A DNA stretch of 64,000 nucleotides. It comes from an uncultured Clostridia bacterium. GTDB lineage: Bacteria > Bacillota > Clostridia > Christensenellales > UBA1242. How positions within the stretch are numbered: position 1 is the first letter of the stretch; the number at the start of each line of letters is the position of its first letter. Position numbers and translations under genes: made by a program. The stretch is taken from positions 3,753 through 67,752 of the forward strand of contig CALWEW010000003.1 in assembly GCA_944377415.1 (NCBI GenBank), in the 5' to 3' direction. Below the pieces are notes generated by a model. That model made no database searches and had not been told where the DNA came from. It saw only the letters and a list, made by a program, of their open reading frames with translations. This document shows, in pieces, positions 1-64,000 of this stretch.

Positions 1-1793
1 CTTATATCGTTCGTACTAATTCTAATGGTGTGCCTGTTGATTGTAACTATAATACTATTGCAGATGGCGAAGCGGATGGTTTCGTTTGGTATAATGAATT
101 TGCACCGATAACAGACCCTAATTATTACATTGTTTATGCAAGTTTTGCGCCTTTGACTGTAAATGTTAGTGAATTGCTGGAAAGTTTCACAATTTATACA
201 GGTAGCGAAATGACTGATGACCAATTACTTACGACAACGAATAATGACCGCAACAATCCTTTGAGGATTGGTACTCAAATATTTAACGCACAGACACTTT
301 ATGCTGTTCCAAATTCACCTTTGGCTATACCTAGGAATAGCGTAGAATATCCAGAGTGGGCTAACACATATGGTGAAATTCACTTTAATGTAACTCAAGA
401 CCCGTCAAGTCAAAGTGTATTAACTGTTGATAGTATTGATGATATATCATTCCATGAGAGTGGAACACTTGAAGATTATGAAAGATATATTTCATTTGAT
501 GTTTATACAGAAAACGAAAATCCAGCACTAGGTAGTGTTAGCATTGATTTATATCAAACATTGTCAGGTGGAGATGTTAGTATAACTACTTTGCGTAGTG
601 AAATCTTTGTTTCAGCCGAATATATTCCTGTAAACGAGATTTCAATAAACACCGATGGAACTAATATTCGTGCAACAGACCCTCAAGGTAATGATATTAA
701 ATATCTAGAATTGACGACAGTTGTATCGCCACTTAGTCGCTTGTATGATGGTAATGATAAAAATTATGTTAGGGTTTACTGGACAAGTGGCGGTGAGCAA
801 TTTGTTCTCCCTGATGCCACTTATTCAGCATCTTCTGAATGGTCGCAACGCGGGTTCCGCCCGTCATTAAGTGCAAGTCCTGTCATTTCGTTCTACGCTT
901 TCGATTTAACTGAAACCTATGATTTTAGTGATGTAAGCGCAGGGTATGGAAGTCTAAGTTTGTTGCAAGTTTTGACACTTGAACCAAATTTGTTGACTGA
1001 GGAAGGTCAAGCGCTTATGGAACGCAAGCGCGAAGTTATAAATGAGTTGTTGGCAAATACTACTGCAAACGAGTACGCAAGAGTTGAAAACATTCCACAA
1101 GATGACCAAGTAAGTATTTCGACAATTCAAATTCGAAAAGAGTTGCCAGAAAATTATGCATTATTTATGACATATTCCGTAGATGACGAATTAAGTGATG
1201 CTTTGCCTGACTTTGTGCGCGTAAGTTACTCATTCCCAGAAACTCACTTCTTTGATAATCAAGCACTTAATACATCACCGAATGCTGAAGAAAATTATGT
1301 ATTAACGGAGAACGATGAATTCTATTTCTATCAAGCAAATGTTGGGTATGCGTTAGTATCAACGCTCGCATATGCTGATGGTGTGTATGATTTTACTACA
1401 AACACATCGACAAGACCTACTGAATATATATCAAGTTCGACAGACGAAGTGGTTGCTTACATGGGAAATCTTGCAGGAATTTTTGGTGGCGATAGTTCGT
1501 ACTTTAATATTGAATTTTTGACAACATATAATGATGAAACTTTGCCTTGTGTAAAACTTTCTCTTAATACCGATAGTTACAGAATAGAAGAAAGTGAAGA
1601 AAGCCATGTTTACACACTCACTGTGCAGCGCACAATTAATTTAGCGTTGAGTGTCGGATGGACAGATGCTTTGTGGTCAGACCCGAGCAGTTTAAACGGT
1701 AATTGGGATACGCTACTCGCTGATTCTGTTGCTGTTACTTCAATATTTACAATAAAGTTTGTTGTCGAAAATGGTCAAATCGTCAGCGTGTAG
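1..1793 (+). CDS. C-terminal part of a larger hypothetical protein (5'-truncated by the window edge)
   Basis: Frame 3 is open from nt 3 to the TAG at 1791-1793, so the GTG at 30 in the ORF track is probably internal. No catalytic motif recognised. Composition is Thr/Ser/Asn/Asp/Tyr-rich, like the giant envelope proteins further right. Confidence 0.6.
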   Translation, partial: YIVRTNSNGVPVDCNYNTIADGEADGFVWYNEFAPITDPNYYIVYASFAPLTVNVSELLESFTIYTGSEMTDDQLLTTTNNDRNNPLRIGTQIFNAQTLYAVPNSPLAIPRNSVEYPEWANTYGEIHFNVTQDPSSQSVLTVDSIDDISFHESGTLEDYERYISFDVYTENENPALGSVSIDLYQTLSGGDVSITTLRSEIFVSAEYIPVNEISINTDGTNIRATDPQGNDIKYLELTTVVSPLSRLYDGNDKNYVRVYWTSGGEQFVLPDATYSASSEWSQRGFRPSLSASPVISFYAFDLTETYDFSDVSAGYGSLSLLQVLTLEPNLLTEEGQALMERKREVINELLANTTANEYARVENIPQDDQVSISTIQIRKELPENYALFMTYSVDDELSDALPDFVRVSYSFPETHFFDNQALNTSPNAEENYVLTENDEFYFYQANVGYALVSTLAYADGVYDFTTNTSTRPTEYISSSTDEVVAYMGNLAGIFGGDSSYFNIEFLTTYNDETLPCVKLSLNTDSYRIEESEESHVYTLTVQRTINLALSVGWTDALWSDPSSLNGNWDTLLADSVAVTSIFTIKFVVENGQIVSV

Positions 1794-1806
1794 AGAGGAG
1801 CGGAGT

Positions 1807-3198
1807 TTGAAAAATCAACAAAAAACTAATTTAAGTCAAGCAAAACAAGAAGCGGATAATTTAAGCAAATCATTGAAAAAAGAGGCAAAGGAGCGCGCCC
1901 GCCTTGCCGAGATGAAAAAGCGACTTGAGGAGCGTAATCTGCGTGAAAACTGGTTTCGACTTGACAATGCGGCACTTATTTATCCCGCTATTGGCTCTGC
2001 AGAGTGGAATTCTGTATTTCGCATCTCAGCAATTATTAGAGATAAAGTAGATGTTGAAAAGTTACAACAGGCTCTTGATAATACATTACAGCGTTATCCG
2101 TTTTATAATGTGTCTTTAAGAGAAGGATTGTTTTGGCATTATTTTCAGGTTTTAGACACAAAGCCGCATGTGGAAATTGAAAAGTATTATCCATGTCGTC
2201 ATTTTGAATTTGGTAAAAAGGAACAAGTTTTTAGAATACTGTACTTGGACAATAAAATTTCAATGGAAACATTCCATTCACTTGCAGACGGTGGTGGAGC
2301 AATGCAGTTCTTTAATACTTTACTTGTTCGATACTTTGAAATATGCGGTATTAACTATAAAAATTTAAAAGAATATAACCTTAATGTTCGCGATTTGCCT
2401 ACTATTGAAGAGGGGGAAGATGGCTTTAGGCGTTACGCGACAAAGGGTAAAAGCAAGCCACGCAAAGAAGCCGTGGCTTTTGCCATAAAAGGCCCACTTG
2501 AAAACCAAAATGTTTTAAAGGTTGTAACAGGTGTTGTCGATGTTGGTGAGTTAAAAAAAGTCGCACATGATTACGGAGTTACTATTAATGAATTTTTAAG
2601 TGCGGTATACTTAAAAGTTATGATAGCGGAAAAACGGCGTGACAAAAAACAAGCAAAAAAACCCGTAAAATTAAGCGTTCCTGTGAATTGTAGAAGATTT
2701 TTTCCAACAAAAACTATGCGTAACTTTTCTCAATTTATAAATATTGAAATTCCAGTTGACAAAGAAGATGGAACATTTGCAATGTTACTTGAAATCGTAA
2801 AGGAGCAGTCAAAGAATTTTAATAAAGATTATTTGCAACAAAGTATTAACACTAATATAAACAGCGAAAAGAATTTCTTTGTCCGTATTATCCCGTTAGG
2901 ACTTAAAGATTTTGTTTTAAAAATGGTCTATAATCGTGTGGGTGAAAGACTTTTTACTAGTACTTTAAGTAATTTAGGGCTTTGTAAATTACCTGAAGAA
3001 TTAAACGATAAAATTTTAAACTATCATGTTGCTTTAGGTGCTACTAAATTAAATCGTATAAACCTAACAGCAGTAACTTTTAACGAAAAATGTAGCTTAA
3101 CTTTTAGCACACGATTAGTAGAAATGCGAGTAATCCGTGAATTCTTTTTAACACTCGCAGAATTAGGATTAAAGGTCGAAATTTTTTCAAATATATAG
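1807..3198 (+). CDS. HxxxD-type acyltransferase (condensation / alcohol-acetyltransferase-like)
   Basis: HSLADG (nt 2275-2292) matches the HxxxDG catalytic motif of condensation/CAT-type acyltransferases. I moved the start from TTG 1759 to the in-frame TTG 1807, which lies 6 nt after GAGGAG (1795-1800) and removes the overlap with the upstream ORF. Confidence 0.55.
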   Translation: MKNQQKTNLSQAKQEADNLSKSLKKEAKERARLAEMKKRLEERNLRENWFRLDNAALIYPAIGSAEWNSVFRISAIIRDKVDVEKLQQALDNTLQRYPFYNVSLREGLFWHYFQVLDTKPHVEIEKYYPCRHFEFGKKEQVFRILYLDNKISMETFHSLADGGGAMQFFNTLLVRYFEICGINYKNLKEYNLNVRDLPTIEEGEDGFRRYATKGKSKPRKEAVAFAIKGPLENQNVLKVVTGVVDVGELKKVAHDYGVTINEFLSAVYLKVMIAEKRRDKKQAKKPVKLSVPVNCRRFFPTKTMRNFSQFINIEIPVDKEDGTFAMLLEIVKEQSKNFNKDYLQQSINTNINSEKNFFVRIIPLGLKDFVLKMVYNRVGERLFTSTLSNLGLCKLPEELNDKILNYHVALGATKLNRINLTAVTFNEKCSLTFSTRLVEMRVIREFFLTLAELGLKVEIFSNI

Positions 3199-3208
3199 GG
3201 GTGGGGAA

Positions 3209-3874
3209 ATGAAACACTGTGATTTTTGTAATGTAGATATAATAGATAAAAAATCAAATTGCCCACTTTGCGGAAAAAGTCTTGATAATGAAGCAGTGAA
3301 TAAAAACGAATTTTATCCGCAGTACGCTTTTGAACCAGATAGGCGGGAGCCTGCCATTAAAATTTTAGAAAAATTATCATTACTGGCTGTGGTTTTAAGT
3401 ATGGCAGTAAACTTATTTACAGACCATACAATTTCGTGGGCTTTGTATGTTATAATTGGCTTTTTCTTGCTTTATGTTTTAATTTTGCGACCGATTAGGA
3501 AACAGTATTCACTTGCTCAAATATTAACTGCTCTTGTGTTTTATTTGACTGCCTTCATGCTCTTTTTGGAATTATATACTCATACTTGGGGCTGGGGCGT
3601 TATGTATGCTATTCCTTTTACATGGTTGGGTTTTGCGATACTGTCTGGAATTTTTACACTTGCTCGCGGCTATGTAAATTTTGAAATGTTTAAACCTATG
3701 TTCATGTTGTTGCTTTTATCTCTAATTTCGTTTATACTACTTATGTGTTTTGATTGTCCGACAGTTTGGCCGACATTAGTTGCCTTTTTGGTGAGTGCTA
3801 CTGAAATTATTCTGATGTTTATGTTTAGGTTTAAACGGTCAGTACGCTCAATCAAAAGAGATTTTGGTTTTTAG
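3209..3874 (+). CDS. Zinc-ribbon N-terminus fused to a polytopic membrane domain, function unknown
   Basis: The N-terminus CDFC...x12...CPLC is a four-Cys zinc ribbon. The remaining ~170 aa consists of about five or six hydrophobic helices. A GGGGTGGGGA ribosome-binding site lies just upstream, 10 nt after the acyltransferase stop, which suggests coupling. Confidence 0.6.
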   Translation: MKHCDFCNVDIIDKKSNCPLCGKSLDNEAVNKNEFYPQYAFEPDRREPAIKILEKLSLLAVVLSMAVNLFTDHTISWALYVIIGFFLLYVLILRPIRKQYSLAQILTALVFYLTAFMLFLELYTHTWGWGVMYAIPFTWLGFAILSGIFTLARGYVNFEMFKPMFMLLLLSLISFILLMCFDCPTVWPTLVAFLVSATEIILMFMFRFKRSVRSIKRDFGF

Positions 3875-3882
3875 GGGGATGT

Positions 3883-4500
3883 ATGGATTATTCAAATTTA
3901 ATCGATTTTAAAGCAGAGGACTTTAATAAAGCAGATTTGTTTGAAGTGGATTACGATAATCAAAGGGTTTTCTTCAATGTTATAAAAGACGAATTTACAG
4001 AACTAAATCAGCAAGAAGATATTTTGCCCGTGGATTTATTTGCTCAAAAATATGGAAGAAAAATTATGGATGTAATAGAAATGGCTGCTGGGGGGATAGT
4101 TCCAGCACAAGATTTTTTGTGCTATTTATATAAGCGAGGAATCGAAGACTTGATGGAGCCTAATCTTACACGCGCACATGAATGGGGAATACTTGCTGTA
4201 AGTAACGGAAGTAAATTGTCAATAGAAAGATTGCGTTTGTTTTTTGAACCAGTTTTCGATTTCATAATTGACAGTAAAAAAGTGGAAGATATAGTTGAAA
4301 AAAATAAATTAAATGATGAAAATATCAGTGATTTTATTGCGCAAAACTATTGTATTCTATTAATTGAAGAAATGAAAATAGACTTACTCACAGTTGCGAA
4401 AAAGCCTATTGACCAAAAAGAAAACTTCATCAAGTTTTCGCACGACTATAAAGAAGCAAATAAAAAAGTCCTCCCGCGCCTACTCGAACTCATAGCATAA
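3883..4500 (+). CDS. hypothetical soluble protein
   Basis: 205-aa ORF with an AGGGGGA ribosome-binding site, followed by a clean terminator. No motif recognised. Confidence 0.5.
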   Translation: MDYSNLIDFKAEDFNKADLFEVDYDNQRVFFNVIKDEFTELNQQEDILPVDLFAQKYGRKIMDVIEMAAGGIVPAQDFLCYLYKRGIEDLMEPNLTRAHEWGILAVSNGSKLSIERLRLFFEPVFDFIIDSKKVEDIVEKNKLNDENISDFIAQNYCILLIEEMKIDLLTVAKKPIDQKENFIKFSHDYKEANKKVLPRLLELIA

Positions 4501-4516
4501 TTACTGTAAAGATATT

Positions 4517-4551
4517 AAAAGCAGTTAATAAATTTGTTAACTGTTTTTTTT
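4517..4551 (+). terminator. rho-independent terminator
   Basis: Stem CAGTTAA (4522-4528) pairs with TTAACTG (4537-4543) across an 8-nt loop, followed by a T-run at 4544-4551. Confidence 0.65.
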
Positions 4552-4641
4552 ATTTTTATTGTTTGTGATGCAATGTAAAATATTATAAAATAATCCATTG
4601 AATCTTTGTTGTATTTTTTCTTTAAATAATCATTTACAAAT

Positions 4642-4670
4642 GTATACTTTTTTTATAATTATATATACTA
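4642..4670 (+). promoter_or_regulatory. possible forespore-type (sigmaF/sigmaG-like) promoter upstream of the spoVT-like gene
   Basis: GTATA (4642-4646), a 17-nt spacer, then TATACTA (4664-4670). This resembles the GHATR-N17/18-CATnnTA consensus recalled for Bacillus sigmaG. A TATAAT at 4654-4659 is also present, so the call is ambiguous. Confidence 0.25.
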
Positions 4671-4703
4671 GTAACAAAATATTTAAGGAGTTTAAAGTTA
4701 CAT

Positions 4704-5222
4704 ATGGCAGATGATAAAAAGGGAATGTTAAGACATGTCGATGTTTTAGGTAGGGTAGTTATACCGCGAGAAGTTCGCAAAGCAATGCGAATAAATTATG
4801 GAGACCTTATGGAATTTTATGCTTGCTCTAATCAGCAAGTTATAATGAGGAAGTACCATTTATTGAGAGAAATAACTGATTTAGTAAATTCATTAATTAA
4901 AGTTGTTCGCGTTGGTCGCGATTGTGATATCTATGTATTAGATACAGAAAAGTTAATTAGCAAAAATGGTGATAAAGAAATACCTACAGGTGCACTTTCA
5001 AAATCTATAATTGAAATAATGAATAATAGAAGTGAAAAAATTATCACAACATCATTAAATTTGACAGACAGTTTTATGCTAGAAAAACAGTCTGTAATTA
5101 TACCCATACTTTCTAGTGGTGATTTGTTAGGTTCGGTTTTAGTAAATGCTGATGACATAGAAAGATACTTAGAAATTGCTAGGGAAGTTGCTAACTTTTT
5201 AAGCGAATATTTTAGTGCATAA
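4704..5222 (+). CDS. spoVT: SpoVT-like regulator (AbrB/SpoVT DNA-binding domain plus C-terminal GAF-like domain)
   Basis: VDVLGRVVIPREVRKAMRINYGDLMEF is the swapped-hairpin AbrB/SpoVT motif. The 172-aa length and the C-terminal IPILSSGDLLGSVLV segment parallel B. subtilis SpoVT (GPIVANGDPIGAVVI). Confidence 0.7.
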   Translation: MADDKKGMLRHVDVLGRVVIPREVRKAMRINYGDLMEFYACSNQQVIMRKYHLLREITDLVNSLIKVVRVGRDCDIYVLDTEKLISKNGDKEIPTGALSKSIIEIMNNRSEKIITTSLNLTDSFMLEKQSVIIPILSSGDLLGSVLVNADDIERYLEIAREVANFLSEYFSA

Positions 5223-5577
5223 CTAATTTGTTTATTAACAGGTTTTAGCTTTATTCAATTTTAATATAATGCTTATTTTACTTAGATTTTAGCTGTATTA
5301 TGCATGCATAATACATATGCATAGTATTACAAATTTATGTAAAAACCTTGTTCAAAATATCAAAATTTAAAAATACAAGAAAAATTATTAATACATAAAA
5401 TTAACAAAGTTATGGAAGAAGGTTAAATCAAATTATATTATGAATTCCGTGCGCTGGTTTATTTTAGTAAAGTTTAGTTATGATGATTAAATAAATTGTG
5501 TTAAATAACGCAGGTGAATTTTTTGAGAGCGAAAGTTAGAAAGTTGTTGCTGCTAAAAAATTTTTGCAAAAATAAAA

Positions 5578-5604
5578 AATACGAGTTTCGTACTCGTATT
5601 TTTT
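5578..5604 (-). terminator. rho-independent terminator (structurally bidirectional)
   Basis: AATACGAGT (5578-5586) pairs perfectly with ACTCGTATT (5592-5600). It is flanked by an A-run on one side and a T-run on the other, and it abuts the stop of the 5603-6010 gene. Confidence 0.6.
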
Positions 5605-6010
5605 AGTATTGCATTTCACCGTACTGAACATTACGCGACTTACGGTCGTCTTCAATCAGTTCATTAATAAGGTTTCGAACTTTTGAAGGATTTTTAATTC
5701 TTATTAAATCGACATGGTCATTTGATGCGTCTTTACAGTAAACTTTCAAAGTTCCTGTTCCCCAAAATTTATTTGTAAATGATTCAAATATCGTTGTGTC
5801 ATCTATACGGAAAACATTTACTTCTTCGATATGGCTTGTAAAAAAACCTATATCAGCAATTAATTTAACCCATTTACCAGGTTTTTTTACAATGCTATAA
5901 CGAGTAAATGACAGGGGGAGTCCGCACCAACGCTTACGGTCGTGCCATAGTTCGACGCAGTCATCGCCATACTTTGTGGCTGCTGTTGATTTTGACATAC
6001 TACACCTCAC
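5603..6010 (-). CDS. bacterial PH-domain (bPH_2/YdbT-like) protein
   Basis: 135 aa. The pattern FTRYSIV...G.F.....EV...RIDD......F...WGTGTL.V......DHVDLIRIKNP..V matches the bacterial pleckstrin-homology (DUF304-type) domain as I recall it. Confidence 0.6.
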   Translation of the reverse strand: MRCSMSKSTAATKYGDDCVELWHDRKRWCGLPLSFTRYSIVKKPGKWVKLIADIGFFTSHIEEVNVFRIDDTTIFESFTNKFWGTGTLKVYCKDASNDHVDLIRIKNPSKVRNLINELIEDDRKSRNVQYGEMQY

Positions 6011-6114
6011 AATAATTTTCTAGAAGAGAATACCACATTTCAAAGCAAAAGTAAATAGATTTTGCGTGATAAAATTCTGTTTAGGCAGAACACAAAGTTT
6101 GTTAGTGATAATTG

Positions 6115-6858
6115 TTAATTTGTTTTTGTGATGCAATCATACGCCATAATTTGCCGAATTGCTTCTTTTTGATTGCTTAGCAAGAAATTTAAATCATCTT
6201 CGTTCTCAAGAATTATGTCATATTTTTTCAAGTAAAAGATGACATATTTGTCTAATTCAACTGCAAGGAATTGTTTTTCATCAATAGCAATTTCAAGAGT
6301 TAATTTTACTTTTTTGTTTTTATAATTAGTGCTCAAAAAAAATGCTATATCATCGTACGAATAAATTTGGGCATTATGATTTACGCCTTCGTCTGTAAAG
6401 ACAATATTTCCTTTTTTATGCCTTTTACTGTCTGCGTTTTGGTATTCGATAATTACACAATCAAAAACTCTACCAACTTCGTTTGAAACAGATTGGTAAT
6501 CTAAATCAATAGTTGGGATATTTTTAGTAAATTTTACTTTGATTTCTCTAAAATTAACATTTTCTAATCTATCAATTAAGCCATATAGCAAGCCTAAAAA
6601 CGAGACTGCGCACACACCTCCAGCATATTGTAAAACAGTGGGAGTAATTTCACTATCTAAAATTAGAAACACAATCAATAATACTGTGCTAACAATAAAT
6701 AGTAAACCGAAAATGATGTTTAGCGCTTTTAAGTAAGTTTTATTTTTCTTTTCGCGTTTTTGTGCTTCTTCCGTAAATTTTTGAGGATTTTCTAAAATTT
6801 CTTCTAAGGCTTTATTATTATCTTGTCGTTTGGACACGCATTTACTCCCATTCCGCAT
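6115..6858 (-). CDS. hypothetical membrane protein (two TM helices)
   Basis: The ORF lies 4 nt downstream of the AcnX small subunit on the same strand. Two hydrophobic helices span about aa 45-100. Confidence 0.5.
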   Translation of the reverse strand: MRNGSKCVSKRQDNNKALEEILENPQKFTEEAQKREKKNKTYLKALNIIFGLLFIVSTVLLIVFLILDSEITPTVLQYAGGVCAVSFLGLLYGLIDRLENVNFREIKVKFTKNIPTIDLDYQSVSNEVGRVFDCVIIEYQNADSKRHKKGNIVFTDEGVNHNAQIYSYDDIAFFLSTNYKNKKVKLTLEIAIDEKQFLAVELDKYVIFYLKKYDIILENEDDLNFLLSNQKEAIRQIMAYDCITKTN

Positions 6859-6862
6859 AATT

Positions 6863-7306
6863 TTAGTTTATTACGACAGTGCCGTCTTTGTGAATGGTTA
6901 TTGTATCGCCTGTTTTTACAGAGTCGAGAAATTCTTTGCCGAGTTTGTCGATTGCTATCATGGGGCTGTTTTCCCAAATTTTAGCGAGTATTACACCACT
7001 TGCTGCAAGGGAGTCTATTTCTTCACTAAATAACATCGCGCTGGGATTTACACCCATGGCGCAAATTGTTTGCAGAACCATTCCACCCGTAGTCGAACCG
7101 ATTGTTTGCGGTAGGCACAAGATTTTCCCTGTGATTGCTTTTCCGTAAATGTCAGGGTTGTTTTGGTCACTACCGATTATAACCTTTGCGTTTTTTAATG
7201 CGCTTTTTTGAAAAGTTGCAAGAGTGTTTACTCCAGCACGCGACACAAGGGCTTCCCCTGTAAGTTCGCCTGCATTTATTACTCGTCCTTTAAAAGTTTT
7301 TTCCAT
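6863..7306 (-). CDS. aconitase X swivel-domain subunit (DUF126 type)
   Basis: 147 aa. The opening MEKTFKGRVINAGELTGEALVS...G.N is typical of AcnX small subunits. It lies 3 nt downstream of the AcnX catalytic subunit. Confidence 0.75.
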   Translation of the reverse strand: MEKTFKGRVINAGELTGEALVSRAGVNTLATFQKSALKNAKVIIGSDQNNPDIYGKAITGKILCLPQTIGSTTGGMVLQTICAMGVNPSAMLFSEEIDSLAASGVILAKIWENSPMIAIDKLGKEFLDSVKTGDTITIHKDGTVVIN

Positions 7307-7309
7307 AGT

Positions 7310-8584
7310 TTATTTCTCCTTTCCTGTAATTATATCAAGAAGTTCTTGTTCGCGATAAAAGCGTGCTGCTGTATAGGTGCGAAGTTTATTTGAGCAAGTC
7401 ATAATAGGGCGGGAGTGTGTAAGCGGATTGTTTAGATACATCAACGGACAAATGCTTGTTAGTTTTGCGCCCGCTGCTTCAAGTTTTAAAAATTGTGTAG
7501 TTTTGCGGAACTCTTTTGCAATGGCGGGTGATGTACAAAGAATTGTTCGGCAAGTTACTTTTGTGCGTCCGTTTCTAATTAGGTTATCAAAAATTTTGTT
7601 TGTCCAGTCATTTAATTGTTCAGTTGATAGGTGAGGACAGCCGATAAAACAAAGTGCTGGTTTTGCGTTTTTGTTTTTCCACAGAATGGGATAGTTGTCA
7701 TAAGTTTTTTGCAAATACTCATCGTCTATAACAAGAGTTTTTGCATCGCTTTTTATAAGTTTTTCGCCAAGTTCTACAGCTTCGGGAGTAAGATTTGCGA
7801 CATGGAACAAGCCGACAGCACCATTACTTGCGCTCGCTGCGCCCATATCTTTTAAGTATGAACAAGTGTGGTCATCAAGTTTTGTGCCGATAAATTTGTC
7901 AAGCCCTTTTATGTAAGGAACACCATCGCCGACAGCAATGCCGATTGCGCTACCCAAAATTTGAGCCTCTGGAATGTGAGTCGTTTTGACTTCAATAACC
8001 CAGTTTGCTTTGCGGTTTTCATCAAGCAACAAGCCAAATTCAGGAACTTTACCGAGAATGAGCCCGAAAAGGTCAATCATACCGCTGTTACGGTTGCAGC
8101 GTGCCCCGAGAACAGAGTTTGCGTAAACGACTGCGCTACTTTCAGCCCATGATAAAATGTCGCCTTTTTTTGGAATATTATTCATTTCAGGGGAGTAGCA
8201 AGCACAACTAAACGCATCTTCATCGCGGAGACCTACTTGATTTAATTGAATTTCGTAATCTTTTTGCTTACCGTACATAATTTTGCTGAAAACGAGTTTG
8301 TCCAAAATGTTACATTTTACATTCTCGTAATCAATAGGGCGAGGGTCTGCTGTAAATTTGAATTTTGTTTTGATACCTGCATCAATAATTTCTTGCATTG
8401 TACGGTACAAAGGTTTAAGTAGGGGAATACCCATACTTGTAACAATGTGTCCGTCATGAGTAACATCAACGAAGCGTTCTGCGCCAAAAATGTCGCCGAT
8501 TTCAATCATCGTACGCATAATTTTTGACATTACTTCGCCTTGAGAACCATCTAAAATTGCTTGTTCTTCTTTCGTTAGTTGCAT
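7310..8584 (-). CDS. aconitase X catalytic subunit (DUF521 type)
   Basis: 424 aa. The N-terminus MQLTKEEQAILDGSQGEVMSK...ERFVDVTHDGHIV matches the AcnX large-subunit pattern, and the gene is paired with a swivel subunit. Confidence 0.75.
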   Translation of the reverse strand: MQLTKEEQAILDGSQGEVMSKIMRTMIEIGDIFGAERFVDVTHDGHIVTSMGIPLLKPLYRTMQEIIDAGIKTKFKFTADPRPIDYENVKCNILDKLVFSKIMYGKQKDYEIQLNQVGLRDEDAFSCACYSPEMNNIPKKGDILSWAESSAVVYANSVLGARCNRNSGMIDLFGLILGKVPEFGLLLDENRKANWVIEVKTTHIPEAQILGSAIGIAVGDGVPYIKGLDKFIGTKLDDHTCSYLKDMGAASASNGAVGLFHVANLTPEAVELGEKLIKSDAKTLVIDDEYLQKTYDNYPILWKNKNAKPALCFIGCPHLSTEQLNDWTNKIFDNLIRNGRTKVTCRTILCTSPAIAKEFRKTTQFLKLEAAGAKLTSICPLMYLNNPLTHSRPIMTCSNKLRTYTAARFYREQELLDIITGKEK

Positions 8585-8695
8585 AACTATCTCCTTTTTA
8601 AATTTTATAATATTTTTGGTTCGGTTAAATTGTGTTGTTTGCTATGTTGATTTAGTTTTTGTGAACATTTTTAATTTGCGATTTTTAATTTACGC

Positions 8696-9241
8696 TTACT
8701 TTTCGGGCAAAATTTTGATTACGCGAGCAGGAACGCCAACAGCAACTGCGTTGTCGGGAATGTCTTTTGTAACAACGGCGCCCGCGCCGATTACTGCGTT
8801 TTTGCCTATTGTTACGCCTGGCATTATCACACAGTTTCCACCGAGCCACGCATTATCTTTTATCACAATGGGGCGACTTAAGATTATAGTATTTTTGCGG
8901 TCGAGAGCATCAAGTGGGTGATAAACTGTAAAAATATTTACATTTGGCGCGATGCGTACATCGTTGCCGATAGTGATAGTTGTGTCGTCGAGCATAACAC
9001 AATTATAATTTATGTCAACATTGTTTCCTATGCTAATGTTATATCCGTAATCACAATGAAAAGGCTCTTTTACGGTTACATTTTCACCGATATGCTTAAA
9101 AATTTTTTCTAGCATTTTGCGCCTTTTCCTTTCATTTAATGGGCAAATTTTATTGTACTTTTGGCAAAGCGTGTATGCTATTGTTCGGTCTGTGTGTCTG
9201 CTATCATTATTCCTTCCATCGCGTCTTATTTCTTCGAACAT
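8696..9241 (-). CDS. maltose/galactoside O-acetyltransferase-like (left-handed beta-helix, Maa family)
   Basis: Hexapeptide repeats are present (IGNNVDINYNCVMLDD..ITIGNDVRIAPNVNI...IKDNAWLGGNCVIMPGVTIGKNAVIGAGAVVTKDIP), together with an N-terminal Mac-type region. Confidence 0.8.
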   Translation of the reverse strand: MFEEIRRDGRNNDSRHTDRTIAYTLCQKYNKICPLNERKRRKMLEKIFKHIGENVTVKEPFHCDYGYNISIGNNVDINYNCVMLDDTTITIGNDVRIAPNVNIFTVYHPLDALDRKNTIILSRPIVIKDNAWLGGNCVIMPGVTIGKNAVIGAGAVVTKDIPDNAVAVGVPARVIKILPEK

Positions 9242-9262
9242 TCAATCTTGCTCCTTGCTTAA

Positions 9263-11518
9263 TTATATATCTCTTGCTACGCGATAAGCGCTCTTTGTTG
9301 CGGCAAAAACTTTGCTAGGTCTAATTGCATCGCCTACACGAACAATACGGGGAGCAGCACGCTCTTCAACAAGTTTAAAATAAATGTCATCACATGGGCG
9401 AGTACCGATTGCTAAAATTACAAGGTCGGCGGGGAGGAGTTTGTTTTCATACTTTTCGCTAATTTTTGGAGCAAGTGGATTATGTATGTTTTCGGGTAGA
9501 ATTGGCTGCCAAGTATTATATGGATTTGGAACGGACGAGTGAACATTTTTCTTTATAAATACCGCATCTTTGTCAATTTGAGTAACTGTGCTTAAATTGT
9601 GAGTTACGACACCAGACTTTTCAAGATAGTGCAAAATATGTCCACGATTTGCGGTGCAGGTGTCTGCCATAAGGTTTGCGGTCATCTCTACAATCTGAAC
9701 ATTTTTTCCGAGTTCAAGTGCAGCCCAGTATGCAGTTTCGCAACCAGAATCGCCACCGCCGATAATTACAATATTTTGCGCCTTTTTAACTCTTTCGGGG
9801 TCAAGAAGTGCTTCGGTTACAGTCATTACATTTTCGCCATCAGCACCCTTGATTTGCGGGCGAACAATGTGGCTACCAGTTGCCACGACTATTGTCTCGA
9901 ATTTGCCTTTTAGTTCATCAACAGTTGCCTCAACGCCGAGTTTTAGGGTAAAACGCGGGTTTTTCTTTAATTCGTTTATTTCATGTTGCAAGTATTTCAT
10001 ATAATTGTTGATTTCGTACTTGATTTTTGGCACGCCACCAGCACGCAAAGTTCCACCGATTTCATTTTCTTTTTCGAACAATACGACAGTATGCCCACGG
10101 GCAATTAGTGCTTTTGCAGCAACAACACCAGCGGGACCACCACCGATAACGGCTACTTTTTCAGCATTCGAAGCAACAGGAATTTCACGAGAGAAAACCT
10201 CTTCAAATGCGGTACGAGGGTTAACGGCACATTGCGGGTGTCCGCCTTCGACAAATTCGCGAATACAAGCCTCGTGGCAACCGATACAAGGGCGAATTTC
10301 TTCGGTTGCACCGCGATATGCTTTGTTTGCCCATTCAGGGTCAGCAAGAAGCGGGCGAGCAAGCATAATCATATCACACTTTTCATCGCGAAGGGCTTGC
10401 TCCGCTAGGTCGGGATAGCCGAGTTTACCGACAGCAACAATAGGTACAGGAAGTCCCGCATTTGATAAAACTTTATTAACGCTAAAATACTTTTTAACTA
10501 ACTCGGCAATTTCAAGGAAACAACCACTCGGCATACTTGCGGGCGGGTGAGGAAGCCACCAGTTGTCATAACAACCGAGGTCAACATCAAATATATCAAC
10601 ACCCGCTTTTACAAGGTTTGTCATGTAGTCGAGAGTTTGTTGAATAGTACGCTCGTTGCGGAATTTTTTAAGCGATTTGATTTTTTCCATTTTATCTTGA
10701 TAAGTTGCATTTAAGGCAAGCGACAAGTCAATTCGATACATAATAGGATATTTGTCGCCGCAGCGTGCGCGAATTTCTTTTACAACATCAATACCAAAGC
10801 GTTGCCAATCGCTGTATTTGCCCATACTACGCCTGTTAAATGCGGGGTTTGTTAGTTGTTCAAGAAGATAACCTTCATGTCCGTGTAAATACACGCCGTC
10901 AATATTCATTGCTTTTGCATCAGCAGCGGCTTGCCCGAATTTTTTAACAAGTTTGCCTAGAGCCATTCCACTTAATCTACGGCTAGGAATTTGTGGAATA
11001 TAGAAGTTAGGATTCCATGAAGCGCTTACAGGGAGTTTAAATTGAGTGAGCAAGCACTGCGGGTTGCCAACGCGACCAAGTCCTGCAGTAAGCTGGATGA
11101 AAAACGCCGCGCCGTGTGAGTGAATACTTTGAGTGAGTTCACGCCAACCAGAATAAACTGTTCTAGAACGGTCGATACGGGGGAAATAACTTAATTTATC
11201 TAATTCTGTAACTGTTGAGTCGATACCGTGGCTTACGGGAATAAGTCCGCTCGTAATAAGTCCTACGCCACCGCGAGCGCGTTCTGTGAGATAACTAATC
11301 ATTTTTTGATTTGGGCGACCGGTTTCTTCTGCCATGTTTATATTTCCCATGGGTCCCATAACAAGTCTATTTTTTATAGTTAAATGGTTTACAGTAATAG
11401 GGCTAAACATCGAGGTGTAGGGATATAAATTATTTGTCATCGTAGGTGTAGCAAAATCGTGCTCCCACCATTTACCGAACGAATCTTCTAGGTCAAAGAG
11501 TACTTTGTCATTTACCAT
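9263..11518 (-). CDS. 2-enoate reductase / 2,4-dienoyl-CoA reductase family flavoenzyme (OYE TIM barrel, 4Fe-4S, FAD/NAD(P) domains)
   Basis: MGPMGN...GGVGLITSG is OYE-like. CIGCHEACI...C is a Cys cluster. VAVIGGGPAGVVAA and IVIIGGGDSGCE are two dinucleotide-binding GxGxxG motifs. Confidence 0.8.
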   Translation of the reverse strand: MVNDKVLFDLEDSFGKWWEHDFATPTMTNNLYPYTSMFSPITVNHLTIKNRLVMGPMGNINMAEETGRPNQKMISYLTERARGGVGLITSGLIPVSHGIDSTVTELDKLSYFPRIDRSRTVYSGWRELTQSIHSHGAAFFIQLTAGLGRVGNPQCLLTQFKLPVSASWNPNFYIPQIPSRRLSGMALGKLVKKFGQAAADAKAMNIDGVYLHGHEGYLLEQLTNPAFNRRSMGKYSDWQRFGIDVVKEIRARCGDKYPIMYRIDLSLALNATYQDKMEKIKSLKKFRNERTIQQTLDYMTNLVKAGVDIFDVDLGCYDNWWLPHPPASMPSGCFLEIAELVKKYFSVNKVLSNAGLPVPIVAVGKLGYPDLAEQALRDEKCDMIMLARPLLADPEWANKAYRGATEEIRPCIGCHEACIREFVEGGHPQCAVNPRTAFEEVFSREIPVASNAEKVAVIGGGPAGVVAAKALIARGHTVVLFEKENEIGGTLRAGGVPKIKYEINNYMKYLQHEINELKKNPRFTLKLGVEATVDELKGKFETIVVATGSHIVRPQIKGADGENVMTVTEALLDPERVKKAQNIVIIGGGDSGCETAYWAALELGKNVQIVEMTANLMADTCTANRGHILHYLEKSGVVTHNLSTVTQIDKDAVFIKKNVHSSVPNPYNTWQPILPENIHNPLAPKISEKYENKLLPADLVILAIGTRPCDDIYFKLVEERAAPRIVRVGDAIRPSKVFAATKSAYRVARDI

Positions 11519-11671
11519 AATTTCATTTCTCCGTTTTTTAAAATATTCGATTAAATTATAACTTTTATTATTTTTTTTATCAACTAAATTTGAGTATTTT
11601 CGCGTATTTTCTTGCCGTTTGCATAATATTTTAAAAATGCTTTTGAAATTTTATTTTTAGTCCTATTTTAT

Positions 11672-11701
11672 TTGACTTTCTATGTGGTTTTTTACTACAA
11701 T
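11672..11701 (+). promoter_or_regulatory. candidate sigmaA promoter of the 5009-aa gene
   Basis: TTGACT (11672-11677), an 18-nt spacer, then TACAAT (11696-11701), about 75 nt upstream of the ATG. Confidence 0.3.
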
Positions 11702-11776
11702 TAAAAATGTAGAAAAATCGAATATTTTGTAATAATTGCACGCGTTTAAAGACAAAATAAAAATAGGGATAAAATT

Positions 11777-14700
11777 ATGACAAAAAGTATAAAAGCAAAG
11801 TATTTCACATTTATATTATTATTTGTGATTTTGGCATTTTTGGGCTTAGCAGGTTGTGGTGATATTTACCAGAACTTGCGAGTTACTGTTTCGACAAACA
11901 ATGTCGAACTTTATCTTGACCGCACGGAATTTGATGAAAGCGGAGTGGAAGTCGATTTGTCGACTACTACAATCACAGCAACTGTCGAAGGTCTTAGCGG
12001 CGACATGATAAGCGATGTGGATTTTTGGTATAGAGATAATAATATTGTCAATGCCGAAGTCGTAAGCGTAAACGGAAACGAATCTACAATTCGCATAACA
12101 GCAAGAAATGCAGGTACCACCGTTTTGCGTGTCGTTTCAAGAGAATTAAGTACAGTTTACAGTGAAGATATAACGGTAACTGTTTATCGTGACCCAGATT
12201 CTATGCACTTCCTCGACCAAAAAATTTCTGTTCCAGTAGGCACGAGTTTAGAACTTGTTACAAATAATTTAATAGGTTTTGAACCTGCAAGAGTTTATCC
12301 GAGCACTGCAACATTTTCACTTTTAACACCTGACAATGAATTGTGGAATGATGCATACGGCACAAGAATTTTGAATGGTGTGAGCATCCAAGACAATGTT
12401 TTAATTGTCGACGAGAATGCAGAGCGCGGAATCGTGCAAATTGAAGCCTTAATGCCAAACGGTGTACACTGTGCTTTTAATGTCTTAATTTATAGCAACA
12501 TTGACGAGAGTCAAATACATCTATATAGTCAAGAAAGGCGAATTTCACTTGATGACATGTTCGGCAGAAATAATGCCGAGTATAGAATTTTAACCCCTCG
12601 TGATGCTGGCTGGAACGCTAGTTATAGTTCGACAACTGTAAGCGGTGTAACTTTATCTAGCAGTACTCTTGTGCTTGCAAGTGGTGTAAGTAATGGTATC
12701 GTGCAACTAGGTATAACAGTAGGGGATACTGAATATTTTGGCTATGTTTTAATTCACAGTAAAGACAATGCCGATTTAGCACAAGTTATTCCAGAATCTC
12801 AACGCTCGCTCTCGCTTGTCGATTTAGTGGGACAAGCAAATTTTTCCATTTTAGATACACCTAGTCCGCTTTGGGACAGTAGTTATGGAACATATAGTCT
12901 GCGTGGAGTATCTATTAGCAATGGAATTTTAAACATCGACAGTGGCTACGGTAGTGGGGTTGTACAAATTGCTGTTAATTATCCCGATGGTTCTACTGAC
13001 ACGATGATTATAATGGTTTATGGCAACTCTACAAGTGCAATTAAAGCGGCAACAGTTGGAGAAGTCGAAACATTAAAATTTGCAATCAACTCTGATGAGA
13101 TGAATAGAGGTTCTTATTATGTCGTCAATGATGATACACTAAATCCAAATGTCAACATTCGCGTAACCACAGGTAATAGCGATGTGCTGGTTGCAAGTTC
13201 TCTTGATAATAATTACCGCTTTACCTTGACAAGTATGGAAAGCGGTACGACCACCGTTACTGTGAATATTGACATTATAGACCCAGTAACAAATGAGATT
13301 TACACAACATTTAGTCGTACATACAATGTAGAGGTAATTCGCATAGCGCGTCAAGTTATTTTGTCAGGTGATGGCTTGTCCGCTACGGCTGACCCTGCGG
13401 AGATGTTACTTCAAGACTACTACTATAATGTTTTAGGCGCAGAAGTGAATGTTATGGTTTCGCCAGAGGAAGCGCGTGACCGCAGTTATATAATTCGTGT
13501 CGTTGAAATTGACGGAAGCACAGAAAATATTACCGCAGGCATGAATTCGCTTAATATTTATGTAAATGGGCGTAATTATGTCAATGACCAAGGCGTAACT
13601 GGTTATAATGAATATATTTACGGCGAGCGCTTGCAAAATGGTACGAGTTTTTATGTGTCGTTAGATAGTGCTAATAATGTCATTTCTCACACGGTAAAAC
13701 TTGCAATAATTGCAAATACTTATGACCCAGATTTGCCGTATGTGCAAAATATCGTTACATTTACAATTACAGCGGGCGTAACTGAAATTACTTCAAGTAG
13801 TGATATTGTTGAAGTTGGATTAGGTGAAACAAGTGAGTTTACTCTCTCATACCTAACCAGCGCAGGTGCAAATGTAGGTACGCCAGATTTTGAAATAACT
13901 GTTGCAAATGAAGATATAATTTCGCTTACTGGGGCAAATTACACCTACACAGTAAGTGGACTAAAAGAAGGATATACTGAAATAACATTTACAGCGGCAA
14001 GTGGCGTAACTCTAACTTTGCCAGTGTATGTTTATATCATTCCTTTGGCATTCTACATCTCGGGCGACCATAGTTACGAAAACTCAAATATTGCATCTGA
14101 CGAATGGAACGATGCTGAGTATGTAAACCCTGCGGATAACTTAATTGATGCGGGTGTAACAAGCGTTACAGTAAAGCGGAATAATAGATACTATTTTGAT
14201 TTGGTTGCTTTACCTGCTGGAATTACGGCAAATTCTCTTTCGGTATCAATCGGTACAAATGATGCAAATGGGGAATACATAAGTTTATCTCAAATTGATG
14301 AAGACTACACATTTAGTTTTTATGCTAGAAATGTCACTACCACACCTGTAATAATAACTGTTTCATTTAGTTATCGAACTCATGTAAATGGTGTTTGGAC
14401 AACTGTTGCAAGTACGCGTACACTTGAAGTAAATATTTATAATCCTGTTACATTGTTCTACTGGAATGGAACAAATAACGCAACAAGTACAACCGTACAA
14501 CTGTACGATAAAAACAGTTTAAATATAAATCAACAAAACTTGTCTACAACACAACTAAACATTTATACAAATACTGATGCGACAGTTTATCAAAATGGTG
14601 GAAGTGTTGAATGGACTGTCGACAACCCAGATTTGCTTTCAATCTCGGAAAATGGTTTTAGCGCAACAATTACAGCGAACTTAACTGATTATTCGCTATC

Positions 14701-17700
14701 ATCTTACACTGCTTATGTTTATGCGACAATCAATGATTATGGGACAGAACGAACGATTACATGTAGGGTAAATATAATTGTTCCGCAAATGGTTGAAAGT
14801 ATTGAAGTAACAAATTATAACGACAACGAGGGTGTACGCCTAAACGATTTAGGCACGCAGCAGCGTACTTCATTTACAATCAATACGCGCGTGTTGCCTA
14901 ATAATGCTTTTAATAGTGAGGTAGGATACCTACTATATAGTGCTGAAAATATAGACGGGAAAATTGTAGCAACTGAAATTTACACTGGAGCTGAAAGTGA
15001 TGCTGTCGTTAGATTTGACCCTACCGAGCCCAATAGGATAATTGCTCAAAATGCAGGATATGCTGTTATAAGAATATATCCACTTGACAGGGTAAACTCT
15101 GAAAATGTCAACTTTGACTCTATATACCATGTTGATATTTGGGTAATTGTCGAAGACGGCGAAGTTAATCCATATTCAATTTACACTGCAGAAGAATTTG
15201 TTTCAATAGGTTCAAGTGCTGAAGCGTTGACGAAAAATTATGTCTTAATGCAGACTATTGATTTATCAAACTATTCATCATATTTCCCGCTAGGAAGTGA
15301 GTTTGGTTCGAATTTCAGTGGTTCACTTGATAGTTATAATTACTCTACAAATGGCCGCAAAATGTCGGTACTCGGCATAACGCTAAACAATAGTTTTGCT
15401 CTAACAAGTAGCGAAATTCTAGGTGGTCTATTCGGTAGAGTGAGTGGAAGTATTAATAACATTGATTTCGTATTTAGCGAACGCTCAGCATTTAACTTAG
15501 CCGACATAACAGCAAGCAATCTTGATGTACATGCAATAAAAATAGGTTTGCTTGCAGGTGTATTAGACGGCGAAGTAAATAATGTAGTTGCTCGCATGAA
15601 TAACTTTACTAATACTTCAAACATGATTAGCATAAATGGTCTTGATAACGCAGATTATGCTATCTCGGTTGGTGGGCTTGCAGGTGAGATTAATGGAAGC
15701 GCGAGCGCAAGTTATGTAAATGTTGCAATTCGTACAGATTTAGGTGTTTCAACACTCTATTTAGGTGGACTTGCTGGTATATTTAATGGAACGACAATCG
15801 GTCAGGCGGGTGATGAGGTTACAAGTCGTGTTAGAATAACTGCGAGCAGAGCATACATTCCTGATAGTGAAAATAGTCGTATTGGTGGATTAATAGGATA
15901 TATCGCTGGTGGTAATGTCTATGGACAAAATGTTACGGGGCAAGTTGTAGCAACGCTTTATGACTATGTTGGTGGTTTTGCAGGTCGTAATGATGGAACT
16001 CTCGGTTATTTTGATACAGCAAATAACACTGAATACCGTGTTTTAAGTGGCGTAAAAACACAGGGACATAATTATGTCGGTGGGTTAATAGGATACAACA
16101 CTGGCACGGTTAATTATGCTCGAGTTGAAAACTACGAAGATACGACTATTACAGGCGTAAATCAAGCAGTCGTTTCGGGAAATAACTATGTCGGCGGCTT
16201 GGTAGGTTATAGCGAAGGCGGGCGAGTTACTTATTCATATTCAATAGGTTATATTAGTCAAGACTTTACTGCTAATGGCTCGTATAATGGTGATGTAATA
16301 GGTGCCGAGTTTGTCGGTGGTTTAATAGGTTATGCTCACAATACTTATATAACTAGCAGTTTTGCGGCTAACTGTATTTTGGTAAATTCTACTAATACAG
16401 GAACTGCGGGCGGTTTAATCGGTCAAATGCAAATTGATGCTGGCGTAGATATTTCGACTTCTACTGTGTGGAATGCATACGCAAATGGTTATATTCTTAC
16501 TGATAACTTAGATACAACAAAAACAGGCGAGTTAATCGGTGTATACGATGTTCAGGGCGGTTCGGCTTATGTTGATACCTGTTATGCACATGTTGTAATT
16601 TCAAACTTTGATAACAGTACCGTATATCGTAATTTGTTTGGAACTAATGTTTCGGGTGCAAATGTAGCAAATTCATATTATCTTGCCGATACAACCGAAA
16701 GTATTACTGATATAGACAATATTACTTCTATTGGTGTATCTCACGATGATATGATTGCGCAGGACGGCGGTTTCGGCAGTAATGCGTATATCGGCTGGGG
16801 GTTTGGTGATGCAAATAGCAATCAAGCATGGGTAATTTATGACCCAGATACTATGCAAGGCGTAAACGACGACCTCCCGCTTCTTTACGACCGCGACCGC
16901 GGTTGGTTATACAATCAGGCGATAAATAATATTGAAATTTCATATGCGACATTACAACAAGACGGCGACTTACTTCCTACATTCTTTAATTACAACGATT
17001 TAGGAACTGTTGTTGTGCTTGAAAATATTGACGAAGTCGACGGTGAAAAACGCCTAAACATACACAATACAGGTACTGACACTGCAAACGGTTTGTTTAA
17101 TATTAATGTTTTGCCACTTCTTGACCCTACACAGTGGAGTTTGTCGGTAACTTCTTCAAATTCAAATATTGCCGAAGTTGTACAAGATAACTTAAACCTA
17201 GTTGATGCATACATTGTGTTCAAGACTACGGGTGTAGTAAATATTACCTTACAATCGTTACTTGATGTGAGTGCATCTGTAACTGTAACAATAAATGTTG
17301 TTGGCGGATTTAATGAATTTGATATACTTGATGAAAATGACGATTCAATAACAACAAGTGGTAGCAATGTAATTTCAATTAAGCAGGGGAGCGGTGCGCT
17401 ATTACTGCAATACTTTGAAACTAGCGCTAACTACAATGATTCATACGGAATTAAATTCTCAACAAATGACACATCGTACTTTGAGTTTAGTGGCTACGAA
17501 TATACTGGTACAAGCGTGTATATTCCTTACACACAACCTAACTTGCTAGGTGGTGTGGCTGCAACGACTGATGCGTATCCAAATGGTCTTGAAATGCGTG
17601 CTTGTCCGTACTTTGTGCTAGTATTTTCTGGAGCAAAAATAAATTATAGCCTTGAAAATTATGTAACACCAAAGAACTTTTATGTAAATGTATATTATGG

Positions 17701-20700
17701 CATTACGCAGGCAGGCTTTAATTCGACAGATGCGCAAATTACGAGCGGAGAGCAACACAACTTAATTCTTAATGTGGTTTCGGATAACCCTGAAAATGTA
17801 GTTATCTCGAATCCGAAAGTTTTGCGCGATGGTGTAGAACTAACAGATTACAGCGAAGTTCTTACTGTCCTTGATAGAGTTAACGGTGATGGTACCGTTA
17901 CACAAAACTATTTACTTGAACTTGATGATAGTTTGAAAAACTTGACAGAAAACAGGCAGTATCAAGTTAGTGTCGATGTGAGTGACGAAAGCGGTTTATA
18001 TGGTACATATGTATTTGACATTATCTTTACGCCATCTCCGATTACAAGAATTGATATTTCGCACTTTACTTACGGTGCCGATTCTATGACAAACGGCGAA
18101 GTGCCAAGTAATCTAATTTCCCCAGGAACTCGTGGAGTTTTGAGAGTTGAAGTAACACCTAATTATTCGCACTTTGACTATTTGCTATTTAATAGCACAC
18201 TTGAACCTACTTCAAACCAGCGTGTAATTATGCAACAAATGGTGTTGCAGAACGGTAGTTACAGAACAATTGAAGCAAACTACGATTCAAACGGTGCCCT
18301 AATTGTACAAAAAATTACGGGTTATGATGTTAACGGAAATGCTTACTTTGATGGAACGGTTTTTGTATCGACTCTAGTTGGAACTAATCTTACAGAAGGC
18401 TATAACTTTACAATCTCAGTTACTGCTATGAGAAACGGCGAAAGCAGTTATGTTTTCCCGCCAGTTTATACAAATCTTGTTACAACATTCGCTCCTCACG
18501 CAACTCTAACACTAAATTCAACAAATGGTGATGCGGTAGCGAAAGGAACAGTTGCTAACTTCGTTTTAACGGGTGAATTGTTTAATAGTACAATTACACT
18601 TGAAACAAGTTACGGAAATGGACAAACAGGAATACAATATTCGGGGTTTGCTAGTGATATTAGATTAACTTACGGGGTAGGAGCGCGCGAAACAGTTAAC
18701 GAAACCTTGCCTTTCTATGTAGGAATTGGCGCAAATGCTCCAAACGGTAGAATTACGGTTACTGTTACTATTAATTCTACAACTGCAACAGGCGGACAGT
18801 TAAATCCTATTGTTTTACAGTATACAATTTATATTGTTGATTTCGCGGTTGAAAGCGTGTATGCCGAGAACGCAGAAAACGGAACTTTGAGCGCAAGCGT
18901 GCGTTCGTACACTTTGCTAGAAGCAAATTGGCGTTTGGTTGAACCATCAATTGAGGATTACCGCACATATGTTGGTGGCGATGAAACAGCGTTTAATAAT
19001 GCTTTTAATGAAATGTATGAAAAAGCCGAAGCGAAATTAAAAGTTGTAAATGAGCGCGGAAACGGCGAGGGCGGAGTTTGGTATTATAATGATGGCAACG
19101 GTTATTTTGCAGTACAAACGGCTTTGTCTTATCCTGACTTTATCATAAGTTACACGCAGATGAATAATGGAATTTCGTACTATCTTATTCAAGGGAAAAC
19201 AATCACGACTGGAATTCCGTTTAGATTGTCATTCACAGGATATTATGTATACAACGAAAGTTTAGGCGTTTATGAATTTACTCTTGATAACGAACTTTCG
19301 TCAGTTGCGCCTGAAAACATTTTAAATTCTTATCAACATTTATATGAACAAGATTTCAATATTGATGTTATAAATGATACTTCGGAAGATACCCCTGACT
19401 ACATTGATTCTGCCGAAGCGTTGCGCAGTATGACTGCAGGCGTAAATCACATGTTGACTTCTGACATAATTCTTGACTCATGGACTCCTATTGATACAGC
19501 AATAGCATCGCTTGACGGAAATGGTTATGTAATTTATCTCCGTAGTTTTGCTGAAAATACGGCAGATACGCAAAATTACGGGCTATTTAGCACATTACAA
19601 GAAGGCACTGTTTTAAAGAACTTAATCATTGATGTTTCACATAACATTTATGTAAACTTGCAAAACGCAAGCACTGTAAACTTTGGCTTTATTGCTGGTG
19701 TAAATGACGGTGGTGTAATTTATAACTGTGATGTTGTAGTTACTGAAAGTAAAGAAGGTTGGAGAACAATTTACAATTCGCCTGACGGTAACCGTCCCGC
19801 TAGCAATAACTCTGATTTTGCCTTTGCTACATCGGTATTCAATCGCATTATGAACGACACAAGCGCTGAATATAACACTCTCGCTTCAACTTTCATTTTG
19901 ACTGATTTAAGCACTTCGGCGCGTACGGTTACAACCTATATAGGTGGACTTGTAGGGCAGAACAATGGTTATATCACAAATAGTCGCGTAGGCAGAATCG
20001 ATACTGATAACGCTCTTGGTTTTAACCGTGGATACGCGCTACAAGGCTTGAATATCTTTGCTTCGGGTAATGTCGGTGGACTTGCTGGGCAAAATACAGG
20101 CGTGATTTCAAATAGTTATTTTGCAAACGGAACAGTTGTAAACTATGGCATGTCTATTTACACAGCAACTAATAGAAATGGTGCTCGTACAGGTGGACTA
20201 GTTGCTGAACAGACAAATACAGGGCGTATTGAATCGAGTTATGCAATAGGGCAACTCGGTGAAAATGCTCAAGCCGAACTGGGTGGAATAATTGCATACG
20301 GAACTATCGGTGGACTTGTTCACTCAAATGCTGGTAGCATCACTAATAGTTACACAAATCTTCCGCTTTCAAGTTCAAATGCCATGGGTGGCTTTGTATA
20401 CGAAAACACAGGTAATGCAAGCATTAATTACTGTTATTCAATGAGTTTGATTAATAGTACAGGGCTTATAAACGGTGTGTTTATTGGTGTTGATGCCGAA
20501 GGTACTGTACAAAATGGCGAAGATGCAACAGTGGAAAATTCGTTCTATTATAGCAGTGATAACACAGTGAACGACAGCAGCGACCCCGCAACAGCAATTT
20601 CTGCAAATGAATGGGGGAACGCTCTCGGTTCGGCATTTGAGGGATTTGCAATTTCGGACAACGAAAATAGCACTTGGTATATGGATGTAAATAGACTATA

Positions 20701-23700
20701 TCTAGGGCCACAACTAACCTTTGCAGATAAAGTCTACTATTCACATCGTGGACTAGACTATACTTACGATGCATCAAGCGCTCGTGGTTCGGAAACAAAC
20801 CCGATAATAATTGCAAGTTTGAAAAACTGGCAAAATGTATTTAACTATTCTGATACTTCTGGACTTATTCGTTCGGAATTTATGACGGCAAACCCAGATT
20901 ATACGAGCGGTGGAGCAAGGTATCAGTTTGGTACGGATACAATGCACTACTATGTAGCGCTTGCAAGTGATATTAATTTTGGCAATTCAATGCACAGCAC
21001 GGCAACCGATACACTATTCAAAGGAATTTTATTAGGTAACGGCTATACGCTTGCAGGGTTGAGTTACAGACAATCAAGTACTGTTACGACTGCTGAAAAT
21101 GACTTTGGTGTATTTAATCAACTTGTAAATGCGAGCGTAACTAACCTAAACCTTGAAGTCAGTGGAGAAATTACAACAAGGGCTCGTCATATGGGTGTAC
21201 TTGCTGGAAGTGTTCACGACTCTTATGTCGAAAATGTGAACATTTCAGGTTCAACGGCTTCAACTTCAATAACGGGACTTAATATGACGGGTGCACTTGC
21301 GGGTTTTGTCTATGGAAATAGCGAAATAAGAAACATTACGGCTAGCATTTCGGTAAACTCAATCAGCGCGACCGTGTCTTCGGGACTTTACCTATACTAT
21401 AACGACAGTGAAACCACGCACTATGCAGATTATTCATACGCGGGCGGTGTAATCGGTGTTGTAGATTTGAGTGATGAAGAAGGTGCTGAAAATAACCCGA
21501 GAATACAAAACTTGAGCGTAAGTGGAAATACCGATATTTACGGTGAAATTGCGGGCGGTGTAGTTGGTATGATTGGTACGACTTCGGAAGCAAAAGGCTT
21601 AAATTTCATTTTAGATATCACAGATGAAAATGCCCCGCGCATTCGTGGCTCGAACTTCTCTGGTGGCTTAGTTGGCGAAAATCGTGGGCACATTATGTCG
21701 TCATTTGTCGGCATTGCGGTAGATGAGCAAATTGCCGAAGATTCTGCAATTAATTCGACAGACAATGCGGCAAATTATATAGGTTACACGGGGTTATTCG
21801 AAAATACCGAAGAATCAACTGCTGTTGGCGGACTTGTTGGACTTAATATTGCAGGTTCAATCGAATATAGTTATTCAAGAGTGGCTGTAATTTCAAGTCA
21901 GGCAAGAATTGTTGGTGGACTTGTTGGAATGGCAATCAATGCTCCGAATAGTTACGATACTTCTAGCGGAGATGTAACGCTTTCGTATTTGCGTAACTTG
22001 TCTGTATCACCTTCGAACATTTATAACTACGATGCAATTGACGAAATGTTCGGTTATTCATATTCAAACGGTAGTGTAGAAGTTCGTGGAGATTTGAATT
22101 TTAGTGGAACTCTATATCAGGTTTACACAACGGGTGCTATTAATGGTGGAGAAATTTTAGGTGGTGCAGTCGGCATGATGGTCGGTGCTCCGATATATTC
22201 AAATTACACTGATGCGCTAGTAGTTGCGGTGAACAATTATAACGCGAGCGACCGCACATTAATTGATAAAATTAATGACGAAAATGTGTACTTTGGTGGT
22301 GTAGTCGGTTATGTGGGTTATACTATGAGCGGAACTACTTCTGTTGCTCCATTCATTAGTAATAGGGAAGTTTCGGGTGAATATACTATTGGAACTCCTG
22401 CTCAAACTGTAAGGGCAGTAACAAGTATTGCAGGTAATTCTCTTGATGCCGTTGGAAATGCTCAAGCGATTATCTCAGTACGAAGCACAGATTTCTTGAC
22501 TTGTGCGACAAGTACAGTAAATGACCCATTTGCAAGTTTTAGTGATACAGTTTGGTTGCTTGACTCGACACGCGTTTCTCACCGTTTCCCAGTGCTTATG
22601 TCTAATTATTCGGCTACCATTTCAGAAATTGATTCTGTAGAAGACTTCTTTAACTATTTAAGCGATACAAATACAAATAGTTACGGTCGTATTGTAACTG
22701 ACCTTACAATTACAGGTGATGATTGGAATAGGTATATTTTATCAAATAACCTTAACTCAATTACAGAAGGCAATGACTATGTAAGTGGTAGGCTCGAGGG
22801 GGCTGTGCCGATTACAGTTTCGGGACAAGAAACTACGCGTTCAGCGACAATCACATTCACAAACTTTACAACTTCAAGTGGTGTAGATGTTTCAAATACT
22901 TTCTGGTCACTGTTTGGATACACTGAAGGTTTTAGGCTTATAAATGTTGATTTTGTATTTGACTTCACAATCAATATGACAAATCATACAATTTCAAACT
23001 TCGGTGTGCTTGCTCGTGAGAGTAACGGTTCAAGTTTTGAAAATGTATCAGTTACATTTACAGAAAATAATTCTGTTACTGTAAATAATTTAGGCAATAT
23101 TGCATTAATTACTGGTACTTCTCAAAATTCAAGTTATACAAATGTAGTTGTGAATGGTACTATAAATACAATAAGTGATGGTTTCACAAGTTCGACGGGC
23201 AGCGTTGCTATTGGGGCGCTTTTTGGAAGCGGAACAGTATCTAACACAATTTACGGAACATCATTTGGAACTATTGGCGTTAATTACACATCTAATAACA
23301 ACTATATTTTATATATCGGCGGACTTGCTGGAACAACTGACGGCTTGTTAAGTGTTCGTAGCGTGTCAGCAGCAAATCAATATAACTTAACAACTAATAT
23401 TTCTATTACAGCAAACTCAAATACAAATATTATGTATGTCGGGGGCGTTGTTGGGCGTACTAATGGTGCAACACAGTTGACAACACTTCGAATCGACGGT
23501 ACATTAAATGTAACAAGAACAAACGCAACTTCGACTCAAAATTCAAATTCATACATAGGCGGAATTGCGGGTAGTTTGTATAACACTAATGTGAGTGATG
23601 TAACAAGTAATGTAGAAATTGCTTCTAACATTGCTGGTGGAAATGTATACTTAGGTGGGCTTGCAGGTAATTTGATTAATAACCATGAATTTACAGGAAC

Positions 23701-26700
23701 AAATTCATCAATGCAATTCAGCGGTTATGTAACAAATGGCGCAAACTTTACAGGCTCAATTTCGCACACAGCGGACTCTAACCTTGATATATATGCGGGG
23801 GGCATATACGGTTTTGTTCAAAACAGACTTAATATGTCTAGTAGTACGGCACTTCCTGTTGGTCAAGCACGACTTATTCTAAATGCAATGCATTCAAGTG
23901 GAAGCATAACAGTTAATACAGCCGCAGTTAGAATTTATGGCGGTGGCTTAATCGGTAGAGCGGCTCAAGGCGTAATGAATAGCGGGACTTATGAGGAACT
24001 ATCTGCTCCTAATAACATTTTACGAATTTCGAGCAGTGCATTTACAGGGAGTCTAGATGTAACAAATAATCAATCAAGCAGTGAGTCTTCTATGTGGCTT
24101 GGTGGAATTGTGGGGAACTCACAACTCGCAGTTTATGATTCATTATCGAATGGAACAATATTCTTTAATGCAGAAAATGCGCTTTCGCTTTTTGCTGGCG
24201 GAATTGCAGGTTCTACAAATACTGATATTGGATACTGTATCGCGCTTTCATCTGTGCAATACGATATGCCTTCAACTTCGGCTAATACTAGTGTGAATGC
24301 TATCCGTGGTATTCAAGACAATGAAAATGCTCGCATTGTATACTCGTATTATTCGGGCGAACTTTGTGGCATACTTGACTTGTTTGGAACAAATTTAACC
24401 GCGATGCAAATGCTAGATGCTACAAACTTTAGAAATAATAACACAAATATCTTGACAAACTTCACTTATGCGACCAGAACAGATGCAGACGGTAACACAG
24501 TTCAAGCATCATTTATGTATCCTACTGAAGTTGAGGCTTATTTAGACCTAACAAGTGGCAGCGCGAATGTTCCTGTATTTGTTGAAAACATGTCTATGCT
24601 TCAAGGACAACTGTTAAACGAAGAAACACCGAACAAGATTATTTACATTAACACTGAACAAATTGATGTAGCGGGCATTCCAAATATTGAAATTGCAAAT
24701 GCTCGTAAAATAGTAGGTAATGGCGTAGTTATATCTGTTGCTGATACTACTACAAGTGGTAGGTCGTCAAGCGGTGTATTCGTTGATATTCCTCGAAATG
24801 TTGTCGTTTCTGGCATAAATGTTGAATACGCAAAAGTCTTAATTAATGCAAGTAGTGATTTTGACTTTGGTGGACTTGCTGGAAATAACTTTGGTTCAAT
24901 TTACGGGGTTAGTGTAAGGGGGGTAGCAAGTGAGTCGATACAAAATACAACGGCAAGCGGGTTTGCGAACCTTACAAGCAGGTACACGGACAACTTTACA
25001 GGCCTTACAAATAATGATGATGCGCAAATATTCCTGAATACATCGGGACAATATGCAATTAACTTTGGTGGCGTGGTCGGACTAAATCGTGGTAGTATAG
25101 TAGGAGTTTTAAGTGATATAAATATTTACTCAAACGGTGGCTCTGTAAGTTTGGGTGGGATTGCTGGAAGTTCGATAAATTCTGTCATGAATAATAACAT
25201 GACACAAGGCAGAATTATAGTCGACAGCATGACAAATGAAACCTTTATTGGTGGAATTGCTGGTGTTGCGACAAATTCATTTATATCATCAACTTTTGCA
25301 AATAATAATATTACAGTATTTACCGTTGTTAGTGGCAATGTTGGGCTTGCGTTTGGTAGTTTTAGTGGACTTAGTAGTGGAATTGTAGTTAATAGCGATG
25401 TGAGTGGAAATTTGTCAATTGGCGACACAAATTCTTACTACACAAATGCCTTAACTACTAGTCAATATTTAACCGCATCAAGTATTAATAGCATTATAAA
25501 CAATACGGCAAATTACTTTAATAGTAGCATTTGGACTATCGGCGATAATACACAAAATTACGGTTATCCATACCTAAATGTATTAAATGTAGATTTCGCT
25601 ACTGGTGATGGAACGCAGGCGAATCCGTATAAATTAAGAGAAGGTTCCGAATTTATTAGGCTTACACAAAATACAGCATCAGGAAGATACTTTACACTTA
25701 CTCGCGATGTTATGATTTCTACCGACACTTTGAGCCTAACTTCAAGCGGAACATTGCGTGCGACAGAATTTAATGGTGGCGGATATGTAGCAGTTATTGA
25801 AGGGCTGATAACTCCGCAGTCGAGTGGTGGCACTGTTTATGCAAGTCTATTTAACAACATTTCTAATAGGTCGACAGTTCAGTCGTTTGGTGTTGTTATA
25901 AATGAAAGTGCTATAATAAATGAAAATGGCACAGGTTATACAATCTATTTTGGTGGACTTGCAGGTACGAATAACGGAACAATCACTAATTGTGCGGTTC
26001 AAAGTCTTGGTAACATTACTTTAAACTCGCTTCCTAATTCGCGTTTAGGTGGATTGGTTGGACAGAATACAAACATTATAGAAAACAGTTGGGCAGATGT
26101 TGACTTCGTTGCAAATGACGGTTTTATCGGCGGACTTGTTGGACTGTTAGGCACTAATACGAGTGCTGATAGCGAAAGCACCGCGGTAATACGCAATAGT
26201 TTTGCAAGCGGAGATTTGAATATCACTCAAAATACAGCAAACTCAAACTATACATCAACGGCTGTTGGTGGGTTAGTAGGTGTTGCAAATGCCGAAAGTG
26301 GTACAGGCAGTATTAGAGATTCATATGTCTATGGGGCAAAGATTAATGTTTCGTATAGAGATACAGAAATCTCTTATGTTGGTGCTTTAATAGGTAATGC
26401 AATCAAATTTAGTACTTACAGAACTTATGCGTATGTGTTTACTCCTAGTGCTCAAGATACTAACTATGCGGGGGCAGGCGTTTATACAGACCTAGCAATG
26501 ACAGGTAATGTAATTGAGGGCGCGTTTGACTCGACAAGTTGGGTATCTGTATGGCTGGGACCTTATGTAGATGTTCCAGTAAGACAGGAAGCCAACGACC
26601 TTTGTGCTGTGATTAATATTAGTACATTGCGTACAACGGCAATAGGTACTGGTGTTTACTCAGAATGGATAACATCTGCATGGACACGAAACCCAGGTGT

Positions 26701-26806
26701 TGCAGAGCGTAATGAATTTGTTGTGTACTTAAATAATGTTACTCCTGTTGATAAACAAGAAAGAGCAGGTGACACGACTAATCCTAACGACATATTTGAT
26801 TACTAA
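11777..26806 (+). CDS. giant (5009 aa) surface lipoprotein with Ig-like (Big_2-type) domains and six GLUG-motif beta-solenoid supermodules
   Basis: Uninterrupted 15 kb ORF. Lipoprotein signal MTKSIKAKYFTFILLFVILAFLGLAGC, with the lipobox Cys at nt 11855-11857. A Big_2-like segment is present (TITATVEGL...IRITARNAGTTVLRVV). There are dozens of GGLxGxxxGxIxN repeats, for example VGGLAGEINGS, IGGLIGYIAGG and VGGLVGYSEGG. No C-terminal anchor. Confidence 0.9.
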   Translation: MTKSIKAKYFTFILLFVILAFLGLAGCGDIYQNLRVTVSTNNVELYLDRTEFDESGVEVDLSTTTITATVEGLSGDMISDVDFWYRDNNIVNAEVVSVNGNESTIRITARNAGTTVLRVVSRELSTVYSEDITVTVYRDPDSMHFLDQKISVPVGTSLELVTNNLIGFEPARVYPSTATFSLLTPDNELWNDAYGTRILNGVSIQDNVLIVDENAERGIVQIEALMPNGVHCAFNVLIYSNIDESQIHLYSQERRISLDDMFGRNNAEYRILTPRDAGWNASYSSTTVSGVTLSSSTLVLASGVSNGIVQLGITVGDTEYFGYVLIHSKDNADLAQVIPESQRSLSLVDLVGQANFSILDTPSPLWDSSYGTYSLRGVSISNGILNIDSGYGSGVVQIAVNYPDGSTDTMIIMVYGNSTSAIKAATVGEVETLKFAINSDEMNRGSYYVVNDDTLNPNVNIRVTTGNSDVLVASSLDNNYRFTLTSMESGTTTVTVNIDIIDPVTNEIYTTFSRTYNVEVIRIARQVILSGDGLSATADPAEMLLQDYYYNVLGAEVNVMVSPEEARDRSYIIRVVEIDGSTENITAGMNSLNIYVNGRNYVNDQGVTGYNEYIYGERLQNGTSFYVSLDSANNVISHTVKLAIIANTYDPDLPYVQNIVTFTITAGVTEITSSSDIVEVGLGETSEFTLSYLTSAGANVGTPDFEITVANEDIISLTGANYTYTVSGLKEGYTEITFTAASGVTLTLPVYVYIIPLAFYISGDHSYENSNIASDEWNDAEYVNPADNLIDAGVTSVTVKRNNRYYFDLVALPAGITANSLSVSIGTNDANGEYISLSQIDEDYTFSFYARNVTTTPVIITVSFSYRTHVNGVWTTVASTRTLEVNIYNPVTLFYWNGTNNATSTTVQLYDKNSLNINQQNLSTTQLNIYTNTDATVYQNGGSVEWTVDNPDLLSISENGFSATITANLTDYSLSSYTAYVYATINDYGTERTITCRVNIIVPQMVESIEVTNYNDNEGVRLNDLGTQQRTSFTINTRVLPNNAFNSEVGYLLYSAENIDGKIVATEIYTGAESDAVVRFDPTEPNRIIAQNAGYAVIRIYPLDRVNSENVNFDSIYHVDIWVIVEDGEVNPYSIYTAEEFVSIGSSAEALTKNYVLMQTIDLSNYSSYFPLGSEFGSNFSGSLDSYNYSTNGRKMSVLGITLNNSFALTSSEILGGLFGRVSGSINNIDFVFSERSAFNLADITASNLDVHAIKIGLLAGVLDGEVNNVVARMNNFTNTSNMISINGLDNADYAISVGGLAGEINGSASASYVNVAIRTDLGVSTLYLGGLAGIFNGTTIGQAGDEVTSRVRITASRAYIPDSENSRIGGLIGYIAGGNVYGQNVTGQVVATLYDYVGGFAGRNDGTLGYFDTANNTEYRVLSGVKTQGHNYVGGLIGYNTGTVNYARVENYEDTTITGVNQAVVSGNNYVGGLVGYSEGGRVTYSYSIGYISQDFTANGSYNGDVIGAEFVGGLIGYAHNTYITSSFAANCILVNSTNTGTAGGLIGQMQIDAGVDISTSTVWNAYANGYILTDNLDTTKTGELIGVYDVQGGSAYVDTCYAHVVISNFDNSTVYRNLFGTNVSGANVANSYYLADTTESITDIDNITSIGVSHDDMIAQDGGFGSNAYIGWGFGDANSNQAWVIYDPDTMQGVNDDLPLLYDRDRGWLYNQAINNIEISYATLQQDGDLLPTFFNYNDLGTVVVLENIDEVDGEKRLNIHNTGTDTANGLFNINVLPLLDPTQWSLSVTSSNSNIAEVVQDNLNLVDAYIVFKTTGVVNITLQSLLDVSASVTVTINVVGGFNEFDILDENDDSITTSGSNVISIKQGSGALLLQYFETSANYNDSYGIKFSTNDTSYFEFSGYEYTGTSVYIPYTQPNLLGGVAATTDAYPNGLEMRACPYFVLVFSGAKINYSLENYVTPKNFYVNVYYGITQAGFNSTDAQITSGEQHNLILNVVSDNPENVVISNPKVLRDGVELTDYSEVLTVLDRVNGDGTVTQNYLLELDDSLKNLTENRQYQVSVDVSDESGLYGTYVFDIIFTPSPITRIDISHFTYGADSMTNGEVPSNLISPGTRGVLRVEVTPNYSHFDYLLFNSTLEPTSNQRVIMQQMVLQNGSYRTIEANYDSNGALIVQKITGYDVNGNAYFDGTVFVSTLVGTNLTEGYNFTISVTAMRNGESSYVFPPVYTNLVTTFAPHATLTLNSTNGDAVAKGTVANFVLTGELFNSTITLETSYGNGQTGIQYSGFASDIRLTYGVGARETVNETLPFYVGIGANAPNGRITVTVTINSTTATGGQLNPIVLQYTIYIVDFAVESVYAENAENGTLSASVRSYTLLEANWRLVEPSIEDYRTYVGGDETAFNNAFNEMYEKAEAKLKVVNERGNGEGGVWYYNDGNGYFAVQTALSYPDFIISYTQMNNGISYYLIQGKTITTGIPFRLSFTGYYVYNESLGVYEFTLDNELSSVAPENILNSYQHLYEQDFNIDVINDTSEDTPDYIDSAEALRSMTAGVNHMLTSDIILDSWTPIDTAIASLDGNGYVIYLRSFAENTADTQNYGLFSTLQEGTVLKNLIIDVSHNIYVNLQNASTVNFGFIAGVNDGGVIYNCDVVVTESKEGWRTIYNSPDGNRPASNNSDFAFATSVFNRIMNDTSAEYNTLASTFILTDLSTSARTVTTYIGGLVGQNNGYITNSRVGRIDTDNALGFNRGYALQGLNIFASGNVGGLAGQNTGVISNSYFANGTVVNYGMSIYTATNRNGARTGGLVAEQTNTGRIESSYAIGQLGENAQAELGGIIAYGTIGGLVHSNAGSITNSYTNLPLSSSNAMGGFVYENTGNASINYCYSMSLINSTGLINGVFIGVDAEGTVQNGEDATVENSFYYSSDNTVNDSSDPATAISANEWGNALGSAFEGFAISDNENSTWYMDVNRLYLGPQLTFADKVYYSHRGLDYTYDASSARGSETNPIIIASLKNWQNVFNYSDTSGLIRSEFMTANPDYTSGGARYQFGTDTMHYYVALASDINFGNSMHSTATDTLFKGILLGNGYTLAGLSYRQSSTVTTAENDFGVFNQLVNASVTNLNLEVSGEITTRARHMGVLAGSVHDSYVENVNISGSTASTSITGLNMTGALAGFVYGNSEIRNITASISVNSISATVSSGLYLYYNDSETTHYADYSYAGGVIGVVDLSDEEGAENNPRIQNLSVSGNTDIYGEIAGGVVGMIGTTSEAKGLNFILDITDENAPRIRGSNFSGGLVGENRGHIMSSFVGIAVDEQIAEDSAINSTDNAANYIGYTGLFENTEESTAVGGLVGLNIAGSIEYSYSRVAVISSQARIVGGLVGMAINAPNSYDTSSGDVTLSYLRNLSVSPSNIYNYDAIDEMFGYSYSNGSVEVRGDLNFSGTLYQVYTTGAINGGEILGGAVGMMVGAPIYSNYTDALVVAVNNYNASDRTLIDKINDENVYFGGVVGYVGYTMSGTTSVAPFISNREVSGEYTIGTPAQTVRAVTSIAGNSLDAVGNAQAIISVRSTDFLTCATSTVNDPFASFSDTVWLLDSTRVSHRFPVLMSNYSATISEIDSVEDFFNYLSDTNTNSYGRIVTDLTITGDDWNRYILSNNLNSITEGNDYVSGRLEGAVPITVSGQETTRSATITFTNFTTSSGVDVSNTFWSLFGYTEGFRLINVDFVFDFTINMTNHTISNFGVLARESNGSSFENVSVTFTENNSVTVNNLGNIALITGTSQNSSYTNVVVNGTINTISDGFTSSTGSVAIGALFGSGTVSNTIYGTSFGTIGVNYTSNNNYILYIGGLAGTTDGLLSVRSVSAANQYNLTTNISITANSNTNIMYVGGVVGRTNGATQLTTLRIDGTLNVTRTNATSTQNSNSYIGGIAGSLYNTNVSDVTSNVEIASNIAGGNVYLGGLAGNLINNHEFTGTNSSMQFSGYVTNGANFTGSISHTADSNLDIYAGGIYGFVQNRLNMSSSTALPVGQARLILNAMHSSGSITVNTAAVRIYGGGLIGRAAQGVMNSGTYEELSAPNNILRISSSAFTGSLDVTNNQSSSESSMWLGGIVGNSQLAVYDSLSNGTIFFNAENALSLFAGGIAGSTNTDIGYCIALSSVQYDMPSTSANTSVNAIRGIQDNENARIVYSYYSGELCGILDLFGTNLTAMQMLDATNFRNNNTNILTNFTYATRTDADGNTVQASFMYPTEVEAYLDLTSGSANVPVFVENMSMLQGQLLNEETPNKIIYINTEQIDVAGIPNIEIANARKIVGNGVVISVADTTTSGRSSSGVFVDIPRNVVVSGINVEYAKVLINASSDFDFGGLAGNNFGSIYGVSVRGVASESIQNTTASGFANLTSRYTDNFTGLTNNDDAQIFLNTSGQYAINFGGVVGLNRGSIVGVLSDINIYSNGGSVSLGGIAGSSINSVMNNNMTQGRIIVDSMTNETFIGGIAGVATNSFISSTFANNNITVFTVVSGNVGLAFGSFSGLSSGIVVNSDVSGNLSIGDTNSYYTNALTTSQYLTASSINSIINNTANYFNSSIWTIGDNTQNYGYPYLNVLNVDFATGDGTQANPYKLREGSEFIRLTQNTASGRYFTLTRDVMISTDTLSLTSSGTLRATEFNGGGYVAVIEGLITPQSSGGTVYASLFNNISNRSTVQSFGVVINESAIINENGTGYTIYFGGLAGTNNGTITNCAVQSLGNITLNSLPNSRLGGLVGQNTNIIENSWADVDFVANDGFIGGLVGLLGTNTSADSESTAVIRNSFASGDLNITQNTANSNYTSTAVGGLVGVANAESGTGSIRDSYVYGAKINVSYRDTEISYVGALIGNAIKFSTYRTYAYVFTPSAQDTNYAGAGVYTDLAMTGNVIEGAFDSTSWVSVWLGPYVDVPVRQEANDLCAVINISTLRTTAIGTGVYSEWITSAWTRNPGVAERNEFVVYLNNVTPVDKQERAGDTTNPNDIFDY

Positions 26807-26820
26807 TCTAATAAAAAGAA

Positions 26821-26860
26821 AAAGATATATCAAAACCACCGATATATCTTTTTTATTTTT
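26821..26860. terminator. bidirectional rho-independent terminator between convergent genes
   Basis: AAAGATATATC (26821-26831) pairs with GATATATCTTT (26841-26851) across a 9-nt loop, with an A-run upstream and a T-run downstream. Confidence 0.65.
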
Positions 26861-26961
26861 AGTAATTTTTTGTATTCCTTGTTTCTCTTGTATTACTTAT
26901 TTCTCTTTTAAAATATGCGCTAATGTAGGCTGTTTCGTTTTCCTAGTTAACAATGATTGAA

Positions 26962-28182
26962 CTAAACCTGCCTTATTACTTCGGCAAATGTTTGACTCTC
27001 ATCGTAAAATTCTGGCTTGCCTTGAATGTAATTCTCCCTAATTAGTTTTATGTGGCAGTTGCATAATTTATCCAGAATATCTAAATAATCCCTTAATTTT
27101 TCATCAGTACAATTTGTATAGCCCGAACAAATTATACTTAAACTTCCATTGTTTGTATTCCTACTGTAAGCAAATAAGCGTTTAAGTTGTTGCAAAATTT
27201 CGTCATCATAAGATTTAGCAGGACAACGGTCAGACAATAAATCACGCAAGTTTGTCATAAGAGTAGTAATATCGTCAATTATTAATACAACATTATTGCC
27301 TAATTCGCATATACGCTTAATTCTGTCAAGAATAATTTCAAAATAAAAATTAATGTCAGCAGGTAAGGTATCAAAAGTTGTAAAGAAGTACTCACAGTTT
27401 TTAAGTAAGATTTTTTCTTCGGGGCGCTTACAAACAGAAAAGTAGACAACTTTGTACCTTTCATCTAAATCTTTTGCTATACTGTTGCATAAGTAAGTTT
27501 GTCCTGCACCGTTTTCACCGACTATCATTAAACGCTGACCAATTTTAAATGGACAAACCTTATTTATAAATTTTAGTTGAGGCAGAGTAAATTCTATTGT
27601 GTTACTTATTGGAGAAATTTCCATTTGAGCAAAGTCTTGACGAGTAAGTGTTGGGGGACAATCGTTAATTTCGTAAATTTCAAGCACGCGCGGGGTTCTT
27701 TCTTGGAAGTGTATACCGCACTTGATTTTATCACCATTTCGCAAATTTTCAAAGTGTAGTGTGTTTTCTTCAATAATAGCGTAAACATTTATATCCAGGC
27801 TTTGAGAACTTGTAGGGAAGAAATACAAAGTGTCGCCAATGTATTTTACAAAACCCGTGTAAATATTTTCACGCACTTCTTTTAATTTGCTGCCTTCGGT
27901 CGAGTATAATGCGCCTGTTGTTTTCGAAAATGCCTCAAAGCCAACAAGTTTATTCCATTCACTGTCAGGAATAATTTCTTTTTTGTGAGGTCTGCCACTT
28001 TTAATTTTTAAATAAGGCTCAACTTTTCCTGTAACAACATCAACTATTGCTTGGCGCAATTCCTCCGCTTTTAATGCAGTAGGGTTTCGCACGCCTATTT
28101 TAGAGCCTACTTCTCGTAGTTGGTATAAATTTAGTGTTCTTAATTTTTCAATATCAACTCTGTATTTATCGTTTTTGTTCAT
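26962..28182 (-). CDS. Rho-like protein (Rho_N, OB/RNA-binding-like and RecA-like domains) with degenerate ATPase motifs
   Basis: Collinear similarity to E. coli Rho, aligned from memory. N-terminal helix bundle: LNLYQLREVGSKIGV..P.ALKAEELRQAIV. OB region: ENLRNGDKIKCGIHFQERTPRVLEIYEIND versus [32 protein letters not shown]. P-loop position: GQRLMIVGENGAGQT versus GQRGLIVAPPKAGKT. Also VVLIIDDITTL versus VIILLDSITRL, and GSLSIICSG versus GSLTIIATA. Confidence 0.7.
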   Translation of the reverse strand: MNKNDKYRVDIEKLRTLNLYQLREVGSKIGVRNPTALKAEELRQAIVDVVTGKVEPYLKIKSGRPHKKEIIPDSEWNKLVGFEAFSKTTGALYSTEGSKLKEVRENIYTGFVKYIGDTLYFFPTSSQSLDINVYAIIEENTLHFENLRNGDKIKCGIHFQERTPRVLEIYEINDCPPTLTRQDFAQMEISPISNTIEFTLPQLKFINKVCPFKIGQRLMIVGENGAGQTYLCNSIAKDLDERYKVVYFSVCKRPEEKILLKNCEYFFTTFDTLPADINFYFEIILDRIKRICELGNNVVLIIDDITTLMTNLRDLLSDRCPAKSYDDEILQQLKRLFAYSRNTNNGSLSIICSGYTNCTDEKLRDYLDILDKLCNCHIKLIRENYIQGKPEFYDESQTFAEVIRQV

Positions 28183-28465
28183 AATTTCCTCTTTTGTTTA
28201 GAAATATTTTATCATATTACACACAAAAAGTAAAATATTTTCTTGATTTTTGTGAATGTCGTACAAAAAAGTACAAAAATAATAAGAATTTAACATATAT
28301 AATTAAAATATTGTAATACATCTCCTAGCTTTAGTGCAATTCAATTTATATGTAGTTTTTATTTTATGCTAAAATAAAATATAATAGGGAATATTTTTGA
28401 GTGTTTTTAATCCCGATTAAAAAATTTTTAAATAATAATTAACTATATTTAAAACCTTAAAAATA

Positions 28466-28499
28466 AAAGAACATGCGAAATAAAATCACATGTCCTTTT
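28466..28499 (-). terminator. probable terminator after the 2790-aa gene
   Basis: Minus strand reads AAAGGACATG...CATGTTCTTT (one mismatch), followed by a T-rich run, 14 nt after the stop. Confidence 0.4.
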
Positions 28500-28512
28500 A
28501 GATTATAAATTA

Positions 28513-31500
28513 TTAACGAACTTTCATGCGTGTACGCATAATGATGAACATTATAACAAGTCCAACTACAACGACACAAGCAACTACAATTAAAATAATT
28601 GCAGCGGTGTTCAGTGGAACATCAATTGTGAGCCTATTACTTGAAAGCACATTACCACTAGCAGACTGAATTTGTACTATATATGTTCCTGCTTCGTTAT
28701 AATTAAAGTTTTGTGGTTCGACAACGGTACCATTTTCAGCATTAATCGTATATACAATTTGACCGTTTACTACAATATAGCAGTCACCAACACGCTCGTA
28801 AATGCTGGCAGGGTTAATTGTAATTGTAAAGCCTGAAGTACTTGATGACCCCCAATCGCGTGAACAACTGATTGTAGGAATTTCATTGTTTATCCAAAAG
28901 TCGAAAGTATAATTTTGACTTGGGTTATAGCCTGTTCCAGCATATCTAACAGTGATTGAATATCTGCCTACACCGTAGTTATCAGGGTCAATGTATATAG
29001 AGTGAATTGTACTGTTTGTTCCTCGCACTTCGTCAGTAATATCAGTTCCCGAACGAACAACTGAAATAATTTCGTAGCCTGTCATGGCTGTGAATTCATA
29101 ACTTGTCAGTGCTTCATTAGGGGATAGAATTGTAAATTGATAAGTTGAAACCAAATCAGCAGAATTTGTACCAACTACCGAGCGAATTGAGCCGCGCATT
29201 GAAACTGTGTAGACACCAGGTTCTGTAAAGATATAGTGTCCGTCTGTTGCTGCGAGTGTGTACGCCTCATTATTTCTTGTTATGCTTACTTCTAGAGAGT
29301 CATATTCACTCAAATCACCCGAGAAAGTAGTAGGAATGTATAGGTCAACATCATTAGAGAATGTTGCATACTGAATAGGAGCAAGGTCGTTTACATAATA
29401 AACGACTTCATTTAATAGATTTAGGGTAAATTCTGTATAATTTGCACCAAAGTATTGATTTTGGCCTACAGCATCATGGATTCGAATAGTATAAATACCT
29501 GACTGCGTAAGTAAGATATTTCCGCTTGTATAAGTGCCAACTAACACATTGTTGTACCATAATTCGAGGGAATAGAAGTCTGCGTAAGTATTTTCTATGC
29601 CTGCTGTTGTAATACTACTGTCATAGTAGGTGGTTTCCCATGTCAGAGTTGCTGTCGCGTTTTCGGTATCGGTCAGGCGTTTGTAAATGTTTCTAGAATT
29701 TGAAGTAGGGGTTTCGCCGTTAATTCTAAAATTAGTTGCCGATGAAATATTTGAAGTAGGAATACGAGTTACCGCAAAGTATGTGCTAATAACATGAGTT
29801 GTAGTTCCATAAACATTGCAAATTCGTGTGTTTCCGAACTCGTCAACCACACGATAGTTTAATCCTTTATCTCTATTTCTTACAATTTCAATATTTCTAT
29901 CCCAGTCACTATCAGAACTAAGGAAGAAGTATTGAGGCATTGACATATTTGATGTCGTTCCGCCTGTGGTCATAGCATAATTATATGGTACAGAATGTGC
30001 AGTAAGTTGAGTTGTGTTACCTTGTGAATCAAGCTGATATACTCCATACACTGAAACTTCATATGAGCGAATTGTAAATACACGCGTTCCATTTGAGTAC
30101 ACACCCATTGAGTTATAAAGTCTTACGGTGTATACACCTTCTTCACTTACGGTAGTAGGCGAGGTGATTTCTGTTTCTGTGCCGTCAGGACTAACAAGTG
30201 TTACATACGGATTAAATAGAGAGTTTGTTTGAGACCACGAAATCATAACAGGTCTTGATGTAACATCGTTAATTAGTGGTGAGCCCGCAGTATCTGTTAT
30301 TGAAATAGTAGGGAAATGTGTGTAAATCACAAATTCGAAGATTGTTGCGGTGTCTGTATAATTGTCAACTGCGATATGTACAAGATAGTGAATATTTTGT
30401 GTGGCATTGAATGTTAAGTTTGTTACGCCGAGTGACATGTCATCAATAGCCAAATCAAAGTATGGTGAATCGGTTGGCAAATCGCTCACCGTTCCATCTT
30501 GATTTGAGTTCGTGTAGAGCAATGTGTTTGTATCAAGGTCGGTTATGCTTAAATTAATTCGCAGAGCGCTAGACTGATACCTAAACAATACATCATTTGA
30601 AGTGTAAGTATAAAGAGTTCCACCATATTCATATTCCATAGTTCCGCCTGAGTATGTAAGTTCACGAACTACACTTGTGTCAGTTGGATATGAATAGGTA
30701 TAACTTCTACCAAAATTATCTGTAAACTCAAAGCGGTAGGTTACATTGCTAGCAAGCCTAAAAGTGTAACCGTTTATGATTGAATCATCAGTAATATCAC
30801 TTGCGCTGTTAGGTAAAGGCTTTAGATTAGCATCATAAGATTGTAAACTACCATCACGATAAACACGGAAGTCCTCGAGCCATGTTGAAGGAATACTGCG
30901 TGTGTCAGGAAGCCTAATTGTGAATGTATTGTCGTTGTTGACAGTTATCAAACTTAGGAAACTTTCTTCGCTGTCGATAAGTAATGCGCCAGCTGTGTTG
31001 ATATAAATCACGATGTCATTATCGCTGTTTAATCTGCTATGAATTGTAAGTTGAATGCGACAACCTTGAGAATTGGAGTAAGTAAGAGCCGTTTCTTGAA
31101 TGAAGTTATTTATGTTTTGAATGATAGTGTCGATGTTGTTAACTGTTACCCCACTGAATGTAGGTAGGTTGGTAAGCGTGTCATCAGGAGCGTAATAGTA
31201 TGTTTCGCGCTCTTGTTGACCCATAAGGTTGCGAATTGTGAAAGTTGTCCACAAGTCGCTACTTTCAATTAAGTCAAATCTAAAATCGCCACTATTAAAC
31301 TCAATTATATCTTTGTTATTGGGGTAGTACTGCTGGTTGTTATAGTAAACAGTTGTCCCAGAAGCCGTAGTGGTGTAGAAGTCGATGCTGTCGTCATTAA
31401 TTGTAGCATGCATCGTAGAATCTCCACCTGTAACAAAAATTGTGTAAACTCGCATGTTACCTGCGGTGTCTTGTTCAATAATGTCGTAATAACCAGGCTC

Positions 31501-34500
31501 TGTGATTGTTGTACCAGTCGCTTCGTTTATACCTCCACGATAAACGGCAAGGTGGTAGTCAGGGTTAGTGGGTGAGAATATGTTTTCTGCATTTTCGTCA
31601 TAACCAGGTTGACCTTGAACTACTGTTTGTTGTAGGTAATTACCAGTATAATTCTCATGGCGGAAGTAGTAGTATTCAAGGCTCGATTCATACTCATTTA
31701 AGTAGTCAAGTGTAAAGCTTGAAACCGCGAATGCATATGACTTTAAGAAAGTAACATTATCGTTATCTATATTTTCAATTAAATAATCAGTAAAGTTAGT
31801 TCCGCTTGTGTTGAGTGAGTTTAGGTAGACATCGTTTTCAATTAGGTTTACAAGGTTTTGGTAGGGTGATGTGTTGTCTACATAAAGTGATTGTGTTGTT
31901 TCATAATAAATCGACTGATTAGACATGTTCGGTGCATCATAATCATCGGGAGACATTGCGATGTAGTGTACATTTACAGTGTACTCGACATCGACGAGTT
32001 TATTTTGATAAAGTGATGTATTTTCATAGTCTGCACGAGGTAGAAGAATATAATAGTTATATACTCCATCTACGCGCATTTTGTAAAATTCGCTATCGCT
32101 AAGGTTAGTTGATTCGAGCGCTGCATTTATAATAGCATCAAGTTCAGCCTGCGTTTCGCGGTAAATAAATGTTACATTTTCAATTTCGTCAGGGTCGGAA
32201 AGTAGTTCTTCATATTCGTCAGCATCACAGGTAAGTAAAATTGGGTTAGAGAAACTGTAACTTGTAGTTGTACCAGAATTTTCATTTCCGTCTGCATCAA
32301 TTTTGGGATTTGATTTTGTGTAAATTGTTTTGTATACTAGCACATCATTAAAGGCAAGTTGGGCTGTGTATACATCAGTTGGGTCAGACCAACTTATGCG
32401 CACTTTGTCTGCACCAGTTACATTTGATTGAGAAATATCAATGTCTGTAAATGTTGTATCACCACTTTGGAAGTTAAAATCTGGGCTAATTCCTGTGAGT
32501 TCAAAGTTAAATATTGTATAATTTGGTGATAAGTCTATTAAATCATTTCCATATGTGAGTTCCTCAAAATATGTTGCATCGCCATTCATTACACCCGTTG
32601 TGTTTGCTAGGTCAAAGAGAATAACTCGATATTTCCCAACATTTGTAAATGCGTGTTTTAGATTGTCAAGAGGGTAGCAATCGTATGCTTCGCTTGCATT
32701 GTTTCTATATATATTAGAATAGAAACGCTGGTTATAGAAAGTGTAAATTCCTGTGTTTGAGCGTATAAATGTTTGCACAACTACTTGAACTCGCGAACTA
32801 TTTTGATAAGCATCGAAGATTTCATTTAGCAAAGTTGCGGCTTGACTTTCGTCAATTTCATCGCCAACAGGATAGTAATATTTGTCGTAAACACTGTTAC
32901 CGTTATCGGCTGCCCAAGTGCTTAAGTTTATACTTGCGGGTAAAATGTTACTATCAATCACCATGTTAGTTGGTTCACTAGCTGGGTCATTGGTCGCATC
33001 AAATGTTAATACATCACGGAAGATATCACTATTTGATGTACGACTAAATTGATTAAATGTAACTCCACCATAATCAGGATAACCTTCATACTCGCCCTTG
33101 TCATAACCAAAGCCTATTGAAATATCACTTCCGTAGTTGCTTGTATCGGTAGGAATAATAGGGTTGCGGTCAAGGTAGTAAGTGTAAGTTCTTACCAAAG
33201 TATCGCCACCTGCTTCTGCCGAATTTTCGTCAAAACCGTCGTGATATGTTCTAATGATTTCGTACATACCTGCCGAACTTGCAGCTCCGCCGTACGACTG
33301 AACATAGTCAAGAGGCACTAGTACACTAGTTTGGTAGTGAGTAGATGTAACGCTTCCGCTTGCTTCGACAGTAAATATTTGATAGTCAGACTCGCCGTCG
33401 CTATCATAAATAACTGTATCTTCATAAGAGTCAGAGTAGGGGTAGTTTTCGTTATCTTTATTATACGAGAAAGGATAGAAGCGAAGGACTATGCTGTCTA
33501 TTGTAAAGTATTCGTCTGCGACAGTCCAACTAAAAGTTACATAACGGCGATTTGTCGAGTATGTGTTTGGTACGACTTGACTGTCAGTAACTTCGTCTTC
33601 TGTACGAATGCTTTCAACTAATACAGGACCATCTGCGTTAGGTTCAAACGAGTCATAACTGCGTAAAGTACCTTGTGAGCGGTCAAGATTTACATCAACG
33701 GTAAAATTACCATTGTAATTGCGCATTTCATCATACACACGAATTGTATAACTTAGCGAATTGCTGTTGGCAAATTCGTGAATAGGGTGATTTAAATTAT
33801 CTACTACACCTTCTGGGCGAATTTGTGTTTGATGCGTGTCAGTTGAATCTGGTTTTGGGTCAACTGAAATAGTTCCCCACCAGTTTTTAGGAGTTCCGTC
33901 CGTGTCGATGTATGGTGTTATCGTTTCTGTTGTGCCATCTGAGATAGAGAACTCAACGCTATCAATAGGGGTAATATAATTATTTGCACTAATTGCAGAG
34001 TTTAGGGCATTTTTAACAATCTCATCTGCTGTGAAAGTGTTATTTGAAAGTGTCCATGTGTAGTCGCCGTTTACGAAGTCCAAAATGTCATTAATTTGAT
34101 TATCGGTAGATGATAGTTGATTAATAGAAATTGATTTGTGTGTGCCCCAGTAGAAGTCTGTGTCGTCGGTAATAATATTTACATATGAAGTTTGTTCTGG
34201 GTCTTGCAAAATTTGTGTTTCTGTGTCATCTAAAATCGTTATGAAAATCGCTGTGTTGCCCGCAGCATCGGTGAGAAGTAGCACTGCAAATTGAGGACTT
34301 GATATAATTTGTGAGGTGGGTAGGTTTGTGAATACATCAGTTATATCAACTTTATTGTAATTTATTGCGGGAGTAAAACCTCCAAAGGAAGAATCTGTGG
34401 GCATCAACACATTTTGATTTGAAGCCGCCATGCTTTTCATTTGTTCGATATAACTACTGTCTAATGAGAAGCTTCCATCTGTCTGAATACTTGAGTAAAC

Positions 34501-36885
34501 ATATCGAGCGGTGATTTCAGCTCCACTTGCTTTGTCGTCCCAAGTCCATGCAAACGGGGTGTTAGTTGCAAGAACATAATCGCTAGCGTTATCTGTAAGG
34601 CGAGATATTACAATTGCATCTCCGTTTTCGTCCGCGGCAACATGTCTACCTTCAATTTCAACTGCTGTTATGTTTGTAATAGGGGCAGTATCAATAACAA
34701 AATGATGGTTTACAAACGCTTCGGGAGAGTCTTCTCTAAAAACCTGAATGTAGTAGTTGCCGTCAAGTCCAGAGCGTCCATTTACACTTAAATTAGTACC
34801 ATAGAGCATTGTCGGTGTGCCGTTTGTAACATCAAAATAATCGCCAACACTATTTTGCTGGTAAACAAGGGCATTTATGTCGCCTTGACCGATTAGATTA
34901 TTACTCCAATCATAAGCATAATATCTTGCAGTAATTTCAGCATCAAAGGGGCCGACATTTTTCCATGAAACATAAACGAAGTCGTTTGTATAGTCGTTCA
35001 TGTTTAGTGCAGTTGCCGATGCATCTTTAATTCCAGGGTAGTCAGAAGTTGTCTTTGCACTAATTTCTATTTGTGGGGTATCATTAGTAATTTCGAAGTA
35101 GAATATTTGATGTGCATACTGATAAGTCATGCCGTCATTTGCATGACCTGATTCATAAATTATGTTCTCATAAGTTAAGTAAACGAGATATGTACCTGCA
35201 TTTTGGAATTGAAGGTTACGAGTGTAATTAGACACCGTAATATTGCCTAAAGTGTCTCGGTAAGCATACCAACTTACATTTGTTGCTTGAAGCCTACCGT
35301 AAAACTCAAAACTTACGGGAGGCATGTTAGTACTAGCATGAATTACTTTTGTTGAGTTTAAGTTGAATACTCCGCCTTCGCTTTTATCCAGAAAGAGATT
35401 TTCAATAACTCCAGTTGCACTAACATCGGTTGATGTCAAGCTGTCATTAGTAATTACGCTGTTATTTTCACTAGCGTTGGTATTTAAAAAGCTGAAATCT
35501 GCAGTGTAAATACTTTCAGGTGGGGTTGGGTCGCTAGCAGAAATTGTAGTGATTTCTGTGTTGCTTGTCAAAAAGTCATGAGCGTAAACAACACTTGGAG
35601 TAGTCGATGGGACAGTACTCATAGAATTATAAGCATAAGTATTGTCATAAAGTGATGCGGTTGTTGAGCGTGAATCTGCGTAATTCGCAGTATAACCATT
35701 TATTACAAGTCTTTCACTTTTTAATAGGTCTTCATTTGATGTTACAACTTCGCCGCTGGCAAGAGCATAAGTCGCAACTCCGTTGTTGTCTGACGGGTTT
35801 CCAGTACGCAAACGCGCAGTTTTGTTTATTACATATTCACCTGCTTCATCAAATTGAACTCGTAAAGTGTAATGGTCATTATTACCTTTTTCAATACGAT
35901 ATGTGCGAGAGTTTGAAAGACCTGTGTTTGTTGAAGTTGTTACAATCAATTCACCATATTCGCCACTGCCAGAGTCACGGGCAGTGAAATTAAGTTCTAC
36001 GGTTTCAACATAATTATAAAGAGTGCGAGTGTAGGTAATTTGATACTTTTCAGGATTGTAATATAGTTGGGGATAATATAATTCACCTTTTGTAGAGCGG
36101 GTGATTAGGCTCAAATTTTCATCGTAAATAGTTGTGTATTCGTTGTTGTAGTTAAAGTAGTGGAGCATACCATACTCTTGATTAGACAAAGTAAATTTCT
36201 CGGTGTCGTTAAGTGATGGCATTTCAAGAGGAACAGAATAGGTCTTTTGAGTGGTTAGGTAAAAGGTGAAAGTAAAGTTGTATTGTTGACCTGTTTCTCT
36301 ATCCATGTACGGAATTTCGATGTCATATCTGCCTTCGGGGTCAGAAACTTCGGTATCAACTCCCGTATCGTAGCGGGTGATGTAGTCGCTGTTTAGATTG
36401 TCTTCTGCGACTTCGTCAGGTGTAAGCCCGTGAAGATAAAGGATAGTTTCAAGAGTGTCGCCATCTTCGTTTATATAGTTGTCTTGAATTAACTGACCAT
36501 TAAATCTAACATTTACATTTGTAAAGTATAAACCACTTGCGTTGTTTGGACCTCCAAAGTAAATATAAATAGCCTCTCTGCCGACTTGCTCGATACCTTC
36601 TTCATCTTGAAGTGTTGCTTGCTCGGTGTTTAACATGACAAATTGTCCGTTTTCAATGCTTTCTGCGGAACTAACAATGTGCCTAATTTCTGTAGGGCTA
36701 TATTCTCCATCATCAGCGTAAGCATCAGGTAAAAAAACCTTTTCAATATACACTGTTGGAGTAGAAACGGCACTAGCACTTTTTTGTTTTGCAAGTAAGG
36801 ATACACCGAGCATGCTAAAAGCCAGCAAGGCAATAATACTTACCACAGCTAAAACTGTGTAGTTTCCGAATTTCCTATTATTCAT
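28513..36885 (-). CDS. giant (2790 aa) envelope protein: N-terminal signal/anchor, about 2700 aa of Ig/PKD-like beta-sandwich repeats, C-terminal TM helix with a basic tail
   Basis: Uninterrupted 8.4 kb ORF with a GGGGGA ribosome-binding site. N-terminal hydrophobic segment YTVLAVVSIIALLAFSMLGVSLLA followed by SASA. The motif GxYxhxhxDxxGN recurs, for example PGYYDIIEQDTAGN, LLLTDAAGNTAIF, GIYTIRIHDAVGQ, EGVYTVRLYNSMG and AGTYIVQIQSASGN. The C-terminus is VPLNTAAIILIVVACVVVVGLVIMFIIMRTRMKVR. Confidence 0.9.
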   Translation of the reverse strand: MNNRKFGNYTVLAVVSIIALLAFSMLGVSLLAKQKSASAVSTPTVYIEKVFLPDAYADDGEYSPTEIRHIVSSAESIENGQFVMLNTEQATLQDEEGIEQVGREAIYIYFGGPNNASGLYFTNVNVRFNGQLIQDNYINEDGDTLETILYLHGLTPDEVAEDNLNSDYITRYDTGVDTEVSDPEGRYDIEIPYMDRETGQQYNFTFTFYLTTQKTYSVPLEMPSLNDTEKFTLSNQEYGMLHYFNYNNEYTTIYDENLSLITRSTKGELYYPQLYYNPEKYQITYTRTLYNYVETVELNFTARDSGSGEYGELIVTTSTNTGLSNSRTYRIEKGNNDHYTLRVQFDEAGEYVINKTARLRTGNPSDNNGVATYALASGEVVTSNEDLLKSERLVINGYTANYADSRSTTASLYDNTYAYNSMSTVPSTTPSVVYAHDFLTSNTEITTISASDPTPPESIYTADFSFLNTNASENNSVITNDSLTSTDVSATGVIENLFLDKSEGGVFNLNSTKVIHASTNMPPVSFEFYGRLQATNVSWYAYRDTLGNITVSNYTRNLQFQNAGTYLVYLTYENIIYESGHANDGMTYQYAHQIFYFEITNDTPQIEISAKTTSDYPGIKDASATALNMNDYTNDFVYVSWKNVGPFDAEITARYYAYDWSNNLIGQGDINALVYQQNSVGDYFDVTNGTPTMLYGTNLSVNGRSGLDGNYYIQVFREDSPEAFVNHHFVIDTAPITNITAVEIEGRHVAADENGDAIVISRLTDNASDYVLATNTPFAWTWDDKASGAEITARYVYSSIQTDGSFSLDSSYIEQMKSMAASNQNVLMPTDSSFGGFTPAINYNKVDITDVFTNLPTSQIISSPQFAVLLLTDAAGNTAIFITILDDTETQILQDPEQTSYVNIITDDTDFYWGTHKSISINQLSSTDNQINDILDFVNGDYTWTLSNNTFTADEIVKNALNSAISANNYITPIDSVEFSISDGTTETITPYIDTDGTPKNWWGTISVDPKPDSTDTHQTQIRPEGVVDNLNHPIHEFANSNSLSYTIRVYDEMRNYNGNFTVDVNLDRSQGTLRSYDSFEPNADGPVLVESIRTEDEVTDSQVVPNTYSTNRRYVTFSWTVADEYFTIDSIVLRFYPFSYNKDNENYPYSDSYEDTVIYDSDGESDYQIFTVEASGSVTSTHYQTSVLVPLDYVQSYGGAASSAGMYEIIRTYHDGFDENSAEAGGDTLVRTYTYYLDRNPIIPTDTSNYGSDISIGFGYDKGEYEGYPDYGGVTFNQFSRTSNSDIFRDVLTFDATNDPASEPTNMVIDSNILPASINLSTWAADNGNSVYDKYYYPVGDEIDESQAATLLNEIFDAYQNSSRVQVVVQTFIRSNTGIYTFYNQRFYSNIYRNNASEAYDCYPLDNLKHAFTNVGKYRVILFDLANTTGVMNGDATYFEELTYGNDLIDLSPNYTIFNFELTGISPDFNFQSGDTTFTDIDISQSNVTGADKVRISWSDPTDVYTAQLAFNDVLVYKTIYTKSNPKIDADGNENSGTTTSYSFSNPILLTCDADEYEELLSDPDEIENVTFIYRETQAELDAIINAALESTNLSDSEFYKMRVDGVYNYYILLPRADYENTSLYQNKLVDVEYTVNVHYIAMSPDDYDAPNMSNQSIYYETTQSLYVDNTSPYQNLVNLIENDVYLNSLNTSGTNFTDYLIENIDNDNVTFLKSYAFAVSSFTLDYLNEYESSLEYYYFRHENYTGNYLQQTVVQGQPGYDENAENIFSPTNPDYHLAVYRGGINEATGTTITEPGYYDIIEQDTAGNMRVYTIFVTGGDSTMHATINDDSIDFYTTTASGTTVYYNNQQYYPNNKDIIEFNSGDFRFDLIESSDLWTTFTIRNLMGQQERETYYYAPDDTLTNLPTFSGVTVNNIDTIIQNINNFIQETALTYSNSQGCRIQLTIHSRLNSDNDIVIYINTAGALLIDSEESFLSLITVNNDNTFTIRLPDTRSIPSTWLEDFRVYRDGSLQSYDANLKPLPNSASDITDDSIINGYTFRLASNVTYRFEFTDNFGRSYTYSYPTDTSVVRELTYSGGTMEYEYGGTLYTYTSNDVLFRYQSSALRINLSITDLDTNTLLYTNSNQDGTVSDLPTDSPYFDLAIDDMSLGVTNLTFNATQNIHYLVHIAVDNYTDTATIFEFVIYTHFPTISITDTAGSPLINDVTSRPVMISWSQTNSLFNPYVTLVSPDGTETEITSPTTVSEEGVYTVRLYNSMGVYSNGTRVFTIRSYEVSVYGVYQLDSQGNTTQLTAHSVPYNYAMTTGGTTSNMSMPQYFFLSSDSDWDRNIEIVRNRDKGLNYRVVDEFGNTRICNVYGTTTHVISTYFAVTRIPTSNISSATNFRINGETPTSNSRNIYKRLTDTENATATLTWETTYYDSSITTAGIENTYADFYSLELWYNNVLVGTYTSGNILLTQSGIYTIRIHDAVGQNQYFGANYTEFTLNLLNEVVYYVNDLAPIQYATFSNDVDLYIPTTFSGDLSEYDSLEVSITRNNEAYTLAATDGHYIFTEPGVYTVSMRGSIRSVVGTNSADLVSTYQFTILSPNEALTSYEFTAMTGYEIISVVRSGTDITDEVRGTNSTIHSIYIDPDNYGVGRYSITVRYAGTGYNPSQNYTFDFWINNEIPTISCSRDWGSSSTSGFTITINPASIYERVGDCYIVVNGQIVYTINAENGTVVEPQNFNYNEAGTYIVQIQSASGNVLSSNRLTIDVPLNTAAIILIVVACVVVVGLVIMFIIMRTRMKVR

Positions 36886-37046
36886 AAAAAGTCCCCCTTT
36901 TTTATGCCCGTAAAAATCACAATTTAATTACTAAATAATTTTATCAAATTGCCGTAGAAAACACAAATAAAATGATATAATTTGACAATTTTTTTAGATA
37001 AAAATCGCATTATGACTATTTTTTGTTTTTTTGTCGAAAAAATACA

Positions 37047-37072
37047 CAAAAAAGCGGGGTAACCGCTTTTTT
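37047..37072 (-). terminator. rho-independent terminator after the coupling-protein gene
   Basis: AAAAGCGG-GGTA-ACCGCTTTT hairpin (37050-37070) flanked by A and T runs, abutting the stop at 37071-37073. Confidence 0.6.
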
Positions 37073-39035
37073 AAAAGTTAAAGTTGTTATTGCTTAAAAC
37101 AAGTTTGTTTCGCTGTCTAATGTCATAGTAAATCTGGTCTTCGTTTATGAAGCGAGGAATAACATAATCATCATTCATAGGCTTCATATTATAAACATTG
37201 CTAACTTTGTATGCGAATGTAAATTCACTTTTTAAGGCTTTTTCCTTAAACATTGACACAATCATTTCACCTTTCTTTAAGTAGCCGAGTTCGTCAGGTG
37301 TAATGAGTGCACGACTGACACGCTGAACATTAGTCGACTTTGTTGTGTCTTGTTTTGACTTGCTTTCACTTGTTGATTTTGCTTCGACACTCGTTTGTCC
37401 GCATCGAGCGCTAAATTCTTCTTTTGTTTTTTGGTCTTCTGTACCTAAGTATACATGTACATTACAGTTTGATTTGATAACATCTGCCGCTGCTTCACCA
37501 TATTTGATTTCGACCTGTCTGTAACTTTGTACGACGAGCATGAGCGCGATTCCACGGCTACGACCGACAGTTACAATACTTTCAAATCTAGGAATTTTTG
37601 GCATGTTTGCAAACTCGTCAAGAATAAAATAAACATGGCGAGGAAGTTCTAGTTTCGGCGTTCGACTTGCGACTTCAACAAGGGTTTTGTACATTTGCAA
37701 TACGCACATTTGTGCTATAGGGTGGCGCGTTTCTTTTTCGTCGGGAACCTTGATAAATAGCGCTGTTGGTTTGTCTGCAAAGTGTTCAAAATCAATTTCG
37801 TCTGCACTAGTAGCAAAACATACACCGCTATCAGCAAATACATTAACAGCATTTGATACCATACCAAAGTAAGAGCGAGTTGTACCAGGTGCATTGTTTA
37901 CAATAGGACCTGCAAGGGTAGTTGCGTTTGACATGGGTCCACGCCCTTCAAAATATTTTTGCAGTGAGCCAAATTGTCTGTCGGGGTCGGCATCGCGCAC
38001 ATTACATATCTTATATAAATTAAAGAAATTATATTTCTCTGCTGTCATATTAAGACGCGGGTCGGCGGAGTCTTCGAGCATGGCTAGCATAGTGCCTAGG
38101 ATAAAGTCCTTTGCGCCTTGTTGCCAGCTTGCATCATTAGTACCCTCTGATACAGGACTTAGGGACATCGCAATGTCATTTAGGTCTTCAAACGCCGAGT
38201 CAATTAGACCTTTTCTCGTGGCGGTTAACTGGCTTTCTATTGAGTCGCGGTTCGGAAAAGCGACTCCCTCAAACTCGTACCACTCGTTATCATACACTGG
38301 GGAAATGACACGAAGTCCACAGTCAGCGGGGTTTTCGTTGCGGTGGACAATTACTTCTTTTCTCAGATTTAGCGCGCGTTGATAGTTTTTATAAGGTTTG
38401 TACATCGGGTTCCAGCGCGTACTTGAATACGGATTTCGCAGGTCAAAAGTAACTAGGGTGTAGCCCTCGTCTTTTAACTTGTTGCCGTGCATATTATATA
38501 ATTCACCCTTAACGTCCATGATTACCAAACTTGGTTTTGTTGAGGTGCTTGCCAAAATTTGAATAGTAGGGGAAATATAACCAGCAGTTTTACCACTACC
38601 AGTAGTACCTACAATCATAGTGTGCCAAACTTCGTGTAGAAGATTTACCTTTACATTGTTTCCAACCGCTTGCGCGCGAATAGGCACACCGTCTTTGTGA
38701 CTATGAAGGTCGCGAAAAAAACAACCATCGTACTTTTTATTAAGTTCTTGTTCTGTAAGCCATTCAGAATCGAAAAACTGCTCCGTTGGCTTTTTACCGT
38801 CTTTTTTCTTTTTATCTGATGACTTAAACATAGATTTGCCATTTGCTGCTTGCACTAAAATGTAAAGAATGAAGGCAACCATTATTAGAGCCCAAATACC
38901 CCACGAATAACCGCCCATAATTCCTTCAACAGTAATTGAGCCTGTTTCTAAAAATGAGCCGATTATACACGATATGCCGTAACCCAAAATAGCAACGACA
39001 ACAAAAGCCCAGAAATACTTCCAAAACTTATTCAT
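37071..39035 (-). CDS. type IV coupling protein (VirD4/TraG family ATPase)
   Basis: Two N-terminal TM helices. Walker A GTTGSGKT (nt 38586-38609). Walker B region YFILDEFANMPKIP. The segment GRSRGIALMLVVQSYRQVEIKYG is typical of TraG/VirD4. Confidence 0.85.
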   Translation of the reverse strand: MNKFWKYFWAFVVVAILGYGISCIIGSFLETGSITVEGIMGGYSWGIWALIMVAFILYILVQAANGKSMFKSSDKKKKDGKKPTEQFFDSEWLTEQELNKKYDGCFFRDLHSHKDGVPIRAQAVGNNVKVNLLHEVWHTMIVGTTGSGKTAGYISPTIQILASTSTKPSLVIMDVKGELYNMHGNKLKDEGYTLVTFDLRNPYSSTRWNPMYKPYKNYQRALNLRKEVIVHRNENPADCGLRVISPVYDNEWYEFEGVAFPNRDSIESQLTATRKGLIDSAFEDLNDIAMSLSPVSEGTNDASWQQGAKDFILGTMLAMLEDSADPRLNMTAEKYNFFNLYKICNVRDADPDRQFGSLQKYFEGRGPMSNATTLAGPIVNNAPGTTRSYFGMVSNAVNVFADSGVCFATSADEIDFEHFADKPTALFIKVPDEKETRHPIAQMCVLQMYKTLVEVASRTPKLELPRHVYFILDEFANMPKIPRFESIVTVGRSRGIALMLVVQSYRQVEIKYGEAAADVIKSNCNVHVYLGTEDQKTKEEFSARCGQTSVEAKSTSESKSKQDTTKSTNVQRVSRALITPDELGYLKKGEMIVSMFKEKALKSEFTFAYKVSNVYNMKPMNDDYVIPRFINEDQIYYDIRQRNKLVLSNNNFNF

Positions 39036-39427
39036 AATACCTCCGATTTTTTAAACTTTTTTAAAGTGAAGAATAAAGGCGAAATTAAGTTAATGGGTAA
39101 ATTTTTGTAAAAAATTACCGAAAAACAGGTGGTAATTTTCGATAAATTTTTACTCAATTTAGATTATTTTTGGCAAAAACTTTAAAAAAATTTAAAATTT
39201 CTTAAAAATTGTACTTAATTAATTTGCTTTTGTCAAATTTATTTGGTAATATATTTTCATAAATTTGTGTTTGCTTGATTTTTTGGCAGTTGTAATTGCG
39301 TATTTGAGCCTTAATAATATGTAATTAATTATACGCATAATTTTGAATTTCAAGCAAAACATAATTTAAAAGTTTTAGTTTAAGGCAATTCTAAAACAAA
39401 TCAAAAAATATCGGAGGTATTTGATTA

Positions 39428-39817
39428 ATGAGTGCACTCATGTTTCAAGCGGCCAACGCTATTATGAACTCTGCTGCAGGCTTCCCTTTGTTAGCTGATG
39501 GTTCAGACCCTACAACACCTGACATTAATTCAGGACAATGGGCTTGGGTAGGTGAAATTGTTGATGCAATTAACACAATTCTTTATCCTTTGCTAATTCT
39601 TCTTGCTACAGCAGGTGTGATTTACGCCATAATTTTGGGTGTAAAATTAGCGCGTGCCGAAAGTGCGGACCAGCAACAGGAGGCAAAAAAGCGTTTGGTA
39701 AACTTTATTATTGGTCTTGTTGCGGTAATTGCGTTGATACTTCTCATGAAGTTGGTATGTACTTATCTTCCTGAATGGGTACCTAGCCTTTACATTGACA
39801 CTTCAACAGGTAACTAA
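39428..39817 (+). CDS. small two-helix membrane protein, VirB2/TrbC-pilin-like topology
   Basis: 129 aa with a GGAGG ribosome-binding site. A possible signal peptide ends at ...FPLLA/DGS. Two hydrophobic helices (ILYPLLILLATAGVIYAIILGV and LVNFIIGLVAVIALILLMKLV) are separated by a charged loop, KLARAESADQQQEAKKR. It is the first gene of the T4SS arm. Confidence 0.5.
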   Translation: MSALMFQAANAIMNSAAGFPLLADGSDPTTPDINSGQWAWVGEIVDAINTILYPLLILLATAGVIYAIILGVKLARAESADQQQEAKKRLVNFIIGLVAVIALILLMKLVCTYLPEWVPSLYIDTSTGN

Positions 39818-39835
39818 TAGGCTAGTAATTTATAA

Positions 39836-39893
39836 TGAAAAGTTGATAGTAATGATAGTAGTGTTTATATGCTATCGACTATCAACTTTTTTA
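39836..39893 (+). terminator. probable terminator/attenuator after the pilin-like gene
   Basis: AGTTGATAGT...ACTATCAACT forms a 10-bp outer stem and TGATAG/CTATCG an inner helix, followed by TTTTTT. Confidence 0.45.
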
Positions 39894-39894
39894 T

Positions 39895-40085
39895 GTCTAG
39901 CGCAGCATCTACTTCGTCGTTCGGTTATTTTCGACCGCTTACGGTGCGTGTGCGCACTCCAAATAGAGAGGAAACACACTCGCCGAAGGCGTATCGGCAT
40001 GGGCGGACGACCGCCCCGCCCGAAAAAACCTACACTTCTCGTATCTGCCGCACTTCCACAAAAAATAAATAGCAAGATACGCAAA
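39895..40085 (+). other. GC-rich structured non-coding segment (candidate leader or sRNA)
   Basis: I count 72 G+C in the 120 nt from 39901 to 40020 (60%), within otherwise AT-rich spacers. Local hairpins are GGGCGG-ACGA-CCGCCC, CGCC-GAA-GGCG and GTGCG-TGTG-CGCAC. Only implausible overlapping ORFs occur, on both strands. Confidence 0.3.
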
Positions 40086-40122
40086 AATTAGTAGAGACAA
40101 AAAATAAAAGGAGTTTACAGAT

Positions 40123-42102
40123 TTGGCAAAAGTTGCAAGAGTTGGTATATTTTTAATGTTGTTGCTGGTCGTTTTTTGCTTTGCTGGATGTAGTTGGTTT
40201 GATAGTGGTGGACTAACCCCTGGAACAGGCGAAGGTGAACAGTCTTTCCCTGATGACCGTTATCAAACGGGCGACAAAGAATATCCAGGCATGGACTGGG
40301 ACTCGTCTGAATACACCGCACAAGATAATGAAGACCGCGCAAGTGCGACTCAGGCTGTTCGTGCAACCTATACACCAGAAGCCTTTGAGACGACTGATGA
40401 TGCAGAGCTTCAAGCTGACCGCGATAAATTTAATAAAAACGCAGCCTTGCAATATGAGATTGTTGCATATTCAATTTTGTATTATTTAGTCGGTAATTAC
40501 GGCTATATTGACGGACAAACGGGCGAAAATTTGAACTATATTTTTTATGCTGACACATCGTATTTAACACATGGAGAACAGCAAAGTGCGACCGTTTCGC
40601 TTCCTGTAATTAAACCTTTTGAGGCGGATGATTTGTATCTTGATGGTCATGATGGTGCTATTGAACACACAATTGCAGGGCTTGCAGGTGAGTATACATA
40701 TGATGCTGTAAGCGATTCTGGAACTTGGAGTGTAGAGCGTGTATATGAAACACAATATAGATGGAATTTTAATCTTGATAGTGAAGTAACATCGAGTTAT
40801 AATCAAAATTTTATCAACGAGTTTTTGCCTTATGTGCAGATTAATTTGATGGAGTATGGTCTCGGGCACGAACTTACTCCTGTCAGTCAACTCATGACAC
40901 TTGCTCCCTCGCAACTTGATGCACTTATTCATGACTATGTCGGTGAAATTGATAAACTTGGAATAATTGCTAATCAAGAGTATTCGGACTTCTTGTATAA
41001 TTACATAATGGATACTATAATTGGCGAGAATGCTCTTTCTCGCGAAGGTATGACATTTGTCTATGATGAGCCGAGCGACACTTATACGATTGCGCTTGAA
41101 CCAGACCCAGATAATCCTGATGCGCCGACAGAAGAAGTAATAACAGTGTACTACGATGTTGATGGTAATCCAGATACTCATTCATTTACTTCAAGTGCTG
41201 CCAACGGTATCTATAAGTATGATTATGAAAATACAGTGCGTGAGATTGCTGATATAATTGCGGGAACTTATGATGCAGGCGGAAATGAGTTAACTCCAGC
41301 AATTTCGGCAGAGTTCCCGACATATACACGACTTGAAATGGTTGATGTTTCGCCAGATTTATTCTATACCGAAGGTGAAGAAGCGGAAGAGGGAATAAAC
41401 AGGCTTAACAACATGCCATACATGGAATATGAGAGCGTAATTATTTATCCTGACGGACAACGCGGGGCAGATGAGAATTTTGAAACTGTTATTGACTATG
41501 ATAACAAAGTTTGGCAGTTTGATTATGTAAACTTTTATGTCGATAGTGTGAGTGATTTAACGCTTGATATTTATTTGAGACTTCATATAGATGGGGCTGA
41601 TTATATTGCACATGTTACACGAATTCAAACTGATGGGGAGCAGGGCTTTGACTACGCGCCGAGTTTTGCGGGTGAAGGCGACAACAACTCCTCAGGTAGT
41701 AGTGACGAGGCTGACGACAGTGATACCTTTTTCCCTGATTATCAGTCTAATGTTGGCTTAACTTATGCTCCGTTATTTTTACCCGACCACACAGATACAC
41801 TTGCCACTGGTATTGAGAATACGAGTGAAGTTTCGTCATACGCGGAAAGTGGCGAGTATAAAAGTTTGTTCGTTGGGAAACTTGGACAGTCTACTGAATA
41901 TGACAAAACGACATTTACGGTTACAAATCACTACGGTGAAGATGTTGAAATTAACTTAACTTTGTGTACAAGTGATGATGATTTTGTTGAGTATATCTTT
42001 GTGCCTGATAAATCACAAGGCGATGACTATGACTACCGCTTTAAGTTTATGATTAAGGACTCATACTGGGGGAGTGTGAGCAGTGAAAGTGAAGGCACAT
42101 AG
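40123..42102 (+). CDS. acidic surface lipoprotein (659 aa), T4SS-associated, unknown fold
   Basis: TTG start 9 nt after AAAGGAG. Signal MAKVARVGIFLMLLLVVFCFAGC, with the lipobox Cys23 at nt 40189-40191. The mature part is rich in Asp/Glu/Tyr/Thr and has no recognisable motif. Confidence 0.75.
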   Translation: MAKVARVGIFLMLLLVVFCFAGCSWFDSGGLTPGTGEGEQSFPDDRYQTGDKEYPGMDWDSSEYTAQDNEDRASATQAVRATYTPEAFETTDDAELQADRDKFNKNAALQYEIVAYSILYYLVGNYGYIDGQTGENLNYIFYADTSYLTHGEQQSATVSLPVIKPFEADDLYLDGHDGAIEHTIAGLAGEYTYDAVSDSGTWSVERVYETQYRWNFNLDSEVTSSYNQNFINEFLPYVQINLMEYGLGHELTPVSQLMTLAPSQLDALIHDYVGEIDKLGIIANQEYSDFLYNYIMDTIIGENALSREGMTFVYDEPSDTYTIALEPDPDNPDAPTEEVITVYYDVDGNPDTHSFTSSAANGIYKYDYENTVREIADIIAGTYDAGGNELTPAISAEFPTYTRLEMVDVSPDLFYTEGEEAEEGINRLNNMPYMEYESVIIYPDGQRGADENFETVIDYDNKVWQFDYVNFYVDSVSDLTLDIYLRLHIDGADYIAHVTRIQTDGEQGFDYAPSFAGEGDNNSSGSSDEADDSDTFFPDYQSNVGLTYAPLFLPDHTDTLATGIENTSEVSSYAESGEYKSLFVGKLGQSTEYDKTTFTVTNHYGEDVEINLTLCTSDDDFVEYIFVPDKSQGDDYDYRFKFMIKDSYWGSVSSESEGT

Positions 42103-42134
42103 ACTAAATATCATTTGCGTAAACGCCGTTCGTA

Positions 42135-42318
42135 AATTAGCAATTAGCAATTAGCAGTCAAGGACAAAATTTCCAGCCACTCATACTGTTTTAATGTATT
42201 TCATATAAGGAAATTTTTAATTACCTAAAATTTAGTTAGTGCTATACTATGATACTTTTTGTGTAGTATTAATAAAAGTAGACCGCACGCAGTGCGCCGA
42301 AATTGCTAATTGCTAATT
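42135..42318. repeat. 18-bp perfect inverted repeat built from the tandem heptad ATTAGCA, arms 148 nt apart
   Basis: AATTAGCAATTAGCAATT at 42135-42152 is the exact reverse complement of 42301-42318. The left arm carries three perfect ATTAGCA heptads (42136-42156) and the right arm carries two. Confidence 0.8.
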
Positions 42319-42390
42319 ATTTTGCAAAAATATTAGAGTGCGCTATTTTTGCAAAATTTCACATTTATTTCACATAGATGCAAAAATCGT

Positions 42391-42419
42391 TTGATTTAAT
42401 ACATTTTATTTGATATAAT
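42391..42419 (+). promoter_or_regulatory. near-consensus sigmaA promoter of the VirB6-like gene
   Basis: TTGATT (42391-42396), a 17-nt spacer, then TATAAT (42414-42419), 45 nt upstream of the start. Confidence 0.5.
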
Positions 42420-42463
42420 TAGGCAAAATATTATAAAAAGTCTTAAAAACAGGAGGAACGAGA

Positions 42464-44920
42464 TTGCAGGGTACATCGATGCTCGGTATTTGGCCGATAG
42501 ATGAAATCATAGATTGGTTTAGTAGCGCATTTACTACATACATTGTTGACCCGATTGTTAACTTTTTCTCGTATGTTTTAGGTGTAATTTTATACGGCTT
42601 GCAAATGGGTTTGTTCTACATAATGGACGCAGTGCAACTCGTTTTCCGTAGGGCTGCTGGACTTGATATCTACTACAATAACGGTGTTGCGGTCGAGGGC
42701 GACTTAACTATTCAATTTTTCCAAAGTTCGACAGTGCAAGCAGTATTCATCTCGATTTTGGTTGCTGCTATATTCTTGTTGTTTATCACAACATTTATTG
42801 CGGTTATTAAGACTGAGTTTGATGAAAAAGACAACGCAAAAGGTCCAATATTTAAAAACGCCTTAAAGGCAATTTTGTATTTTGCAATTGTTCCTGTTGT
42901 TTGTTTCCTAGGTGTTTGGGTCTCGAACATGGTCTTGCGAATGCTCGACGATGCAACATCTCGTGGAGCAGAATCATTTTCGACTCAAGTATTTACTGCT
43001 GCGGCATTCAACGCAAATCGAGCGCGGGACGATGCTGAATTTGCGCAAAATGTCTATAATAATTGTAAATGGATACCGGGAATGGAGTCCATAACTTACA
43101 GTCAAAGCGGTGTCGCGGATTTAATTGACACGGCGTTTCGGTCGGCTTTGCAGCCAACTACTGATGACCACTCTGCGCAGGTAACTATTAATCGCGGGTG
43201 GGATACGACAGTTACATTCTCGTCATTTGATAAAAACAATTATAATCTTGTATTCTACTTTTACGACCCATTAGATTATAACTATATTATAGGTTACATA
43301 TCATCTGTAGCGGTGGTTATGATACTACTAAAACTGCTAATTGGTGTAATACTCCGAATATTTGAATTAACAGTGCTTTTCGTGCTTTCTCCACTTGCGG
43401 TTTCTCTCATGCCGTTAGACGGTGGAGAGAGATACAAGGCTTGGCGTGGGGCGTTTGTAAAACGAACTTTCTCGGCGTATGGACCTATCATCGGTCTTAA
43501 CCTTGTATTTATGGTTCTGACGCTACTTCAAACAGTTCAGTTATTCCCATCTGGAGGGATAAATGACCTTTATAATGCGATTGTTCAGTTAATATTCATA
43601 TTCACGGGACTTGTTGCAATTAACTCGCTTGTAGATTTGGTTACTGACTTAGTTGGACAAGGTAACGCGCTCAAAGAAGGCGAAGGTGCTGCTAAAGATG
43701 TAAAGTCTTTGGGTATGAAGACAACGGGACAATTAGCATCAGCTGGTGCTCGTCCTGCTACATGGACATACGACCGCGTAGCAAACGCTAGAAATAAGCA
43801 CAAAACTAAAAAAGCTGCGGAAGGATTGGCTTACGATGAGAATGGAGAAGTTGATATTGAAAACGGAACAGAGGGACTAAAGGGTGCTGGCTCTGGAGTG
43901 CGTGGCTGGGGAAGAAGACGCGTAGGTTCTGTTACCTCACTCGGTGGCCTCCGTCAAGGTGCTGCTGGAAGTATGGCAGAAGAGTATTCTACTCGTCGCA
44001 AACAATTGCAAAATGCTGAAAAACACCTTAGGGCAGGCGGTGAATATGGTATCAGGGATGAAAATGGAGAGTTTGTAACTGATGCAGATGGAAATTTTGT
44101 TACCAAAGGTGTCAATTATTGGAAGAATACAGGTCATAGCGTGTTAAAAGATTTAGCAAAGAATATTGACTTAGATAAGAAAGTTGAAGATACTAATAAG
44201 GCATTTGGTGCTAATCCAATTAGTGGCGCTGTTAAGAAAGTTTTGGACAATAGGGCTGATAAGAAGAAGTATAAAGATGCAAAAGAAGAAATGGAGATGA
44301 AGTCCCGTATAGAAGAAGAGTTGCGGGGAACTCCAGCACCCCAAAATACGGATACTGATTGGAATAGAAGAAAGGAGAGACTTAAAAAATCTAACGATAA
44401 TAATGGTGGTTTAGGTGATGGGACTGTTGGAAGTGCTTTGACATCCGCGGAAAGTCAAGGTGTGGGTACCGGCCCAGTTGTTGATTTAAGTCAAACAGGA
44501 GAGGTTCCTACTATTTCGGGTGATGTTCCTGCGGGTCAACAACAACCACAAAGCACTGAAACAGCTGGTGTCAACATCGATGGTGGTATCATTGATGAAA
44601 TTAGAAAACCTGTGCAAGTCGAAGTTAGCGAAAATGACGACCGCAATCTTAATGTTAACACACAAAAGGCTGACTTTAAATCACAAAATACTGAAAATAA
44701 AGGGCCTAATGGAGAGCAAAAAGTCAAGGTTGATAACAAAGTTAAGATTGACGATGCTGGTATTCGTCAAGCGGTACAAGATGTTGCAACAAATGTTAAT
44801 AGCACAAAGAAATCTATTGAATCGAAATTAAATGAAATTAAAGCTTCTCTTGAAAAATTAGGCAAGAGCAAAACAGGCAGAATATTTAGAGACAAAAATA
44901 ATGACGAAGGAAAAGAATAA
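42464..44920 (+). CDS. polytopic membrane protein, VirB6/TrbL-like position and topology, with a ~410-aa low-complexity tail
   Basis: AGGAGG lies 6 nt before TTG 42464 (an alternative ATG is at 42479). There are about seven hydrophobic helices in aa 25-400. The remainder is Lys/Glu/Gly/Asn-rich with no helices. Confidence 0.55.
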   Translation: MQGTSMLGIWPIDEIIDWFSSAFTTYIVDPIVNFFSYVLGVILYGLQMGLFYIMDAVQLVFRRAAGLDIYYNNGVAVEGDLTIQFFQSSTVQAVFISILVAAIFLLFITTFIAVIKTEFDEKDNAKGPIFKNALKAILYFAIVPVVCFLGVWVSNMVLRMLDDATSRGAESFSTQVFTAAAFNANRARDDAEFAQNVYNNCKWIPGMESITYSQSGVADLIDTAFRSALQPTTDDHSAQVTINRGWDTTVTFSSFDKNNYNLVFYFYDPLDYNYIIGYISSVAVVMILLKLLIGVILRIFELTVLFVLSPLAVSLMPLDGGERYKAWRGAFVKRTFSAYGPIIGLNLVFMVLTLLQTVQLFPSGGINDLYNAIVQLIFIFTGLVAINSLVDLVTDLVGQGNALKEGEGAAKDVKSLGMKTTGQLASAGARPATWTYDRVANARNKHKTKKAAEGLAYDENGEVDIENGTEGLKGAGSGVRGWGRRRVGSVTSLGGLRQGAAGSMAEEYSTRRKQLQNAEKHLRAGGEYGIRDENGEFVTDADGNFVTKGVNYWKNTGHSVLKDLAKNIDLDKKVEDTNKAFGANPISGAVKKVLDNRADKKKYKDAKEEMEMKSRIEEELRGTPAPQNTDTDWNRRKERLKKSNDNNGGLGDGTVGSALTSAESQGVGTGPVVDLSQTGEVPTISGDVPAGQQQPQSTETAGVNIDGGIIDEIRKPVQVEVSENDDRNLNVNTQKADFKSQNTENKGPNGEQKVKVDNKVKIDDAGIRQAVQDVATNVNSTKKSIESKLNEIKASLEKLGKSKTGRIFRDKNNDEGKE

Positions 44921-44952
44921 TAATTAAGCTAGATAAATAAAGTTTCATATTT

Positions 44953-44996
44953 GAAAGACAAGTGCTTGAAAAGTGCTTGCCTTTCTTTTCGTTTTT
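44953..44996 (+). terminator. probable terminator
   Basis: GAAAGACAAG (44953-44962) pairs with CTTGCCTTTC (44976-44985) with one mismatch, followed by a T-rich tail. Confidence 0.4.
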
Positions 44997-45029
44997 ATCT
45001 AAAAATTTTGAATTTATTTGTCAATCGTT

Positions 45030-45057
45030 TTGAGTTTTTACGCATTTATTATATAAT
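45030..45057 (+). promoter_or_regulatory. candidate sigmaA promoter of the VirB4 gene
   Basis: TTGAGT (45030-45035), a 16-nt spacer, then TATAAT (45052-45057). Confidence 0.35.
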
Positions 45058-45180
45058 TATGTAGAAACTAGTCTTTGTGGAGTTTGCTTTGCTTTGCCTT
45101 TATTTTGAATCTGGAATATCGAAAAATTTAAGATTTAGAAATGGCAGAGTATAAAACAATTAAGGGAGTAAAATTAAACT

Positions 45181-47913
45181 ATGAGCGTTAAATATATTCC
45201 GCGTAGAACAAAAGTTAAAATGGAGTTTTGGAAAGGTATTACTATTGCTGATATTGTTTTTATCGCAATAGGTATTGCTGTTTTGTTGCTCCTTATATTT
45301 AGTCAAGGTATCTCTACCGACTTAAAAATCTATTTAAGTGTTGCTTGGGTAGCTATAATTGGTTCGCTATTTTTACCCATTGCAGATAACAAGCGCCTTT
45401 ATGCAACGCTTGGTATATTATTCAAATTTTTTGCCTATAAGAAAAAATACTCAAAGCACCCGATGCGTGGGCATGTTGATATTGGTGAGATTATTCCTTA
45501 TAAAGCGATTGCGAATGATATGATTGACTTTAAGGAATATTTTGCAGCCGCTCTTGAAATAAGGCCAATTGAGTTTGGATTATTAAATAGCGAAAAACAG
45601 GAAGGTGTAATTCGTACTGTAGCAAACGCTTTGCGATTAGTTGCTGTTGGACAGCAGGTTAGTATTATAAAATCTTCTAAACCTATGGTTATGGATGGAT
45701 ATATTTATAACGAAGACCGCAAGTTTGACTCGGTAATTGAGTTGTCAAGTGATGGCGAAATGACCGAGGACGAAGTAAATGCCCGTAGCGAAATTTTCGA
45801 AGCGCGTATGCAGCACTTGCGCGACCTTGCGAATATGGAAAAAACCTTCATGGACCATTTCTACATTGTGGTATACGACAAAGACCGTGAAGGATTGCGA
45901 ACGACCATAGAAGGTATGGTAAGCGAATTGGCTAAGGGTATAGTGCCTCTTATGTCGTGGAGATTAAAAGACAATGACCTTGCTATTTTCCTAAAATCAA
46001 CTTTTGGCGAAGATTTTAATGAGTCCGAACTAGGACTTCACTCAATTGCTGAATATGCTGATTGGACAATTCCCGAAGAGGTTGTGTTTAAAACGAGTAA
46101 AACAATTATTGATGGACAAGCGTACACCAACTTTTCAATTACAGACTATCCCGTGTCAGTGCCAAATGCGTGGGCATGGCCGTTCTTTAATTTAGGTAGC
46201 ACAAAGGTAGTTGTCAACCTTACTCCTTTGCAAAAAGACAAATCCGAACGCACAATCGACCGTTCAATCGTCGAACTTGAAGGGCGTATGCGTTCAACAT
46301 TTAAGTCTAGTAAACAAATTGATTTGCAGGCACAACATGAAACATTGACTGACTTGCTTAGTGACTTAAAAATCGGTAATGAAGACCTTTTTGATGTGCA
46401 TATCAACATTATGTGTGCCGAGAGTGTAAAAAAGGAAGTTCGTGCAATATTAAAGCAAAACGGCTTTAAATATAGTGAAATGTTCGGTAGGCAAGTAGAG
46501 GCATTTATTAATACAAATATTAGTAGAATAGACAATAACATAGAGAGCAGCCGTAATATTCAAACAACTTCAATTGCAGCGATGTTTCCATTTATTTCGA
46601 ACACCCTACAAGATAGTAAAGGGTTCTATGTAGGCTATAACTCGTATCCTGTTTTTGTTGACTTTTTCGTCAACATGGACAAAGACAACCCACTGCATGA
46701 CGAGCGCGTAAACGCGAACATGATTGTTATAGGTAAGTCTGGTTCGGGTAAGTCGTACGCAACAAAGACACTGCTTGCAAATCTTGCCGCCGATAATACG
46801 CGTATATTTATTCTTGACCCCGAAAAAGAATATACTGACTTAACTAAAAATTTGCATGGAAAGTATATTGATGTAGGTAGTTCGGTACATGGAATTTTGA
46901 ATCCCTTCCATGTAATGACGAATTTATCTGATGATGACGAAGAAGAAATCGTAATCACTGGTGAGGAAACAGAAGAGGAACTTGTTGAAATTGAGCGCAA
47001 AAAAGCGCTAGCCGCTAAAAAGTCTACGGACTCGTTCAACATGCACTTGCAGTTTTTGGAAGAGTATTTTCGTATTATTTTTGACGGCATGAGCGGTGAT
47101 GCGTTTGAGATTTTGAACTCGCTTGTTGTGCAAATTTACAATGATAAGCGCATCGATAGTTCGACAGATTTGTCTACTTTAAATCCCGAAGATTATCCGA
47201 TTTTTGATGACCTTTATAATTTGATAAATAAACGAATTGAAGCCGAAACTGACGAATACATTAGGCGTAATTTGCAAATTTTGCAGGTGTATGTTCAAAA
47301 ATTCGCAACAGGTGGGCGCAACTCAAAGTTGTGGAATGGCCCGACGAGCATTGAAACCGATGAAAACCTTGTCTGCTTTAACTTCCAGTCGCTTCTTTCT
47401 AACCGTAACATGACTGTTGCAAGTGCACAAATGTTACTTGTATTTAAATATCTTGACAACGAGATTTTAAAGAACAAGGACTTTAACGAAAAGTATAAGA
47501 CGAACCGAAAAATAATTGTAACGGTTGATGAGGCACACTTGTTCATTAACCCGAAATATCCCGTTGCCCTTGAATTTATGGCGCAAATGGCTAAGCGTAT
47601 TCGTAAATATAATGGTATGCAAATTGTAATTACGCAGAATATTAAGGACTTTGTCGGTAGTAAAGATATTGAGCGTCAGGCGAGTGCGGTTATTAACGCG
47701 AGTCAGTATTCGATGATTTTCTCGCTTTCGCCAAACGACATGACCGACCTTGTAAACTTGTACCGCAACGCTGGTGAGATTAACAAGGACGAACAAGATA
47801 CAATCGTTACTGCTGGTCGTGGTCAGTGTTTCTTCATTGCGAGTCCGTATAGCCGTACTACATTCATTATTGAAGCAAATCCAGCAATTAAGAAGATAGC
47901 AGGATTAAAATAG
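45181..47913 (+). CDS. VirB4-family T4SS ATPase with an N-terminal VirB3-like two-TM extension
   Basis: Two TM helices in the first 70 aa. Walker A IGKSGSGKSYATKT (GKSGSGKS is nt 46732-46755). Walker B IIVTVDEAHLF. The segment QIVITQNIKDF is present. The 910-aa size is typical of VirB4/TraE/PrgJ-class proteins. Confidence 0.9.
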   Translation: MSVKYIPRRTKVKMEFWKGITIADIVFIAIGIAVLLLLIFSQGISTDLKIYLSVAWVAIIGSLFLPIADNKRLYATLGILFKFFAYKKKYSKHPMRGHVDIGEIIPYKAIANDMIDFKEYFAAALEIRPIEFGLLNSEKQEGVIRTVANALRLVAVGQQVSIIKSSKPMVMDGYIYNEDRKFDSVIELSSDGEMTEDEVNARSEIFEARMQHLRDLANMEKTFMDHFYIVVYDKDREGLRTTIEGMVSELAKGIVPLMSWRLKDNDLAIFLKSTFGEDFNESELGLHSIAEYADWTIPEEVVFKTSKTIIDGQAYTNFSITDYPVSVPNAWAWPFFNLGSTKVVVNLTPLQKDKSERTIDRSIVELEGRMRSTFKSSKQIDLQAQHETLTDLLSDLKIGNEDLFDVHINIMCAESVKKEVRAILKQNGFKYSEMFGRQVEAFINTNISRIDNNIESSRNIQTTSIAAMFPFISNTLQDSKGFYVGYNSYPVFVDFFVNMDKDNPLHDERVNANMIVIGKSGSGKSYATKTLLANLAADNTRIFILDPEKEYTDLTKNLHGKYIDVGSSVHGILNPFHVMTNLSDDDEEEIVITGEETEEELVEIERKKALAAKKSTDSFNMHLQFLEEYFRIIFDGMSGDAFEILNSLVVQIYNDKRIDSSTDLSTLNPEDYPIFDDLYNLINKRIEAETDEYIRRNLQILQVYVQKFATGGRNSKLWNGPTSIETDENLVCFNFQSLLSNRNMTVASAQMLLVFKYLDNEILKNKDFNEKYKTNRKIIVTVDEAHLFINPKYPVALEFMAQMAKRIRKYNGMQIVITQNIKDFVGSKDIERQASAVINASQYSMIFSLSPNDMTDLVNLYRNAGEINKDEQDTIVTAGRGQCFFIASPYSRTTFIIEANPAIKKIAGLK

Positions 47914-47919
47914 CAATTC

Positions 47920-47946
47920 ACAGCGCGTTTATCACGCTGTTTTTTG
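47920..47946 (+). terminator. rho-independent terminator
   Basis: ACAGCG (47920-47925) pairs with CGCTGT (47935-47940) across a 9-nt loop, followed by TTTTT. Confidence 0.65.
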
Positions 47947-47981
47947 CATTTTTCATGCACGCATTTTTTTGAAAAAGCATA

Positions 47982-48010
47982 TTGATTTTTTAATTGAAGT
48001 GTGGTATAAT
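47982..48010 (+). promoter_or_regulatory. near-consensus extended -10 sigmaA promoter
   Basis: TTGATT (47982-47987), a 17-nt spacer ending in TGG, then TATAAT (48005-48010). Confidence 0.5.
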
Positions 48011-48054
48011 ATGCGTAAACAGAAAGAAATAATGAAGAAATTTAGAGGTAAGGT

Positions 48055-51000
48055 ATGAGTGGAAATAAAGAATCAGACAAAATGAAGTTGAGAAGTGAGC
48101 TCGGTAAAAAGGCTTTTTGGTTTTCAAAGAAAAAGTACTTTAACCGCGGGCTTTTAGACTTTTTCCCTAATTCAAAGGGACGCTATGTTGAAAATCTTGC
48201 AGGTGTAATCGGCACTGATTACTATGGCGAAAAATTTGCAGAGGCGCAAACTGTAGTTAATTTTGATGGCAGCTTTGAAGATGCTCAAGTTAGAAATTAC
48301 GCAAATAACACACGAGAGAGAGTTCCTTTCTCGCTTTTGGCTAATGGGTACAATTCAAAAGCGCTTTTAGGTAAATTGCGTGATATGGAATTAAACCAAA
48401 GTGCAACAAAGGCGCGTATTGAATCTATTACAGGGCGTAATCTTGATACTCCATACACTGACGAATGGGCGCTTCTTTCTCTTGAAGAACCTGTGATTAC
48501 TCCTGACGAGTTTAAGAAAGTGGCATCTGCCGAGATGTTTATTCAAAATCCCGTTATCGCAGAGGTTTCTGACAAGAGTCCTTTTGAATTTGACTCAAGT
48601 GATACAAGCGCGACATCGTTTGCTCCGCCTAAAATTGGTTCGCTAAATATTAACAGACTGCCTCACATGACAAATATTGAAAACTTTGACAGAGTGGTTA
48701 AGCGTGTTGCTGACGGTGCAGGAATTGACATTATTGCGAGCGATATTAAAAAAGACGGCGTAGAAGTTACAAAGCGCAAGTTTTACAGTTCGCTTCGTAC
48801 TATAAAAAACTTTGTGAAGAAGTCTACAAATAGGCGTGTTTCGGGCTTGCCAAATAACTATGTTTTAAAATACTCTAATGCAAATACGCAGAGTGAGCAA
48901 CTTTATATGGTATTGAAGTCAGTTTCAGAGTTGTCTGTTCGTCCTAATATTGAGCGTACGGCAGAACTTTGCGGAACTGCAAGCAATTTACCTTCGAAAG
49001 AAGAGTTTGAAACTCATCGTAATGCTATTGAGCGTGCTAGTGCGTGTCTCGTTGCTAGTGATGTTGTGAGGATGTTGGGGTTAAGCAAAGACGATGCTCA
49101 AGTATTTAGCGATTTCTTTACTGTGGAGGCTATTCGTAACATTAGTACACTTCCGCGCGACAGCGAAACAATTATGCCACTTATTGCAGACTACTATGCT
49201 GAAAGCATAAATAGTTTTGCGCAAGATTTCAATTTAAGTATTGCAGACCTTGCTACTGCAAAAGGTGTTCCTGCAAATGTTGCTGGGCAAGCGGTTAATT
49301 TGGGTGCGATTTTGTACGCTAAATACATTCCGCAAATGACAAATACTCTCGGCGTTCGTTCGGGACTTCGTGTAAAGCCTGAAGAACTTGACTTTCTAAT
49401 TTTTAACCTTCCTAAATTAGAAATGGAGAGTACTGCAACTCCTCCAGCTCAGACTAAGACTATACCAGCCCTTCCTCCAGAGAGTGAGTTAAATAAAGAT
49501 AAAAAGCAAGAGCAAGGAGAGAGAAGACCTGTTCCTATTGCTCCTAAGTTGCTTAATAGAACTGAGAACACACTTTATGGTGAGAAACTTGCTACTGAAA
49601 CATATGATAATGGCGACAGTAAATTCTATGTTAACGGTAAACTTTGTGAAGATTCTGTTGATTATGGTTTAATTCTTGATTTAGTTTATGCGGCAAACAA
49701 TAGAGAAAGAATTGAGGCAATCCCTCAACGCAAACCAGATGCAGCAATGCAAATTATGAAAGATAAAAATACTGGTGAAGAATATTGTTATGTTGATGGC
49801 CATGTGTCGACAAGGAATACACTAAATCATTACAACACAATTGACGAATTTTATCAAGTAAATGGCGTGTACTGTTCAGAAGCGGAATATCGACTTTATA
49901 AGACATTTTGCACTCAATTTACAGCAACAGCAGGTAAGGTTGGAGAAAGTAGTAATCAATTTAATCCTAATGGTTCAGGACAGCCTATAGTTCGTGATGC
50001 TGAATTTGAAGTATTGTCTGGTGAAAGCGGAGATTCTGCTGGTAAAGTTGGCAATGGGTCAAATAAAGGACAAACTAAGGGTGGAGAGAATATAGACGGC
50101 TTTGACAATTTGACGAATCTCATTAATTCTGTAAACGAATCAGAAAGTGAAGCAGTTACTTTGGTTACGCCAAAGGGTAGTACTGCGGAAAGTGAAAGCG
50201 CAAAAGTTCCTAGTAAGCAGGGCGAGATGTTTGGAGATATATTAGAACATGTGGCAAAAGCAAGAGGACATAAAGAAGATTATGTAAGAAAGCTCGAAGG
50301 GCAAGTTGATGCAAAGTCTCAGGATAAGGCTAAGACTGACAATGAGGTTTTGGAAAGTATTTACGACCCAGAAAAAGAGCAGAACTTAGTAGAAATTGCT
50401 AAAACAATGGAAAGATATGGACTAGGACAACAGACGGTCGAACAAGATAAAATAAAAGTTTCTGTTGACCCTGACCTTCTTGCTAGGATTGAACAATTTA
50501 CTAGCGAACACCCTAGATTTAAAGGATATTTTGTAGAACCTGAAGACTATAATGAAATTAGATTAAAACGCCTTTCGGCCCCCTTTAATAAGAGTGGTCC
50601 CGCGCGCGAGGAAGAAGTTTACGAACCTGAGAGTAGAGAAGATGCAAACAGTCATCTCGGGGGCGGAAATGCTGACGAAAAGGTAGCACAAGACATAGCA
50701 AGAAGCGCATCAACCAGACAAACAAGCCTTGAAACCTTTGGAATGGAAAATGGCGGATATGATGCATTTGCTGACGAAGTGCAAAGTGCTAGCGTAGGCG
50801 CTGAAAAGAAAGCAGAGAAAGAGTCAAAAGTTTGGAACGAAAACCCGACTTTGCCTACTAAAAAAGTAGAGAAAAAGCCGAGCGACGACAAGTGTCCTTC
50901 GAGCGTAAAGCAAAAATGTTACGAGTTGGTGGTTGATGCTTTAAGTAGTTTTGCATATGACCGTCAGCAAGAAAGTTTAGCAAATAAGGCAGAGGCAGAA

Positions 51001-51441
51001 AGTACCGTTGGCGAAGGTACAATGTCAGGAGATTATGCTGACCGAGCTCGTGAAGAAGAATTTGCACATAATTTCGTAGCATCAGTTACAAACTTGTTTG
51101 AGCATGAGTTTAAGGATAAATCTAAAAATAAAAAACTCGAAGATAATGGTTCTATTTACGAAATTAAAAACGATACAAAACTTGCAGCAATGCAAACAGC
51201 GTACGCGTTAATGGAAAAGGTTTGTGAATTCCGTGAGGCAAACAAGGATTTGTTTGAAAGCAGCAAGTTCACACCTTCTGCAGTAGGTGAGTATGTAAAA
51301 GCAGCAGGTGGCAGAGGAAAAGTTATTGATAGCTTAAAAACAATACTCGAACCCGCGCTTAATTCAGGTATTTATGAGGCTAAAGGTGTGTACAATGCTC
51401 AAGTGATAAAAGAGCAAAATACAAACACTAGTTCGCGATAA
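48055..51441 (+). CDS. large (1128 aa) soluble protein without recognisable domains, T4SS-associated
   Basis: Long ORF with an AGAGGTAAGG ribosome-binding site and its own promoter. No TM helices, no P-loop, and no relaxase, primase or hydrolase motif that I can see. The central and C-terminal regions are Glu/Lys/Ser-rich. Confidence 0.7.
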   Translation: MSGNKESDKMKLRSELGKKAFWFSKKKYFNRGLLDFFPNSKGRYVENLAGVIGTDYYGEKFAEAQTVVNFDGSFEDAQVRNYANNTRERVPFSLLANGYNSKALLGKLRDMELNQSATKARIESITGRNLDTPYTDEWALLSLEEPVITPDEFKKVASAEMFIQNPVIAEVSDKSPFEFDSSDTSATSFAPPKIGSLNINRLPHMTNIENFDRVVKRVADGAGIDIIASDIKKDGVEVTKRKFYSSLRTIKNFVKKSTNRRVSGLPNNYVLKYSNANTQSEQLYMVLKSVSELSVRPNIERTAELCGTASNLPSKEEFETHRNAIERASACLVASDVVRMLGLSKDDAQVFSDFFTVEAIRNISTLPRDSETIMPLIADYYAESINSFAQDFNLSIADLATAKGVPANVAGQAVNLGAILYAKYIPQMTNTLGVRSGLRVKPEELDFLIFNLPKLEMESTATPPAQTKTIPALPPESELNKDKKQEQGERRPVPIAPKLLNRTENTLYGEKLATETYDNGDSKFYVNGKLCEDSVDYGLILDLVYAANNRERIEAIPQRKPDAAMQIMKDKNTGEEYCYVDGHVSTRNTLNHYNTIDEFYQVNGVYCSEAEYRLYKTFCTQFTATAGKVGESSNQFNPNGSGQPIVRDAEFEVLSGESGDSAGKVGNGSNKGQTKGGENIDGFDNLTNLINSVNESESEAVTLVTPKGSTAESESAKVPSKQGEMFGDILEHVAKARGHKEDYVRKLEGQVDAKSQDKAKTDNEVLESIYDPEKEQNLVEIAKTMERYGLGQQTVEQDKIKVSVDPDLLARIEQFTSEHPRFKGYFVEPEDYNEIRLKRLSAPFNKSGPAREEEVYEPESREDANSHLGGGNADEKVAQDIARSASTRQTSLETFGMENGGYDAFADEVQSASVGAEKKAEKESKVWNENPTLPTKKVEKKPSDDKCPSSVKQKCYELVVDALSSFAYDRQQESLANKAEAESTVGEGTMSGDYADRAREEEFAHNFVASVTNLFEHEFKDKSKNKKLEDNGSIYEIKNDTKLAAMQTAYALMEKVCEFREANKDLFESSKFTPSAVGEYVKAAGGRGKVIDSLKTILEPALNSGIYEAKGVYNAQVIKEQNTNTSSR

Positions 51442-51543
51442 CGCGCTTTATAGAAAATTTCCATAATAGAAAATAGCGTTTATACTTATTTCATGGTTAA
51501 ATAATGCTAATATATTGATTAAACTAAATCAGGAGAAAAGAAG

Positions 51544-51798
51544 ATGGAAGAAAAGTTAACACCAAACAACCCACGAGTAATTGAGATGAGCTATAATGTA
51601 TTTGAAAAAATACTTACTTCAATCGATTACAAGACTAAAGATGAGTTGGTTAAACTTGCTGATGTAATGCTTGAGAAAGTGCAAGACCCGAAATATCCCG
51701 AGATTTTGAGAATGGCATATCAAGATGCGAGACGCAAAATTGAGATTTTGAGTTTAGAGCAACTTAACGAGATTAAGCAGATTATCACATCAGATTAG
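51544..51798 (+). CDS. small hypothetical protein (84 aa)
   Basis: AGGAGAAAAG ribosome-binding site. No terminator separates it from the 1128-aa gene, so the two are probably co-transcribed. Confidence 0.5.
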   Translation: MEEKLTPNNPRVIEMSYNVFEKILTSIDYKTKDELVKLADVMLEKVQDPKYPEILRMAYQDARRKIEILSLEQLNEIKQIITSD

Positions 51799-51927
51799 TT
51801 TTTTGCTGCGTCTTTTGAATTGCTGTGTCGCGAGGCAGGAAAAAGCTCAGGTACATATTTCTTTATATGCGCCTTCGCTTTTTCTGCCGTGCTCCTTGCA
51901 CTTCGCAAAAATACTTGTAAAACAAAG

Positions 51928-51955
51928 AAACAGTGCAATTTGCGCTGTTTTTTGT
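51928..51955 (+). terminator. rho-independent terminator
   Basis: CAGTGCA (51931-51937) pairs with TGCGCTG (51941-51947) including one G-U pair, followed by TTTTTT. Confidence 0.55.
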
Positions 51956-52061
51956 TTAACTTTTAGTTATATCATATAATAACAAAAAGTTATATAAATT
52001 TTAAATCAAATAAAACTAAAAGTAATAGTTGCCAAAATTCGCGCGAAGCTATGTATTTTGT

Positions 52062-52090
52062 TTGATTTTATTTTGTCTTTTGGTTATAAT
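52062..52090 (+). promoter_or_regulatory. near-consensus sigmaA promoter
   Basis: TTGATT (52062-52067), a 17-nt spacer, then TATAAT (52085-52090). It lies inside the N-terminal extension of the track ORF, which argues for the ATG at 52112. Confidence 0.5.
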
Positions 52091-52111
52091 AAAAATAAAG
52101 TGGGAGTGATT

Positions 52112-53077
52112 ATGACTAAATCTTTTCGCTATGTTTGCGGTTTTTTTGTTTTAGCAACTGTTCTAATAGTCAGCGTACTGTTGGCTTGTCTTTCTTTTGG
52201 CTTTACTAAATCAAACGATGTTTTCGCTGTCGATGGCGAAAATGCCGATACCGAGCAACGTTTTTCAATAACCTATATGGAGCGTCTTGATAACGGGCAA
52301 GCAATTGAAATTCCAGCAGATAGATTACAAGGTAACCCGACATCATTTGCAATATCCGAGTTGCCGATTACAACAATTAAACCAGCATTAGCCGAAACAG
52401 GATACGAGTTCAATGGTTGGTATATTGAGAATAATCTTACCTTGTTAGAGTACAACGAAAGTACAGGCACATATATTTTGCCTGCTGGATATAGTAGCGA
52501 CATAATCATTTATGGTGATTTTAGTCTAATTGAATATAGTATTAATTATATTAATTTGCCAGCTGGTTCAAATTCAAATGCTCCAACGACTTACACCATT
52601 AATGACAGTATAGATTTTACTCAAATTACTCCTTATATCTACGCCAGTGAATTTTTAGGGTGGTTCTATGATGCGGACTTCACGCAACCTGTTACGACCA
52701 TTCCTGTGGGGACTACGGGAGATTTGACCATATATGCAAATTTTGTTGAGAAGAAGGTTACAATTTCTTTTAACGAGCAATTTGACCCTATTGTTGTAGA
52801 GTATGGTTCAACTGGATATGGTGAAAATGGCGTGTTGTTAGATTACACGCCAACTCGTGATGGATATAGGTTTGCAGGGTGGTATCTTGATGAAAATTAT
52901 GATTATTCTGCTGAAGTAACATACAGATATACATTTACGAGTGATGTTACATTATACGCAAAATGGGACAAACAAGCAGAAAGTTATATAATTTGGATAG
53001 CCCTTGCGTTTGTTGCAGTTACTATTATTGCTTTTTCGTGTTGGCTTGCTTTTGCGCGCCCGAAAATGCACGAGTAA
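52112..53077 (+). CDS. membrane-anchored protein with three Listeria-Bacteroides (InlB B-repeat / Flg_new) repeats
   Basis: Start moved to ATG 52112 (GGGAG ribosome-binding site). N-terminal signal/anchor present. Repeats are GYEFNGWY...IIIYGDF, EFLGWFYDADFTQPV...LTIYANF and GYRFAGWYLDENY...VTLYAKW. A C-terminal TM helix is present. Confidence 0.75.
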   Translation: MTKSFRYVCGFFVLATVLIVSVLLACLSFGFTKSNDVFAVDGENADTEQRFSITYMERLDNGQAIEIPADRLQGNPTSFAISELPITTIKPALAETGYEFNGWYIENNLTLLEYNESTGTYILPAGYSSDIIIYGDFSLIEYSINYINLPAGSNSNAPTTYTINDSIDFTQITPYIYASEFLGWFYDADFTQPVTTIPVGTTGDLTIYANFVEKKVTISFNEQFDPIVVEYGSTGYGENGVLLDYTPTRDGYRFAGWYLDENYDYSAEVTYRYTFTSDVTLYAKWDKQAESYIIWIALAFVAVTIIAFSCWLAFARPKMHE

Positions 53078-53306
53078 AATTTAAGTATTTTTGTTTTGTT
53101 GCATTACCTCCACGAATGTGTTTTTCGTCAAAGTTGAGTTGCGCTTGCGCACTCACTTTTTCGTATAAGGAGGGGCTTATTCGTGGTAAATAGACATGCA
53201 GGTAGTTGTGAATGGTGCTTTTGCTTTTCCCAAAAATTTTTGCGCATTCTCGAACTGTCGTTTTGTGCTCTAAATAATATTTAGCGACCTCTATTTCCAA
53301 ATACAT
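53025..53306 (-). CDS. spoIIID: sporulation transcription regulator SpoIIID
   Basis: 93 aa. TVRECAKIFGKSKSTIHNYLHVYLPRISPSLYEKV...HIRGGNATKQKY aligns with B. subtilis SpoIIID (TVRVIAKEFGVSKSTVHKDLTERLPEINPDLANEV...HLRGGEATKLKY). Confidence 0.85.
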   Translation of the reverse strand: MYLEIEVAKYYLEHKTTVRECAKIFGKSKSTIHNYLHVYLPRISPSLYEKVSAQAQLNFDEKHIRGGNATKQKYLNFTRAFSGAQKQANTKKQ

Positions 53307-53324
53307 TCACAACTCCTATAACTA

Positions 53325-53353
53325 AAACTATGTTTTGCGTAAGTAGAATATGT
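53325..53353 (-). promoter_or_regulatory. sigmaE-like promoter upstream of spoIIID
   Basis: The minus strand reads ACATATT, a 14-nt spacer, then CATAGTTT. This is close to the mother-cell sigmaE consensus as I recall it (ATATT-N14-CATACAnT). Confidence 0.35.
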
Positions 53354-53489
53354 CGAGATTTGGTGTTTTGTGCAAGTAGGGTCTTGCTTTTAAAGGTCTT
53401 TTTTGTTAAAATATTAAAAATAAATTTTTATATTTGAAATCTATGTTACCATTGAAAATTACAAAAATTGCTTTTAAAGGGGGGTAGGT

Positions 53490-54194
53490 ATGCAAAAAAT
53501 TCAAGGCAAAGTGCGAAAAGCGCTCGACCAGTACAAAATGATTGAAAACGGCGACAAAATAGCAATCGGATTAAGTGGGGGCAAAGATAGTCTAGTACTC
53601 ACAAAGGCTCTTGCGAGCCTTAGGCGTTATTATGATAAGTCTTTTGATTTGGTTGCTATTACGGTAGATATGCACGACGGCAAGTCTGATTTTTCCGCCA
53701 TTAGCGAGTTTTGCGCTGAACTAGGTGTAAGGCATGAAATAGTGCCTTCACAAATTTATGACATTTTGTTTAATGTTAGGCATGAGAACAATCCTTGTAG
53801 CCTTTGCGCTAGACTTCGTCGTGCGATTCTTGCTGAAAGCGCAAAAAAATTCGGGTGCAATAAACTCGCGCTCGGGCACCATGCAAATGATTTAATTGAA
53901 ACCTTTTTCCTTTCGCTTTTTTACGAAAGCAGGCTGTCCACATTTTTGCCAGTAACGCCGATGGACAGAACGGGGATAACGGTAATTCGCCCGATGCTTT
54001 TAGTATTTGAAAAGGATACAACTCGTGCAGCGCGTGATTTGCCAGTATTTCACAACGATTGCCCCGCAAATAAAAACACACAACGAGAGTTTATAAAGAA
54101 TTTGCTACAAAGTATTTCACCCGATATTCATCAAGTACACGAGCATATTTTGAGTGCGTTAACACATCCAGAAAGAAATCATTTAATAAAATAA
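53490..54194 (+). CDS. ttcA: PP-loop ATPase, TtcA-family tRNA thiolation enzyme
   Basis: SGGKDS PP-loop (IAIGLSGGKDSLVL). A CSLC motif and a further conserved Cys (DCPANK) are present. The 234-aa size is typical of the family. Confidence 0.75.
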   Translation: MQKIQGKVRKALDQYKMIENGDKIAIGLSGGKDSLVLTKALASLRRYYDKSFDLVAITVDMHDGKSDFSAISEFCAELGVRHEIVPSQIYDILFNVRHENNPCSLCARLRRAILAESAKKFGCNKLALGHHANDLIETFFLSLFYESRLSTFLPVTPMDRTGITVIRPMLLVFEKDTTRAARDLPVFHNDCPANKNTQREFIKNLLQSISPDIHQVHEHILSALTHPERNHLIK

Positions 54195-54217
54195 AACAGA
54201 GCGCGTGCTCTGTTTTT
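54193..54217. terminator. bidirectional terminator between convergent genes
   Basis: AAACAGAGC-GCGT-GCTCTGTTT forms a perfect hairpin with A and T runs on both sides. Confidence 0.7.
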
Positions 54218-55235
54218 AATATCTTAAATAAGGGTTTCCTGTTTTTTGCTCGGGAATGTTTATAGGCTCTTTTATCATTTCAGCATGCTTTGAATATTCG
54301 TTAAACTCCATGTAGTCGAATTTGGCAATATCTTCGGCGCTTTTCGTTTTAAGCATTTTTTTCATATTTTGAATTTTGGCGATTTCCAAAACGCTTTCAA
54401 TGCTACAATTTTCGCGTATGATAGTCATGTCGGCTGAAATATTGTAAAATGCCATGTATTCTTCTAAACACTTATCAAATGGTGCACCTTCTAATTCGGG
54501 TAAGTGAATAGGGCAAGAGTGTTCGCGTTTGTCGCGGTCTTCCGTTGTAAATCGTGGACGGTGCACATGAGGAAAGGGTACGGTTTCTGGCATCATTTCT
54601 GTGTGCTTTTCTTTCGGTTGGTATTTTTGAATTCGATTTTTATTCTTTAAATGTGCCTTTTTTACTTTGTGTGCAAGTTCTTGTTTGTTGTTATCAAGAC
54701 GACTTATGAAATAAAAACCGTCCTCGTAACCACCTACAATTGCGTAAAGATTGAAAGAAAAGTGCTCGGGTTGGTCTACATCGCGACAAACACTAAATCG
54801 ATATAAAACTGGCAATGCGCGGTCTCGTTGAGTGTCCAAGGTTGGAGCCACGGAAAAATAGTGTGTTTTGCTATAATGATGCCCATTATAGCTGTAGTTA
54901 AAGTGGAATGTGTGAAAAATATATTTAGGTGCAGCAGCCATAATGTTATATTGCTTTGGTGTGCAGTAAATGTTGTATTTTTGCATTCTCGCGCGCTCTA
55001 AGAGCGGAAGATTTGAGATGAGCAAATTCTTTTTTAATTGAATTGCATCAATTGGAAAAGCGCGACTGCGATTTTCTTTTTTTTGTTTGCTGACCTTTGG
55101 TGAGTAAATGTGGTAAACGCGTCCGTAAGGGAAATTTTCTTGCTGAAATTCTATATCTTGTCTAGATGCTAGCGGAGACGGGTGGTAGATACGAGTGAGA
55201 GATAATTTTTCTAACTCTGATGAATTTTCTTCCAT
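54216..55235 (-). CDS. hypothetical protein (339 aa)
   Basis: Long ORF, His/Lys/Tyr-rich, with no motif recognised. Confidence 0.5.
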   Translation of the reverse strand: MEENSSELEKLSLTRIYHPSPLASRQDIEFQQENFPYGRVYHIYSPKVSKQKKENRSRAFPIDAIQLKKNLLISNLPLLERARMQKYNIYCTPKQYNIMAAAPKYIFHTFHFNYSYNGHHYSKTHYFSVAPTLDTQRDRALPVLYRFSVCRDVDQPEHFSFNLYAIVGGYEDGFYFISRLDNNKQELAHKVKKAHLKNKNRIQKYQPKEKHTEMMPETVPFPHVHRPRFTTEDRDKREHSCPIHLPELEGAPFDKCLEEYMAFYNISADMTIIRENCSIESVLEIAKIQNMKKMLKTKSAEDIAKFDYMEFNEYSKHAEMIKEPINIPEQKTGNPYLRY

Positions 55236-55352
55236 AATAAAACCACCTTAAATGTTTTAACCATTATAACATAAATCGACAAATAAAGCAATACCCCTTT
55301 GGGAAATAGTACTGATTGAGTATGTTTAAAAAATTTCAAACCTTATAATGCA

Positions 55353-55376
55353 AGAAAAAAGCACCTAAAGGGTGCT
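55353..55376 (-). terminator. terminator following the duplicated tRNA 3' fragment
   Basis: Minus strand reads GCACC-CUUUA-GGUGC followed by UUUUUU. Confidence 0.6.
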
Positions 55377-55381
55377 TTTAC

Positions 55382-55405
55382 TTTTGGTGCGGCCAAGAGG
55401 ACTTG
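55382..55405 (-). repeat. 24-bp direct repeat duplicating the 3' end of tRNA-Leu (T-loop/T-stem 3' strand, acceptor 3' strand, CCA, plus AAAA)
   Basis: TTTTGGTGCGGCCAAGAGGACTTG at 55382-55405 is identical to 55598-55621. No matching tRNA 5' half lies upstream of this copy. Confidence 0.85.
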
Positions 55406-55570
55406 TAACAAGCGCACAAAGTGCTGCGCAGTATCAATAGTGTAGGCATAAGTAGTAACAATAAAATGGCAGAGCCATATTGCCGAGCGTGCGTCCACGA
55501 AAGGGGAGGTTGCACGGGGGCTGTGCCCGTGCAGCGCTTTTTTGAAAGCGCGCAAGTCCTCTTGAAAGCA

Positions 55571-55594
55571 AAACAAAAACACCCTTTCGGGTGC
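55571..55594 (-). terminator. terminator of tRNA-Leu
   Basis: Minus strand reads CACCC-GAAA-GGGTG followed by TTTTTGTTTT, beginning 7 nt after the CCA end. Confidence 0.7.
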
Positions 55595-55600
55595 GTGTTT

Positions 55601-55688
55601 TGGTGCGGCCAAGAGGACTTGAACCTCCACGGCTTTAAAAGCCACAAGATCCTTAGTCTTGTGCGTCTGCCAATTCCGCCATAGCCGC
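55601..55688 (-). tRNA. tRNA-Leu, anticodon AAG (class II, long variable arm, encoded CCA)
   Basis: Hand-folded as follows. Acceptor GCGGCUA/UGGCCGC. D arm GCG-GAAUUGGCAGA-CGC. Anticodon stem CAAGA/UCUUG with loop CUAAGGA (anticodon nt 55652-55654). Variable stem GGCUU/AAGCC. T arm GGAGG-UUCAAGU-CCUCU. 3' end ACCA. Confidence 0.9.
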
Positions 55689-55712
55689 ATGACTTTCTTA
55701 AATTGTGAATTG

Positions 55713-55741
55713 AGTATATCACATGAAAAAAGAAAAATCAA
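55713..55741 (-). promoter_or_regulatory. sigmaA promoter of tRNA-Leu
   Basis: Minus strand reads TTGATT, a 17-nt spacer ending in TGA, then TATACT, about 25 nt upstream of the mature 5' end. Confidence 0.5.
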
Positions 55742-55960
55742 GCATTTTTTGTTTAAAATCTATTTTTATTTTTTAACAGTAAATTATTTAATATTTTAAG
55801 TTTTTGTTGGGTATGCAATTTTTGTAAATTATTATATAATTTACGGTTTTCGGTCGCAGAAAATATTATAAAATATTAAAACTTTTTTTCATATTTACAT
55901 CTTGACAAAAGGTTAAAATTTGTGTTATATTGCGAAAAAATAAAGAAAGGAGTTAAACAA

Positions 55961-56134
55961 GTGGTAGATAAAAATACTTGTATTGGTTGTGGCGCTTGCG
56001 TTAACATGTGTCCCGTTGGCGCTATAAAGTTTGATGAAAACGGAAAGGCGGAAATCAACAAAGACCTTTGCATTAAGTGCAAGACTTGCGAGGGTGTTTG
56101 TCCCGTTTCTGCTATAACCATTAAAGAGGATTAG
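55961..56134 (+). CDS. 2x[4Fe-4S] ferredoxin
   Basis: Two CxxCxxCxxxCP motifs are present (CIGCGACVNMCP and CIKCKTCEGVCP). Start moved to GTG 55961, which is 8 nt after GAAAGGAG. Confidence 0.85.
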   Translation: MVDKNTCIGCGACVNMCPVGAIKFDENGKAEINKDLCIKCKTCEGVCPVSAITIKED

Positions 56135-56138
56135 AATT

Positions 56139-57704
56139 TTGACAAGCAACGAAATTTTGAAGATAAGCAATGTCCCTCCAAAAGAAAAAATTGCGCTACT
56201 TGAGTTAAGCCCGAGAAGTGTAAAACTTGTTTTGGCGTGGTACATTCCAAATACTTCGTTTGAAGTTTTCGACACATTTTGCGAACCTGCAAAAATTTAT
56301 GAGGATATTAATCGTGATGGTTTCATTAAGCCTACGCAAATTGCTGATGTTGTTCGAGTAGTGAAAATGTATCGCAAACTCTGCGATTCATTTAAAATTA
56401 CAAAGGCAATCGCATATGCTACACCAGCATTTAGAGAAGCGAAAAATCATTATGGCTTTTTAGAAGAACTTGAAATCGCCTCTGGTTTTAAAATTCGTCT
56501 TATGCAAGAACAAGACGAAGTAGTATCCGTTTATAACGGCGTAATTAACACGCTAGATGCACCGAAAGGGGTAATTTTCTATATTGAAGATGAGTACACG
56601 CAAATTATTCATTATTCACGCAAAACCATTATAAACAGCGTTACTATTCAATTCGGTGCTGAGACCTTGGCAACTTTGTTCCTTGATTCTGCTGGAAACC
56701 CTGAGCAACAAATGGAAGAAATGGCGAAATTCTTTAAAGAGCGCGTAATCGAAGAAACTCCGTGGCTTAGAGAAATTGATGTTGAGGAGTTTAAATATGT
56801 CGGCGTTGGCGATGTGTTTAGAAGTATGGGTAAAATTAGCCGTATGGGGAAAAAGTACCCGCTTGACCTCGCTCATGCTTATGTAATGGACAAGCAAGAT
56901 TTCGGCGATGTTTATAATGCAATCAAGAAACTTGACCTAGACAAGCGCTCGCGTATTCGCGGAATTTCGGAAAAATCAGCAGGTACGATTGCTTGCGGTC
57001 TTGCTATGGTACGCGCGATTATTGAAGCATTTGACATTGAGCGCTTTATGATTTCGGTAAGTGATATGTCTACGGGAGTGTTGTTCCATCAATGTGTTCC
57101 TGTAACAATGGAAAAGCCTATAGTTGATGTTGTGATGTATAGTCTTTTTGCAAATCTTTGCTATTATCCCGTAAATGCAACAAATTCTACATATGTATAT
57201 TATCTTGCAACTATTCTTTTTAGACAACTGCGTGTAATGCACAAATTAGGCAGGCAATATATTCGCGCCTTAAAAGTGGCAAGTTTCCTTTATGACAGTG
57301 GCTCTCGTATTCGTTTCCATCCTAATCGTAAAGACGCCCTTGAGGTTATCTTAAACTCGCAAATTTTTGGCGTTTCGCATAGTGATTTGGTGATTGCTGC
57401 GTTTATTGCAGCATCGCAAAATAGTGAAGAGTTTAGTTTACCAGAGTGGGTAAGATATAAGGACATTGTTAGAGAAGAAGATTTAACTGCTGTTAAAAAA
57501 CTTGCAGTGATTTTAAAAATCGCAGTTGCATTAGATAGGTCGCAACAAGGAAATGTTGTAGACCTTGTATGTGATGTTTTGGGTGATTCTGTCATTATGA
57601 AAACAGTAACGAACGGTCAAGATATTTCTTTTGAACTTGAATGTGCGAAAGAGGCGGCTGTGGACTTCAAGAAAGTTTTCGGGAAAAATTTAGAACTCTT
57701 GTAA
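56139..57704 (+). CDS. Ppx/GppA-family protein with divergent active-site motifs
   Basis: 521 aa with a two-domain actin-like N-terminal half and an HD-like C-terminal half collinear with exopolyphosphatases. The phosphate-binding motifs read LELSPRSVKL and YIEDEYTQ instead of DxGSNS and DIGGGS. Confidence 0.6.
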   Translation: MTSNEILKISNVPPKEKIALLELSPRSVKLVLAWYIPNTSFEVFDTFCEPAKIYEDINRDGFIKPTQIADVVRVVKMYRKLCDSFKITKAIAYATPAFREAKNHYGFLEELEIASGFKIRLMQEQDEVVSVYNGVINTLDAPKGVIFYIEDEYTQIIHYSRKTIINSVTIQFGAETLATLFLDSAGNPEQQMEEMAKFFKERVIEETPWLREIDVEEFKYVGVGDVFRSMGKISRMGKKYPLDLAHAYVMDKQDFGDVYNAIKKLDLDKRSRIRGISEKSAGTIACGLAMVRAIIEAFDIERFMISVSDMSTGVLFHQCVPVTMEKPIVDVVMYSLFANLCYYPVNATNSTYVYYLATILFRQLRVMHKLGRQYIRALKVASFLYDSGSRIRFHPNRKDALEVILNSQIFGVSHSDLVIAAFIAASQNSEEFSLPEWVRYKDIVREEDLTAVKKLAVILKIAVALDRSQQGNVVDLVCDVLGDSVIMKTVTNGQDISFELECAKEAAVDFKKVFGKNLELL

Positions 57705-57915
57705 AACAAATATTTATGAGTTTTCAGAAAAGCGCATTTGCGCTTTTTTCTTTTACCTTATCTATTTTGGTTAAAATTATTTGCTAAATGCGATTGCGTA
57801 TGATAAAATAAACAAAAGCGCTTTATACTATGCAAGGTATTATGCACCTTGTTTTGCGAATAGTTTTGTGCAAAAAACAAGCAAATATTTAAATTTGCGA
57901 GTGAGGTTGGTAAAA

Positions 57916-58908
57916 ATGGCGAAAATTCAGTTGTTTATCGACATGGGGTCATACAGTACGGTAATTTATCGTGAAAATTTTGGAATTGTGCTTGATGAGC
58001 CGACAAAAATTTTACTCGAAAATTCGGGTGGTGTTACTGAAATTGTAGATTACGGACAAAAGGCTGTAAAGGCAGAGGGTAATCAAAATCAATTTGTCGT
58101 AACGCCCGTTATGGAAGGTGTGATTGTAGACGAAGGAAACTGTACGGAAATTTTGCGTGAGTATATTCGCAGAGTTACAACAGATAAGCCGCGTGCTAGT
58201 GTTGATGCGATGTTTTCAATTCCTTGTGGAGCGAGTGCTGCCGAAAAGCAGAAGTTTTATAATGTAGCGTATTCTGCAGGAGTGAGTAAAGTAATGTTGG
58301 TGCCTGCTCCAGTTGCTGACTTGCTCGGTTGTGGGATTAATTTCAGCGACTTTGAATATTGTGCACTTGCTGATATTGGTTCGGGGTGTACGGATATTGC
58401 AGTTTTAGGGGACTGTGGCATAGTAGACGGCTTTACGCTAAATCTCGGTGCAGTCAATATTGACATGGCAATTGCTGACCATATTCAAGCGAAATATGGA
58501 CTTAAAATTACTCTAAATCGCGCGCTATCTTTAAAAGAGCAAATAGGTAGTTTAATTCCAAACGGTACGAAGATTTTGGCGGTAGAAGGGGCAGAGGTCA
58601 AAACGGGCGTGCGAAAAACTATCAATGTAACTGGGTTTGATATTCTTGATGCCTTGCGCGAGTATTATCAGGCAATCGCTGACTCAATTAGTAGCCTTAT
58701 TTCGACACTGGAAGCGGAGATTTGCGCGAAAGTACGCATGCAAGGTGTAATTTTTTGTGGTAATGGAAGTAAGGTTGAAGGGCTTACTGAATATATGCAA
58801 AATCGAATTCAAATACCTGTATTTTTGGCAAAGGGGGCTCGCACTGTTTTTGGACTACAGAAATTGGCGCACGAAAAAGAAATTTTGAAGAAAATTGCAC
58901 AAAAATGA
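57916..58908 (+). CDS. MreB/Mbl-family actin-like protein (divergent)
   Basis: Start moved to ATG 57916 (GAGG ribosome-binding site). Collinear with MreB: FIDMGSYSTVIY versus GIDLGTANT, PVMEGVIVDEG versus PMKDGVIAD, ADIGSGCTDIAVL versus VDIGGGTTEVA, and FCGNGSKVEGL versus LTGGGALLRNL. Confidence 0.75.
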   Translation: MAKIQLFIDMGSYSTVIYRENFGIVLDEPTKILLENSGGVTEIVDYGQKAVKAEGNQNQFVVTPVMEGVIVDEGNCTEILREYIRRVTTDKPRASVDAMFSIPCGASAAEKQKFYNVAYSAGVSKVMLVPAPVADLLGCGINFSDFEYCALADIGSGCTDIAVLGDCGIVDGFTLNLGAVNIDMAIADHIQAKYGLKITLNRALSLKEQIGSLIPNGTKILAVEGAEVKTGVRKTINVTGFDILDALREYYQAIADSISSLISTLEAEICAKVRMQGVIFCGNGSKVEGLTEYMQNRIQIPVFLAKGARTVFGLQKLAHEKEILKKIAQK

Positions 58909-59022
58909 GCGTAAACAACAAGTTTTGTCGAAAGGAACTTTTATCAATAAAGTTCCTTTTTCTTTTTGTAAAAAACGGTATAATTAGTTAGATTAATTCA
59001 TTTAAACGGAGAGTTTAAATTT

Positions 59023-59805
59023 ATGAGTAGAATTATCGTTTTTACTGGCGGTAAAGGGGGCGTTGGGAAAACAACTTGTTGTGCTTTTGTTGGGTTTAAT
59101 TTAGCAAAACTCGGCGCTCGAACTGTTATGCTTGATATTGACATAGGATTAAATAATCTTGATGTAACAGTCGGCATAGACCACCTAATTAATTATGATA
59201 TTGTTGATGTCGTGTATGGAAAATGCAGATTATCGCAGGCTCTTGTAAGAATGCCAGATTTACCGCTGCTTTATGTTTTGCCGAGTGCGCACACCCTAAA
59301 TGTTGGTAAAGTGCAAGCAGAAGATTTACGCCGAATTGTTGCTGATTTAAGTACAAGTTTTGAATATATTTTGATTGATTGTCCTGCGGGAATAGGTAGC
59401 GAATTTTATCGCGCTGTCTATCTTTCAAGTGAAGCAATAATTGTAACCACACCGACAATAACAGCAATTCGCGATGCAGATAAAACTGCTGAACTTATTT
59501 GTGGTTGTGGAGTAAATACAATAGGGTTAATAGTTAATCGTGTGCGTACTGATTTGATAACAAAGAGACTTATGGTTTCGCCCGAAGATATCGCTCGTAG
59601 CTTAGACCTAGAGTTGCTTGGCGCCGTTCCTGAAAGCGATGAAATAACGGCTTTGTCTTCTATTTCTGGTAGACTTTTTGAAGCAAAAGGAAATTCAAGC
59701 GAGGCATACTCAAACATTGCGCGGGCAATTTATTATGGTACTAAAAAAGTCGCAGAAAAAGATAAAATATTTGACTTTTTAAAAAGGAGGAAGAAAAGTG
59801 TCTAA
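59023..59805 (+). CDS. minD: septum site-determining ATPase MinD
   Basis: Deviant Walker A GGKGGVGKTT. ParA/MinD fold throughout. A C-terminal amphipathic helix KIFDFLKRRKK is present. Confidence 0.9.
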   Translation: MSRIIVFTGGKGGVGKTTCCAFVGFNLAKLGARTVMLDIDIGLNNLDVTVGIDHLINYDIVDVVYGKCRLSQALVRMPDLPLLYVLPSAHTLNVGKVQAEDLRRIVADLSTSFEYILIDCPAGIGSEFYRAVYLSSEAIIVTTPTITAIRDADKTAELICGCGVNTIGLIVNRVRTDLITKRLMVSPEDIARSLDLELLGAVPESDEITALSSISGRLFEAKGNSSEAYSNIARAIYYGTKKVAEKDKIFDFLKRRKKSV

Positions 59806-60049
59806 TGAACCTCGTGGGGTTGAGCGCCTTAGGCAAGTTTTAATAAACGATAAGCATTTTGATACTGATAGATTAAATGATGTTGTGTCAAGCGATATTT
59901 TTAAAGCGCTTTCAAACTACATGGATATTACGCATGATGATATGCTCTTGCGAATTGATTTAGACGAGCAGGGGGACTATGTTTTGCGGTGTAAGGTTAA
60001 GGCTCGTCGTTTAAAAATCATGGGATTTTTATCAAAAACTGCTAATTGA
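59798..60049 (+). CDS. minE: cell-division topological specificity factor MinE (atypical termini)
   Basis: GTG start 7 nt after AAGGAGG, overlapping the minD stop. ERLRQVLIND and SSDIFKALSNYMDITHDDMLLRIDLDEQGDYVLRCKV align with E. coli MinE ERLQIIVAERR and [37 protein letters not shown]. Confidence 0.75.
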   Translation: MSNEPRGVERLRQVLINDKHFDTDRLNDVVSSDIFKALSNYMDITHDDMLLRIDLDEQGDYVLRCKVKARRLKIMGFLSKTAN

Positions 60050-60092
60050 AATTTGCGAAGCAAGTGCTTGCTTTTCGCTAAAGGTGGTGTTT

Positions 60093-60230
60093 ATGAAATT
60101 TAATTGGTTATATAAGGCTGTAGTTACAGTGATTGCGACTGTAATTGTGTTGCTTGTTATCGACTTGTTGGGGCTTGTTAACCCTATTAGTGAAACTATT
60201 CAAGAAATAGACGGCATTTTCTATGTGTAA
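60093..60230 (+). CDS. possible 45-aa single-TM peptide
   Basis: ATG lies 4 nt after AAGGTGGTG. The peptide is MKFNWLYKAVVTVIATVIVLLVIDLLGLVNPISETIQEIDGIFYV. It is below the ORF-track size cut-off. Confidence 0.3.
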   Translation: MKFNWLYKAVVTVIATVIVLLVIDLLGLVNPISETIQEIDGIFYV

Positions 60231-60314
60231 GCGGTGTATGTGTGCGCTTCAAATTAAGAGATAACACAGCAATAAAAACAAGAGTGAAAAATAAGAAATA
60301 AGAGGGAGAGGAAA

Positions 60315-61172
60315 ATGCGGAAATTTAAGTTTTCAATACACCCGTTGTTTTTAGTATTTGTCGCTGCACTTGTGTATTTGGGATATTTTTATGTATTACT
60401 TGCGTACCTAATCACAATAATATTGCACGAACTCGCGCACGCGCTTGTTGCTCAAAAACTTGGGTATAAATTAAATCATATTACGCTAATGCCACACGGA
60501 GCGAGCCTATCAGGTGCAAGTAAATTTTATAGCGCAAAAGACGAAATTTTGGTCGCAATTGCGGGTCCTGCTTTAAATGTTGTGTTAGCAATCTTGGGCT
60601 GTGCACTGTGGTGGATTTTTCCTGATACATACTTCTATACGCAAGAGTTTGTCTACGCAAACACAGTAACAGCGATTATAAACTGTCTGCCAATTTTTCC
60701 ACTTGACGGCGGACGAGTTTTGCTCGCAATTCTTGGGCGAAACGGAAAGCGCTCATCCGCTATTAAAAAGGTTAAAATTACAGGAATTGTATTTTCATGC
60801 GCATTGATAGCGTGCTTTGTTATAACTGTATTTTTTGTGCCGAATTATACGATGCTTGTCTTTGGTTCTTTCCTTTTTATCACTTCAATTCTTGACGACA
60901 AAAGCTCATATTACGACCACATAGGCATATTGGCAAGCAAAAATTCACACCTAAATCGTGGGTTAAAAGTGCGTACAATAGCCGTTCCCGAAAGTATGCA
61001 ACTATATAAACTAATGTCTGCGGTGACTCCTGATAGTATAACAGACTTTTCAGTGCTCGACAAAGATTTAAAGGTAATAGGCAAAATTAGCGAAAATCAA
61101 CTCGAAAAGCTAATTGAGATTTATCCAGCGAATACAAAACTTGCGCTTATTATAGAGCATGGAACACGGTAA
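60315..61172 (+). CDS. spoIVFB: site-2 (M50) intramembrane metalloprotease, SpoIVFB-like
   Basis: HELAHAL (HExxH) lies in a TM helix, and NCLPIFPLDGGRVL (NxxPxxxLDG) is present. 285 aa with a soluble C-terminal domain. Its position downstream of the mreB-min genes mirrors the B. subtilis order minCD-spoIVFA-spoIVFB. Confidence 0.7.
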   Translation: MRKFKFSIHPLFLVFVAALVYLGYFYVLLAYLITIILHELAHALVAQKLGYKLNHITLMPHGASLSGASKFYSAKDEILVAIAGPALNVVLAILGCALWWIFPDTYFYTQEFVYANTVTAIINCLPIFPLDGGRVLLAILGRNGKRSSAIKKVKITGIVFSCALIACFVITVFFVPNYTMLVFGSFLFITSILDDKSSYYDHIGILASKNSHLNRGLKVRTIAVPESMQLYKLMSAVTPDSITDFSVLDKDLKVIGKISENQLEKLIEIYPANTKLALIIEHGTR

Positions 61173-61292
61173 CTAAAAATTCGAGCAGAGAATCCATAAT
61201 AAGTTTAGACATAGTTGAAAAAACTTTGCATATAGTCGTTTATTGCGTAAAAACGCAATACAAAAAAGGTATCGAAATTTTGCAAAAGGGTA

Positions 61293-61321
61293 TTGATATT
61301 TTTTATAAATTATGCTATAAT
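61293..61321 (+). promoter_or_regulatory. near-consensus extended -10 sigmaA promoter
   Basis: TTGATA (61293-61298), a 17-nt spacer ending in TGC, then TATAAT (61316-61321). Confidence 0.5.
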
Positions 61322-61376
61322 ATCTACGATGGAAGTGGTAATGGAGAGTGAACTCTCTATTATCTAGGAGGTAATT

Positions 61377-62552
61377 ATGGCTATTTTTAAGAAGAAGGAG
61401 CAAGTTCAAACAGCAGATACGAATCTCAAAATTTCTGATGATGACTTGGCGCAAGTAGATATGACTATCGACTATGCGAAGAAAGCGAGAAATGCTCGCA
61501 TTGTAAAATGGACTGCTGTTGCTGTTGGTGCTTTACTTTTGGGGTTTGGTGTCGGTGGTGCGGCATTCACTTTTGGCACTGCAATGTATGCGATTCTTTT
61601 CCCTTCAGTAGCAACTGCTCTTATGTGTGGTGGTGTTGCTGTTGGGGCTAACCATTTTCACAAGAAGTATCGTTGGCTCAACTGGGTGCAAAAGAAAGTA
61701 AAAGAGCGTGATGCGGGCGTTACAAAGCGCGGTAAAACGATGTCGACAGACAAGCAAACTTCTCTTGACAACAAGATTAACAAGCGCGTAAATAAGTTGA
61801 CAAAGGCCAGTCGTCTTAGAAAGAAACAATACATTACAGAAGCGCAAGGCGAACAATTTAGAAAAGGACGCGATAACACAAGCGTTGTTAGAGCGCAGAA
61901 TAGAAAGGCTGCGCGCGAAGCTTTATTGAGTTCAATTCAACAAAATCGTGCTAGTATCAAGGAAGATTTCTTGCGCAATATGAACCAGTTCTTGCAGTCG
62001 GAAGACCGTGCTAACTACAAAATGGAAAAGCGCTACGCTGGTACTATTGAAGTTTTGATGCCTGCTTACGACGAAAATGGAGCCCCTAGAGTCAACACTG
62101 ACGGCGAGCAGCTCTTTAGTTCGGTTGTAAAGGCTGAATGCGATAATTATGTTGATTTACTCAAAGCGCAACAAGAGATATACAACAGCCTTGCAAACGG
62201 GAATGTTGATTATCCTATAAATGTTGATGTTGCATCAAAGAGCGGAAAGCTCGAAAGAAAGACTATACAATCTCGTGAGCAGTTGGAAGAAATGCAAAGA
62301 TTTGTTGATGCAAAAACTGCAGAGGAATTAAAAGCGTATAAGATTGAGAAGCCTGCTGAAAATTCTAGCGAAATGGGTAAAGGTATGGTAGGAGTAGACA
62401 CTTCAAGCATGACTGATAAAAAAGCTACAGCAAGTCGCATAAATGGTGAAACTTCTGTGCCAGGAGCTACTACCGAATACGAAGACTTTTCCAAAATAGT
62501 CAGCGAAGCATCGAATAAAGAGGGAACATCAACTTTGACGCGTTCTTATTAA
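61377..62552 (+). CDS. hypothetical membrane protein (two or three TM helices plus a Lys/Glu-rich tail)
   Basis: AGGAGG ribosome-binding site. Hydrophobic segment WTAVAVGALLLGFGVGGAAFTFGTAMYAILFPSVATALMCGGVAVG. No motif recognised. Confidence 0.55.
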   Translation: MAIFKKKEQVQTADTNLKISDDDLAQVDMTIDYAKKARNARIVKWTAVAVGALLLGFGVGGAAFTFGTAMYAILFPSVATALMCGGVAVGANHFHKKYRWLNWVQKKVKERDAGVTKRGKTMSTDKQTSLDNKINKRVNKLTKASRLRKKQYITEAQGEQFRKGRDNTSVVRAQNRKAAREALLSSIQQNRASIKEDFLRNMNQFLQSEDRANYKMEKRYAGTIEVLMPAYDENGAPRVNTDGEQLFSSVVKAECDNYVDLLKAQQEIYNSLANGNVDYPINVDVASKSGKLERKTIQSREQLEEMQRFVDAKTAEELKAYKIEKPAENSSEMGKGMVGVDTSSMTDKKATASRINGETSVPGATTEYEDFSKIVSEASNKEGTSTLTRSY

Positions 62553-62617
62553 ATCACACTCAATTGTTAGAGTAAGAATACAATTGCGAATTAACAATGG
62601 ATAAGTAAGAAATATGT

Positions 62618-62654
62618 AAAAAGACATCATAAAGTTTTACGGTGTCTTTTTTGT
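62618..62654 (+). terminator. rho-independent terminator
   Basis: AAAAAGACATC pairs with GGTGTCTTTTT (one G-U pair) across a 12-nt loop, followed by a T-run. Confidence 0.6.
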
Positions 62655-62672
62655 TTAAATTAACTTATTAAC

Positions 62673-62701
62673 TTGCTAAATGCATAACTTTATAGTATAA
62701 T
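62673..62701 (+). promoter_or_regulatory. sigmaA promoter of lgt
   Basis: TTGCTA (62673-62678), a 17-nt spacer, then TATAAT (62696-62701). Confidence 0.45.
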
Positions 62702-62809
62702 TTACGCGATAGAGAAAAGTCTACGCTAAGAATTGTATAAATGTTTGCGCAAATGTTTTAGTAAGTCTATTTTACTACAATCAAAATAATAATTAAGGGA
62801 GGGGATGTC

Positions 62810-63598
62810 ATGAACTCAATTGCTTTTACAATATTTGGGCTAGATGTACACTGGTATGGTCTGATAATTGCAATTGCTCTAATTTTGGCAATAGTTTTAG
62901 CTTTTTTTATAGCACCTTTTCGTGGGCTAAAGCGTGATGACCCCTTTGAAATGATACTTTGGTTATTTCCGCCTGCAATAATTGGCGCAAGACTGTATTT
63001 CTTAATATTTAATGGTGGGCCGTGGGGCTGGGAATCATTCGCTATTTGGGACGGTGGAATAGCTGTTTATGGCGCAATTATCGGTGGTGCTGTGGGCGCG
63101 GGGCTTTACTGCTTTTTCCGTAAGAAAAATTTTTTTGCAGTTGCCGATATAGCTGCTCCGTGTGTAGTCTTAGGACAAGGCATAGGGCGTATAGGTTGCT
63201 ATTTTTCGGGCTGTTGCTATGGCGAAGTTGTTACAAATCCAGACTTGCAATATTTTCCAATTTCAATATTCGTGCATGGCGATTGGCATCTTGCAACTAT
63301 GTTTTATGAAAGCGCCTGCGACCTCGTTATTTGTGCGCTACTGGTAATTCTTCTTCGTGCGACCTCAAAAATGAAACTTAACGGTGTTGTGCTTTCGGGC
63401 TACTTAATATTATATGGCATCGCTCGTGCAGTAATCGAGGGTATGCGTGGTGAGTCCTTAATGATAGGTTCGCTCCGCGCTAGTCAAGTACTTAGTATTA
63501 TACTAATCGCAGTCGGTGTCGCGCTTCTCATATATTTAATTGTTGATTATATTAGAAAAAAACGCAATCCGCGTGAGGTGATAATTGGAAAACTTTAG
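62810..63598 (+). CDS. lgt: prolipoprotein diacylglyceryl transferase
   Basis: HWYGLIIAIA, GARLYF, IWDGGIAVYGAIIGG and GQGIGRIGCYFSGCCYG are classic Lgt signatures. Confidence 0.9.
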   Translation: MNSIAFTIFGLDVHWYGLIIAIALILAIVLAFFIAPFRGLKRDDPFEMILWLFPPAIIGARLYFLIFNGGPWGWESFAIWDGGIAVYGAIIGGAVGAGLYCFFRKKNFFAVADIAAPCVVLGQGIGRIGCYFSGCCYGEVVTNPDLQYFPISIFVHGDWHLATMFYESACDLVICALLVILLRATSKMKLNGVVLSGYLILYGIARAVIEGMRGESLMIGSLRASQVLSIILIAVGVALLIYLIVDYIRKKRNPREVIIGKL

Positions 63599-64000
63599 AC
63601 GCGAAAAAGACGGCTACGCTACCCGTGAAGTCGATGACTTCTTGCAGAAAATGAAGCAAGAGTATAACGAGAAAATTCGCAAGCAAAATGAAAAGATGTT
63701 CAAGATGAACCAAGAAATGAATGACTTGCGATACAGTATCGAAATGTATAAAGAAAAAGAAAGAAAGATTTCGAAAGCCCTTGTAAAAGCCGTACAAAAA
63801 GCAGACGAAATCACAGCGTCGGCACGCAATGTTTACGATTTAGAGATAAAACGCGTACAACTACTTTACAAAAAATGGGAGAATGTTTTGAACGAGTTGC
63901 GCAGTAAGTTCGCAGGGCTTTTGCCTGGCGATGAAATTGATAATTTGGTCGGCGATTTTCAGTACGCCTTGACTGTAACCTTAAACTCTCAACTAAACGA
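63586..64000 (+). CDS. DivIVA-domain protein (3'-truncated by the window edge)
   Basis: TTG 63586 follows GTGAGG and overlaps the lgt stop. The frame stays open to nt 64000 (I checked it codon by codon). The N-terminus FRREKDGYATREVDDFL matches the DivIVA F..x.rGY...EVD.FL motif and is followed by coiled-coil sequence. This ORF is not in the ORF track. Confidence 0.65.

Follow-up and report, generated by a model that had tools for sequence, protein, structure and literature searches.

Do the two giant proteins encoded beside a T4SS gene cluster serve that machine, and are the genes around them expressed as one unit with it? We address this question for a 64-kb stretch of chromosomal DNA, in the following called the window, for which a preliminary description had reported a minus-strand order of VirD4-type coupling ATPase (T4CP), 2790-aa protein and Rho-like protein (RhoL), with a converging 5009-aa lipoprotein gene. 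The respective reading frames are present in this arrangement, next to the remaining T4SS genes:

37071..39035, minus strand: T4CP gene (VirD4-type coupling ATPase), 654 aa; ORF and Pfam/NCBIfam matches
28513..36885, minus strand: gene of the 2790-aa surface protein; ORF
26962..28182, minus strand: gene of the Rho-like protein RhoL, 406 aa; ORF and Rho profile matches
11777..26806, plus strand: gene of the 5009-aa giant lipoprotein, converging on RhoL; ORF and lipobox
39428..39817, plus strand: VirB2-like pilin, 129 aa; PF18895 and NF045849
40123..42102, plus strand: 659-aa exported protein without family, a conserved cluster member; N-terminal TM segment
42464..44920, plus strand: VirB6-like polytopic membrane protein, 818 aa; NF045848 and NF045889
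45181..47913, plus strand: VirB4 ATPase, 910 aa, with two N-terminal TM segments; NF045975
48055..51441, plus strand: 1128-aa protein directly 3' of VirB4; K/E-rich, TM segment absent
54216..55235, minus strand: 339-aa protein without family; homologue upstream of RhoL in contig L016

Together, the two giant genes span 23,403 nt, i.e., 36.6% of the window and thus the more than one third given before.

Family matches place the T4SS core with the Mollicutes-ICE / Gram-positive systems. T4CP matches PF02534 (E 6e-51), PF12696 and PF10412, scores 292 bits with NF045973 (CD1115 family, cut-off 250), shows two N-terminal TM segments, an intact Walker A (GTTGSGKT) and the Walker B YFILDE, and is 65-88% identical in relatives. 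The pilin matches PF18895 and reaches 43.9 bits with NF045849 (Mbov_0395 family, cut-off 40), and the VirB6-like protein with its five TM segments scores 155.6 bits with NF045848 (cut-off 90) and 111.6 bits with NF045889 (cut-off 70). For VirB4 (Walker A GKSGSGKS; 80-84% identical in L001, L002 and L007), we obtained 566.5 bits with NF045975 (Mbov_0397 family), which is below the cut-off of 590, and 150.8 bits with the CD1110 family. The D/Y-rich, K-poor 659-aa protein gave no match across the libraries searched and is found in L001, L002, L004, L007 and L054. Likewise, family and PDB searches gave no match for the 1128-aa protein, whose position directly 3' of VirB4 is occupied by a 1318-aa gene in L105/L106. 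Functions could be assigned neither to these two proteins nor to the C-terminal half of the VirB6-like protein, and neither a VirB8-like protein nor a cell-wall (VirB1-like) hydrolase was recognised in the cluster.

Such a core could be part of an ordinary ICE with the giants as accessory mating adhesins and a relaxase or recombinase that lies outside the window or is unrecognisable. The matching NCBIfam models indeed stem from mycoplasma ICEs and the Clostridioides CD1110/CD1115 conjugation families, and the ICEs of mycoplasmas, which employ a DDE transposase, lack a classical relaxase (PMC6030558). However, no ORF scanned within the 64 kb matches a relaxase, integrase or transposase, though a relaxase could be encoded farther away or belong to a type that profiles do not recognise. 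The GC content is constant across the block. In a plasmid collection, the best VirB4 match (Mbov_0397 type; Spiroplasma and Mycoplasma) does not exceed 27% identity, and the 2790-aa giant is without a match. A tRNA-Leu gene 4 kb past the cluster, whose 3' 24 nt are repeated nearby, also fits an ICE, but this repeat, at a distance of just 216 nt from the tRNA, does not enclose the block. Furthermore, the order of Pfam families on the VirB4-side (right-hand) flank is also that of L105/L106 (Flg_new protein, SpoIIID, PP-loop ATPase, 339-aa gene, Ppx, MreB, ParA, M50, LGT), where the giant shares only 54% identity. We thus consider an ordinary ICE unlikely. The host itself, which uses the standard genetic code, appears to be a sporulation-gene-bearing Clostridium relative.

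If the giants are linked to the T4SS, their genes should be found together in relatives. About 20 related contigs from MAGs of Christensenella-like Clostridia share the order of T4CP, 2790-aa gene, RhoL and converging giant lipoprotein gene, with giant-protein identities of 40-77%. Within a survey of 15 GTDB species retrieved via the Rho-like gene, the 2790-aa homologue is immediately upstream of RhoL in 13 species, a 5009-aa homologue converges downstream of RhoL in 13/15, and T4CP is seen in all 8 contigs that extend far enough upstream. Contigs retrieved via the 2790-aa giant show the same layout, including the whole pilin-to-VirB4 arm in 4/4 that reach that far. The full order, i.e., VirB4 to pilin, divergently T4CP, giant and RhoL, and finally the converging giant lipoprotein gene, is found in L001, L002, L004 and L007, while L005/6, L024 and L104 match for the parts reached. 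The co-occurrence raised in the preliminary description is thereby supported. A partial separation of giants and T4SS is observed at a single locus (L003/L019), where giant and RhoL are kept, T4CP is absent from the 4.3 kb upstream up to the contig end and the converging gene encodes an unrelated 2566-aa Big_2 protein; the other contigs that extend far enough show the linkage. Taken together, the gene orders tie both giant genes to the VirD4/VirB4 cluster, and this linkage is conserved far beyond chance.

There is also a second, separate association of this VirB4 group with giant lipoproteins. In L034, L036, L037 and L079, a 51-52% identical VirB4 is directly followed by a lipoprotein of more than 3300 aa that is related to the 5009-aa protein. 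For L034, which is the only one of these loci with scanned neighbours and has a housekeeping context, the lipoprotein exceeds 3355 aa, follows a solitary chromosomal VirB4 with overlapping reading frames and is 24% identical to residues 2441-3306 of the 5009-aa protein (E 2e-37).

Conserved linkage does not have to imply joint expression, and the minus-strand genes had been described as one co-directional arm of a divergon. We therefore list the candidate transcription signals of this region:

39195..39290, both directions: bidirectional promoter core of the divergon; scan and conservation
39236-39208, minus strand: T4CP promoter-like site TTGACA-17-TACAAT; scan
37047..37073, minus strand: hairpin terminator overlapping the T4CP stop codon; 11-bp stem, then T-run
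36938..36973, minus strand: promoter-like site of the 2790-aa gene, TTTGTTTGTGTTTT .. TTTGATAAAAT; conserved in 8 loci
28464..28500, minus strand: hairpin terminator 3' of the 2790-aa gene; 15-bp stem, then T-run
28206..28234, minus strand: RhoL promoter-like site TTTACT-17-TAAAAT with preceding TG; scan
26821..26860, both directions: bidirectional hairpin terminator common to the 5009-aa gene and RhoL; T-runs on both sides

As described, the spacers between T4CP and the 2790-aa gene (185 nt) and between the latter and RhoL (330 nt) are short, AT-rich and equipped with hairpins. The T4CP hairpin folds with -12.1 kcal/mol (z -4.1) and has a counterpart at the equivalent position in L001, and the hairpin of the 2790-aa gene yields -18.2 kcal/mol (z -7.5). 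The shared hairpin, which had also been predicted correctly, shows -14.8 and -15.6 kcal/mol on the two strands (z -5.2 and -4.8), with equal or better folding in 0/200 shuffles. With regard to promoters, the site of the 2790-aa gene is kept in 8 loci while the remaining spacer is not conserved, and for RhoL the elements TTTAC..TGCTAAAAT plus an upstream TTTTTGTA repeat are kept in 8 loci. The divergon core contains a 9-bp inverted repeat (39234-39267; a single occurrence within the 64 kb, against a chance expectation of 0) that overlaps the back-to-back -35 boxes TTGACAA / TTGTCAA. About 90 nt of this core show almost 100% identity across 6 loci, although the giants there are only 42-62% identical to those of the window. 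This conserved and compact bidirectional promoter would drive T4CP in one direction and the pilin-to-VirB4 genes in the other, while the 2790-aa gene and RhoL would each be transcribed from their own promoter-like site and ended by their own terminator. Since each gene has its own hairpin and conserved promoter-like site, the signals indicate three separate transcription units. That is, the arm is retained as a shared strand and order, whereas its joint transcription is not.

For RhoL, the third gene of this arm, a role in the T4SS is not supported. The term Rho paralogue, used before, holds for its full-length Rho fold: the NCBIfam Rho model scores 84.6 bits, far under its cut-off of 315, a PDB profile search matches Rho with E 3e-19, and the AF2 model (pLDDT 85.5) has Rho 7x2r_B as top Foldseek match (E 2e-21, TM 0.62-0.65). 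It does not hold for the catalytic residues, i.e., the Walker A reads GENGAGQ228T with the lysine replaced by Gln, CK252RPEE stands in place of DERPEE such that the catalytic Glu is now Lys, and the segment that carries the Arg finger in Rho is deleted. The best-conserved part is the N-terminal domain. Probably, RhoL acts as a regulator that binds nucleic acids and not as a motor; one candidate target is the adjacent giant gene, whose expression it may modulate. In a sister clade (L016, L103), RhoL is located in a housekeeping region and neither giant nor T4SS is present within 10 kb. Directly upstream of RhoL, L016 encodes a 41% identical homologue of the 339-aa protein, for which only 10 homologues were found, and L103 has a family-less 360-aa gene at the same position. 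Within the window, the 339-aa gene and RhoL show the strand and order of the sister clade with a 26-kb block between them. Since it occurs there without giants or T4SS, RhoL is probably a resident gene that is older than the T4SS association and no component of the machine.

Some of these observations would also fit a functionally uncoupled neighbourhood by descent, i.e., giants that are general envelope or S-layer-like proteins and a general regulator RhoL beside a T4SS remnant, in a part of the chromosome that rearranges slowly. Promoter-like sites and terminators are present for each gene separately, giant and RhoL do without T4CP in L003/L019 as RhoL does alone in L016/L103, and the housekeeping order on the VirB4 side is shared with L105/L106, which makes the whole region a stable one. 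We nevertheless regard this explanation as possible but doubtful, given that the adjacency holds down to 40% identity in all contigs that extend far enough, with one exception, and that in a different VirB4 lineage, too, the gene directly after VirB4 encodes a giant relative of the 5009-aa lipoprotein.

What the giants might do has to be read from their architecture. The 2790-aa protein has TM segments at residues 10-28, which is an N-terminal signal/TM segment, and 2763-2781, such that an ectodomain of about 2700 aa is followed by a C-terminal PLNTA motif, a TM helix and a basic tail. It has no Pfam, NCBIfam or PDB sequence match, profile search included. A search of 5.8 billion clusters gave only 16 homologues, which are 2733-2959 aa long apart from a 1987-aa piece of a split gene. 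Conservation peaks at the membrane-proximal end and is lowest at the distal tip. An AF2 model of residues 1700-2790 (the C-terminal 1091 residues, 39%) is all-beta plus a terminal helix at moderate confidence (pLDDT 67), and Foldseek matches it to multi-Ig arrays, among them S-layer proteins and the Ig-like domains of PrgB (8beg, E 1.7e-4). We thus predict, with moderate confidence, a string of Ig-like beta-sandwiches for this part. The best structural matches include the S-layer proteins Sap and SbsC and the Haloferax S-layer protein, which again agrees with general envelope proteins. This fold, an array of Ig-like domains, is just as typical for S-layer proteins. The 5009-aa protein carries a lipobox (LAGC, Cys at residue 27) and only weak GLUG motifs in Pfam, and topology prediction gave no C-terminal TM segment. 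For neither giant was an LPXTG sorting signal or a sortase found.

The preliminary description had offered two roles for these proteins, namely contact or adhesion components or cargo of the T4SS. In a T4SS, the coupling protein recruits cytoplasmic substrates, and the idea that the giants are translocated by the T4SS draws on the 2790-aa gene adjoining the coupling-protein gene as its one argument. This role is very improbable, since an N-terminal Sec-type signal and a membrane anchor are seen in each giant, i.e., the lipobox of the 5009-aa protein and the C-terminal TM helix with basic cytoplasmic tail of the 2790-aa protein. By these signals, both are Sec-exported and surface-anchored proteins rather than T4SS cargo. 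The contact role fits the topology and the Ig-like array, and the proposed tie to T4SS function comes from synteny.

We therefore favor, at about an even chance of being right, a chromosomally fixed and vertically inherited T4SS of the Gram-positive/Mollicutes-ICE type with tethered giants that make contact, separately transcribed genes and a resident RhoL. Here, VirB2-like pilin, VirB6-like channel protein, VirB4 ATPase and VirD4 coupling ATPase would form the T4SS, its site being fixed in the chromosome of an uncultured clade of Christensenella-like gut Clostridia. The giants would leave via the Sec pathway, remain tethered to the membrane by a C-terminal helix (2790 aa) or an N-terminal lipid (5009 aa), and project long stalks with chains of Ig-like domains in the modelled part. 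Most likely, they would make or stabilise the cell-to-cell contact used by the T4SS, the role played by the lipoprotein CDS14 in mycoplasma ICEs and by PrgB in pCF10. What has been kept over deep divergence is a T4SS without nearby mobility genes, placed between giants and a Rho-like protein that lacks catalytic residues.

Compared to pCF10 (MPF-FATA), the window shares a core of VirD4, VirB4 and VirB6-like protein with Ig-domain surface adhesins alongside. In contrast to pCF10, its giants lack LPXTG/sortase and are anchored by a TM helix or lipid, a VirB2-like pilin is present, and relaxase, VirB8-like protein and VirB1-like hydrolase are not recognised in the window. PrgB is about 1300 aa long, such that the window's giants are 2-4 times larger; calling the pCF10 adhesins about an order of magnitude smaller was overstated.

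The channel module of the mycoplasma ICEs (ICEA/ICEB) runs from CDS5 (VirD4) to CDS17 (VirB4) and includes the surface lipoprotein CDS14, which is needed for conjugation and probably acts in donor-recipient contact (PMC6030558). As in these ICEs, pilin-like, VirB6-like and VirB4 proteins match the Mbov_0395/0396/0397 and MMCAP2_0565/0566 NCBIfam models, the T4SS genes are accompanied by one for a surface lipoprotein, and no classical relaxase is seen. On the other hand, the window's VirB4 is only about 25% identical to Mollicutes proteins, a DDE transposase or other ICE backbone genes were not found, the chromosomal site is fixed, and the surface proteins, at 2790 and 5009 aa, are giants without sequence relatives in the family libraries searched.

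Chromosomal T4SS with PF18895 pilins are also known from Patescibacteria, where they are mostly relaxase-less, which suggests a role other than classical conjugation (PMC12102498). The window resembles them in its monoderm-type VirB4, its PF18895 VirB2-like pilin, the chromosomal location and the relaxase that was not found. It differs in the host phylum (Bacillota) and in the two giants flanking the cluster, whereas PrgB-type adhesins were undetected in that data set (PMC12102498).

Very large exported proteins beside a T4SS on the same element are also found in plasmids, i.e., large Ig-like (Big) proteins described as required for conjugation of IncHI plasmids (PMC6764697) and the giant surface proteins with S-layer/MBG domains of the conjugative megaplasmids 'Hodor', which are proposed to be sortase-anchored (bioRxiv 10.64898/2026.02.21.707213). 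Unlike these plasmid-borne cases, the 2790-aa protein has no homologue in the plasmid collection. Finally, RhoL resembles Rho in its three-domain fold over the whole length, and a second Rho-type gene per genome has precedent in the Rho duplicates (Group B / Type 4). For these, conserved catalytic residues and a usually missing N-terminal domain are reported (PMC11347177), while RhoL shows the opposite, i.e., its N-terminal domain is best conserved and its catalytic residues are lost.

The preliminary description had treated the coupling ATPase (T4CP), a giant envelope protein and a Rho-like protein (RhoL) as one co-directional arm of a T4SS divergon, with a second giant gene converging on it. 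The ORF list and the folding of the spacers bear out the gene order, the strands, the converging 5009-aa ORF, the spacers and the hairpins.

39035-37071, minus strand: T4CP, 654 aa (ORF list)
36885-28513, minus strand: giant gene, 2790 aa (ORF list)
28182-26962, minus strand: RhoL, 406 aa (ORF list)
11777-26806, plus strand: 5009-aa giant gene, converging on the minus-strand trio (ORF list)
37047-37073, minus strand: hairpin with T-run, 3' of the T4CP gene (fold vs. shuffled sequence)
28464-28500, minus strand: hairpin with T-run, 3' of the 2790-aa giant gene (fold vs. shuffled sequence)
26821-26860, both strands fold: hairpin with T-run between the convergent RhoL and 5009-aa genes (fold vs. 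shuffled sequence)
Plus-strand arm: VirB2-like pilin, 659-aa exported protein, VirB6-like protein, VirB4, 1128-aa protein (family searches, TM prediction)

Together, the two giant genes make up 36.6% of the window. The spacers of the minus-strand arm measure 185 and 330 nt, and the five plus-strand genes lie beyond a divergent spacer of 392 nt between pilin and T4CP. Shuffled sequence folds much less stably than any of the three hairpins (z -4 to -7.5), and the T4CP terminator has a counterpart in L001, a relative's locus. The genes of the 2790-aa giant and of RhoL show separate conserved promoter-like sites, each with an extended -10. These sites and the T4CP terminator argue against the arm being a single transcription unit. 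The term divergon is apt for T4CP versus the pilin-to-VirB4 arm.

Within the pilin/T4CP spacer, a non-coding core of about 90 nt (39195-39290) is nearly 100% identical across six loci whose giants are merely 42-62% identical to those of the window. It carries a perfect 9-bp inverted repeat (CAAATTTAT-N16-ATAAATTTG, 39234-39267) that occurs only once in the window and overlaps two back-to-back -35 boxes, one of them being that of the T4CP promoter-like site (TTGACA-17-TACAAT). The core is presumably an operator for some regulator; alternatively, it may play an oriT-like role.

The components of a Gram-positive/Mollicutes-ICE type T4SS, i.e., VirB4, VirD4, a VirB6-like protein and a pilin-like protein, are all present. 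T4CP is a VirD4-type coupling protein (NF045973, CD1115 family, 292.5 bits vs. a cut-off of 250; PF02534, E 6e-51) with intact Walker A and B motifs. VirB4 scores 566.5 bits with NF045975 (Mbov_0397 family), slightly below the equivalog cut-off of 590, also matches PF19044 and PF12846, and has an intact Walker A motif (GKSGSGKS). The VirB6-like membrane protein (MMCAP2_0566 and Mbov_0396 families) reaches 155.6 bits with NF045848 (cut-off 90), and the pilin 43.9 bits with NF045849 (Mbov_0395 family, cut-off 40) and 31.1 bits with PF18895 (cut-off 26.6). The exported 659-aa protein belongs to no known family, and the 1128-aa protein shows neither a TM segment nor a family match. PDB and Pfam searches with both of these, with the C-terminal part of the VirB6-like protein and with a 339-aa protein encoded at 54216-55235 on the minus strand gave nothing usable.

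Regarding mobility, no ORF scanned in the 64-kb window matches a relaxase, integrase or transposase family; for relaxases, the search of unassigned ORFs reached E <= 0.5. Thus, what would mark a conjugative element (relaxase plus oriT; recombinase or transposase plus a variable insertion site) is not found within the 64 kb. A relaxase may lie outside the window or be of a novel type, and we consider it improbable that this is an ordinary ICE with overlooked mobility genes. The GC content is level across the T4SS block. The flank beyond VirB4 is identical in Pfam-family order in L105/L106 (Flg_new protein, SpoIIID, PP-loop ATPase, 339-aa gene, Ppx, MreB, ParA, M50, LGT), contigs of a genome whose 2790-aa giant is just 54% identical. 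Among plasmids, the nearest VirB4 proteins are at most 27% identical (Spiroplasma, Mycoplasma; Mbov_0397 type), the 2790-aa giant finds no match in the collection, and RhoL matches true Rho only. From these contexts, the T4SS appears to be chromosomal rather than mobile.

Rfam reports tRNA in the window and nothing more. The 3' 24 nt of a tRNA-Leu(aag) gene (55601-55688, minus strand), i.e., 55598-55621, recur at 55382-55405, 216 nt away, perhaps left behind by a past integration. We rejected this gene as the attachment site of an ICE, since its sole 3'-end repeat lies 216 nt off and the block is not bracketed. The window also holds genes for SpoIIID (53025-53306, minus strand) and a SpoVT-like regulator (4704-5222, plus strand), and the relative's locus L034 those for SpoIIGA and sigE. 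The organisms therefore carry sporulation genes, with the T4SS block among them.

We then consider whether the giants accompany the T4SS genes in relatives, as the preliminary description had proposed. A search of 5.8 billion protein clusters yields only 16 homologues of the 2790-aa giant (40-62% identical), 15 of them nearly full length. As far as each extends, the contigs of L001, L002, L004, L005/6, L007 and L024 share the gene order of the window. In L007 (10001-18442) the homologue is split into ORFs of 1987 and 822 aa, due to either a frameshift or stop or else an assembly error; it is unsplit in the other loci holding the entire gene. Scanning one genome per GTDB species with the RhoL profile, we find 15 species, all of them MAGs from animal or human gut, whose titles mostly read uncultured Clostridia or Christensenella. 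In 13 of the 15, the gene directly upstream of RhoL encodes a homologue of the 2790-aa giant, and a 5009-aa homologue converges on RhoL likewise in 13/15. T4CP is present in all eight contigs that extend far enough upstream (five end too soon).

There are exceptions. L003/L019 keep the 2790-aa giant and RhoL, while a GDSL lipase and a 1045-aa gene replace T4CP upstream and an unrelated 2566-aa Big_2 protein lies downstream of RhoL; L016 has RhoL only. Giants and T4SS being neighbours by descent only, i.e., without functional coupling, is an alternative to which we give a real if minor chance. Compared to L001, identity drops from VirB4 (84%) and T4CP (80%) via the pilin (68%) and the 2790-aa giant (62%) to RhoL and the 5009-aa protein (57% each), the VirB6-like protein (55%) and the 659-aa protein (53%). 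On this ranking, the surface proteins diverge faster than the ATPases.

A metagenome scan with VirB4 adds 78 loci (25-64% identity), none of which holds a homologue of the 2790-aa giant or RhoL, HMM search included. Within the group of 51-56% VirB4 identity, both loci with scanned neighbours sit among housekeeping genes (L034: RecJ, RelA, SpoIIGA, sigE; L039: GltX, UvrA, SSB). In L034, L036, L037 and L079, a VirB4 of 51-52% identity is directly followed by the gene of a lipoprotein of more than 3300 aa (lipobox FVGC or TSCG), with no T4CP or VirB6 match near VirB4. In L034 (9998-22667), VirB4 is next to spoIIGA-sigE and overlaps in reading frame with the giant lipoprotein gene, whose product is 24% identical to the 5009-aa protein over 937 residues (E 2e-37). 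This is a second association of this VirB4 group with giant lipoproteins, with the genes arranged differently. Most loci of the 40-45% group show a co-directional order T4CP, VirB6, VirB4.

The 2790-aa giant has an N-terminal signal/TM segment, one C-terminal TM helix and a basic tail. Directly before the C-terminal helix, the motif [VE]PLNT[AV]A is invariant in all 16 homologues, which also share the C-terminal succession (window 28513-28660) of motif, hydrophobic helix and R/K-rich tail. Such a tripartite C-terminus is reminiscent of protein-sorting signals, though without an LPXTG-type motif: LPXT[GAS], NPXTG and [SP]PKTG are absent from both giants, and no sortase was found within the window. 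Neither giant thus carries the C-terminal signal of a PrgB-type sortase-anchored adhesin. The 5009-aa giant, with a signal peptide and a lipobox (..FLGLAGC27) including the invariant Cys, is a predicted bacterial lipoprotein. Lysine is scarce in both giants (0.9% K in the 5009-aa, 1.4% in the 2790-aa protein), and N, T, S and Y are abundant. At 2.1%, the exported 659-aa protein likewise contains little lysine.

Searches of Pfam, NCBIfam and PDB sequences with the 2790-aa giant remain empty, even with a 16-sequence profile, and BLAST detects neither internal repeats in it nor similarity between the two giants; the 5009-aa giant matches only weak GLUG motifs in Pfam. An AlphaFold model of residues 1700-2790 (pLDDT 67) is all-beta with the TM helix at its end. 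In structure searches it best matches arrays of consecutive Ig-like domains, i.e., the S-layer proteins Sap and SbsC, CD109/TEP1, gp130, filamin and the Ig domains of PrgB. Conservation of the 2790-aa giant is maximal close to the membrane and minimal at the distal N-terminal tip. Because of their Sec-type signals and anchors, we read both giants as tethered surface proteins rather than T4SS cargo. The same features oppose the cargo role that had been offered for them, which we now regard as very improbable.

RhoL aligns to the NCBIfam Rho family over residues 10-356 (E 6e-24) and to Rho in a PDB profile search (E 3e-19). The best Foldseek matches of its AF2 model (pLDDT 85.5) are all Rho at full length (about 415 columns, E 2e-21, TM 0.62-0.65), and the model shows the three-domain architecture of Rho, i.e., N-terminal helical, OB-fold and RecA-type domains. 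Its scores stay far below the family cut-offs (NF006886: 84.6 vs. 315 bits; TIGR00767: 70.1 vs. 509 bits). The Walker A motif reads GENGAGQ228T, with the Gln at the lysine position invariant in 23/23 aligned family members; C-K252-R-P-E-E aligns to DERPEE of Rho, such that the catalytic Glu is replaced; and RhoL has a deletion where true Rho carries the arginine-finger segment (..RRIFPAID..). In E. coli Rho, the respective residues are K184, E211 and R366. Judged by these alignments, RhoL lacks the Walker A lysine, the catalytic glutamate and the arginine finger as well as a Rho-level family score. Conservation peaks in the N-terminal helical domain. Behind it comes an invariant K-S-G-R-P-H motif, which is predicted to be flexible and, in our reading, resembles an AT-hook.

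RhoL has few close relatives: a word-indexed search gave 28 matches, of which 26 are members of the close family and two are true Rho. An exhaustive profile search reveals a gradient of relatives, with 35 clusters at E < 1e-30. The nearest outgroup retains GSGK[TS] and already shows D-K-R-P-E. In the wider set (P0061-P0101), an N-terminal GRP[HP]xK motif is shared, D-K-R-P-E stands in place of D-E-R-P-E, and many members have a fully decayed Walker A motif/P-loop. Those named by a source are Clostridia, one with the NCBI title 'Rho termination factor N-terminal domain-containing protein'. The set is apparently undescribed in the literature searched; in a 2024 survey of Rho diversity, second Rho copies are reported to retain the catalytic residues (PMC11347177).

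In L016 and L103, RhoL is directly preceded by a homologue of the 339-aa gene (L016 8828-9916; L103 8897-9979), where homology is shown for L016 and based on position and size for L103; the 339-aa protein belongs to no known family and has only 10 homologues. The surroundings are otherwise of housekeeping type (mur genes, rpmF, rpsI, priA, gatB), and neither a giant nor a T4SS is found within 10 kb of RhoL. A neighbour-joining tree, whose rooting on distant Rho is uncertain, places the RhoL of both loci as sister to all giant-linked RhoL. Given this context and tree, RhoL probably predates the T4SS association and is no T4SS component. The 339-aa gene and RhoL have the strand and order of L016/L103 in the window too, where 26 kb separate them and the 339-aa gene lies at the far end of the T4SS block. 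The 26 kb between them hold the 2790-aa gene, the entire T4SS and three small genes, and their insertion at this point is a possibility that fits order and strand. Against a simple insertion stand the housekeeping-type PP-loop ATPase and SpoIIID inside the block and the lack of border repeats in our search.

RhoL adjoins the 2790-aa giant gene in every locus having that giant. The 8.4-kb giant mRNA shows a C/G ratio of 1.20, partly a strand effect. C/G excess is a property of Rho substrates, and the ratio is a weak hint at a role of RhoL in giant gene expression.

The best-supported reading is a long-fixed or domesticated T4SS of Gram-positive/Mollicutes-ICE type, for which the two giants, Sec-exported and membrane-tethered, would supply cell contact. 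A more far-reaching, speculative reading, which we consider unlikely as a whole, concerns RhoL and the T4SS side by side. RhoL would be a catalytically dead, ring-forming Rho paralogue that acts on nucleic acid and not as a motor, within a wider undescribed Rho-derived family of Clostridia. By binding nascent RNA, for instance, or by poisoning Rho hexamers, it might let transcription run to the end of the 8.4-kb giant mRNA and perhaps of its 15-kb counterpart, which would make it a dedicated anti-terminator of giant genes. Next to it, the domesticated, relaxase-less T4SS with its giant contact proteins would be a chromosomal cell-to-cell machine of gut Christensenellales.

Christensenella-like Clostridia are common in the gut and mostly uncultured. 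If true, a chromosome-fixed T4SS under purifying selection, apparently without DNA-processing genes, would extend the pattern of Patescibacteria to Bacillota and prompt one to ask what such machines transport. Two unannotated giants, together over a third of the window, would acquire a specific role open to testing. RhoL, in turn, indicates an undescribed Rho-derived family without catalytic residues, which is of interest for transcription biology independently of the T4SS link. We consider the association of T4SS and giants moderately interesting and the Rho-like family potentially more so.

Concerning known systems, the proposed contact role of the giants has analogues in the CDS14 lipoprotein of mycoplasma ICEs (PMC6030558) and in PrgB of pCF10, while the chromosomal T4SS of Patescibacteria (PMC12102498) is alike in the apparent absence of a relaxase. 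What sets the system described here apart from all three is its host, its surface proteins (their size, novelty and anchoring) and its Rho-like neighbour.

Follow-up and report, generated by a model that had tools for sequence, protein, structure and literature searches.

A conserved Rho derivative with an altered nucleotide site accompanies the giant genes of a type IV secretion-like cluster in uncultured Clostridia

In the window, the whole stretch of 64,000 nucleotides that was analysed, we identified a gene for a 406-aa Rho-like protein (26962–28182, reverse strand; stop codon at 26962–26964) that is surrounded by genes for giant proteins and for components of a type IV secretion-like system. 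Directly upstream of it, giant gene 2 (28513–36885, reverse strand) encodes a protein of 2790 aa with hydrophobic helices at the N- and C-terminus, and next comes the gene for a VirD4/TraG-type coupling protein (37071–39035, reverse strand; Pfam T4SS-DNA_transf, E 6e-51). On the other side, giant gene 1 (11777–26806, forward strand), convergent with the Rho-like gene, encodes a predicted lipoprotein of 5009 aa with a LAGC motif and weak GLUG motifs. The initial annotation had drawn attention to this position beside giant genes, and the Rho-like gene indeed follows an 8373-nt gene at a distance of 330 nt and is convergent with a 15030-nt gene. The forward strand also carries genes for a type IV secretion system (T4SS) pilin-like protein (39428–39817), a VirB6-like membrane protein of the mycoplasma-ICE family (42464–44920) and a VirB4-like ATPase (45181–47913), with an unknown protein of 659 aa encoded between the pilin-like and VirB6-like genes (within 39428–47913). 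Farther away, a gene on the reverse strand (54216–55235) encodes a 339-aa protein of unknown function, for which searches of PDB, Pfam and NCBIfam gave no match and the AF2 model had a pLDDT of 48.

The order VirD4, 2.8k-aa giant, Rho-like protein and convergent giant of ~5k aa is found in 15 of the 17 distinct loci with a full-length Rho-like gene (L001–L003 share one protein), down to 32–40% identity. VirD4 is conserved upstream of giant gene 2, and the convergent giant gene is kept in 14 of the 15 syntenic loci, the remaining one (L016) having an unrelated gene for a 2566-aa protein at that place. A metagenome scan that started from giant gene 2 returned one locus, where a Rho-like gene was located downstream as well. 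Together with the remoter relatives described below, these loci make the linkage to giant genes far stronger than could have been known from the window. In L004 and L013, no giant or T4SS gene was found within 10 kb of the Rho-like gene, which persists there among housekeeping genes; in the two loci without giant genes, it is directly preceded by a gene for a homologue of the 339-aa protein.

Searches of the cluster yielded neither a relaxase nor an integrase, and the housekeeping genes on its flanks show synteny with another species, so the cluster appears to be chromosomal and we rejected its interpretation as an integrative and conjugative element. Likewise, a known mobile-element gene was ruled out by searches of PLSDB plasmids and INPHARED phages, which yielded only canonical rho, at 24–34% identity, and no family member or other close homologue. 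A defence-system role was also discarded, as PADLOC and PHROGs returned only weak generic P-loop matches; no known T4SS component (VirB/VirD, MPF-FATA) and no defence or phage family was matched in Pfam, NCBIfam, PADLOC or PHROGs. The 'Hodor' megaplasmids, which also encode giant proteins, were considered and set aside: those proteins are sortase-anchored and 7.3k aa long, the plasmids carry Rep/Par genes, and no Rho-like gene is mentioned (PMC12934698). On the best explanation of the data, the Rho-like protein is functional, maintained by selection and part of a type IV secretion-like cluster that encodes two giant surface proteins, resides on the chromosome and is inherited vertically.

Neither a name nor an annotation for the Rho-like protein was found in any source, and its family is unnamed. 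Its helical N-terminal domain, OB domain and RecA core are nevertheless matched to those of Rho in the same order by hhalign, by the NCBIfam Rho model PRK09376 and by Foldseek, in agreement with the collinearity noted in the initial annotation. The hhalign comparison with canonical Rho gave a probability of 99.95% (E 7e-38) over 330 columns across all three domains, with ~23% identity over the aligned columns, and PRK09376 covered residues 10–356 (E 6e-24). The AF2 model (pLDDT 85) was used for a Foldseek search against PDB, in which the best 50 matches were all Rho, including Rho structures bound to Psu and to Rof, with ~320 residues superimposed at 2.8–3.3 Å and a TM-score of ~0.63–0.72. When the family profile was compared with PDB chains, Rho was retrieved with an E-value of 1e-19 and the next family, type III secretion (SctN-type) ATPases, with 2e-5, which identifies Rho as the nearest relative. 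At the same time, the protein falls below every curated Rho threshold in NCBIfam and Pfam, scoring 84.6 bits against an equivalog cut-off of 315 for PRK09376 and 70.1 against 509 for TIGR00767. It passes the cut-off of Pfam ATP-synt_ab (37.1 versus 29.5 bits), a domain that is also carried by Rho. The Rho-like protein is a true Rho derivative. Canonical rho was not found in the 564 kb examined, which represent a part of the family genomes only, and the initial designation of the protein as a paralogue is a presumption.

The RecA-type core (residues 201–390; 27013–27582) matches Pfam ATP-synt_ab in all 23 family members (35–64% identity) that were used for the counts of residue conservation. 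Its Walker A-like loop, G222-E-N-G-A-G-Q228-T229 (27496–27519), contains Gln, encoded by CAA at 27499–27501, as noted initially; the surrounding sequence is V-G-E-N-G-A-G-Q-T-Y. Q228 is aligned with K184 of Rho, and G222, G227 and Q228 are invariant in 23/23 members, all of which show GxxxxGQ instead of the GxxxxGK[TS] of Rho. The next residue, corresponding to T185 of Rho, is T, D, N, E or S across the family. The segment V250-C-K252-R-P-E-E256 (27415–27435) corresponds to I-D-E211-R212-P-E-E of Rho, which contains the catalytic Glu and the Arg valve. Here E211 is not merely lost but replaced by a Lys (K252) that is invariant in the 23 proteins; P254 and E255 are invariant as well, and the Arg-valve position is occupied by Arg in the window protein and by K, R, M, N, C or P across the family. 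Because the replacements of K184 by Gln and of E211 by Lys are invariant among 23 homologues sharing 35–64% identity, they cannot be attributed to chance or sequencing error.

The alignment of FSVCKRPEE with LLIDERPEE of Rho was correctly given in the initial annotation, but its reading as a lost Walker B acidic pair was not: LLIDERPEE is the catalytic Glu/Arg valve segment, and the true Walker B strand is V298-V-L-I-I-D303-D304 (27271–27291). D303, the equivalent of D265 of Rho, is invariant in 23/23 members, and D304 occupies the place of S266 in 21/23. Of the catalytic residues that had been considered lost, the Asp is therefore retained, whereas the changes of Lys to Gln and of Glu to Lys stand. 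The profile alignment stops at position 354 of the 438 positions of Rho; 23 residues remain in the window protein, with no conserved Arg among them, so the Arg finger (R366) has no counterpart and ~50–70 C-terminal residues of Rho are absent.

The second element that had been labelled differently is the segment matched to PASGKVLTGGVD of Rho, which had been reported as a shortened R-loop but is the Q-loop. The equivalent segment (residues 311–330; 27193–27252) includes CPAKSYDD and has 0/20 invariant positions, with an entropy of 2.45 bits. The Q-loop residues K283 and T286 of Rho are not retained, and the position of K326 in the R-loop is variable. From the Walker B Asp to the conserved Lys there are 31 residues, two fewer than the 33 of E. 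coli Rho, and in other family members this span is 0–1 residues shorter than in Rho, so the loop has an unconserved sequence rather than a deletion; PASGKVLTGGVD is assigned to the Q-loop, not the R-loop, in the literature (PMC11347177). With these two labels revised, the open reading frame, the P-loop and the collinearity with Rho described initially all hold. So does the view that the apparatus of ATP hydrolysis and translocation is altered, given Gln at K184, Lys at E211, no R366 and a Q-loop with no invariant position. On the evidence of these sequences, the protein is best read as being unable to run the canonical ATP-driven RNA translocation cycle of Rho. The invariance of the P-loop glycines, Q228, K252 and D303, with D304 nearly so, may reflect continued nucleotide binding, or even hydrolysis by a rewired site.

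The Rho-like gene is under purifying selection, with a dN/dS of 0.087 between the orthologues in L010 and L018. The family, found in uncultured gut Clostridia, comprises 26 full-length homologues, with intact open reading frames of similar length in more than 26 lineages, and 48 residues are invariant across the 23-member alignment. A decaying, functionless remnant of rho could account for the loss of most catalytic residues and for scores far below the Rho cut-offs, and yet selection at this level, intact frames in more than 26 lineages, the invariant residues, and the conservation of both the promoter (see below) and the ribosome-binding site effectively refute decay, which we regard as scarcely credible.

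Relatives outside the family show that the state of the nucleotide site can vary. In the sister lineages P0033, P0034 and P0068 the P-loop is lost altogether, a remoter relative keeps GSGKT, and in a large group of metagenomic Rho-like proteins, which carry D-Q-S-P-E-T, the catalytic Glu is replaced by Gln. Remoter relatives, with the P-loop intact or lost, adjoin the same giant-gene family or the same VirB4: one remote Rho-like gene is flanked by a giant gene 2 homologue of 31% identity, a remote relative without a P-loop has VirB4 and VirB6-like genes as neighbours, and in L024 the giant gene is convergent, not upstream. The relative P0035 is surrounded by sporulation genes, and neither a giant nor a T4SS gene was found up to 10 kb away. 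As P-loop-less and GSGKT relatives are all linked to the same system, the function that they share cannot require ATP hydrolysis. This bears on the possibility that the family members are rewired NTPases or nucleotide-dependent switches, in which K252 would make up for the phosphate-binding charge that is missing at Q228, with D304 as the catalytic base. The exchange is a reciprocal charge swap, not a random loss, and the conservation of G222, G227, Q228, K252, P254, E255, D303 and, in 21/23, D304 at 35–64% identity indicates a nucleotide pocket under selection rather than in decay. However, conservation does not extend to the Walker A Thr, the Arg valve or the Arg finger, and close relatives without a P-loop still keep the gene and its genomic context; we consider a rewired enzyme very unlikely.

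Conservation is strongest in the N-terminal helical domain and the KxKSGRP motif that follows it, and 26 of the 48 invariant residues fall in residues 9–82. The helical domain (Rho_N/helix-extension-helix-like; residues 9–50; 28033–28158) was aligned by hhalign to residues 8–48 of Rho, has helices at residues 11–16, 19–29 and 39–50 in the AF2 model, and is invariant at 14 of 42 positions. The family-specific basic linker (residues 51–82; 27937–28032) is invariant at 12 of 32 positions, including P56, Y57, K59, K61, G63, R64, P65, D73, W76 and G81. It belongs to an insertion of ~50 residues relative to Rho (residues 50–100), which is modelled with low pLDDT and no secondary structure. We read KxKSGRP as an AT-hook-like motif; Pfam AT_hook matched 2/23 members, with an E-value of 0.45 at best. 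The helical domain with this motif could equally bind AT-rich double-stranded DNA. Canonical clostridial Rho shows the same N-terminal pattern.

The OB (cold-shock-like) domain (residues 108–175; 27658–27861), aligned by hhalign to that of Rho and modelled with five strands, is the equivalent of the primary RNA-binding domain of Rho but is invariant at only 4 of 68 positions. In this moderately reliable alignment, five of the six residues of the RNA pocket have not been kept: Pro stands in place of R66, Tyr in place of D78 and Ile in place of Y80, and E108 and Y110 fall in a gap. The sixth, F64, corresponds to F121, a match that is seen in the window protein only. The Rho domain models that had been proposed as a check gave a divided answer, with ATP-synt_ab matching 23/23 members, Rho_N matching 8/23, all below threshold (best E 0.039), and Pfam Rho_RNA_bind matching 0/23. 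With the cytosine-recognition pocket not conserved and the OB domain poorly conserved overall, RNA binding in the manner of Rho is doubtful. The initial interpretation survives as to an altered Rho relative linked to giant genes, and the RNA binding that it proposed finds no support in the primary pocket.

The Rho-like gene has regulatory sequences of its own. A consensus scan detected a promoter-like site (28206–28234, reverse strand) composed of TTTACT, a spacer of 17 nt and a TG-extended TAAAAT, and the corresponding pattern, TTTAC[AT]-N17-TGnTAnnnT, occurs 51–65 nt before the start codon in 12 of 15 loci; the ribosome-binding site is conserved as well. A terminator-like hairpin with a T-run is located just after the gene for the 2790-aa protein (28464–28500, reverse strand), which implies separate transcription of the Rho-like gene. 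Between the convergent genes lies a palindromic hairpin, GATATATC ... GATATATC, with an A-run and a T-run at its sides (26816–26858), and other loci have comparable hairpins at this place. Upstream of the −35 element there are two TTTTTGTA repeats, 10 nt apart (28262–28279, reverse strand), and the pattern TTTT[TG]GTA occurs 20 times in 15 upstream regions, compared to 0.8 expected from shuffles. We rejected TTTTTGTA as a cluster-wide operator, because 13 copies were found in the window against 12 expected and it also precedes unrelated genes; what is observed is a local cross-species conservation upstream of the Rho-like gene.

These repeats, together with the extremely AT-rich intergenic regions of the cluster, raise the possibility of a DNA-binding regulator or nucleoid-type protein, whose SAP-like helical domain and KxKSGRP motif would contact AT-rich double-stranded DNA at the promoters of the cluster, its own included, with the Rho body serving as an oligomerisation scaffold only. 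It would fit the N-terminal module being the best conserved part of the protein, the resemblance of the GRP core with flanking Lys residues to an AT-hook, and the weak Pfam match. Still, the same N-terminal pattern is present in canonical clostridial Rho, which acts on RNA, TTTTTGTA is not enriched in the window and also precedes unrelated genes, and the protein contains neither a helix-turn-helix nor another domain established as DNA-reading, so that such a regulator appears unlikely, albeit credible enough to be kept in view.

Another conceivable role, which we judge rather less likely still, lies within the secretion machine, where the protein would be an accessory, ring-shaped factor that binds single strands or docks substrates and works with VirD4, for example by handling transferred DNA where there is no recognisable relaxase. 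The conserved position beside VirD4 and the giant proteins, the P-loop-less relative adjoining VirB4 and VirB6-like genes, the failure to find a relaxase or integrase in the cluster and the ability of the Rho OB domain to bind single-stranded DNA (PDB 1pv4 title) all accord with it. However, no T4SS is known to contain a Rho-like component, the protein has neither a membrane segment nor a secretion signal, and its OB pocket is not conserved; moreover, the gene is found among housekeeping genes in L004 and L013, and the P0035 relative among sporulation genes, away from any giant or T4SS gene.

The composition of the neighbouring messages directs attention to transcription. The sense strand of giant gene 2 has more C than G in 9/9 loci tested; this gene and that for the 339-aa protein, in which the bias is strongest, rank highest for C>G bias among the genes of the window, and the bias is present in every locus tested. 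Similarly, rut-like windows amount to 11–39% in the families of giant gene 2 and the 339-aa gene, compared to 0–4% in most neighbouring genes. The C-rich, G-poor mRNA upstream provides one post hoc support, of a suggestive kind, for the role in termination or polarity of long transcripts that was put forward initially. The C>G correlation was noticed post hoc in two gene families only and may simply reflect amino-acid composition.

Weighing these observations, we tentatively favour a non-translocating, Rho-derived nucleic-acid-binding factor dedicated to the type IV secretion-like cluster, a reading that we hold to be a serious possibility but not yet a probable one. As to oligomeric state, nucleic-acid binding, target and direction of effect, we infer that the protein would be not a motor but a passive ring or scaffold that binds nucleic acid, with an active surface formed by the N-terminal helical domain and the basic KxKSGRP linker, a module that comes from clostridial Rho, and that its target would be the expression of adjacent genes with long, unusually C-rich, G-poor mRNAs. 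It might occupy the transcript or the elongation complex where the real Rho would engage or, alternatively, hold the transcript so that the 8.4-kb message gets completed. A narrower version, and an unlikely one at present, would make the family a dedicated ATP-independent transcript-protection or anti-termination 'Rho mimic' branch, within a radiation of catalytically altered full-length Rho derivatives in uncultured Clostridia. If so, the Rho mimic would enable a type IV secretion-like machine that has been domesticated to express its 8.4-kb C-rich giant-gene message, and a termination factor would have evolved into an antagonist of itself, firmly coupled to giant genes.

Protection of the long transcripts of the cluster might also be achieved by a dominant-negative antagonist of the host Rho, whose dead subunits would poison mixed hexamers. 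Substitutions of the Walker A Lys and the catalytic Glu are the classic poisoning changes in ring ATPases, and both residues are substituted here; the mRNA of giant gene 2 is rut-like in composition, and Clostridia include both Rho-positive and Rho-negative species (PMC13613805). Nonetheless, with ~23% identity to Rho, an insertion of 50 residues and the C-terminal Arg-finger region of the interface missing, co-assembly with canonical Rho is doubtful, and poisoning presupposes a canonical rho, of which none was seen in the part of the family genomes examined. We therefore regard a dominant-negative subunit as very unlikely.

Rho is viewed as a uniform, essential motor. Only proteins recognised by the Rho domain models are included in surveys of Rho diversity, and the second copies that these surveys report keep the catalytic residues (PMC11347177). 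In the family described here, a complete Rho fold has been maintained under strong selection after the motor chemistry changed, and it is tied to a specific system, a chromosomal type IV secretion-like cluster with surface proteins of 2.8k and 5k residues. If the protein acts on transcripts, it would offer a natural handle on the completion of very long genes and on the possible antagonism of Rho by proteins derived from it; should the secretion machine be its target instead, it would be an unexpected component added to a Gram-positive T4SS. Either way, these Rho-like proteins define an unnamed family.

In comparison with known systems, the protein shares the order and fold of its three domains with E. 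coli-type Rho (TIGR00767/PRK09376; PDB 1pv4, 3ice and 7x2r) and retains the Walker B Asp, the P-E-E that follows the catalytic position, K298 and the GS of the next strand. It differs from Rho in having Gln at K184, Lys at E211, Asp at S266 and no Arg finger, in the unconserved Q-loop, R-loop and RNA pocket residues, in the 50 additional residues after the helical domain, and in the ~50–70 residues fewer at the C-terminus. The second-copy Rho ('Group B'/NF041509 paralog_Rho2, short form) is likewise an extra Rho-related protein beside a presumed main Rho; as described, it lacks the N-terminal domain and keeps the catalytic residues (PMC11347177). The family studied here is the reverse, with the N-terminal domain best conserved and the catalytic residues changed, and the window protein scores 53.2 bits against the NF041509 cut-off of 628, which places it outside that group. 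The F1 alpha and V1 B subunits are ring-ATPase paralogues that have kept the fold and lost catalysis, alpha having Gln for the catalytic Glu and B lacking the P-loop. They belong to the same RecA/F1 superfamily and provide a functional analogy only; in contrast to them, the Rho-like protein has the Walker A Lys changed too, and mixed rings could be proposed for it only by analogy. RHON1 of plastids, cyanobacterial DUF4912 proteins and single-domain Rho-like sequences share the Rho N-terminal domain with our family. Unlike the 'Rho-like' proteins of the literature, which contain only one or two Rho domains (PMC13613805, PMC11347177), its members keep all three. Finally, the anti-Rho factors Psu of phage P4 and Rof/YaeO would have the same functional outcome if the Rho-like protein protects transcripts from Rho, but they have unrelated folds that bind Rho from outside, whereas the Rho-like protein is itself a derivative of Rho.

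The 406-aa open reading frame at 26962–28182 (minus strand) encodes a relative of Rho that lies far outside the curated family. The kinship claimed in the initial annotation is borne out by the Rho HMMs in part: NCBIfam Rho models match residues 10–356 with an E-value of 6e-24, but the score of 84.6 bits falls below the cut-off of 315, Pfam recognizes only the generic ATP-synt_ab domain in this protein, and among 23 aligned family members Pfam gives no match to Rho_RNA_bind and only sub-threshold matches to Rho_N. In a comparison of the family profile with PDB, Rho chains were retrieved at E-values of about 1e-19, followed by type III secretion ATPases at 2e-5. Set against a profile of ten canonical Rho sequences (99.95% probability, E-value 7e-38), the family profile aligned over 330 columns, from the helical N-domain (residues 9–49) through the OB domain to the RecA core, which confirms the collinearity proposed earlier. 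In this alignment the family has a specific insertion at about residues 50–100 and lacks a counterpart of the last 50–70 Rho residues. The AlphaFold model of the protein (pLDDT 85) has the Rho fold: the top 50 Foldseek matches are Rho structures only, on which the predicted model superimposes over ~320 residues at 2.8–3.3 Å.

Catalytic positions were compared by aligning 23 homologues (35–64% identical) with E. coli Rho, a reference whose numbering was internally checked and whose ATPase segment matches the sequence shown in the PDB alignment. The P-loop codons encode V-G-E-N-G-A-G-Q-T-Y, with a CAA Gln codon at 27499–27501, and the change of the Walker A lysine (Rho K184) to Gln, first noticed in this single protein, is found in all 23 members. 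The neighboring Walker A threonine (T185) is variable (T, D, N, E or S), the catalytic glutamate (E211) is Lys in 23/23, the Arg valve (R212) is variable, being Arg in the window protein, and the Arg finger (R366) has no counterpart. Two other elements had been mislabelled in the initial annotation. The LLIDERPEE segment, taken there for Walker B, is the catalytic-Glu segment, and the Walker B aspartate reported as lost (D265) is present as D303 in every member; the position after it (S266) is Asp in 21 of the 23 (D304), and the conserved lysine K298 is retained as K334. The segment PASGKVLTGGVD, described as a shortened R-loop, is the Q-loop and is hardly shortened, as 31 residues separate the Walker B Asp from the conserved Lys versus 33 in Rho; none of the 20 positions of this region is invariant across the family. 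The cytosine-binding pocket of the primary RNA site of Rho is not retained in the profile alignment either: R66 is replaced by Pro, D78 by Tyr and Y80 by Ile, E108 and Y110 fall in a gap, and F64, the sole pocket residue retained, is found in the window protein only. The changes at catalytic, Q-loop and RNA-pocket positions make canonical ATP-driven translocation very unlikely.

Simple decay is excluded because the pocket residues G222, G227, Q228, K252, P254, E255 and D303 are invariant in the family and D304 is kept in 21/23. In one rival reading the pocket would be a nucleotide switch that has been rewired, K252 and D304 making up for the lost residues; in another the protein would be a poison subunit acting on a putative host Rho. 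All our functional statements are drawn from sequence, predicted fold and synteny, and on these grounds we consider it highly probable that the protein is a Rho derivative that is not a motor.

The gene is a working one. A word-indexed search returned 26 full-length homologues, none of them named in any source, and otherwise only two canonical Rho proteins. Orthologues from loci L010 and L018 differ with dS of 0.45 and dN/dS of 0.087, indicating purifying selection, and a dead pseudogene is excluded. Along the protein, the pattern of conservation is the reverse of that in Rho: residues 9–82, the helical domain and a basic linker with the invariants P-Y-x-K-x-K-x-G-R-P and D-x-x-W-x-x-x-x-G, contain 26 of the 48 invariant positions, whereas only 4 of 68 positions are invariant in the OB domain. 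Canonical clostridial Rho sequences show this N-terminal pattern too, with a G-[RA]-P motif following the helical domain; this module is therefore inherited rather than invented.

The 2790-aa giant gene (giant 2; 28513–36885, minus strand) lies upstream, across a gap of 330 nt, and the 5009-aa giant gene (giant 1; 11777–26806, plus strand) is convergent. A terminator-like hairpin (28464–28500) closes giant 2, a TG-extended promoter-like site (28206–28234) precedes the Rho-like gene and a good ribosome-binding site is present, so the gene looks like a separate transcription unit. Several database copies, P0001 and members of its cluster, are called at 434–444 aa, evidently N-terminally over-extended versions of the 406-aa frame. 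In most of loci L001–L019, one to three TTTT[TG]GTA repeats, spaced by ~10 nt, sit 30–45 nt before the -35 element of the gene (repeats at 28262–28279, minus strand, in the window), with 20 occurrences in these upstream regions versus 0.8 expected. Over the whole window the octamer shows no enrichment, and of its 13 copies there 10 lie between genes. These conserved repeats upstream of its own promoter, together with an AT-hook-like motif in the protein, would fit a rival reading, a double-stranded-DNA-binding regulator.

The neighbors of the Rho-like gene form a type IV secretion-like set: a VirD4/TraG coupling protein (37071–39035), a pilin-like gene (39428–39817), an 818-aa membrane protein of the mycoplasma-ICE MMCAP2_0566/Mbov_0396 family (42464–44920, plus strand; MMCAP2_0566, E-value 2e-45) and a VirB4-like ATPase (45181–47913). 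The 818-aa protein ties the clostridial cluster to the Mollicutes-type T4SS. No relaxase or integrase was detectable in the cluster (11777–51441), to which the two giant surface proteins also belong. Loci were drawn from one genome per species, assemblies and one metagenome scan, with L001–L003, which share the P0025 protein, and L015, whose contig is already among theirs, counted as one locus. The order VirD4, giant 2, Rho-like gene, convergent giant is kept in 15 of the 17 distinct full-length loci, down to 32–40% identity of the Rho-like protein; in one of these 15, L016, the convergent giant is unrelated to the 5009-aa protein. The L016 contig (CAVEBU010000008; Rho-like protein 32% identical) is labelled Alistipes finegoldii (Bacteroidota) and is probably misbinned. 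Hosts comprise uncultured Clostridia as well as Christensenella-like MAGs, from the guts of humans and ruminants.

In the exceptions, L004 and L013, a clade nested inside cluster-linked ones in a rough neighbor-joining tree, the giant genes are absent and the Rho-like gene lies among housekeeping genes, directly behind a homologue (8897–9979 and 8828–9916, respectively) of the 339-aa protein gene of the window (54216–55235, minus strand). The far flank of L033, whose Rho-like protein is 48% identical, is syntenic with the window, both flanks encoding Lgt, an M50 peptidase, a ParA-like protein, MreB, Ppx, the 339-aa protein, a PP-loop ATPase, an Flg_new protein and VirB4. Such synteny in another species marks the cluster as chromosomal and vertically inherited, not as a mobile element acquired recently; it has the look of a machine domesticated on the chromosome, not of an ICE. 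The Rho-like protein very probably belongs to this giant-gene/T4SS-like system; in a rival reading it would be a secretion-machine accessory handling single-stranded DNA or substrates.

The C-terminal 350 residues of giant 2 (28516–29565, minus strand), whose end comprises a transmembrane helix plus a basic tail, are much more strongly conserved, at 53–85% identity to the window across 11 species, than the whole protein (40–77%). A SpoVT/AbrB-type regulator is encoded at 4704–5222 (plus strand), 6.5 kb from the cluster, and directly adjoins a VirB4-like gene in remote locus L027 (750–1280). Sporulation genes SipL, SpoIIR, SleB, YpeB and SpoIIID recur beside Rho-like genes in L022, L024 and L033.

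When 1.8 billion representatives were searched with a profile and no filters, 2661 proteins, canonical Rho among them, were retrieved at E-values up to 0.001. Among the best 150 of these, to which motif typing was applied, several groups appear beside canonical Rho: one group shares the N-terminus, D-K-R-P-E-D and V-D-D but has an intact GSGK[TS], others have no P-loop, and a large group combines an intact P-loop with D-Q-S-P-E-T, i.e., a catalytic Glu changed to Gln. Altered-site Rho-like proteins form a large, nameless radiation in metagenomes; among P0035–P0175, the metagenomic D-Q-S-P-E-T proteins have ~500 aa and a preserved Q-loop, and the short P-loop-less forms 350–390 aa. P0036 (28% identical, P-loop intact) is convergent with a giant gene that shares 31% identity with giant 2, P0033 (P-loop lost) lies downstream of a giant-2 homologue, and P0068 (26% identical, no P-loop) adjoins a VirB6-like gene and a VirB4 that is 51% identical to that of the window. 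P0035 has sporulation genes for neighbors, and neither a giant gene nor a T4SS gene occurs within 10 kb of it. The contexts of P0036, P0033 and P0068 show that the link to the system predates the Lys-to-Gln change, and because it outlasts complete P-loop loss, the shared function cannot depend on ATP hydrolysis.

Most of the 28 window genes have more G than C in the sense strand, (C-G)/(C+G) ranging from -0.05 to -0.28. The two highest values belong to giant 2 (+0.09) and the 339-aa gene (+0.16), in which 24% and 35% of 100-nt windows, respectively, are C-rich and G-poor, versus 0–4% in most other genes and 9–20% in a handful of genes on the minus strand, the Rho-like gene among them. Across the window and L001, L004, L005, L009, L012–L014, L016, L018, L024 and L033, the bias and the abundance of C-rich, G-poor (rut-like) windows recur in 9/9 giant-2 homologues, on either strand, and in 4/4 members of the 339-aa family, among neighbors that mostly have more G than C; these are precisely the two families that occur immediately upstream of the Rho-like gene. 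The 339-aa protein is limited to these MAG lineages, is rich in invariant His, Asp and Tyr residues (e.g., F-P-H-x-H-R-P), matches nothing in Pfam, NCBIfam or PDB, and gives a poor AlphaFold model (pLDDT 48). Rho utilisation sites are classically C-rich and G-poor RNA. This correlation, the sole observation that points to RNA, is post hoc, and amino-acid content alone may account for it. The Rho-like protein would best be viewed as a non-translocating nucleic-acid-binding ring or scaffold whose inherited N-terminal module would serve to influence how the neighboring long, C-rich transcripts are expressed. An RNA-level mechanism is in itself doubtful, and the full statement, a non-motor Rho derivative in this system acting on neighboring transcripts, is possible rather than probable.

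Rho is the closest known family, from which the protein departs in curated score, Walker A Lys, catalytic Glu, Arg finger, Q-loop and RNA pocket. Proteins termed 'Rho-like' in the literature have only one or two Rho domains (PMC13613805; PMC11347177), and the second copies of Rho that have been described are without the N-domain and retain their catalytic residues (PMC11347177), the opposite of the pattern seen here. Our literature search found no published description of the family. F1 alpha and V1 B are non-catalytic subunits of their ATPases, and they offer the nearest conceptual parallel to it.

Follow-up and report, generated by a model that had tools for sequence, protein, structure and literature searches.

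A giant surface protein of uncultured gut Clostridia, predicted to be anchored by a C-terminal membrane helix and encoded beside type IV secretion genes

The window, a 64-kb stretch of DNA from an uncultured Clostridia bacterium that was analysed as a whole, encodes a 2790-aa protein. This protein is best explained as a giant surface fibre that is exported by Sec, is anchored in the membrane in type I topology (N-out, C-in) and most likely mediates contact, a reading to which we assign a probability of roughly 0.7. The sequence VPLNTA near its C-terminus, which had been considered as a possible variant sortase motif, merely caps the C-terminal helix. The giant surface-protein family to which it belongs is unannotated so far.

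The giant protein and its C-terminal module

The ORF given in the preliminary description was confirmed on the minus strand by the ORF list and the translation. The protein is divided as follows.

28513..36885, minus strand: giant surface-protein gene, 2790 aa (ORF list and translation; stop codon 28513-28515)
36769..36885, minus strand: putative signal peptide, residues 1-39 (MNNRK, hydrophobic core, SASA/V), from sequence reading, an A-x-A-like site in all orthologues and helix 5-33 in the model
28621..36768, minus strand: ectodomain, residues 40-2755; beta-rich, its C-terminal end at least being built of tandem Ig-like modules (AF2 models and Foldseek)
28606..28620, minus strand: juxtamembrane motif V-P-L-N-T, residues 2756-2760; consensus across the family [E/D]-P-L-N-[T/A/S], with PLNT invariant in 16 orthologues
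28537..28605, minus strand: predicted transmembrane helix, residues 2761-2783 (AAIILIVVACVVVVGLVIMFIIM), from helix 561-587 of model m294d8a8f547b and family conservation
28516..28536, minus strand: predicted cytoplasmic tail R-T-R-M-K-V-R-COOH, residues 2784-2790 (family consensus)

The N-terminus starts with MNNRK, followed by a hydrophobic stretch of about 27 residues and then by KQKSASA/VSTP, and residues 5-33 were helical in the structure model. Sixteen full-length orthologues (40-62% identity) were found, and all 16 carry small residues at -3 and -1 in the same place, in agreement with the N-terminal signal and SASA-type cleavage context noticed earlier. We infer that the signal peptide is cleaved near this A-x-A-like site.

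At the other end the protein reads ...TIDVPLNTAAIILIVVACVVVVGLVIMFIIMRTRMKVR, followed by the stop. The arrangement of short motif, hydrophobic helix and basic tail described for this end is real; the string quoted for it is 36 residues long (7+22+7), not 41. The AF2 model of residues 2200-2790 predicted a single C-terminal helix from T2760 to R2786. Besides PLNT, the residues AIILI, V, F, R and V of the module were invariant in the 16 orthologues. Among 141 family representatives, mutually no more than 50% identical, P, L and N of the motif were found in 99, 96 and 98%, respectively, and T in 60%, with A (21%), S (8%), V (4%) and F (4%) also occurring at the T position and a hypervariable residue (V, W, A, I, T, M) following it. 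High conservation was observed for the helix of these representatives (A/S 95, I 96, I/V 94, I 100, F 67 and L 78%) and for the family-wide tail consensus, R100-x-[K/R]88-M84-[K/R]98-[V/I]91-[R/K]97, which ends exactly at the C-terminus. The distance from P to the C-terminus was fixed at 34 residues in 141 of 151 family representatives, and the last 34 aa of the giant protein took rank 26 in conservation among 2757 windows of the orthologue alignment. This rank, together with the recurrence at fixed length, indicates that the C-terminal layout is not a product of chance. By these comparisons the C-terminal module was shown to be among the most conserved parts of the giant protein and of its family, its helix and tail being under strong purifying selection.

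By sequence and model the protein thus has a cleavable-looking signal, one C-terminal transmembrane helix, an acidic outer side (E or D ahead of the helix) and a positive cytoplasmic side (K or R at four of the last seven residues). These features, and the selection on helix and tail, argue for the plain type I membrane-anchored fibre that the preliminary description had listed as one of its two readings. The helix would then stay in the membrane as a permanent anchor rather than be removed by a sortase. In the module, [E/V]-P-L-N caps a helix of 22-23 residues, and the exact C-terminal heptapeptide R-x-K/R-M-K/R-V/I-R/K comes after it. Conservation of the helix and tail extends to individual residues, which suggests that they contact a partner in the membrane or the cytoplasm and are more than a hydrophobic plug.

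The giant surface proteins Ebh/Embp of staphylococci and 'hydrophobic tail' proteins such as Listeria ActA carry no LPXTG and end instead in one membrane helix whose cytoplasmic end is basic. The giant protein resembles these in its Sec signal, very long repetitive ectodomain and C-terminal helix anchor, but is without sequence similarity to them (no Pfam, NCBIfam or PDB match), and its repeats are Ig-like beta-sandwiches. To our knowledge, a sharply conserved anchor module of the EPLN...RxKMKVR type has not been described for Ebh/Embp or ActA.

The family comprises at least 502 clusters at 50% identity, with members of 2400-3900 aa from uncultured gut Clostridia/Christensenella-like genomes, and the C-terminal profile ends exactly at the C-terminus of each family protein. 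The module gives a searchable family signature: [E/D]-P-L-N, 24 mostly hydrophobic residues, and R-x-K/R-M-K/R-V/I-R/K at the C-terminus.

The type IV secretion neighbourhood and the role of the fibre

The giant gene lies next to a type IV secretion cluster and to two further genes of a conserved module.

11777..26806, plus strand: second giant and partner in the conserved module, 5009 aa; lipoprotein signal LAGC, Pfam matches limited to GLUG motifs
26962..28182, minus strand: 406-aa Rho-like P-loop ATPase, next gene downstream of the giant gene (Pfam ATP-synt_ab; NCBIfam Rho at 84.6 bits against a cut-off of 315)
28464..28500, minus strand: terminator-like hairpin and T-run directly after the giant-gene stop codon (one found against 0.1 expected in shuffles)
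37009..37037, minus strand: promoter-like site upstream of the giant gene (consensus match only)
37047-37073: terminator-like hairpin ending virD4, just before the promoter-like site (consensus match only)
37071..39035, minus strand: type IV coupling protein of the VirD4/TraG type, next gene upstream of the giant gene (Pfam T4SS-DNA_transf 5.8e-51, TraG-D_C, TrwB_AAD_bind)
39428-39817, plus strand: pilin-like, 129 aa (Pfam T4SS_pilin)
40123-42102, plus strand: lipoprotein of the type IV cluster, 659 aa (conserved gene order)
42464-44920, plus strand: VirB6-like, 818 aa (conserved gene order)
45181-47913, plus strand: VirB4-like, 910 aa (Pfam P-loop_TraG/AAA_10)

The divergent type IV secretion genes at 39428..47913 (plus strand) gave matches to NCBIfam NF045849 (Mbov_0395 pilin-like) and NF045848 (MMCAP2_0566). 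Since parts of the cluster match Mollicutes ICE families, a wall-less, Mollicutes-like host was considered. It was rejected: the loci are labelled Clostridia/Christensenella, SpoVT and M50 peptidase genes are present in the window, and the relatives' loci carry MurG, SleB and YpeB. Judged from gene content, the host organisms have peptidoglycan and sporulation genes; the M50 peptidase was taken as SpoIVFB-like from its position after mreB and minD only. Insertion of a classical mobile element at a tRNA gene was likewise discarded, as the only tRNA gene (Leu, 55601-55688) lies outside the cluster and neither a relaxase nor an integrase was detected in this chromosomal cluster.

The gene order was common to locus L001 and 13 genome loci. 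VirD4 adjoined the giant gene upstream in 11 of 14 close loci (39-77% identity; in L005, L009 and L014 the sequence stops short of the upstream flank), in L018 and L019 (about 27-34%) and in L030, and L019 carries the pilin-like gene as well. The order VirB4, VirB6-like, lipoprotein, pilin-like, VirD4 and giant was kept in the 10 close loci with those genes inside the fetched sequence. Thirteen of the 14 close loci, L003 being truncated, have the Rho-like ATPase directly downstream of the giant gene, as do L018, L019, L025, L027, L030 and L031. The 5009-aa second giant, for which no relatives were detected in the PDB, was present in 12 of the 14.

In Gram-positive bacteria, type IV systems need adhesins on the cell surface to establish cell contact (bioRxiv 10.1101/2025.01.22.634366). 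As the giant gene adjoins virD4 of a cluster that has no detectable relaxase and includes a pilin-like protein and no other adhesin, the fibre most likely mediates contact, and is probably a contact adhesin. Its ectodomain would project through the wall as a fibre, with the N-terminal domains at the tip, and would provide cell-cell or cell-surface adhesion for the type IV apparatus. The large family and its linkage to VirD4 and the Rho-like ATPase in many genomes, together with the type IV cluster and the 5009-aa lipoprotein in the closest relatives, point to an unstudied contact apparatus in abundant gut anaerobes. In the literature, nothing relevant was found on Christensenella or Christensenellales with sortase or type IV secretion.

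PrgB (aggregation substance) of pCF10 and CnaC of pCW3 are sortase-anchored (LPXTG) and plasmid-borne with relaxases. They resemble the giant protein in being large surface proteins, presumably for contact, that are encoded in a monoderm type IV system beside the genes for VirD4, VirB4 and a VirB6-like protein; for the giant family this location was observed in the 10 close loci named above and does not hold for the most distant members. In contrast to PrgB-type adhesins (MPF_FATA), the giant protein is non-homologous, is predicted to be anchored by a helix instead of LPXTG, and is encoded in a chromosomal cluster without detectable relaxase or integrase.

The anchoring may be as proposed and the fibre nevertheless have no role in type IV secretion, being a general envelope or colonisation fibre (an adhesin for host, particle or partner microbe, or a structural surface layer) that lies beside virD4 for historical reasons only. 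We regard this as possible, though not probable. The most distant members examined, L015 and L017, have housekeeping surroundings with no type IV secretion gene within 10 kb; in L011 a GDSL lipase replaces VirD4 upstream of the giant gene; and S-layer proteins are among the Foldseek matches of the ectodomain. The promoter-like and terminator-like sites suggest, in addition, that the giant gene forms its own transcription unit. Against this stands the VirD4-then-giant order itself, kept in 11 of the 14 close loci and in L018 and L019, because gene order would rarely outlast such divergence without selection.

Under the preferred reading of a contact-mediating anchored fibre, the EPLN-helix-RxKMKVR module could further be a docking device, in which the invariant face of the helix and the heptapeptide bind VirD4 or the Rho-like hexameric ATPase and so couple the fibre physically to the chromosomal type IV machine. 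The whole would amount to a Gram-positive equivalent of a conjugative pilus, or of a contact sensor, serving cell-cell contact and not plasmid transfer in uncultured gut Clostridia. This extension is speculative and we consider it unlikely; if true, it would show how Gram-positive type IV systems connect to adhesins.

Sorting and processing signals

The C-terminal module might instead be a new sorting or processing signal ('EPLN-CTERM') for an exosortase, rhombosortase, site-2 protease or sheddase, where a cut at or in the helix releases or re-attaches the fibre. Its architecture, of fixed length, resembles that of PEP-CTERM, GlyGly-CTERM and PGF-CTERM domains (exosortase, rhombosortase and archaeosortase, respectively), which also end in a short signature, a helix and a cluster of Arg/Lys and are conserved enough for a domain model; the extreme conservation of the EPLN module and an M50 intramembrane metalloprotease gene in the window (60315-61172) fit this as well. 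However, no NCBIfam CTERM model matched even at E <= 10, except for spurious transmembrane matches, and neither an exosortase nor a rhomboid gene was seen among window ORFs of at least 150 aa. The M50 gene is located 23 kb away, in a housekeeping neighbourhood with mreB and minD. As a rule, known sorting signals occur on several unrelated proteins, whereas in the window and loci examined each locus has one carrier and the motif is confined to one family of homologues. We hold such a signal to be a poor prospect.

Least probable is the reading, raised in the preliminary description, of a non-canonical sortase substrate. VPLNTA would be cut after T and the protein linked covalently to peptidoglycan, like the LPNTA substrates of class D sortases. 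The statement on LPNTA behind it was correct, LPNTA being a genuine class D motif used by a sporulation-associated sortase of Bacillus anthracis (SrtC, which cuts BasH and BasI), and sporulation genes do occur in the lineage. With LPXTG-type signals the giant protein shares a short motif with P, T and A (PLNT being invariant in close orthologues), together with a signal peptide, a hydrophobic stretch and a basic tail, the layout of any type I membrane protein. The spacing is different, since VPLNTA reads P-x-x-T whereas LPXTG, LPNTA, NPKTG and LPXTA all read P-x-T, and the motif does not fit the sortase pentapeptide, in which P is second, T fourth and G, A, N or S comes next (LPXTG, LPXTA, NPXTN). 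In the remainder of the family, the position at which a sortase would cut carries A, S, V, F or I instead of T, the next residue varies freely, and the helix and tail, which a sortase would discard, are most conserved and of fixed length.

A search for sortase genes and for further proteins ending in PLNTA, a transmembrane segment and a basic tail was equally negative. The window and 19 relevant related loci (about 490 kb) yielded neither a sortase nor an LPXTG protein nor another carrier of the motif; the TLxTC signature was absent from the window and 14 loci (385 kb), a sortase Pfam match from the ORFs of at least 150 aa of the 64-kb window, and the motif or tail from all other ORFs in 493 kb. 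The motif is thus not shared with other surface proteins in this material, and every one of its 11 C-terminal occurrences in a metagenome scan belonged to the giant family. A false lead is removed by these results: the giant protein holds no new sortase motif.

Fold of the ectodomain

About 2700 aa of beta-sandwich-like modules had been proposed for the ectodomain. For the C-terminal part this was borne out by modelling: the AF2 model of residues 2200-2790 contained about six Ig-like beta-sandwich modules, and the last 560 aa (pLDDT 80.7) matched tandem Ig-like proteins in Foldseek with E down to 6e-12, including GhpA, the Sap S-layer protein, neurofascin and cadherins. Support was weaker for the N-terminal 600-620 aa or so, modelled as beta-rich with pLDDT 69, for which the fold search of the tip gave no significant match and no recognisable binding fold. 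The PKD/HYR-like signature GxYxhxhxDxxGN, by which the modules had been recognised, did not occur in the protein as written, and only its halves were enriched (G.Y.h.h, 13 against 3.1 expected; D..GN, 6 against 1.07). Assignment to PKD (PF00801/PF18911) or HYR (PF02494) was dropped for want of this signature and of any profile match. At the sequence level no match was obtained in Pfam, NCBIfam or the PDB, the only Pfam line being InlK_D3 at E = 0.11 in a scan at E <= 1.

Strings of Ig-like modules are shared with the GhpA grappling hook of Aureispira (9flw, 9flp, 9fly), with B. anthracis Sap/EA1 and with cadherins (Foldseek E 6e-12 to 1e-7), but global TM-scores of 0.11-0.16 and identities of 8-12% indicate generic similarity at the module level only, and the secretion route and anchoring differ. 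Kinship with GhpA, considered from the fold matches and from the neighbouring giant being also 5009 aa, was attributed to coincidence and generic Ig-like folds, as there was no sequence similarity to any PDB chain. The fold models cover the N-terminal part of about 620 aa and residues 2200-2790; if the middle part of about 1580 aa is also modular, the fibre would perhaps be about 100 nm long.

Termini, fold and family of the giant protein

The giant gene, located at 28513..36885 on the minus strand, was found by the ORF list and by translation to be an intact ORF encoding 2790 aa. The protein starts with MNNRK, followed by a long hydrophobic stretch and the sequence KQKSASA, after which VSTP begins. 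Small residues at −3 and −1 of the equivalent place were observed in all of the 16 full-length orthologues, and residues 5-33 were modelled as a helix, in agreement with the N-terminal signal with SASA context proposed in the preliminary description. The C-terminus reads ...TIDVPLNTAAIILIVVACVVVVGLVIMFIIMRTRMKVR, directly before the stop; this terminal string, initially counted as 41 residues, is 36 residues long. As to the proposed repeat signature GxYxhxhxDxxGN, the whole was not found as written (0 occurrences), but both halves are enriched, G.Y.h.h (13 observed vs 3.1 expected) and D..GN (6 observed vs 1.07 expected). Such small errors aside, the original observation is real.

No domain of the giant protein was recognised by Pfam or NCBIfam, and sequence comparison with PDB chains gave no similar entry. 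The AlphaFold2 model of residues 2200-2790, for which the orthologue alignment was used as input (mean pLDDT 80.7), consists of about six beta-sandwich modules, each roughly 90-100 aa, and one helix thereafter (model residues 561-587, corresponding to T2760 to R2786). Foldseek search of this model against PDB gave tandem Ig-like proteins with E down to 6e-12, including the GhpA grappling hook, the S-layer proteins Sap/EA1, neurofascin and cadherins. Since identity was 8-12% and global TM-scores were low, the likeness is at the level of modules only. The first 620 residues were modelled as beta-rich (pLDDT 69), and their fold search gave no significant match. The designation as an Ig-repeat protein is thus supported at the C-terminal end, and would be plausible elsewhere, including the middle of about 1580 aa.

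The 16 full-length orthologues (40-62% identity) were obtained by word-indexed protein search. The protein of the window itself is absent from the collection of 5.8 billion proteins, the best match being 62% identical; the closest species genome, that of locus L002, is 77% identical, and the source organism seems to belong to a species of the clade not sampled so far. By genome scan, 13 loci with the giant gene were identified, all from gut MAGs that bear the label uncultured Clostridia or Christensenella, except for one Alistipes. This locus, L011 (CAVEBU010000008.1), is labelled Alistipes finegoldii, yet carries the giant gene of Clostridia type and the Rho-like gene, and the contig is probably mis-binned or mislabelled. 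Exhaustive search with the last 206 aa as a profile detected 502 clusters at E <= 1e-3, of which 436 remained at E <= 1e-10. Among the 150 matches listed, the full-length members span 2400-3900 aa; about one in three is shorter and presumably represents a gene fragment, and in nearly all the profile ends exactly at the last residue of the protein. The only named member is "hypothetical protein [Clostridiales bacterium]". A 40-column profile, mostly of the transmembrane helix, gave no match at E <= 10, its own family included; short hydrophobic queries are unusable in this search.

The C-terminal module as membrane anchor or sorting signal

Measured on the orthologue alignment, the conservation of the last 34 residues comes 26th of 2757 windows, or second if only non-overlapping windows are counted; the invariant residues of the module are P, L, N, T, A, I, I, L, I, V, F, R and V. 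The P is located exactly 34 residues from the C-terminus in 141 of 151 family representatives (<= 50% identical), from which the following logo was built.

C-terminal logo of the giant family (n=141)
Residue before P: E 72%, D 13%
P-L-N: P 99%, L 96%, N 98%
Residue after P-L-N: T 60%, A 21%, S 8%, V 4%, F 4%
Second residue after P-L-N: variable (V, W, A, I, T, M)
Helix start: A 77% / S 18%, I 96%, I 77% / V 17%, x, I 100%
Helix end: F 67%, I 72%, x, L 78%
Tail: R 100%, x, K/R 88%, M 84%, K/R 98%, V/I 91%, R/K 97%, C-terminus

Conservation thus covers E-P-L-N, one helix face and a cytoplasmic heptapeptide of specific sequence, and "P-x-T-G/A" is not conserved.

Two alternatives had been considered, a plain membrane-anchored fibre and the substrate of a non-canonical sortase, cut after T of VPLNTA. 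The latter is not supported. In the sortase motifs LPXTG, LPNTA (BasH/BasI), NPKTG and LPXTA, cleaved after T, one residue separates P and T, whereas the giant protein has two. Across the family, other residues can stand for the T that would be cleaved and the following residue is free, and the best-conserved parts, helix and tail, are those a sortase would discard. No ORF with the TLxTC signature was found in the window plus 14 loci (385 kb), the single regex match lying inside the Rho-like protein of locus L008; sortase, exosortase and rhomboid domains were not detected in window ORFs of >= 150 aa; LPXTG matched only in spurious ORFs. Curated C-terminal sorting models (PEP-CTERM and similar) did not match the giant protein even at E <= 10. 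Other proteins sharing the motif, helix and basic tail were also sought, and no second ORF carrying motif or tail was present in 493 kb. When the metagenome collection was scanned for DNA coding for EPLNTxAIIxI, 16 loci emerged: 11, each 35 residues before the stop with E included, are giant-family C-termini, accounting for every C-terminal instance, and the remaining 5 are non-C-terminal chance matches.

The plain membrane anchor is supported by the signal-like N-terminus, the single terminal helix flanked by acidic residues outside and basic ones inside, and the fixed length and extreme conservation of the anchor. The giant protein would be exported by Sec, processed by cleavage of its signal peptide, and permanently retained by the C-terminal helix in type I topology, where P-L-N-T would cap the helix on the outer side of the membrane; the ectodomain would pass through the wall with the N-terminal domains at the tip. 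The sequence-specific conservation of helix and tail hints at a putative partner, within or beneath the membrane.

Listeria-Bacteroides repeats (Flg_new) occur in a 339-aa protein encoded at 52058-53077 (+), which also ends in a hydrophobic helix and short basic tail, ...IIWIALAFVAVTIIAFSCWLAFARPKMHE, lacking the EPLN motif and the RxKMKVR tail; C-terminal helix anchors are therefore carried by further surface proteins here.

Gene neighbourhood and the type IV secretion cluster

Genes around the giant gene
45181-47913, VirB4-like
42464-44920, VirB6-like/MMCAP2_0566 family
40123-42102, 659-aa lipoprotein
39428-39817, T4SS pilin-like protein
37071-39035, VirD4
28513-36885, minus strand, giant protein
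26962-28182, minus strand, Rho-like ATPase
11777-26806, plus strand, 5009-aa lipoprotein

Gene order is conserved in L001 and in the close genome loci as far as the fetched sequence extends, with 39-77% identity of the giant protein. VirD4 lies directly upstream of the giant gene in 11 of 14 close loci (L005, L009 and L014 are truncated on that side), and the Rho-like gene directly downstream in 13 (L003 is truncated); a GDSL lipase is located at VirD4's place in L011. Both neighbours were also found in the distant loci L018, L019 and L030, and the Rho-like gene alone, downstream, in L025, L027 and L031. The most distant members examined, L015 and L017, have housekeeping neighbours and no T4SS genes. 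Because a terminator-like hairpin at the virD4 end is followed by a promoter-like site, and a strong terminator-like hairpin directly follows the stop codon of the giant gene, the latter probably forms its own transcription unit.

The Rho-like P-loop ATPase (406 aa) is divergent, scoring 84.6 bits against the Rho model cut-off of 315; in L018, L019, L025, L027 and L031 its gene is convergent and the product only 20-25% identical. It may act as a transcription factor on genes of great length, or as an ATPase of the apparatus. The 5009-aa gene adjoins it in 12 of 14 close loci, being replaced in L011 by a 2566-aa Big_2 giant; its product carries a lipoprotein signal (...LGLAGC), GLUG motifs as the only Pfam match, and no PDB relatives.

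The type IV cluster (37071-51441) extends from VirD4 to a 1128-aa protein encoded after VirB4 (48055-51441, +), of which the second half is acidic and of low complexity; this protein has no Pfam match and only one weak NCBIfam match (SufT, E = 0.0026, far below cut-off). Best family matches of the cluster are Mollicutes ICE proteins (NF045849, NF045848, NF045889), although the host is Clostridia-like. Within the cluster neither relaxase, integrase nor cell-wall hydrolase was detected, the former two being undetected throughout the window, and chromosomal genes lie on either side (oxidoreductase, AcnX, SpoVT, PP-loop ATPase, Ppx, MreB, MinD-like protein, M50 peptidase, Lgt). The cluster may represent a domesticated, non-conjugative system. 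Since contact by Gram-positive type IV systems relies on surface adhesins (bioRxiv 10.1101/2025.01.22.634366) and the cluster is without another adhesin, the giant protein would most likely function in contact or adhesion for this apparatus. Of interest remain a widespread, unannotated family of giant fibres, recognisable by a diagnostic C-terminal module, and the repeated association of this family with VirD4, a type IV cluster without detected relaxase, and a Rho-like ATPase.

On the flanks, MreB, a MinD-like ParA ATPase and an M50 peptidase are encoded at 57781-61172, in the gene order of the mreB-minD-spoIVFB region of B. subtilis, and a SpoVT-like regulator at 4704-5222; these together indicate the chromosome of a spore-forming or formerly spore-forming Clostridia.
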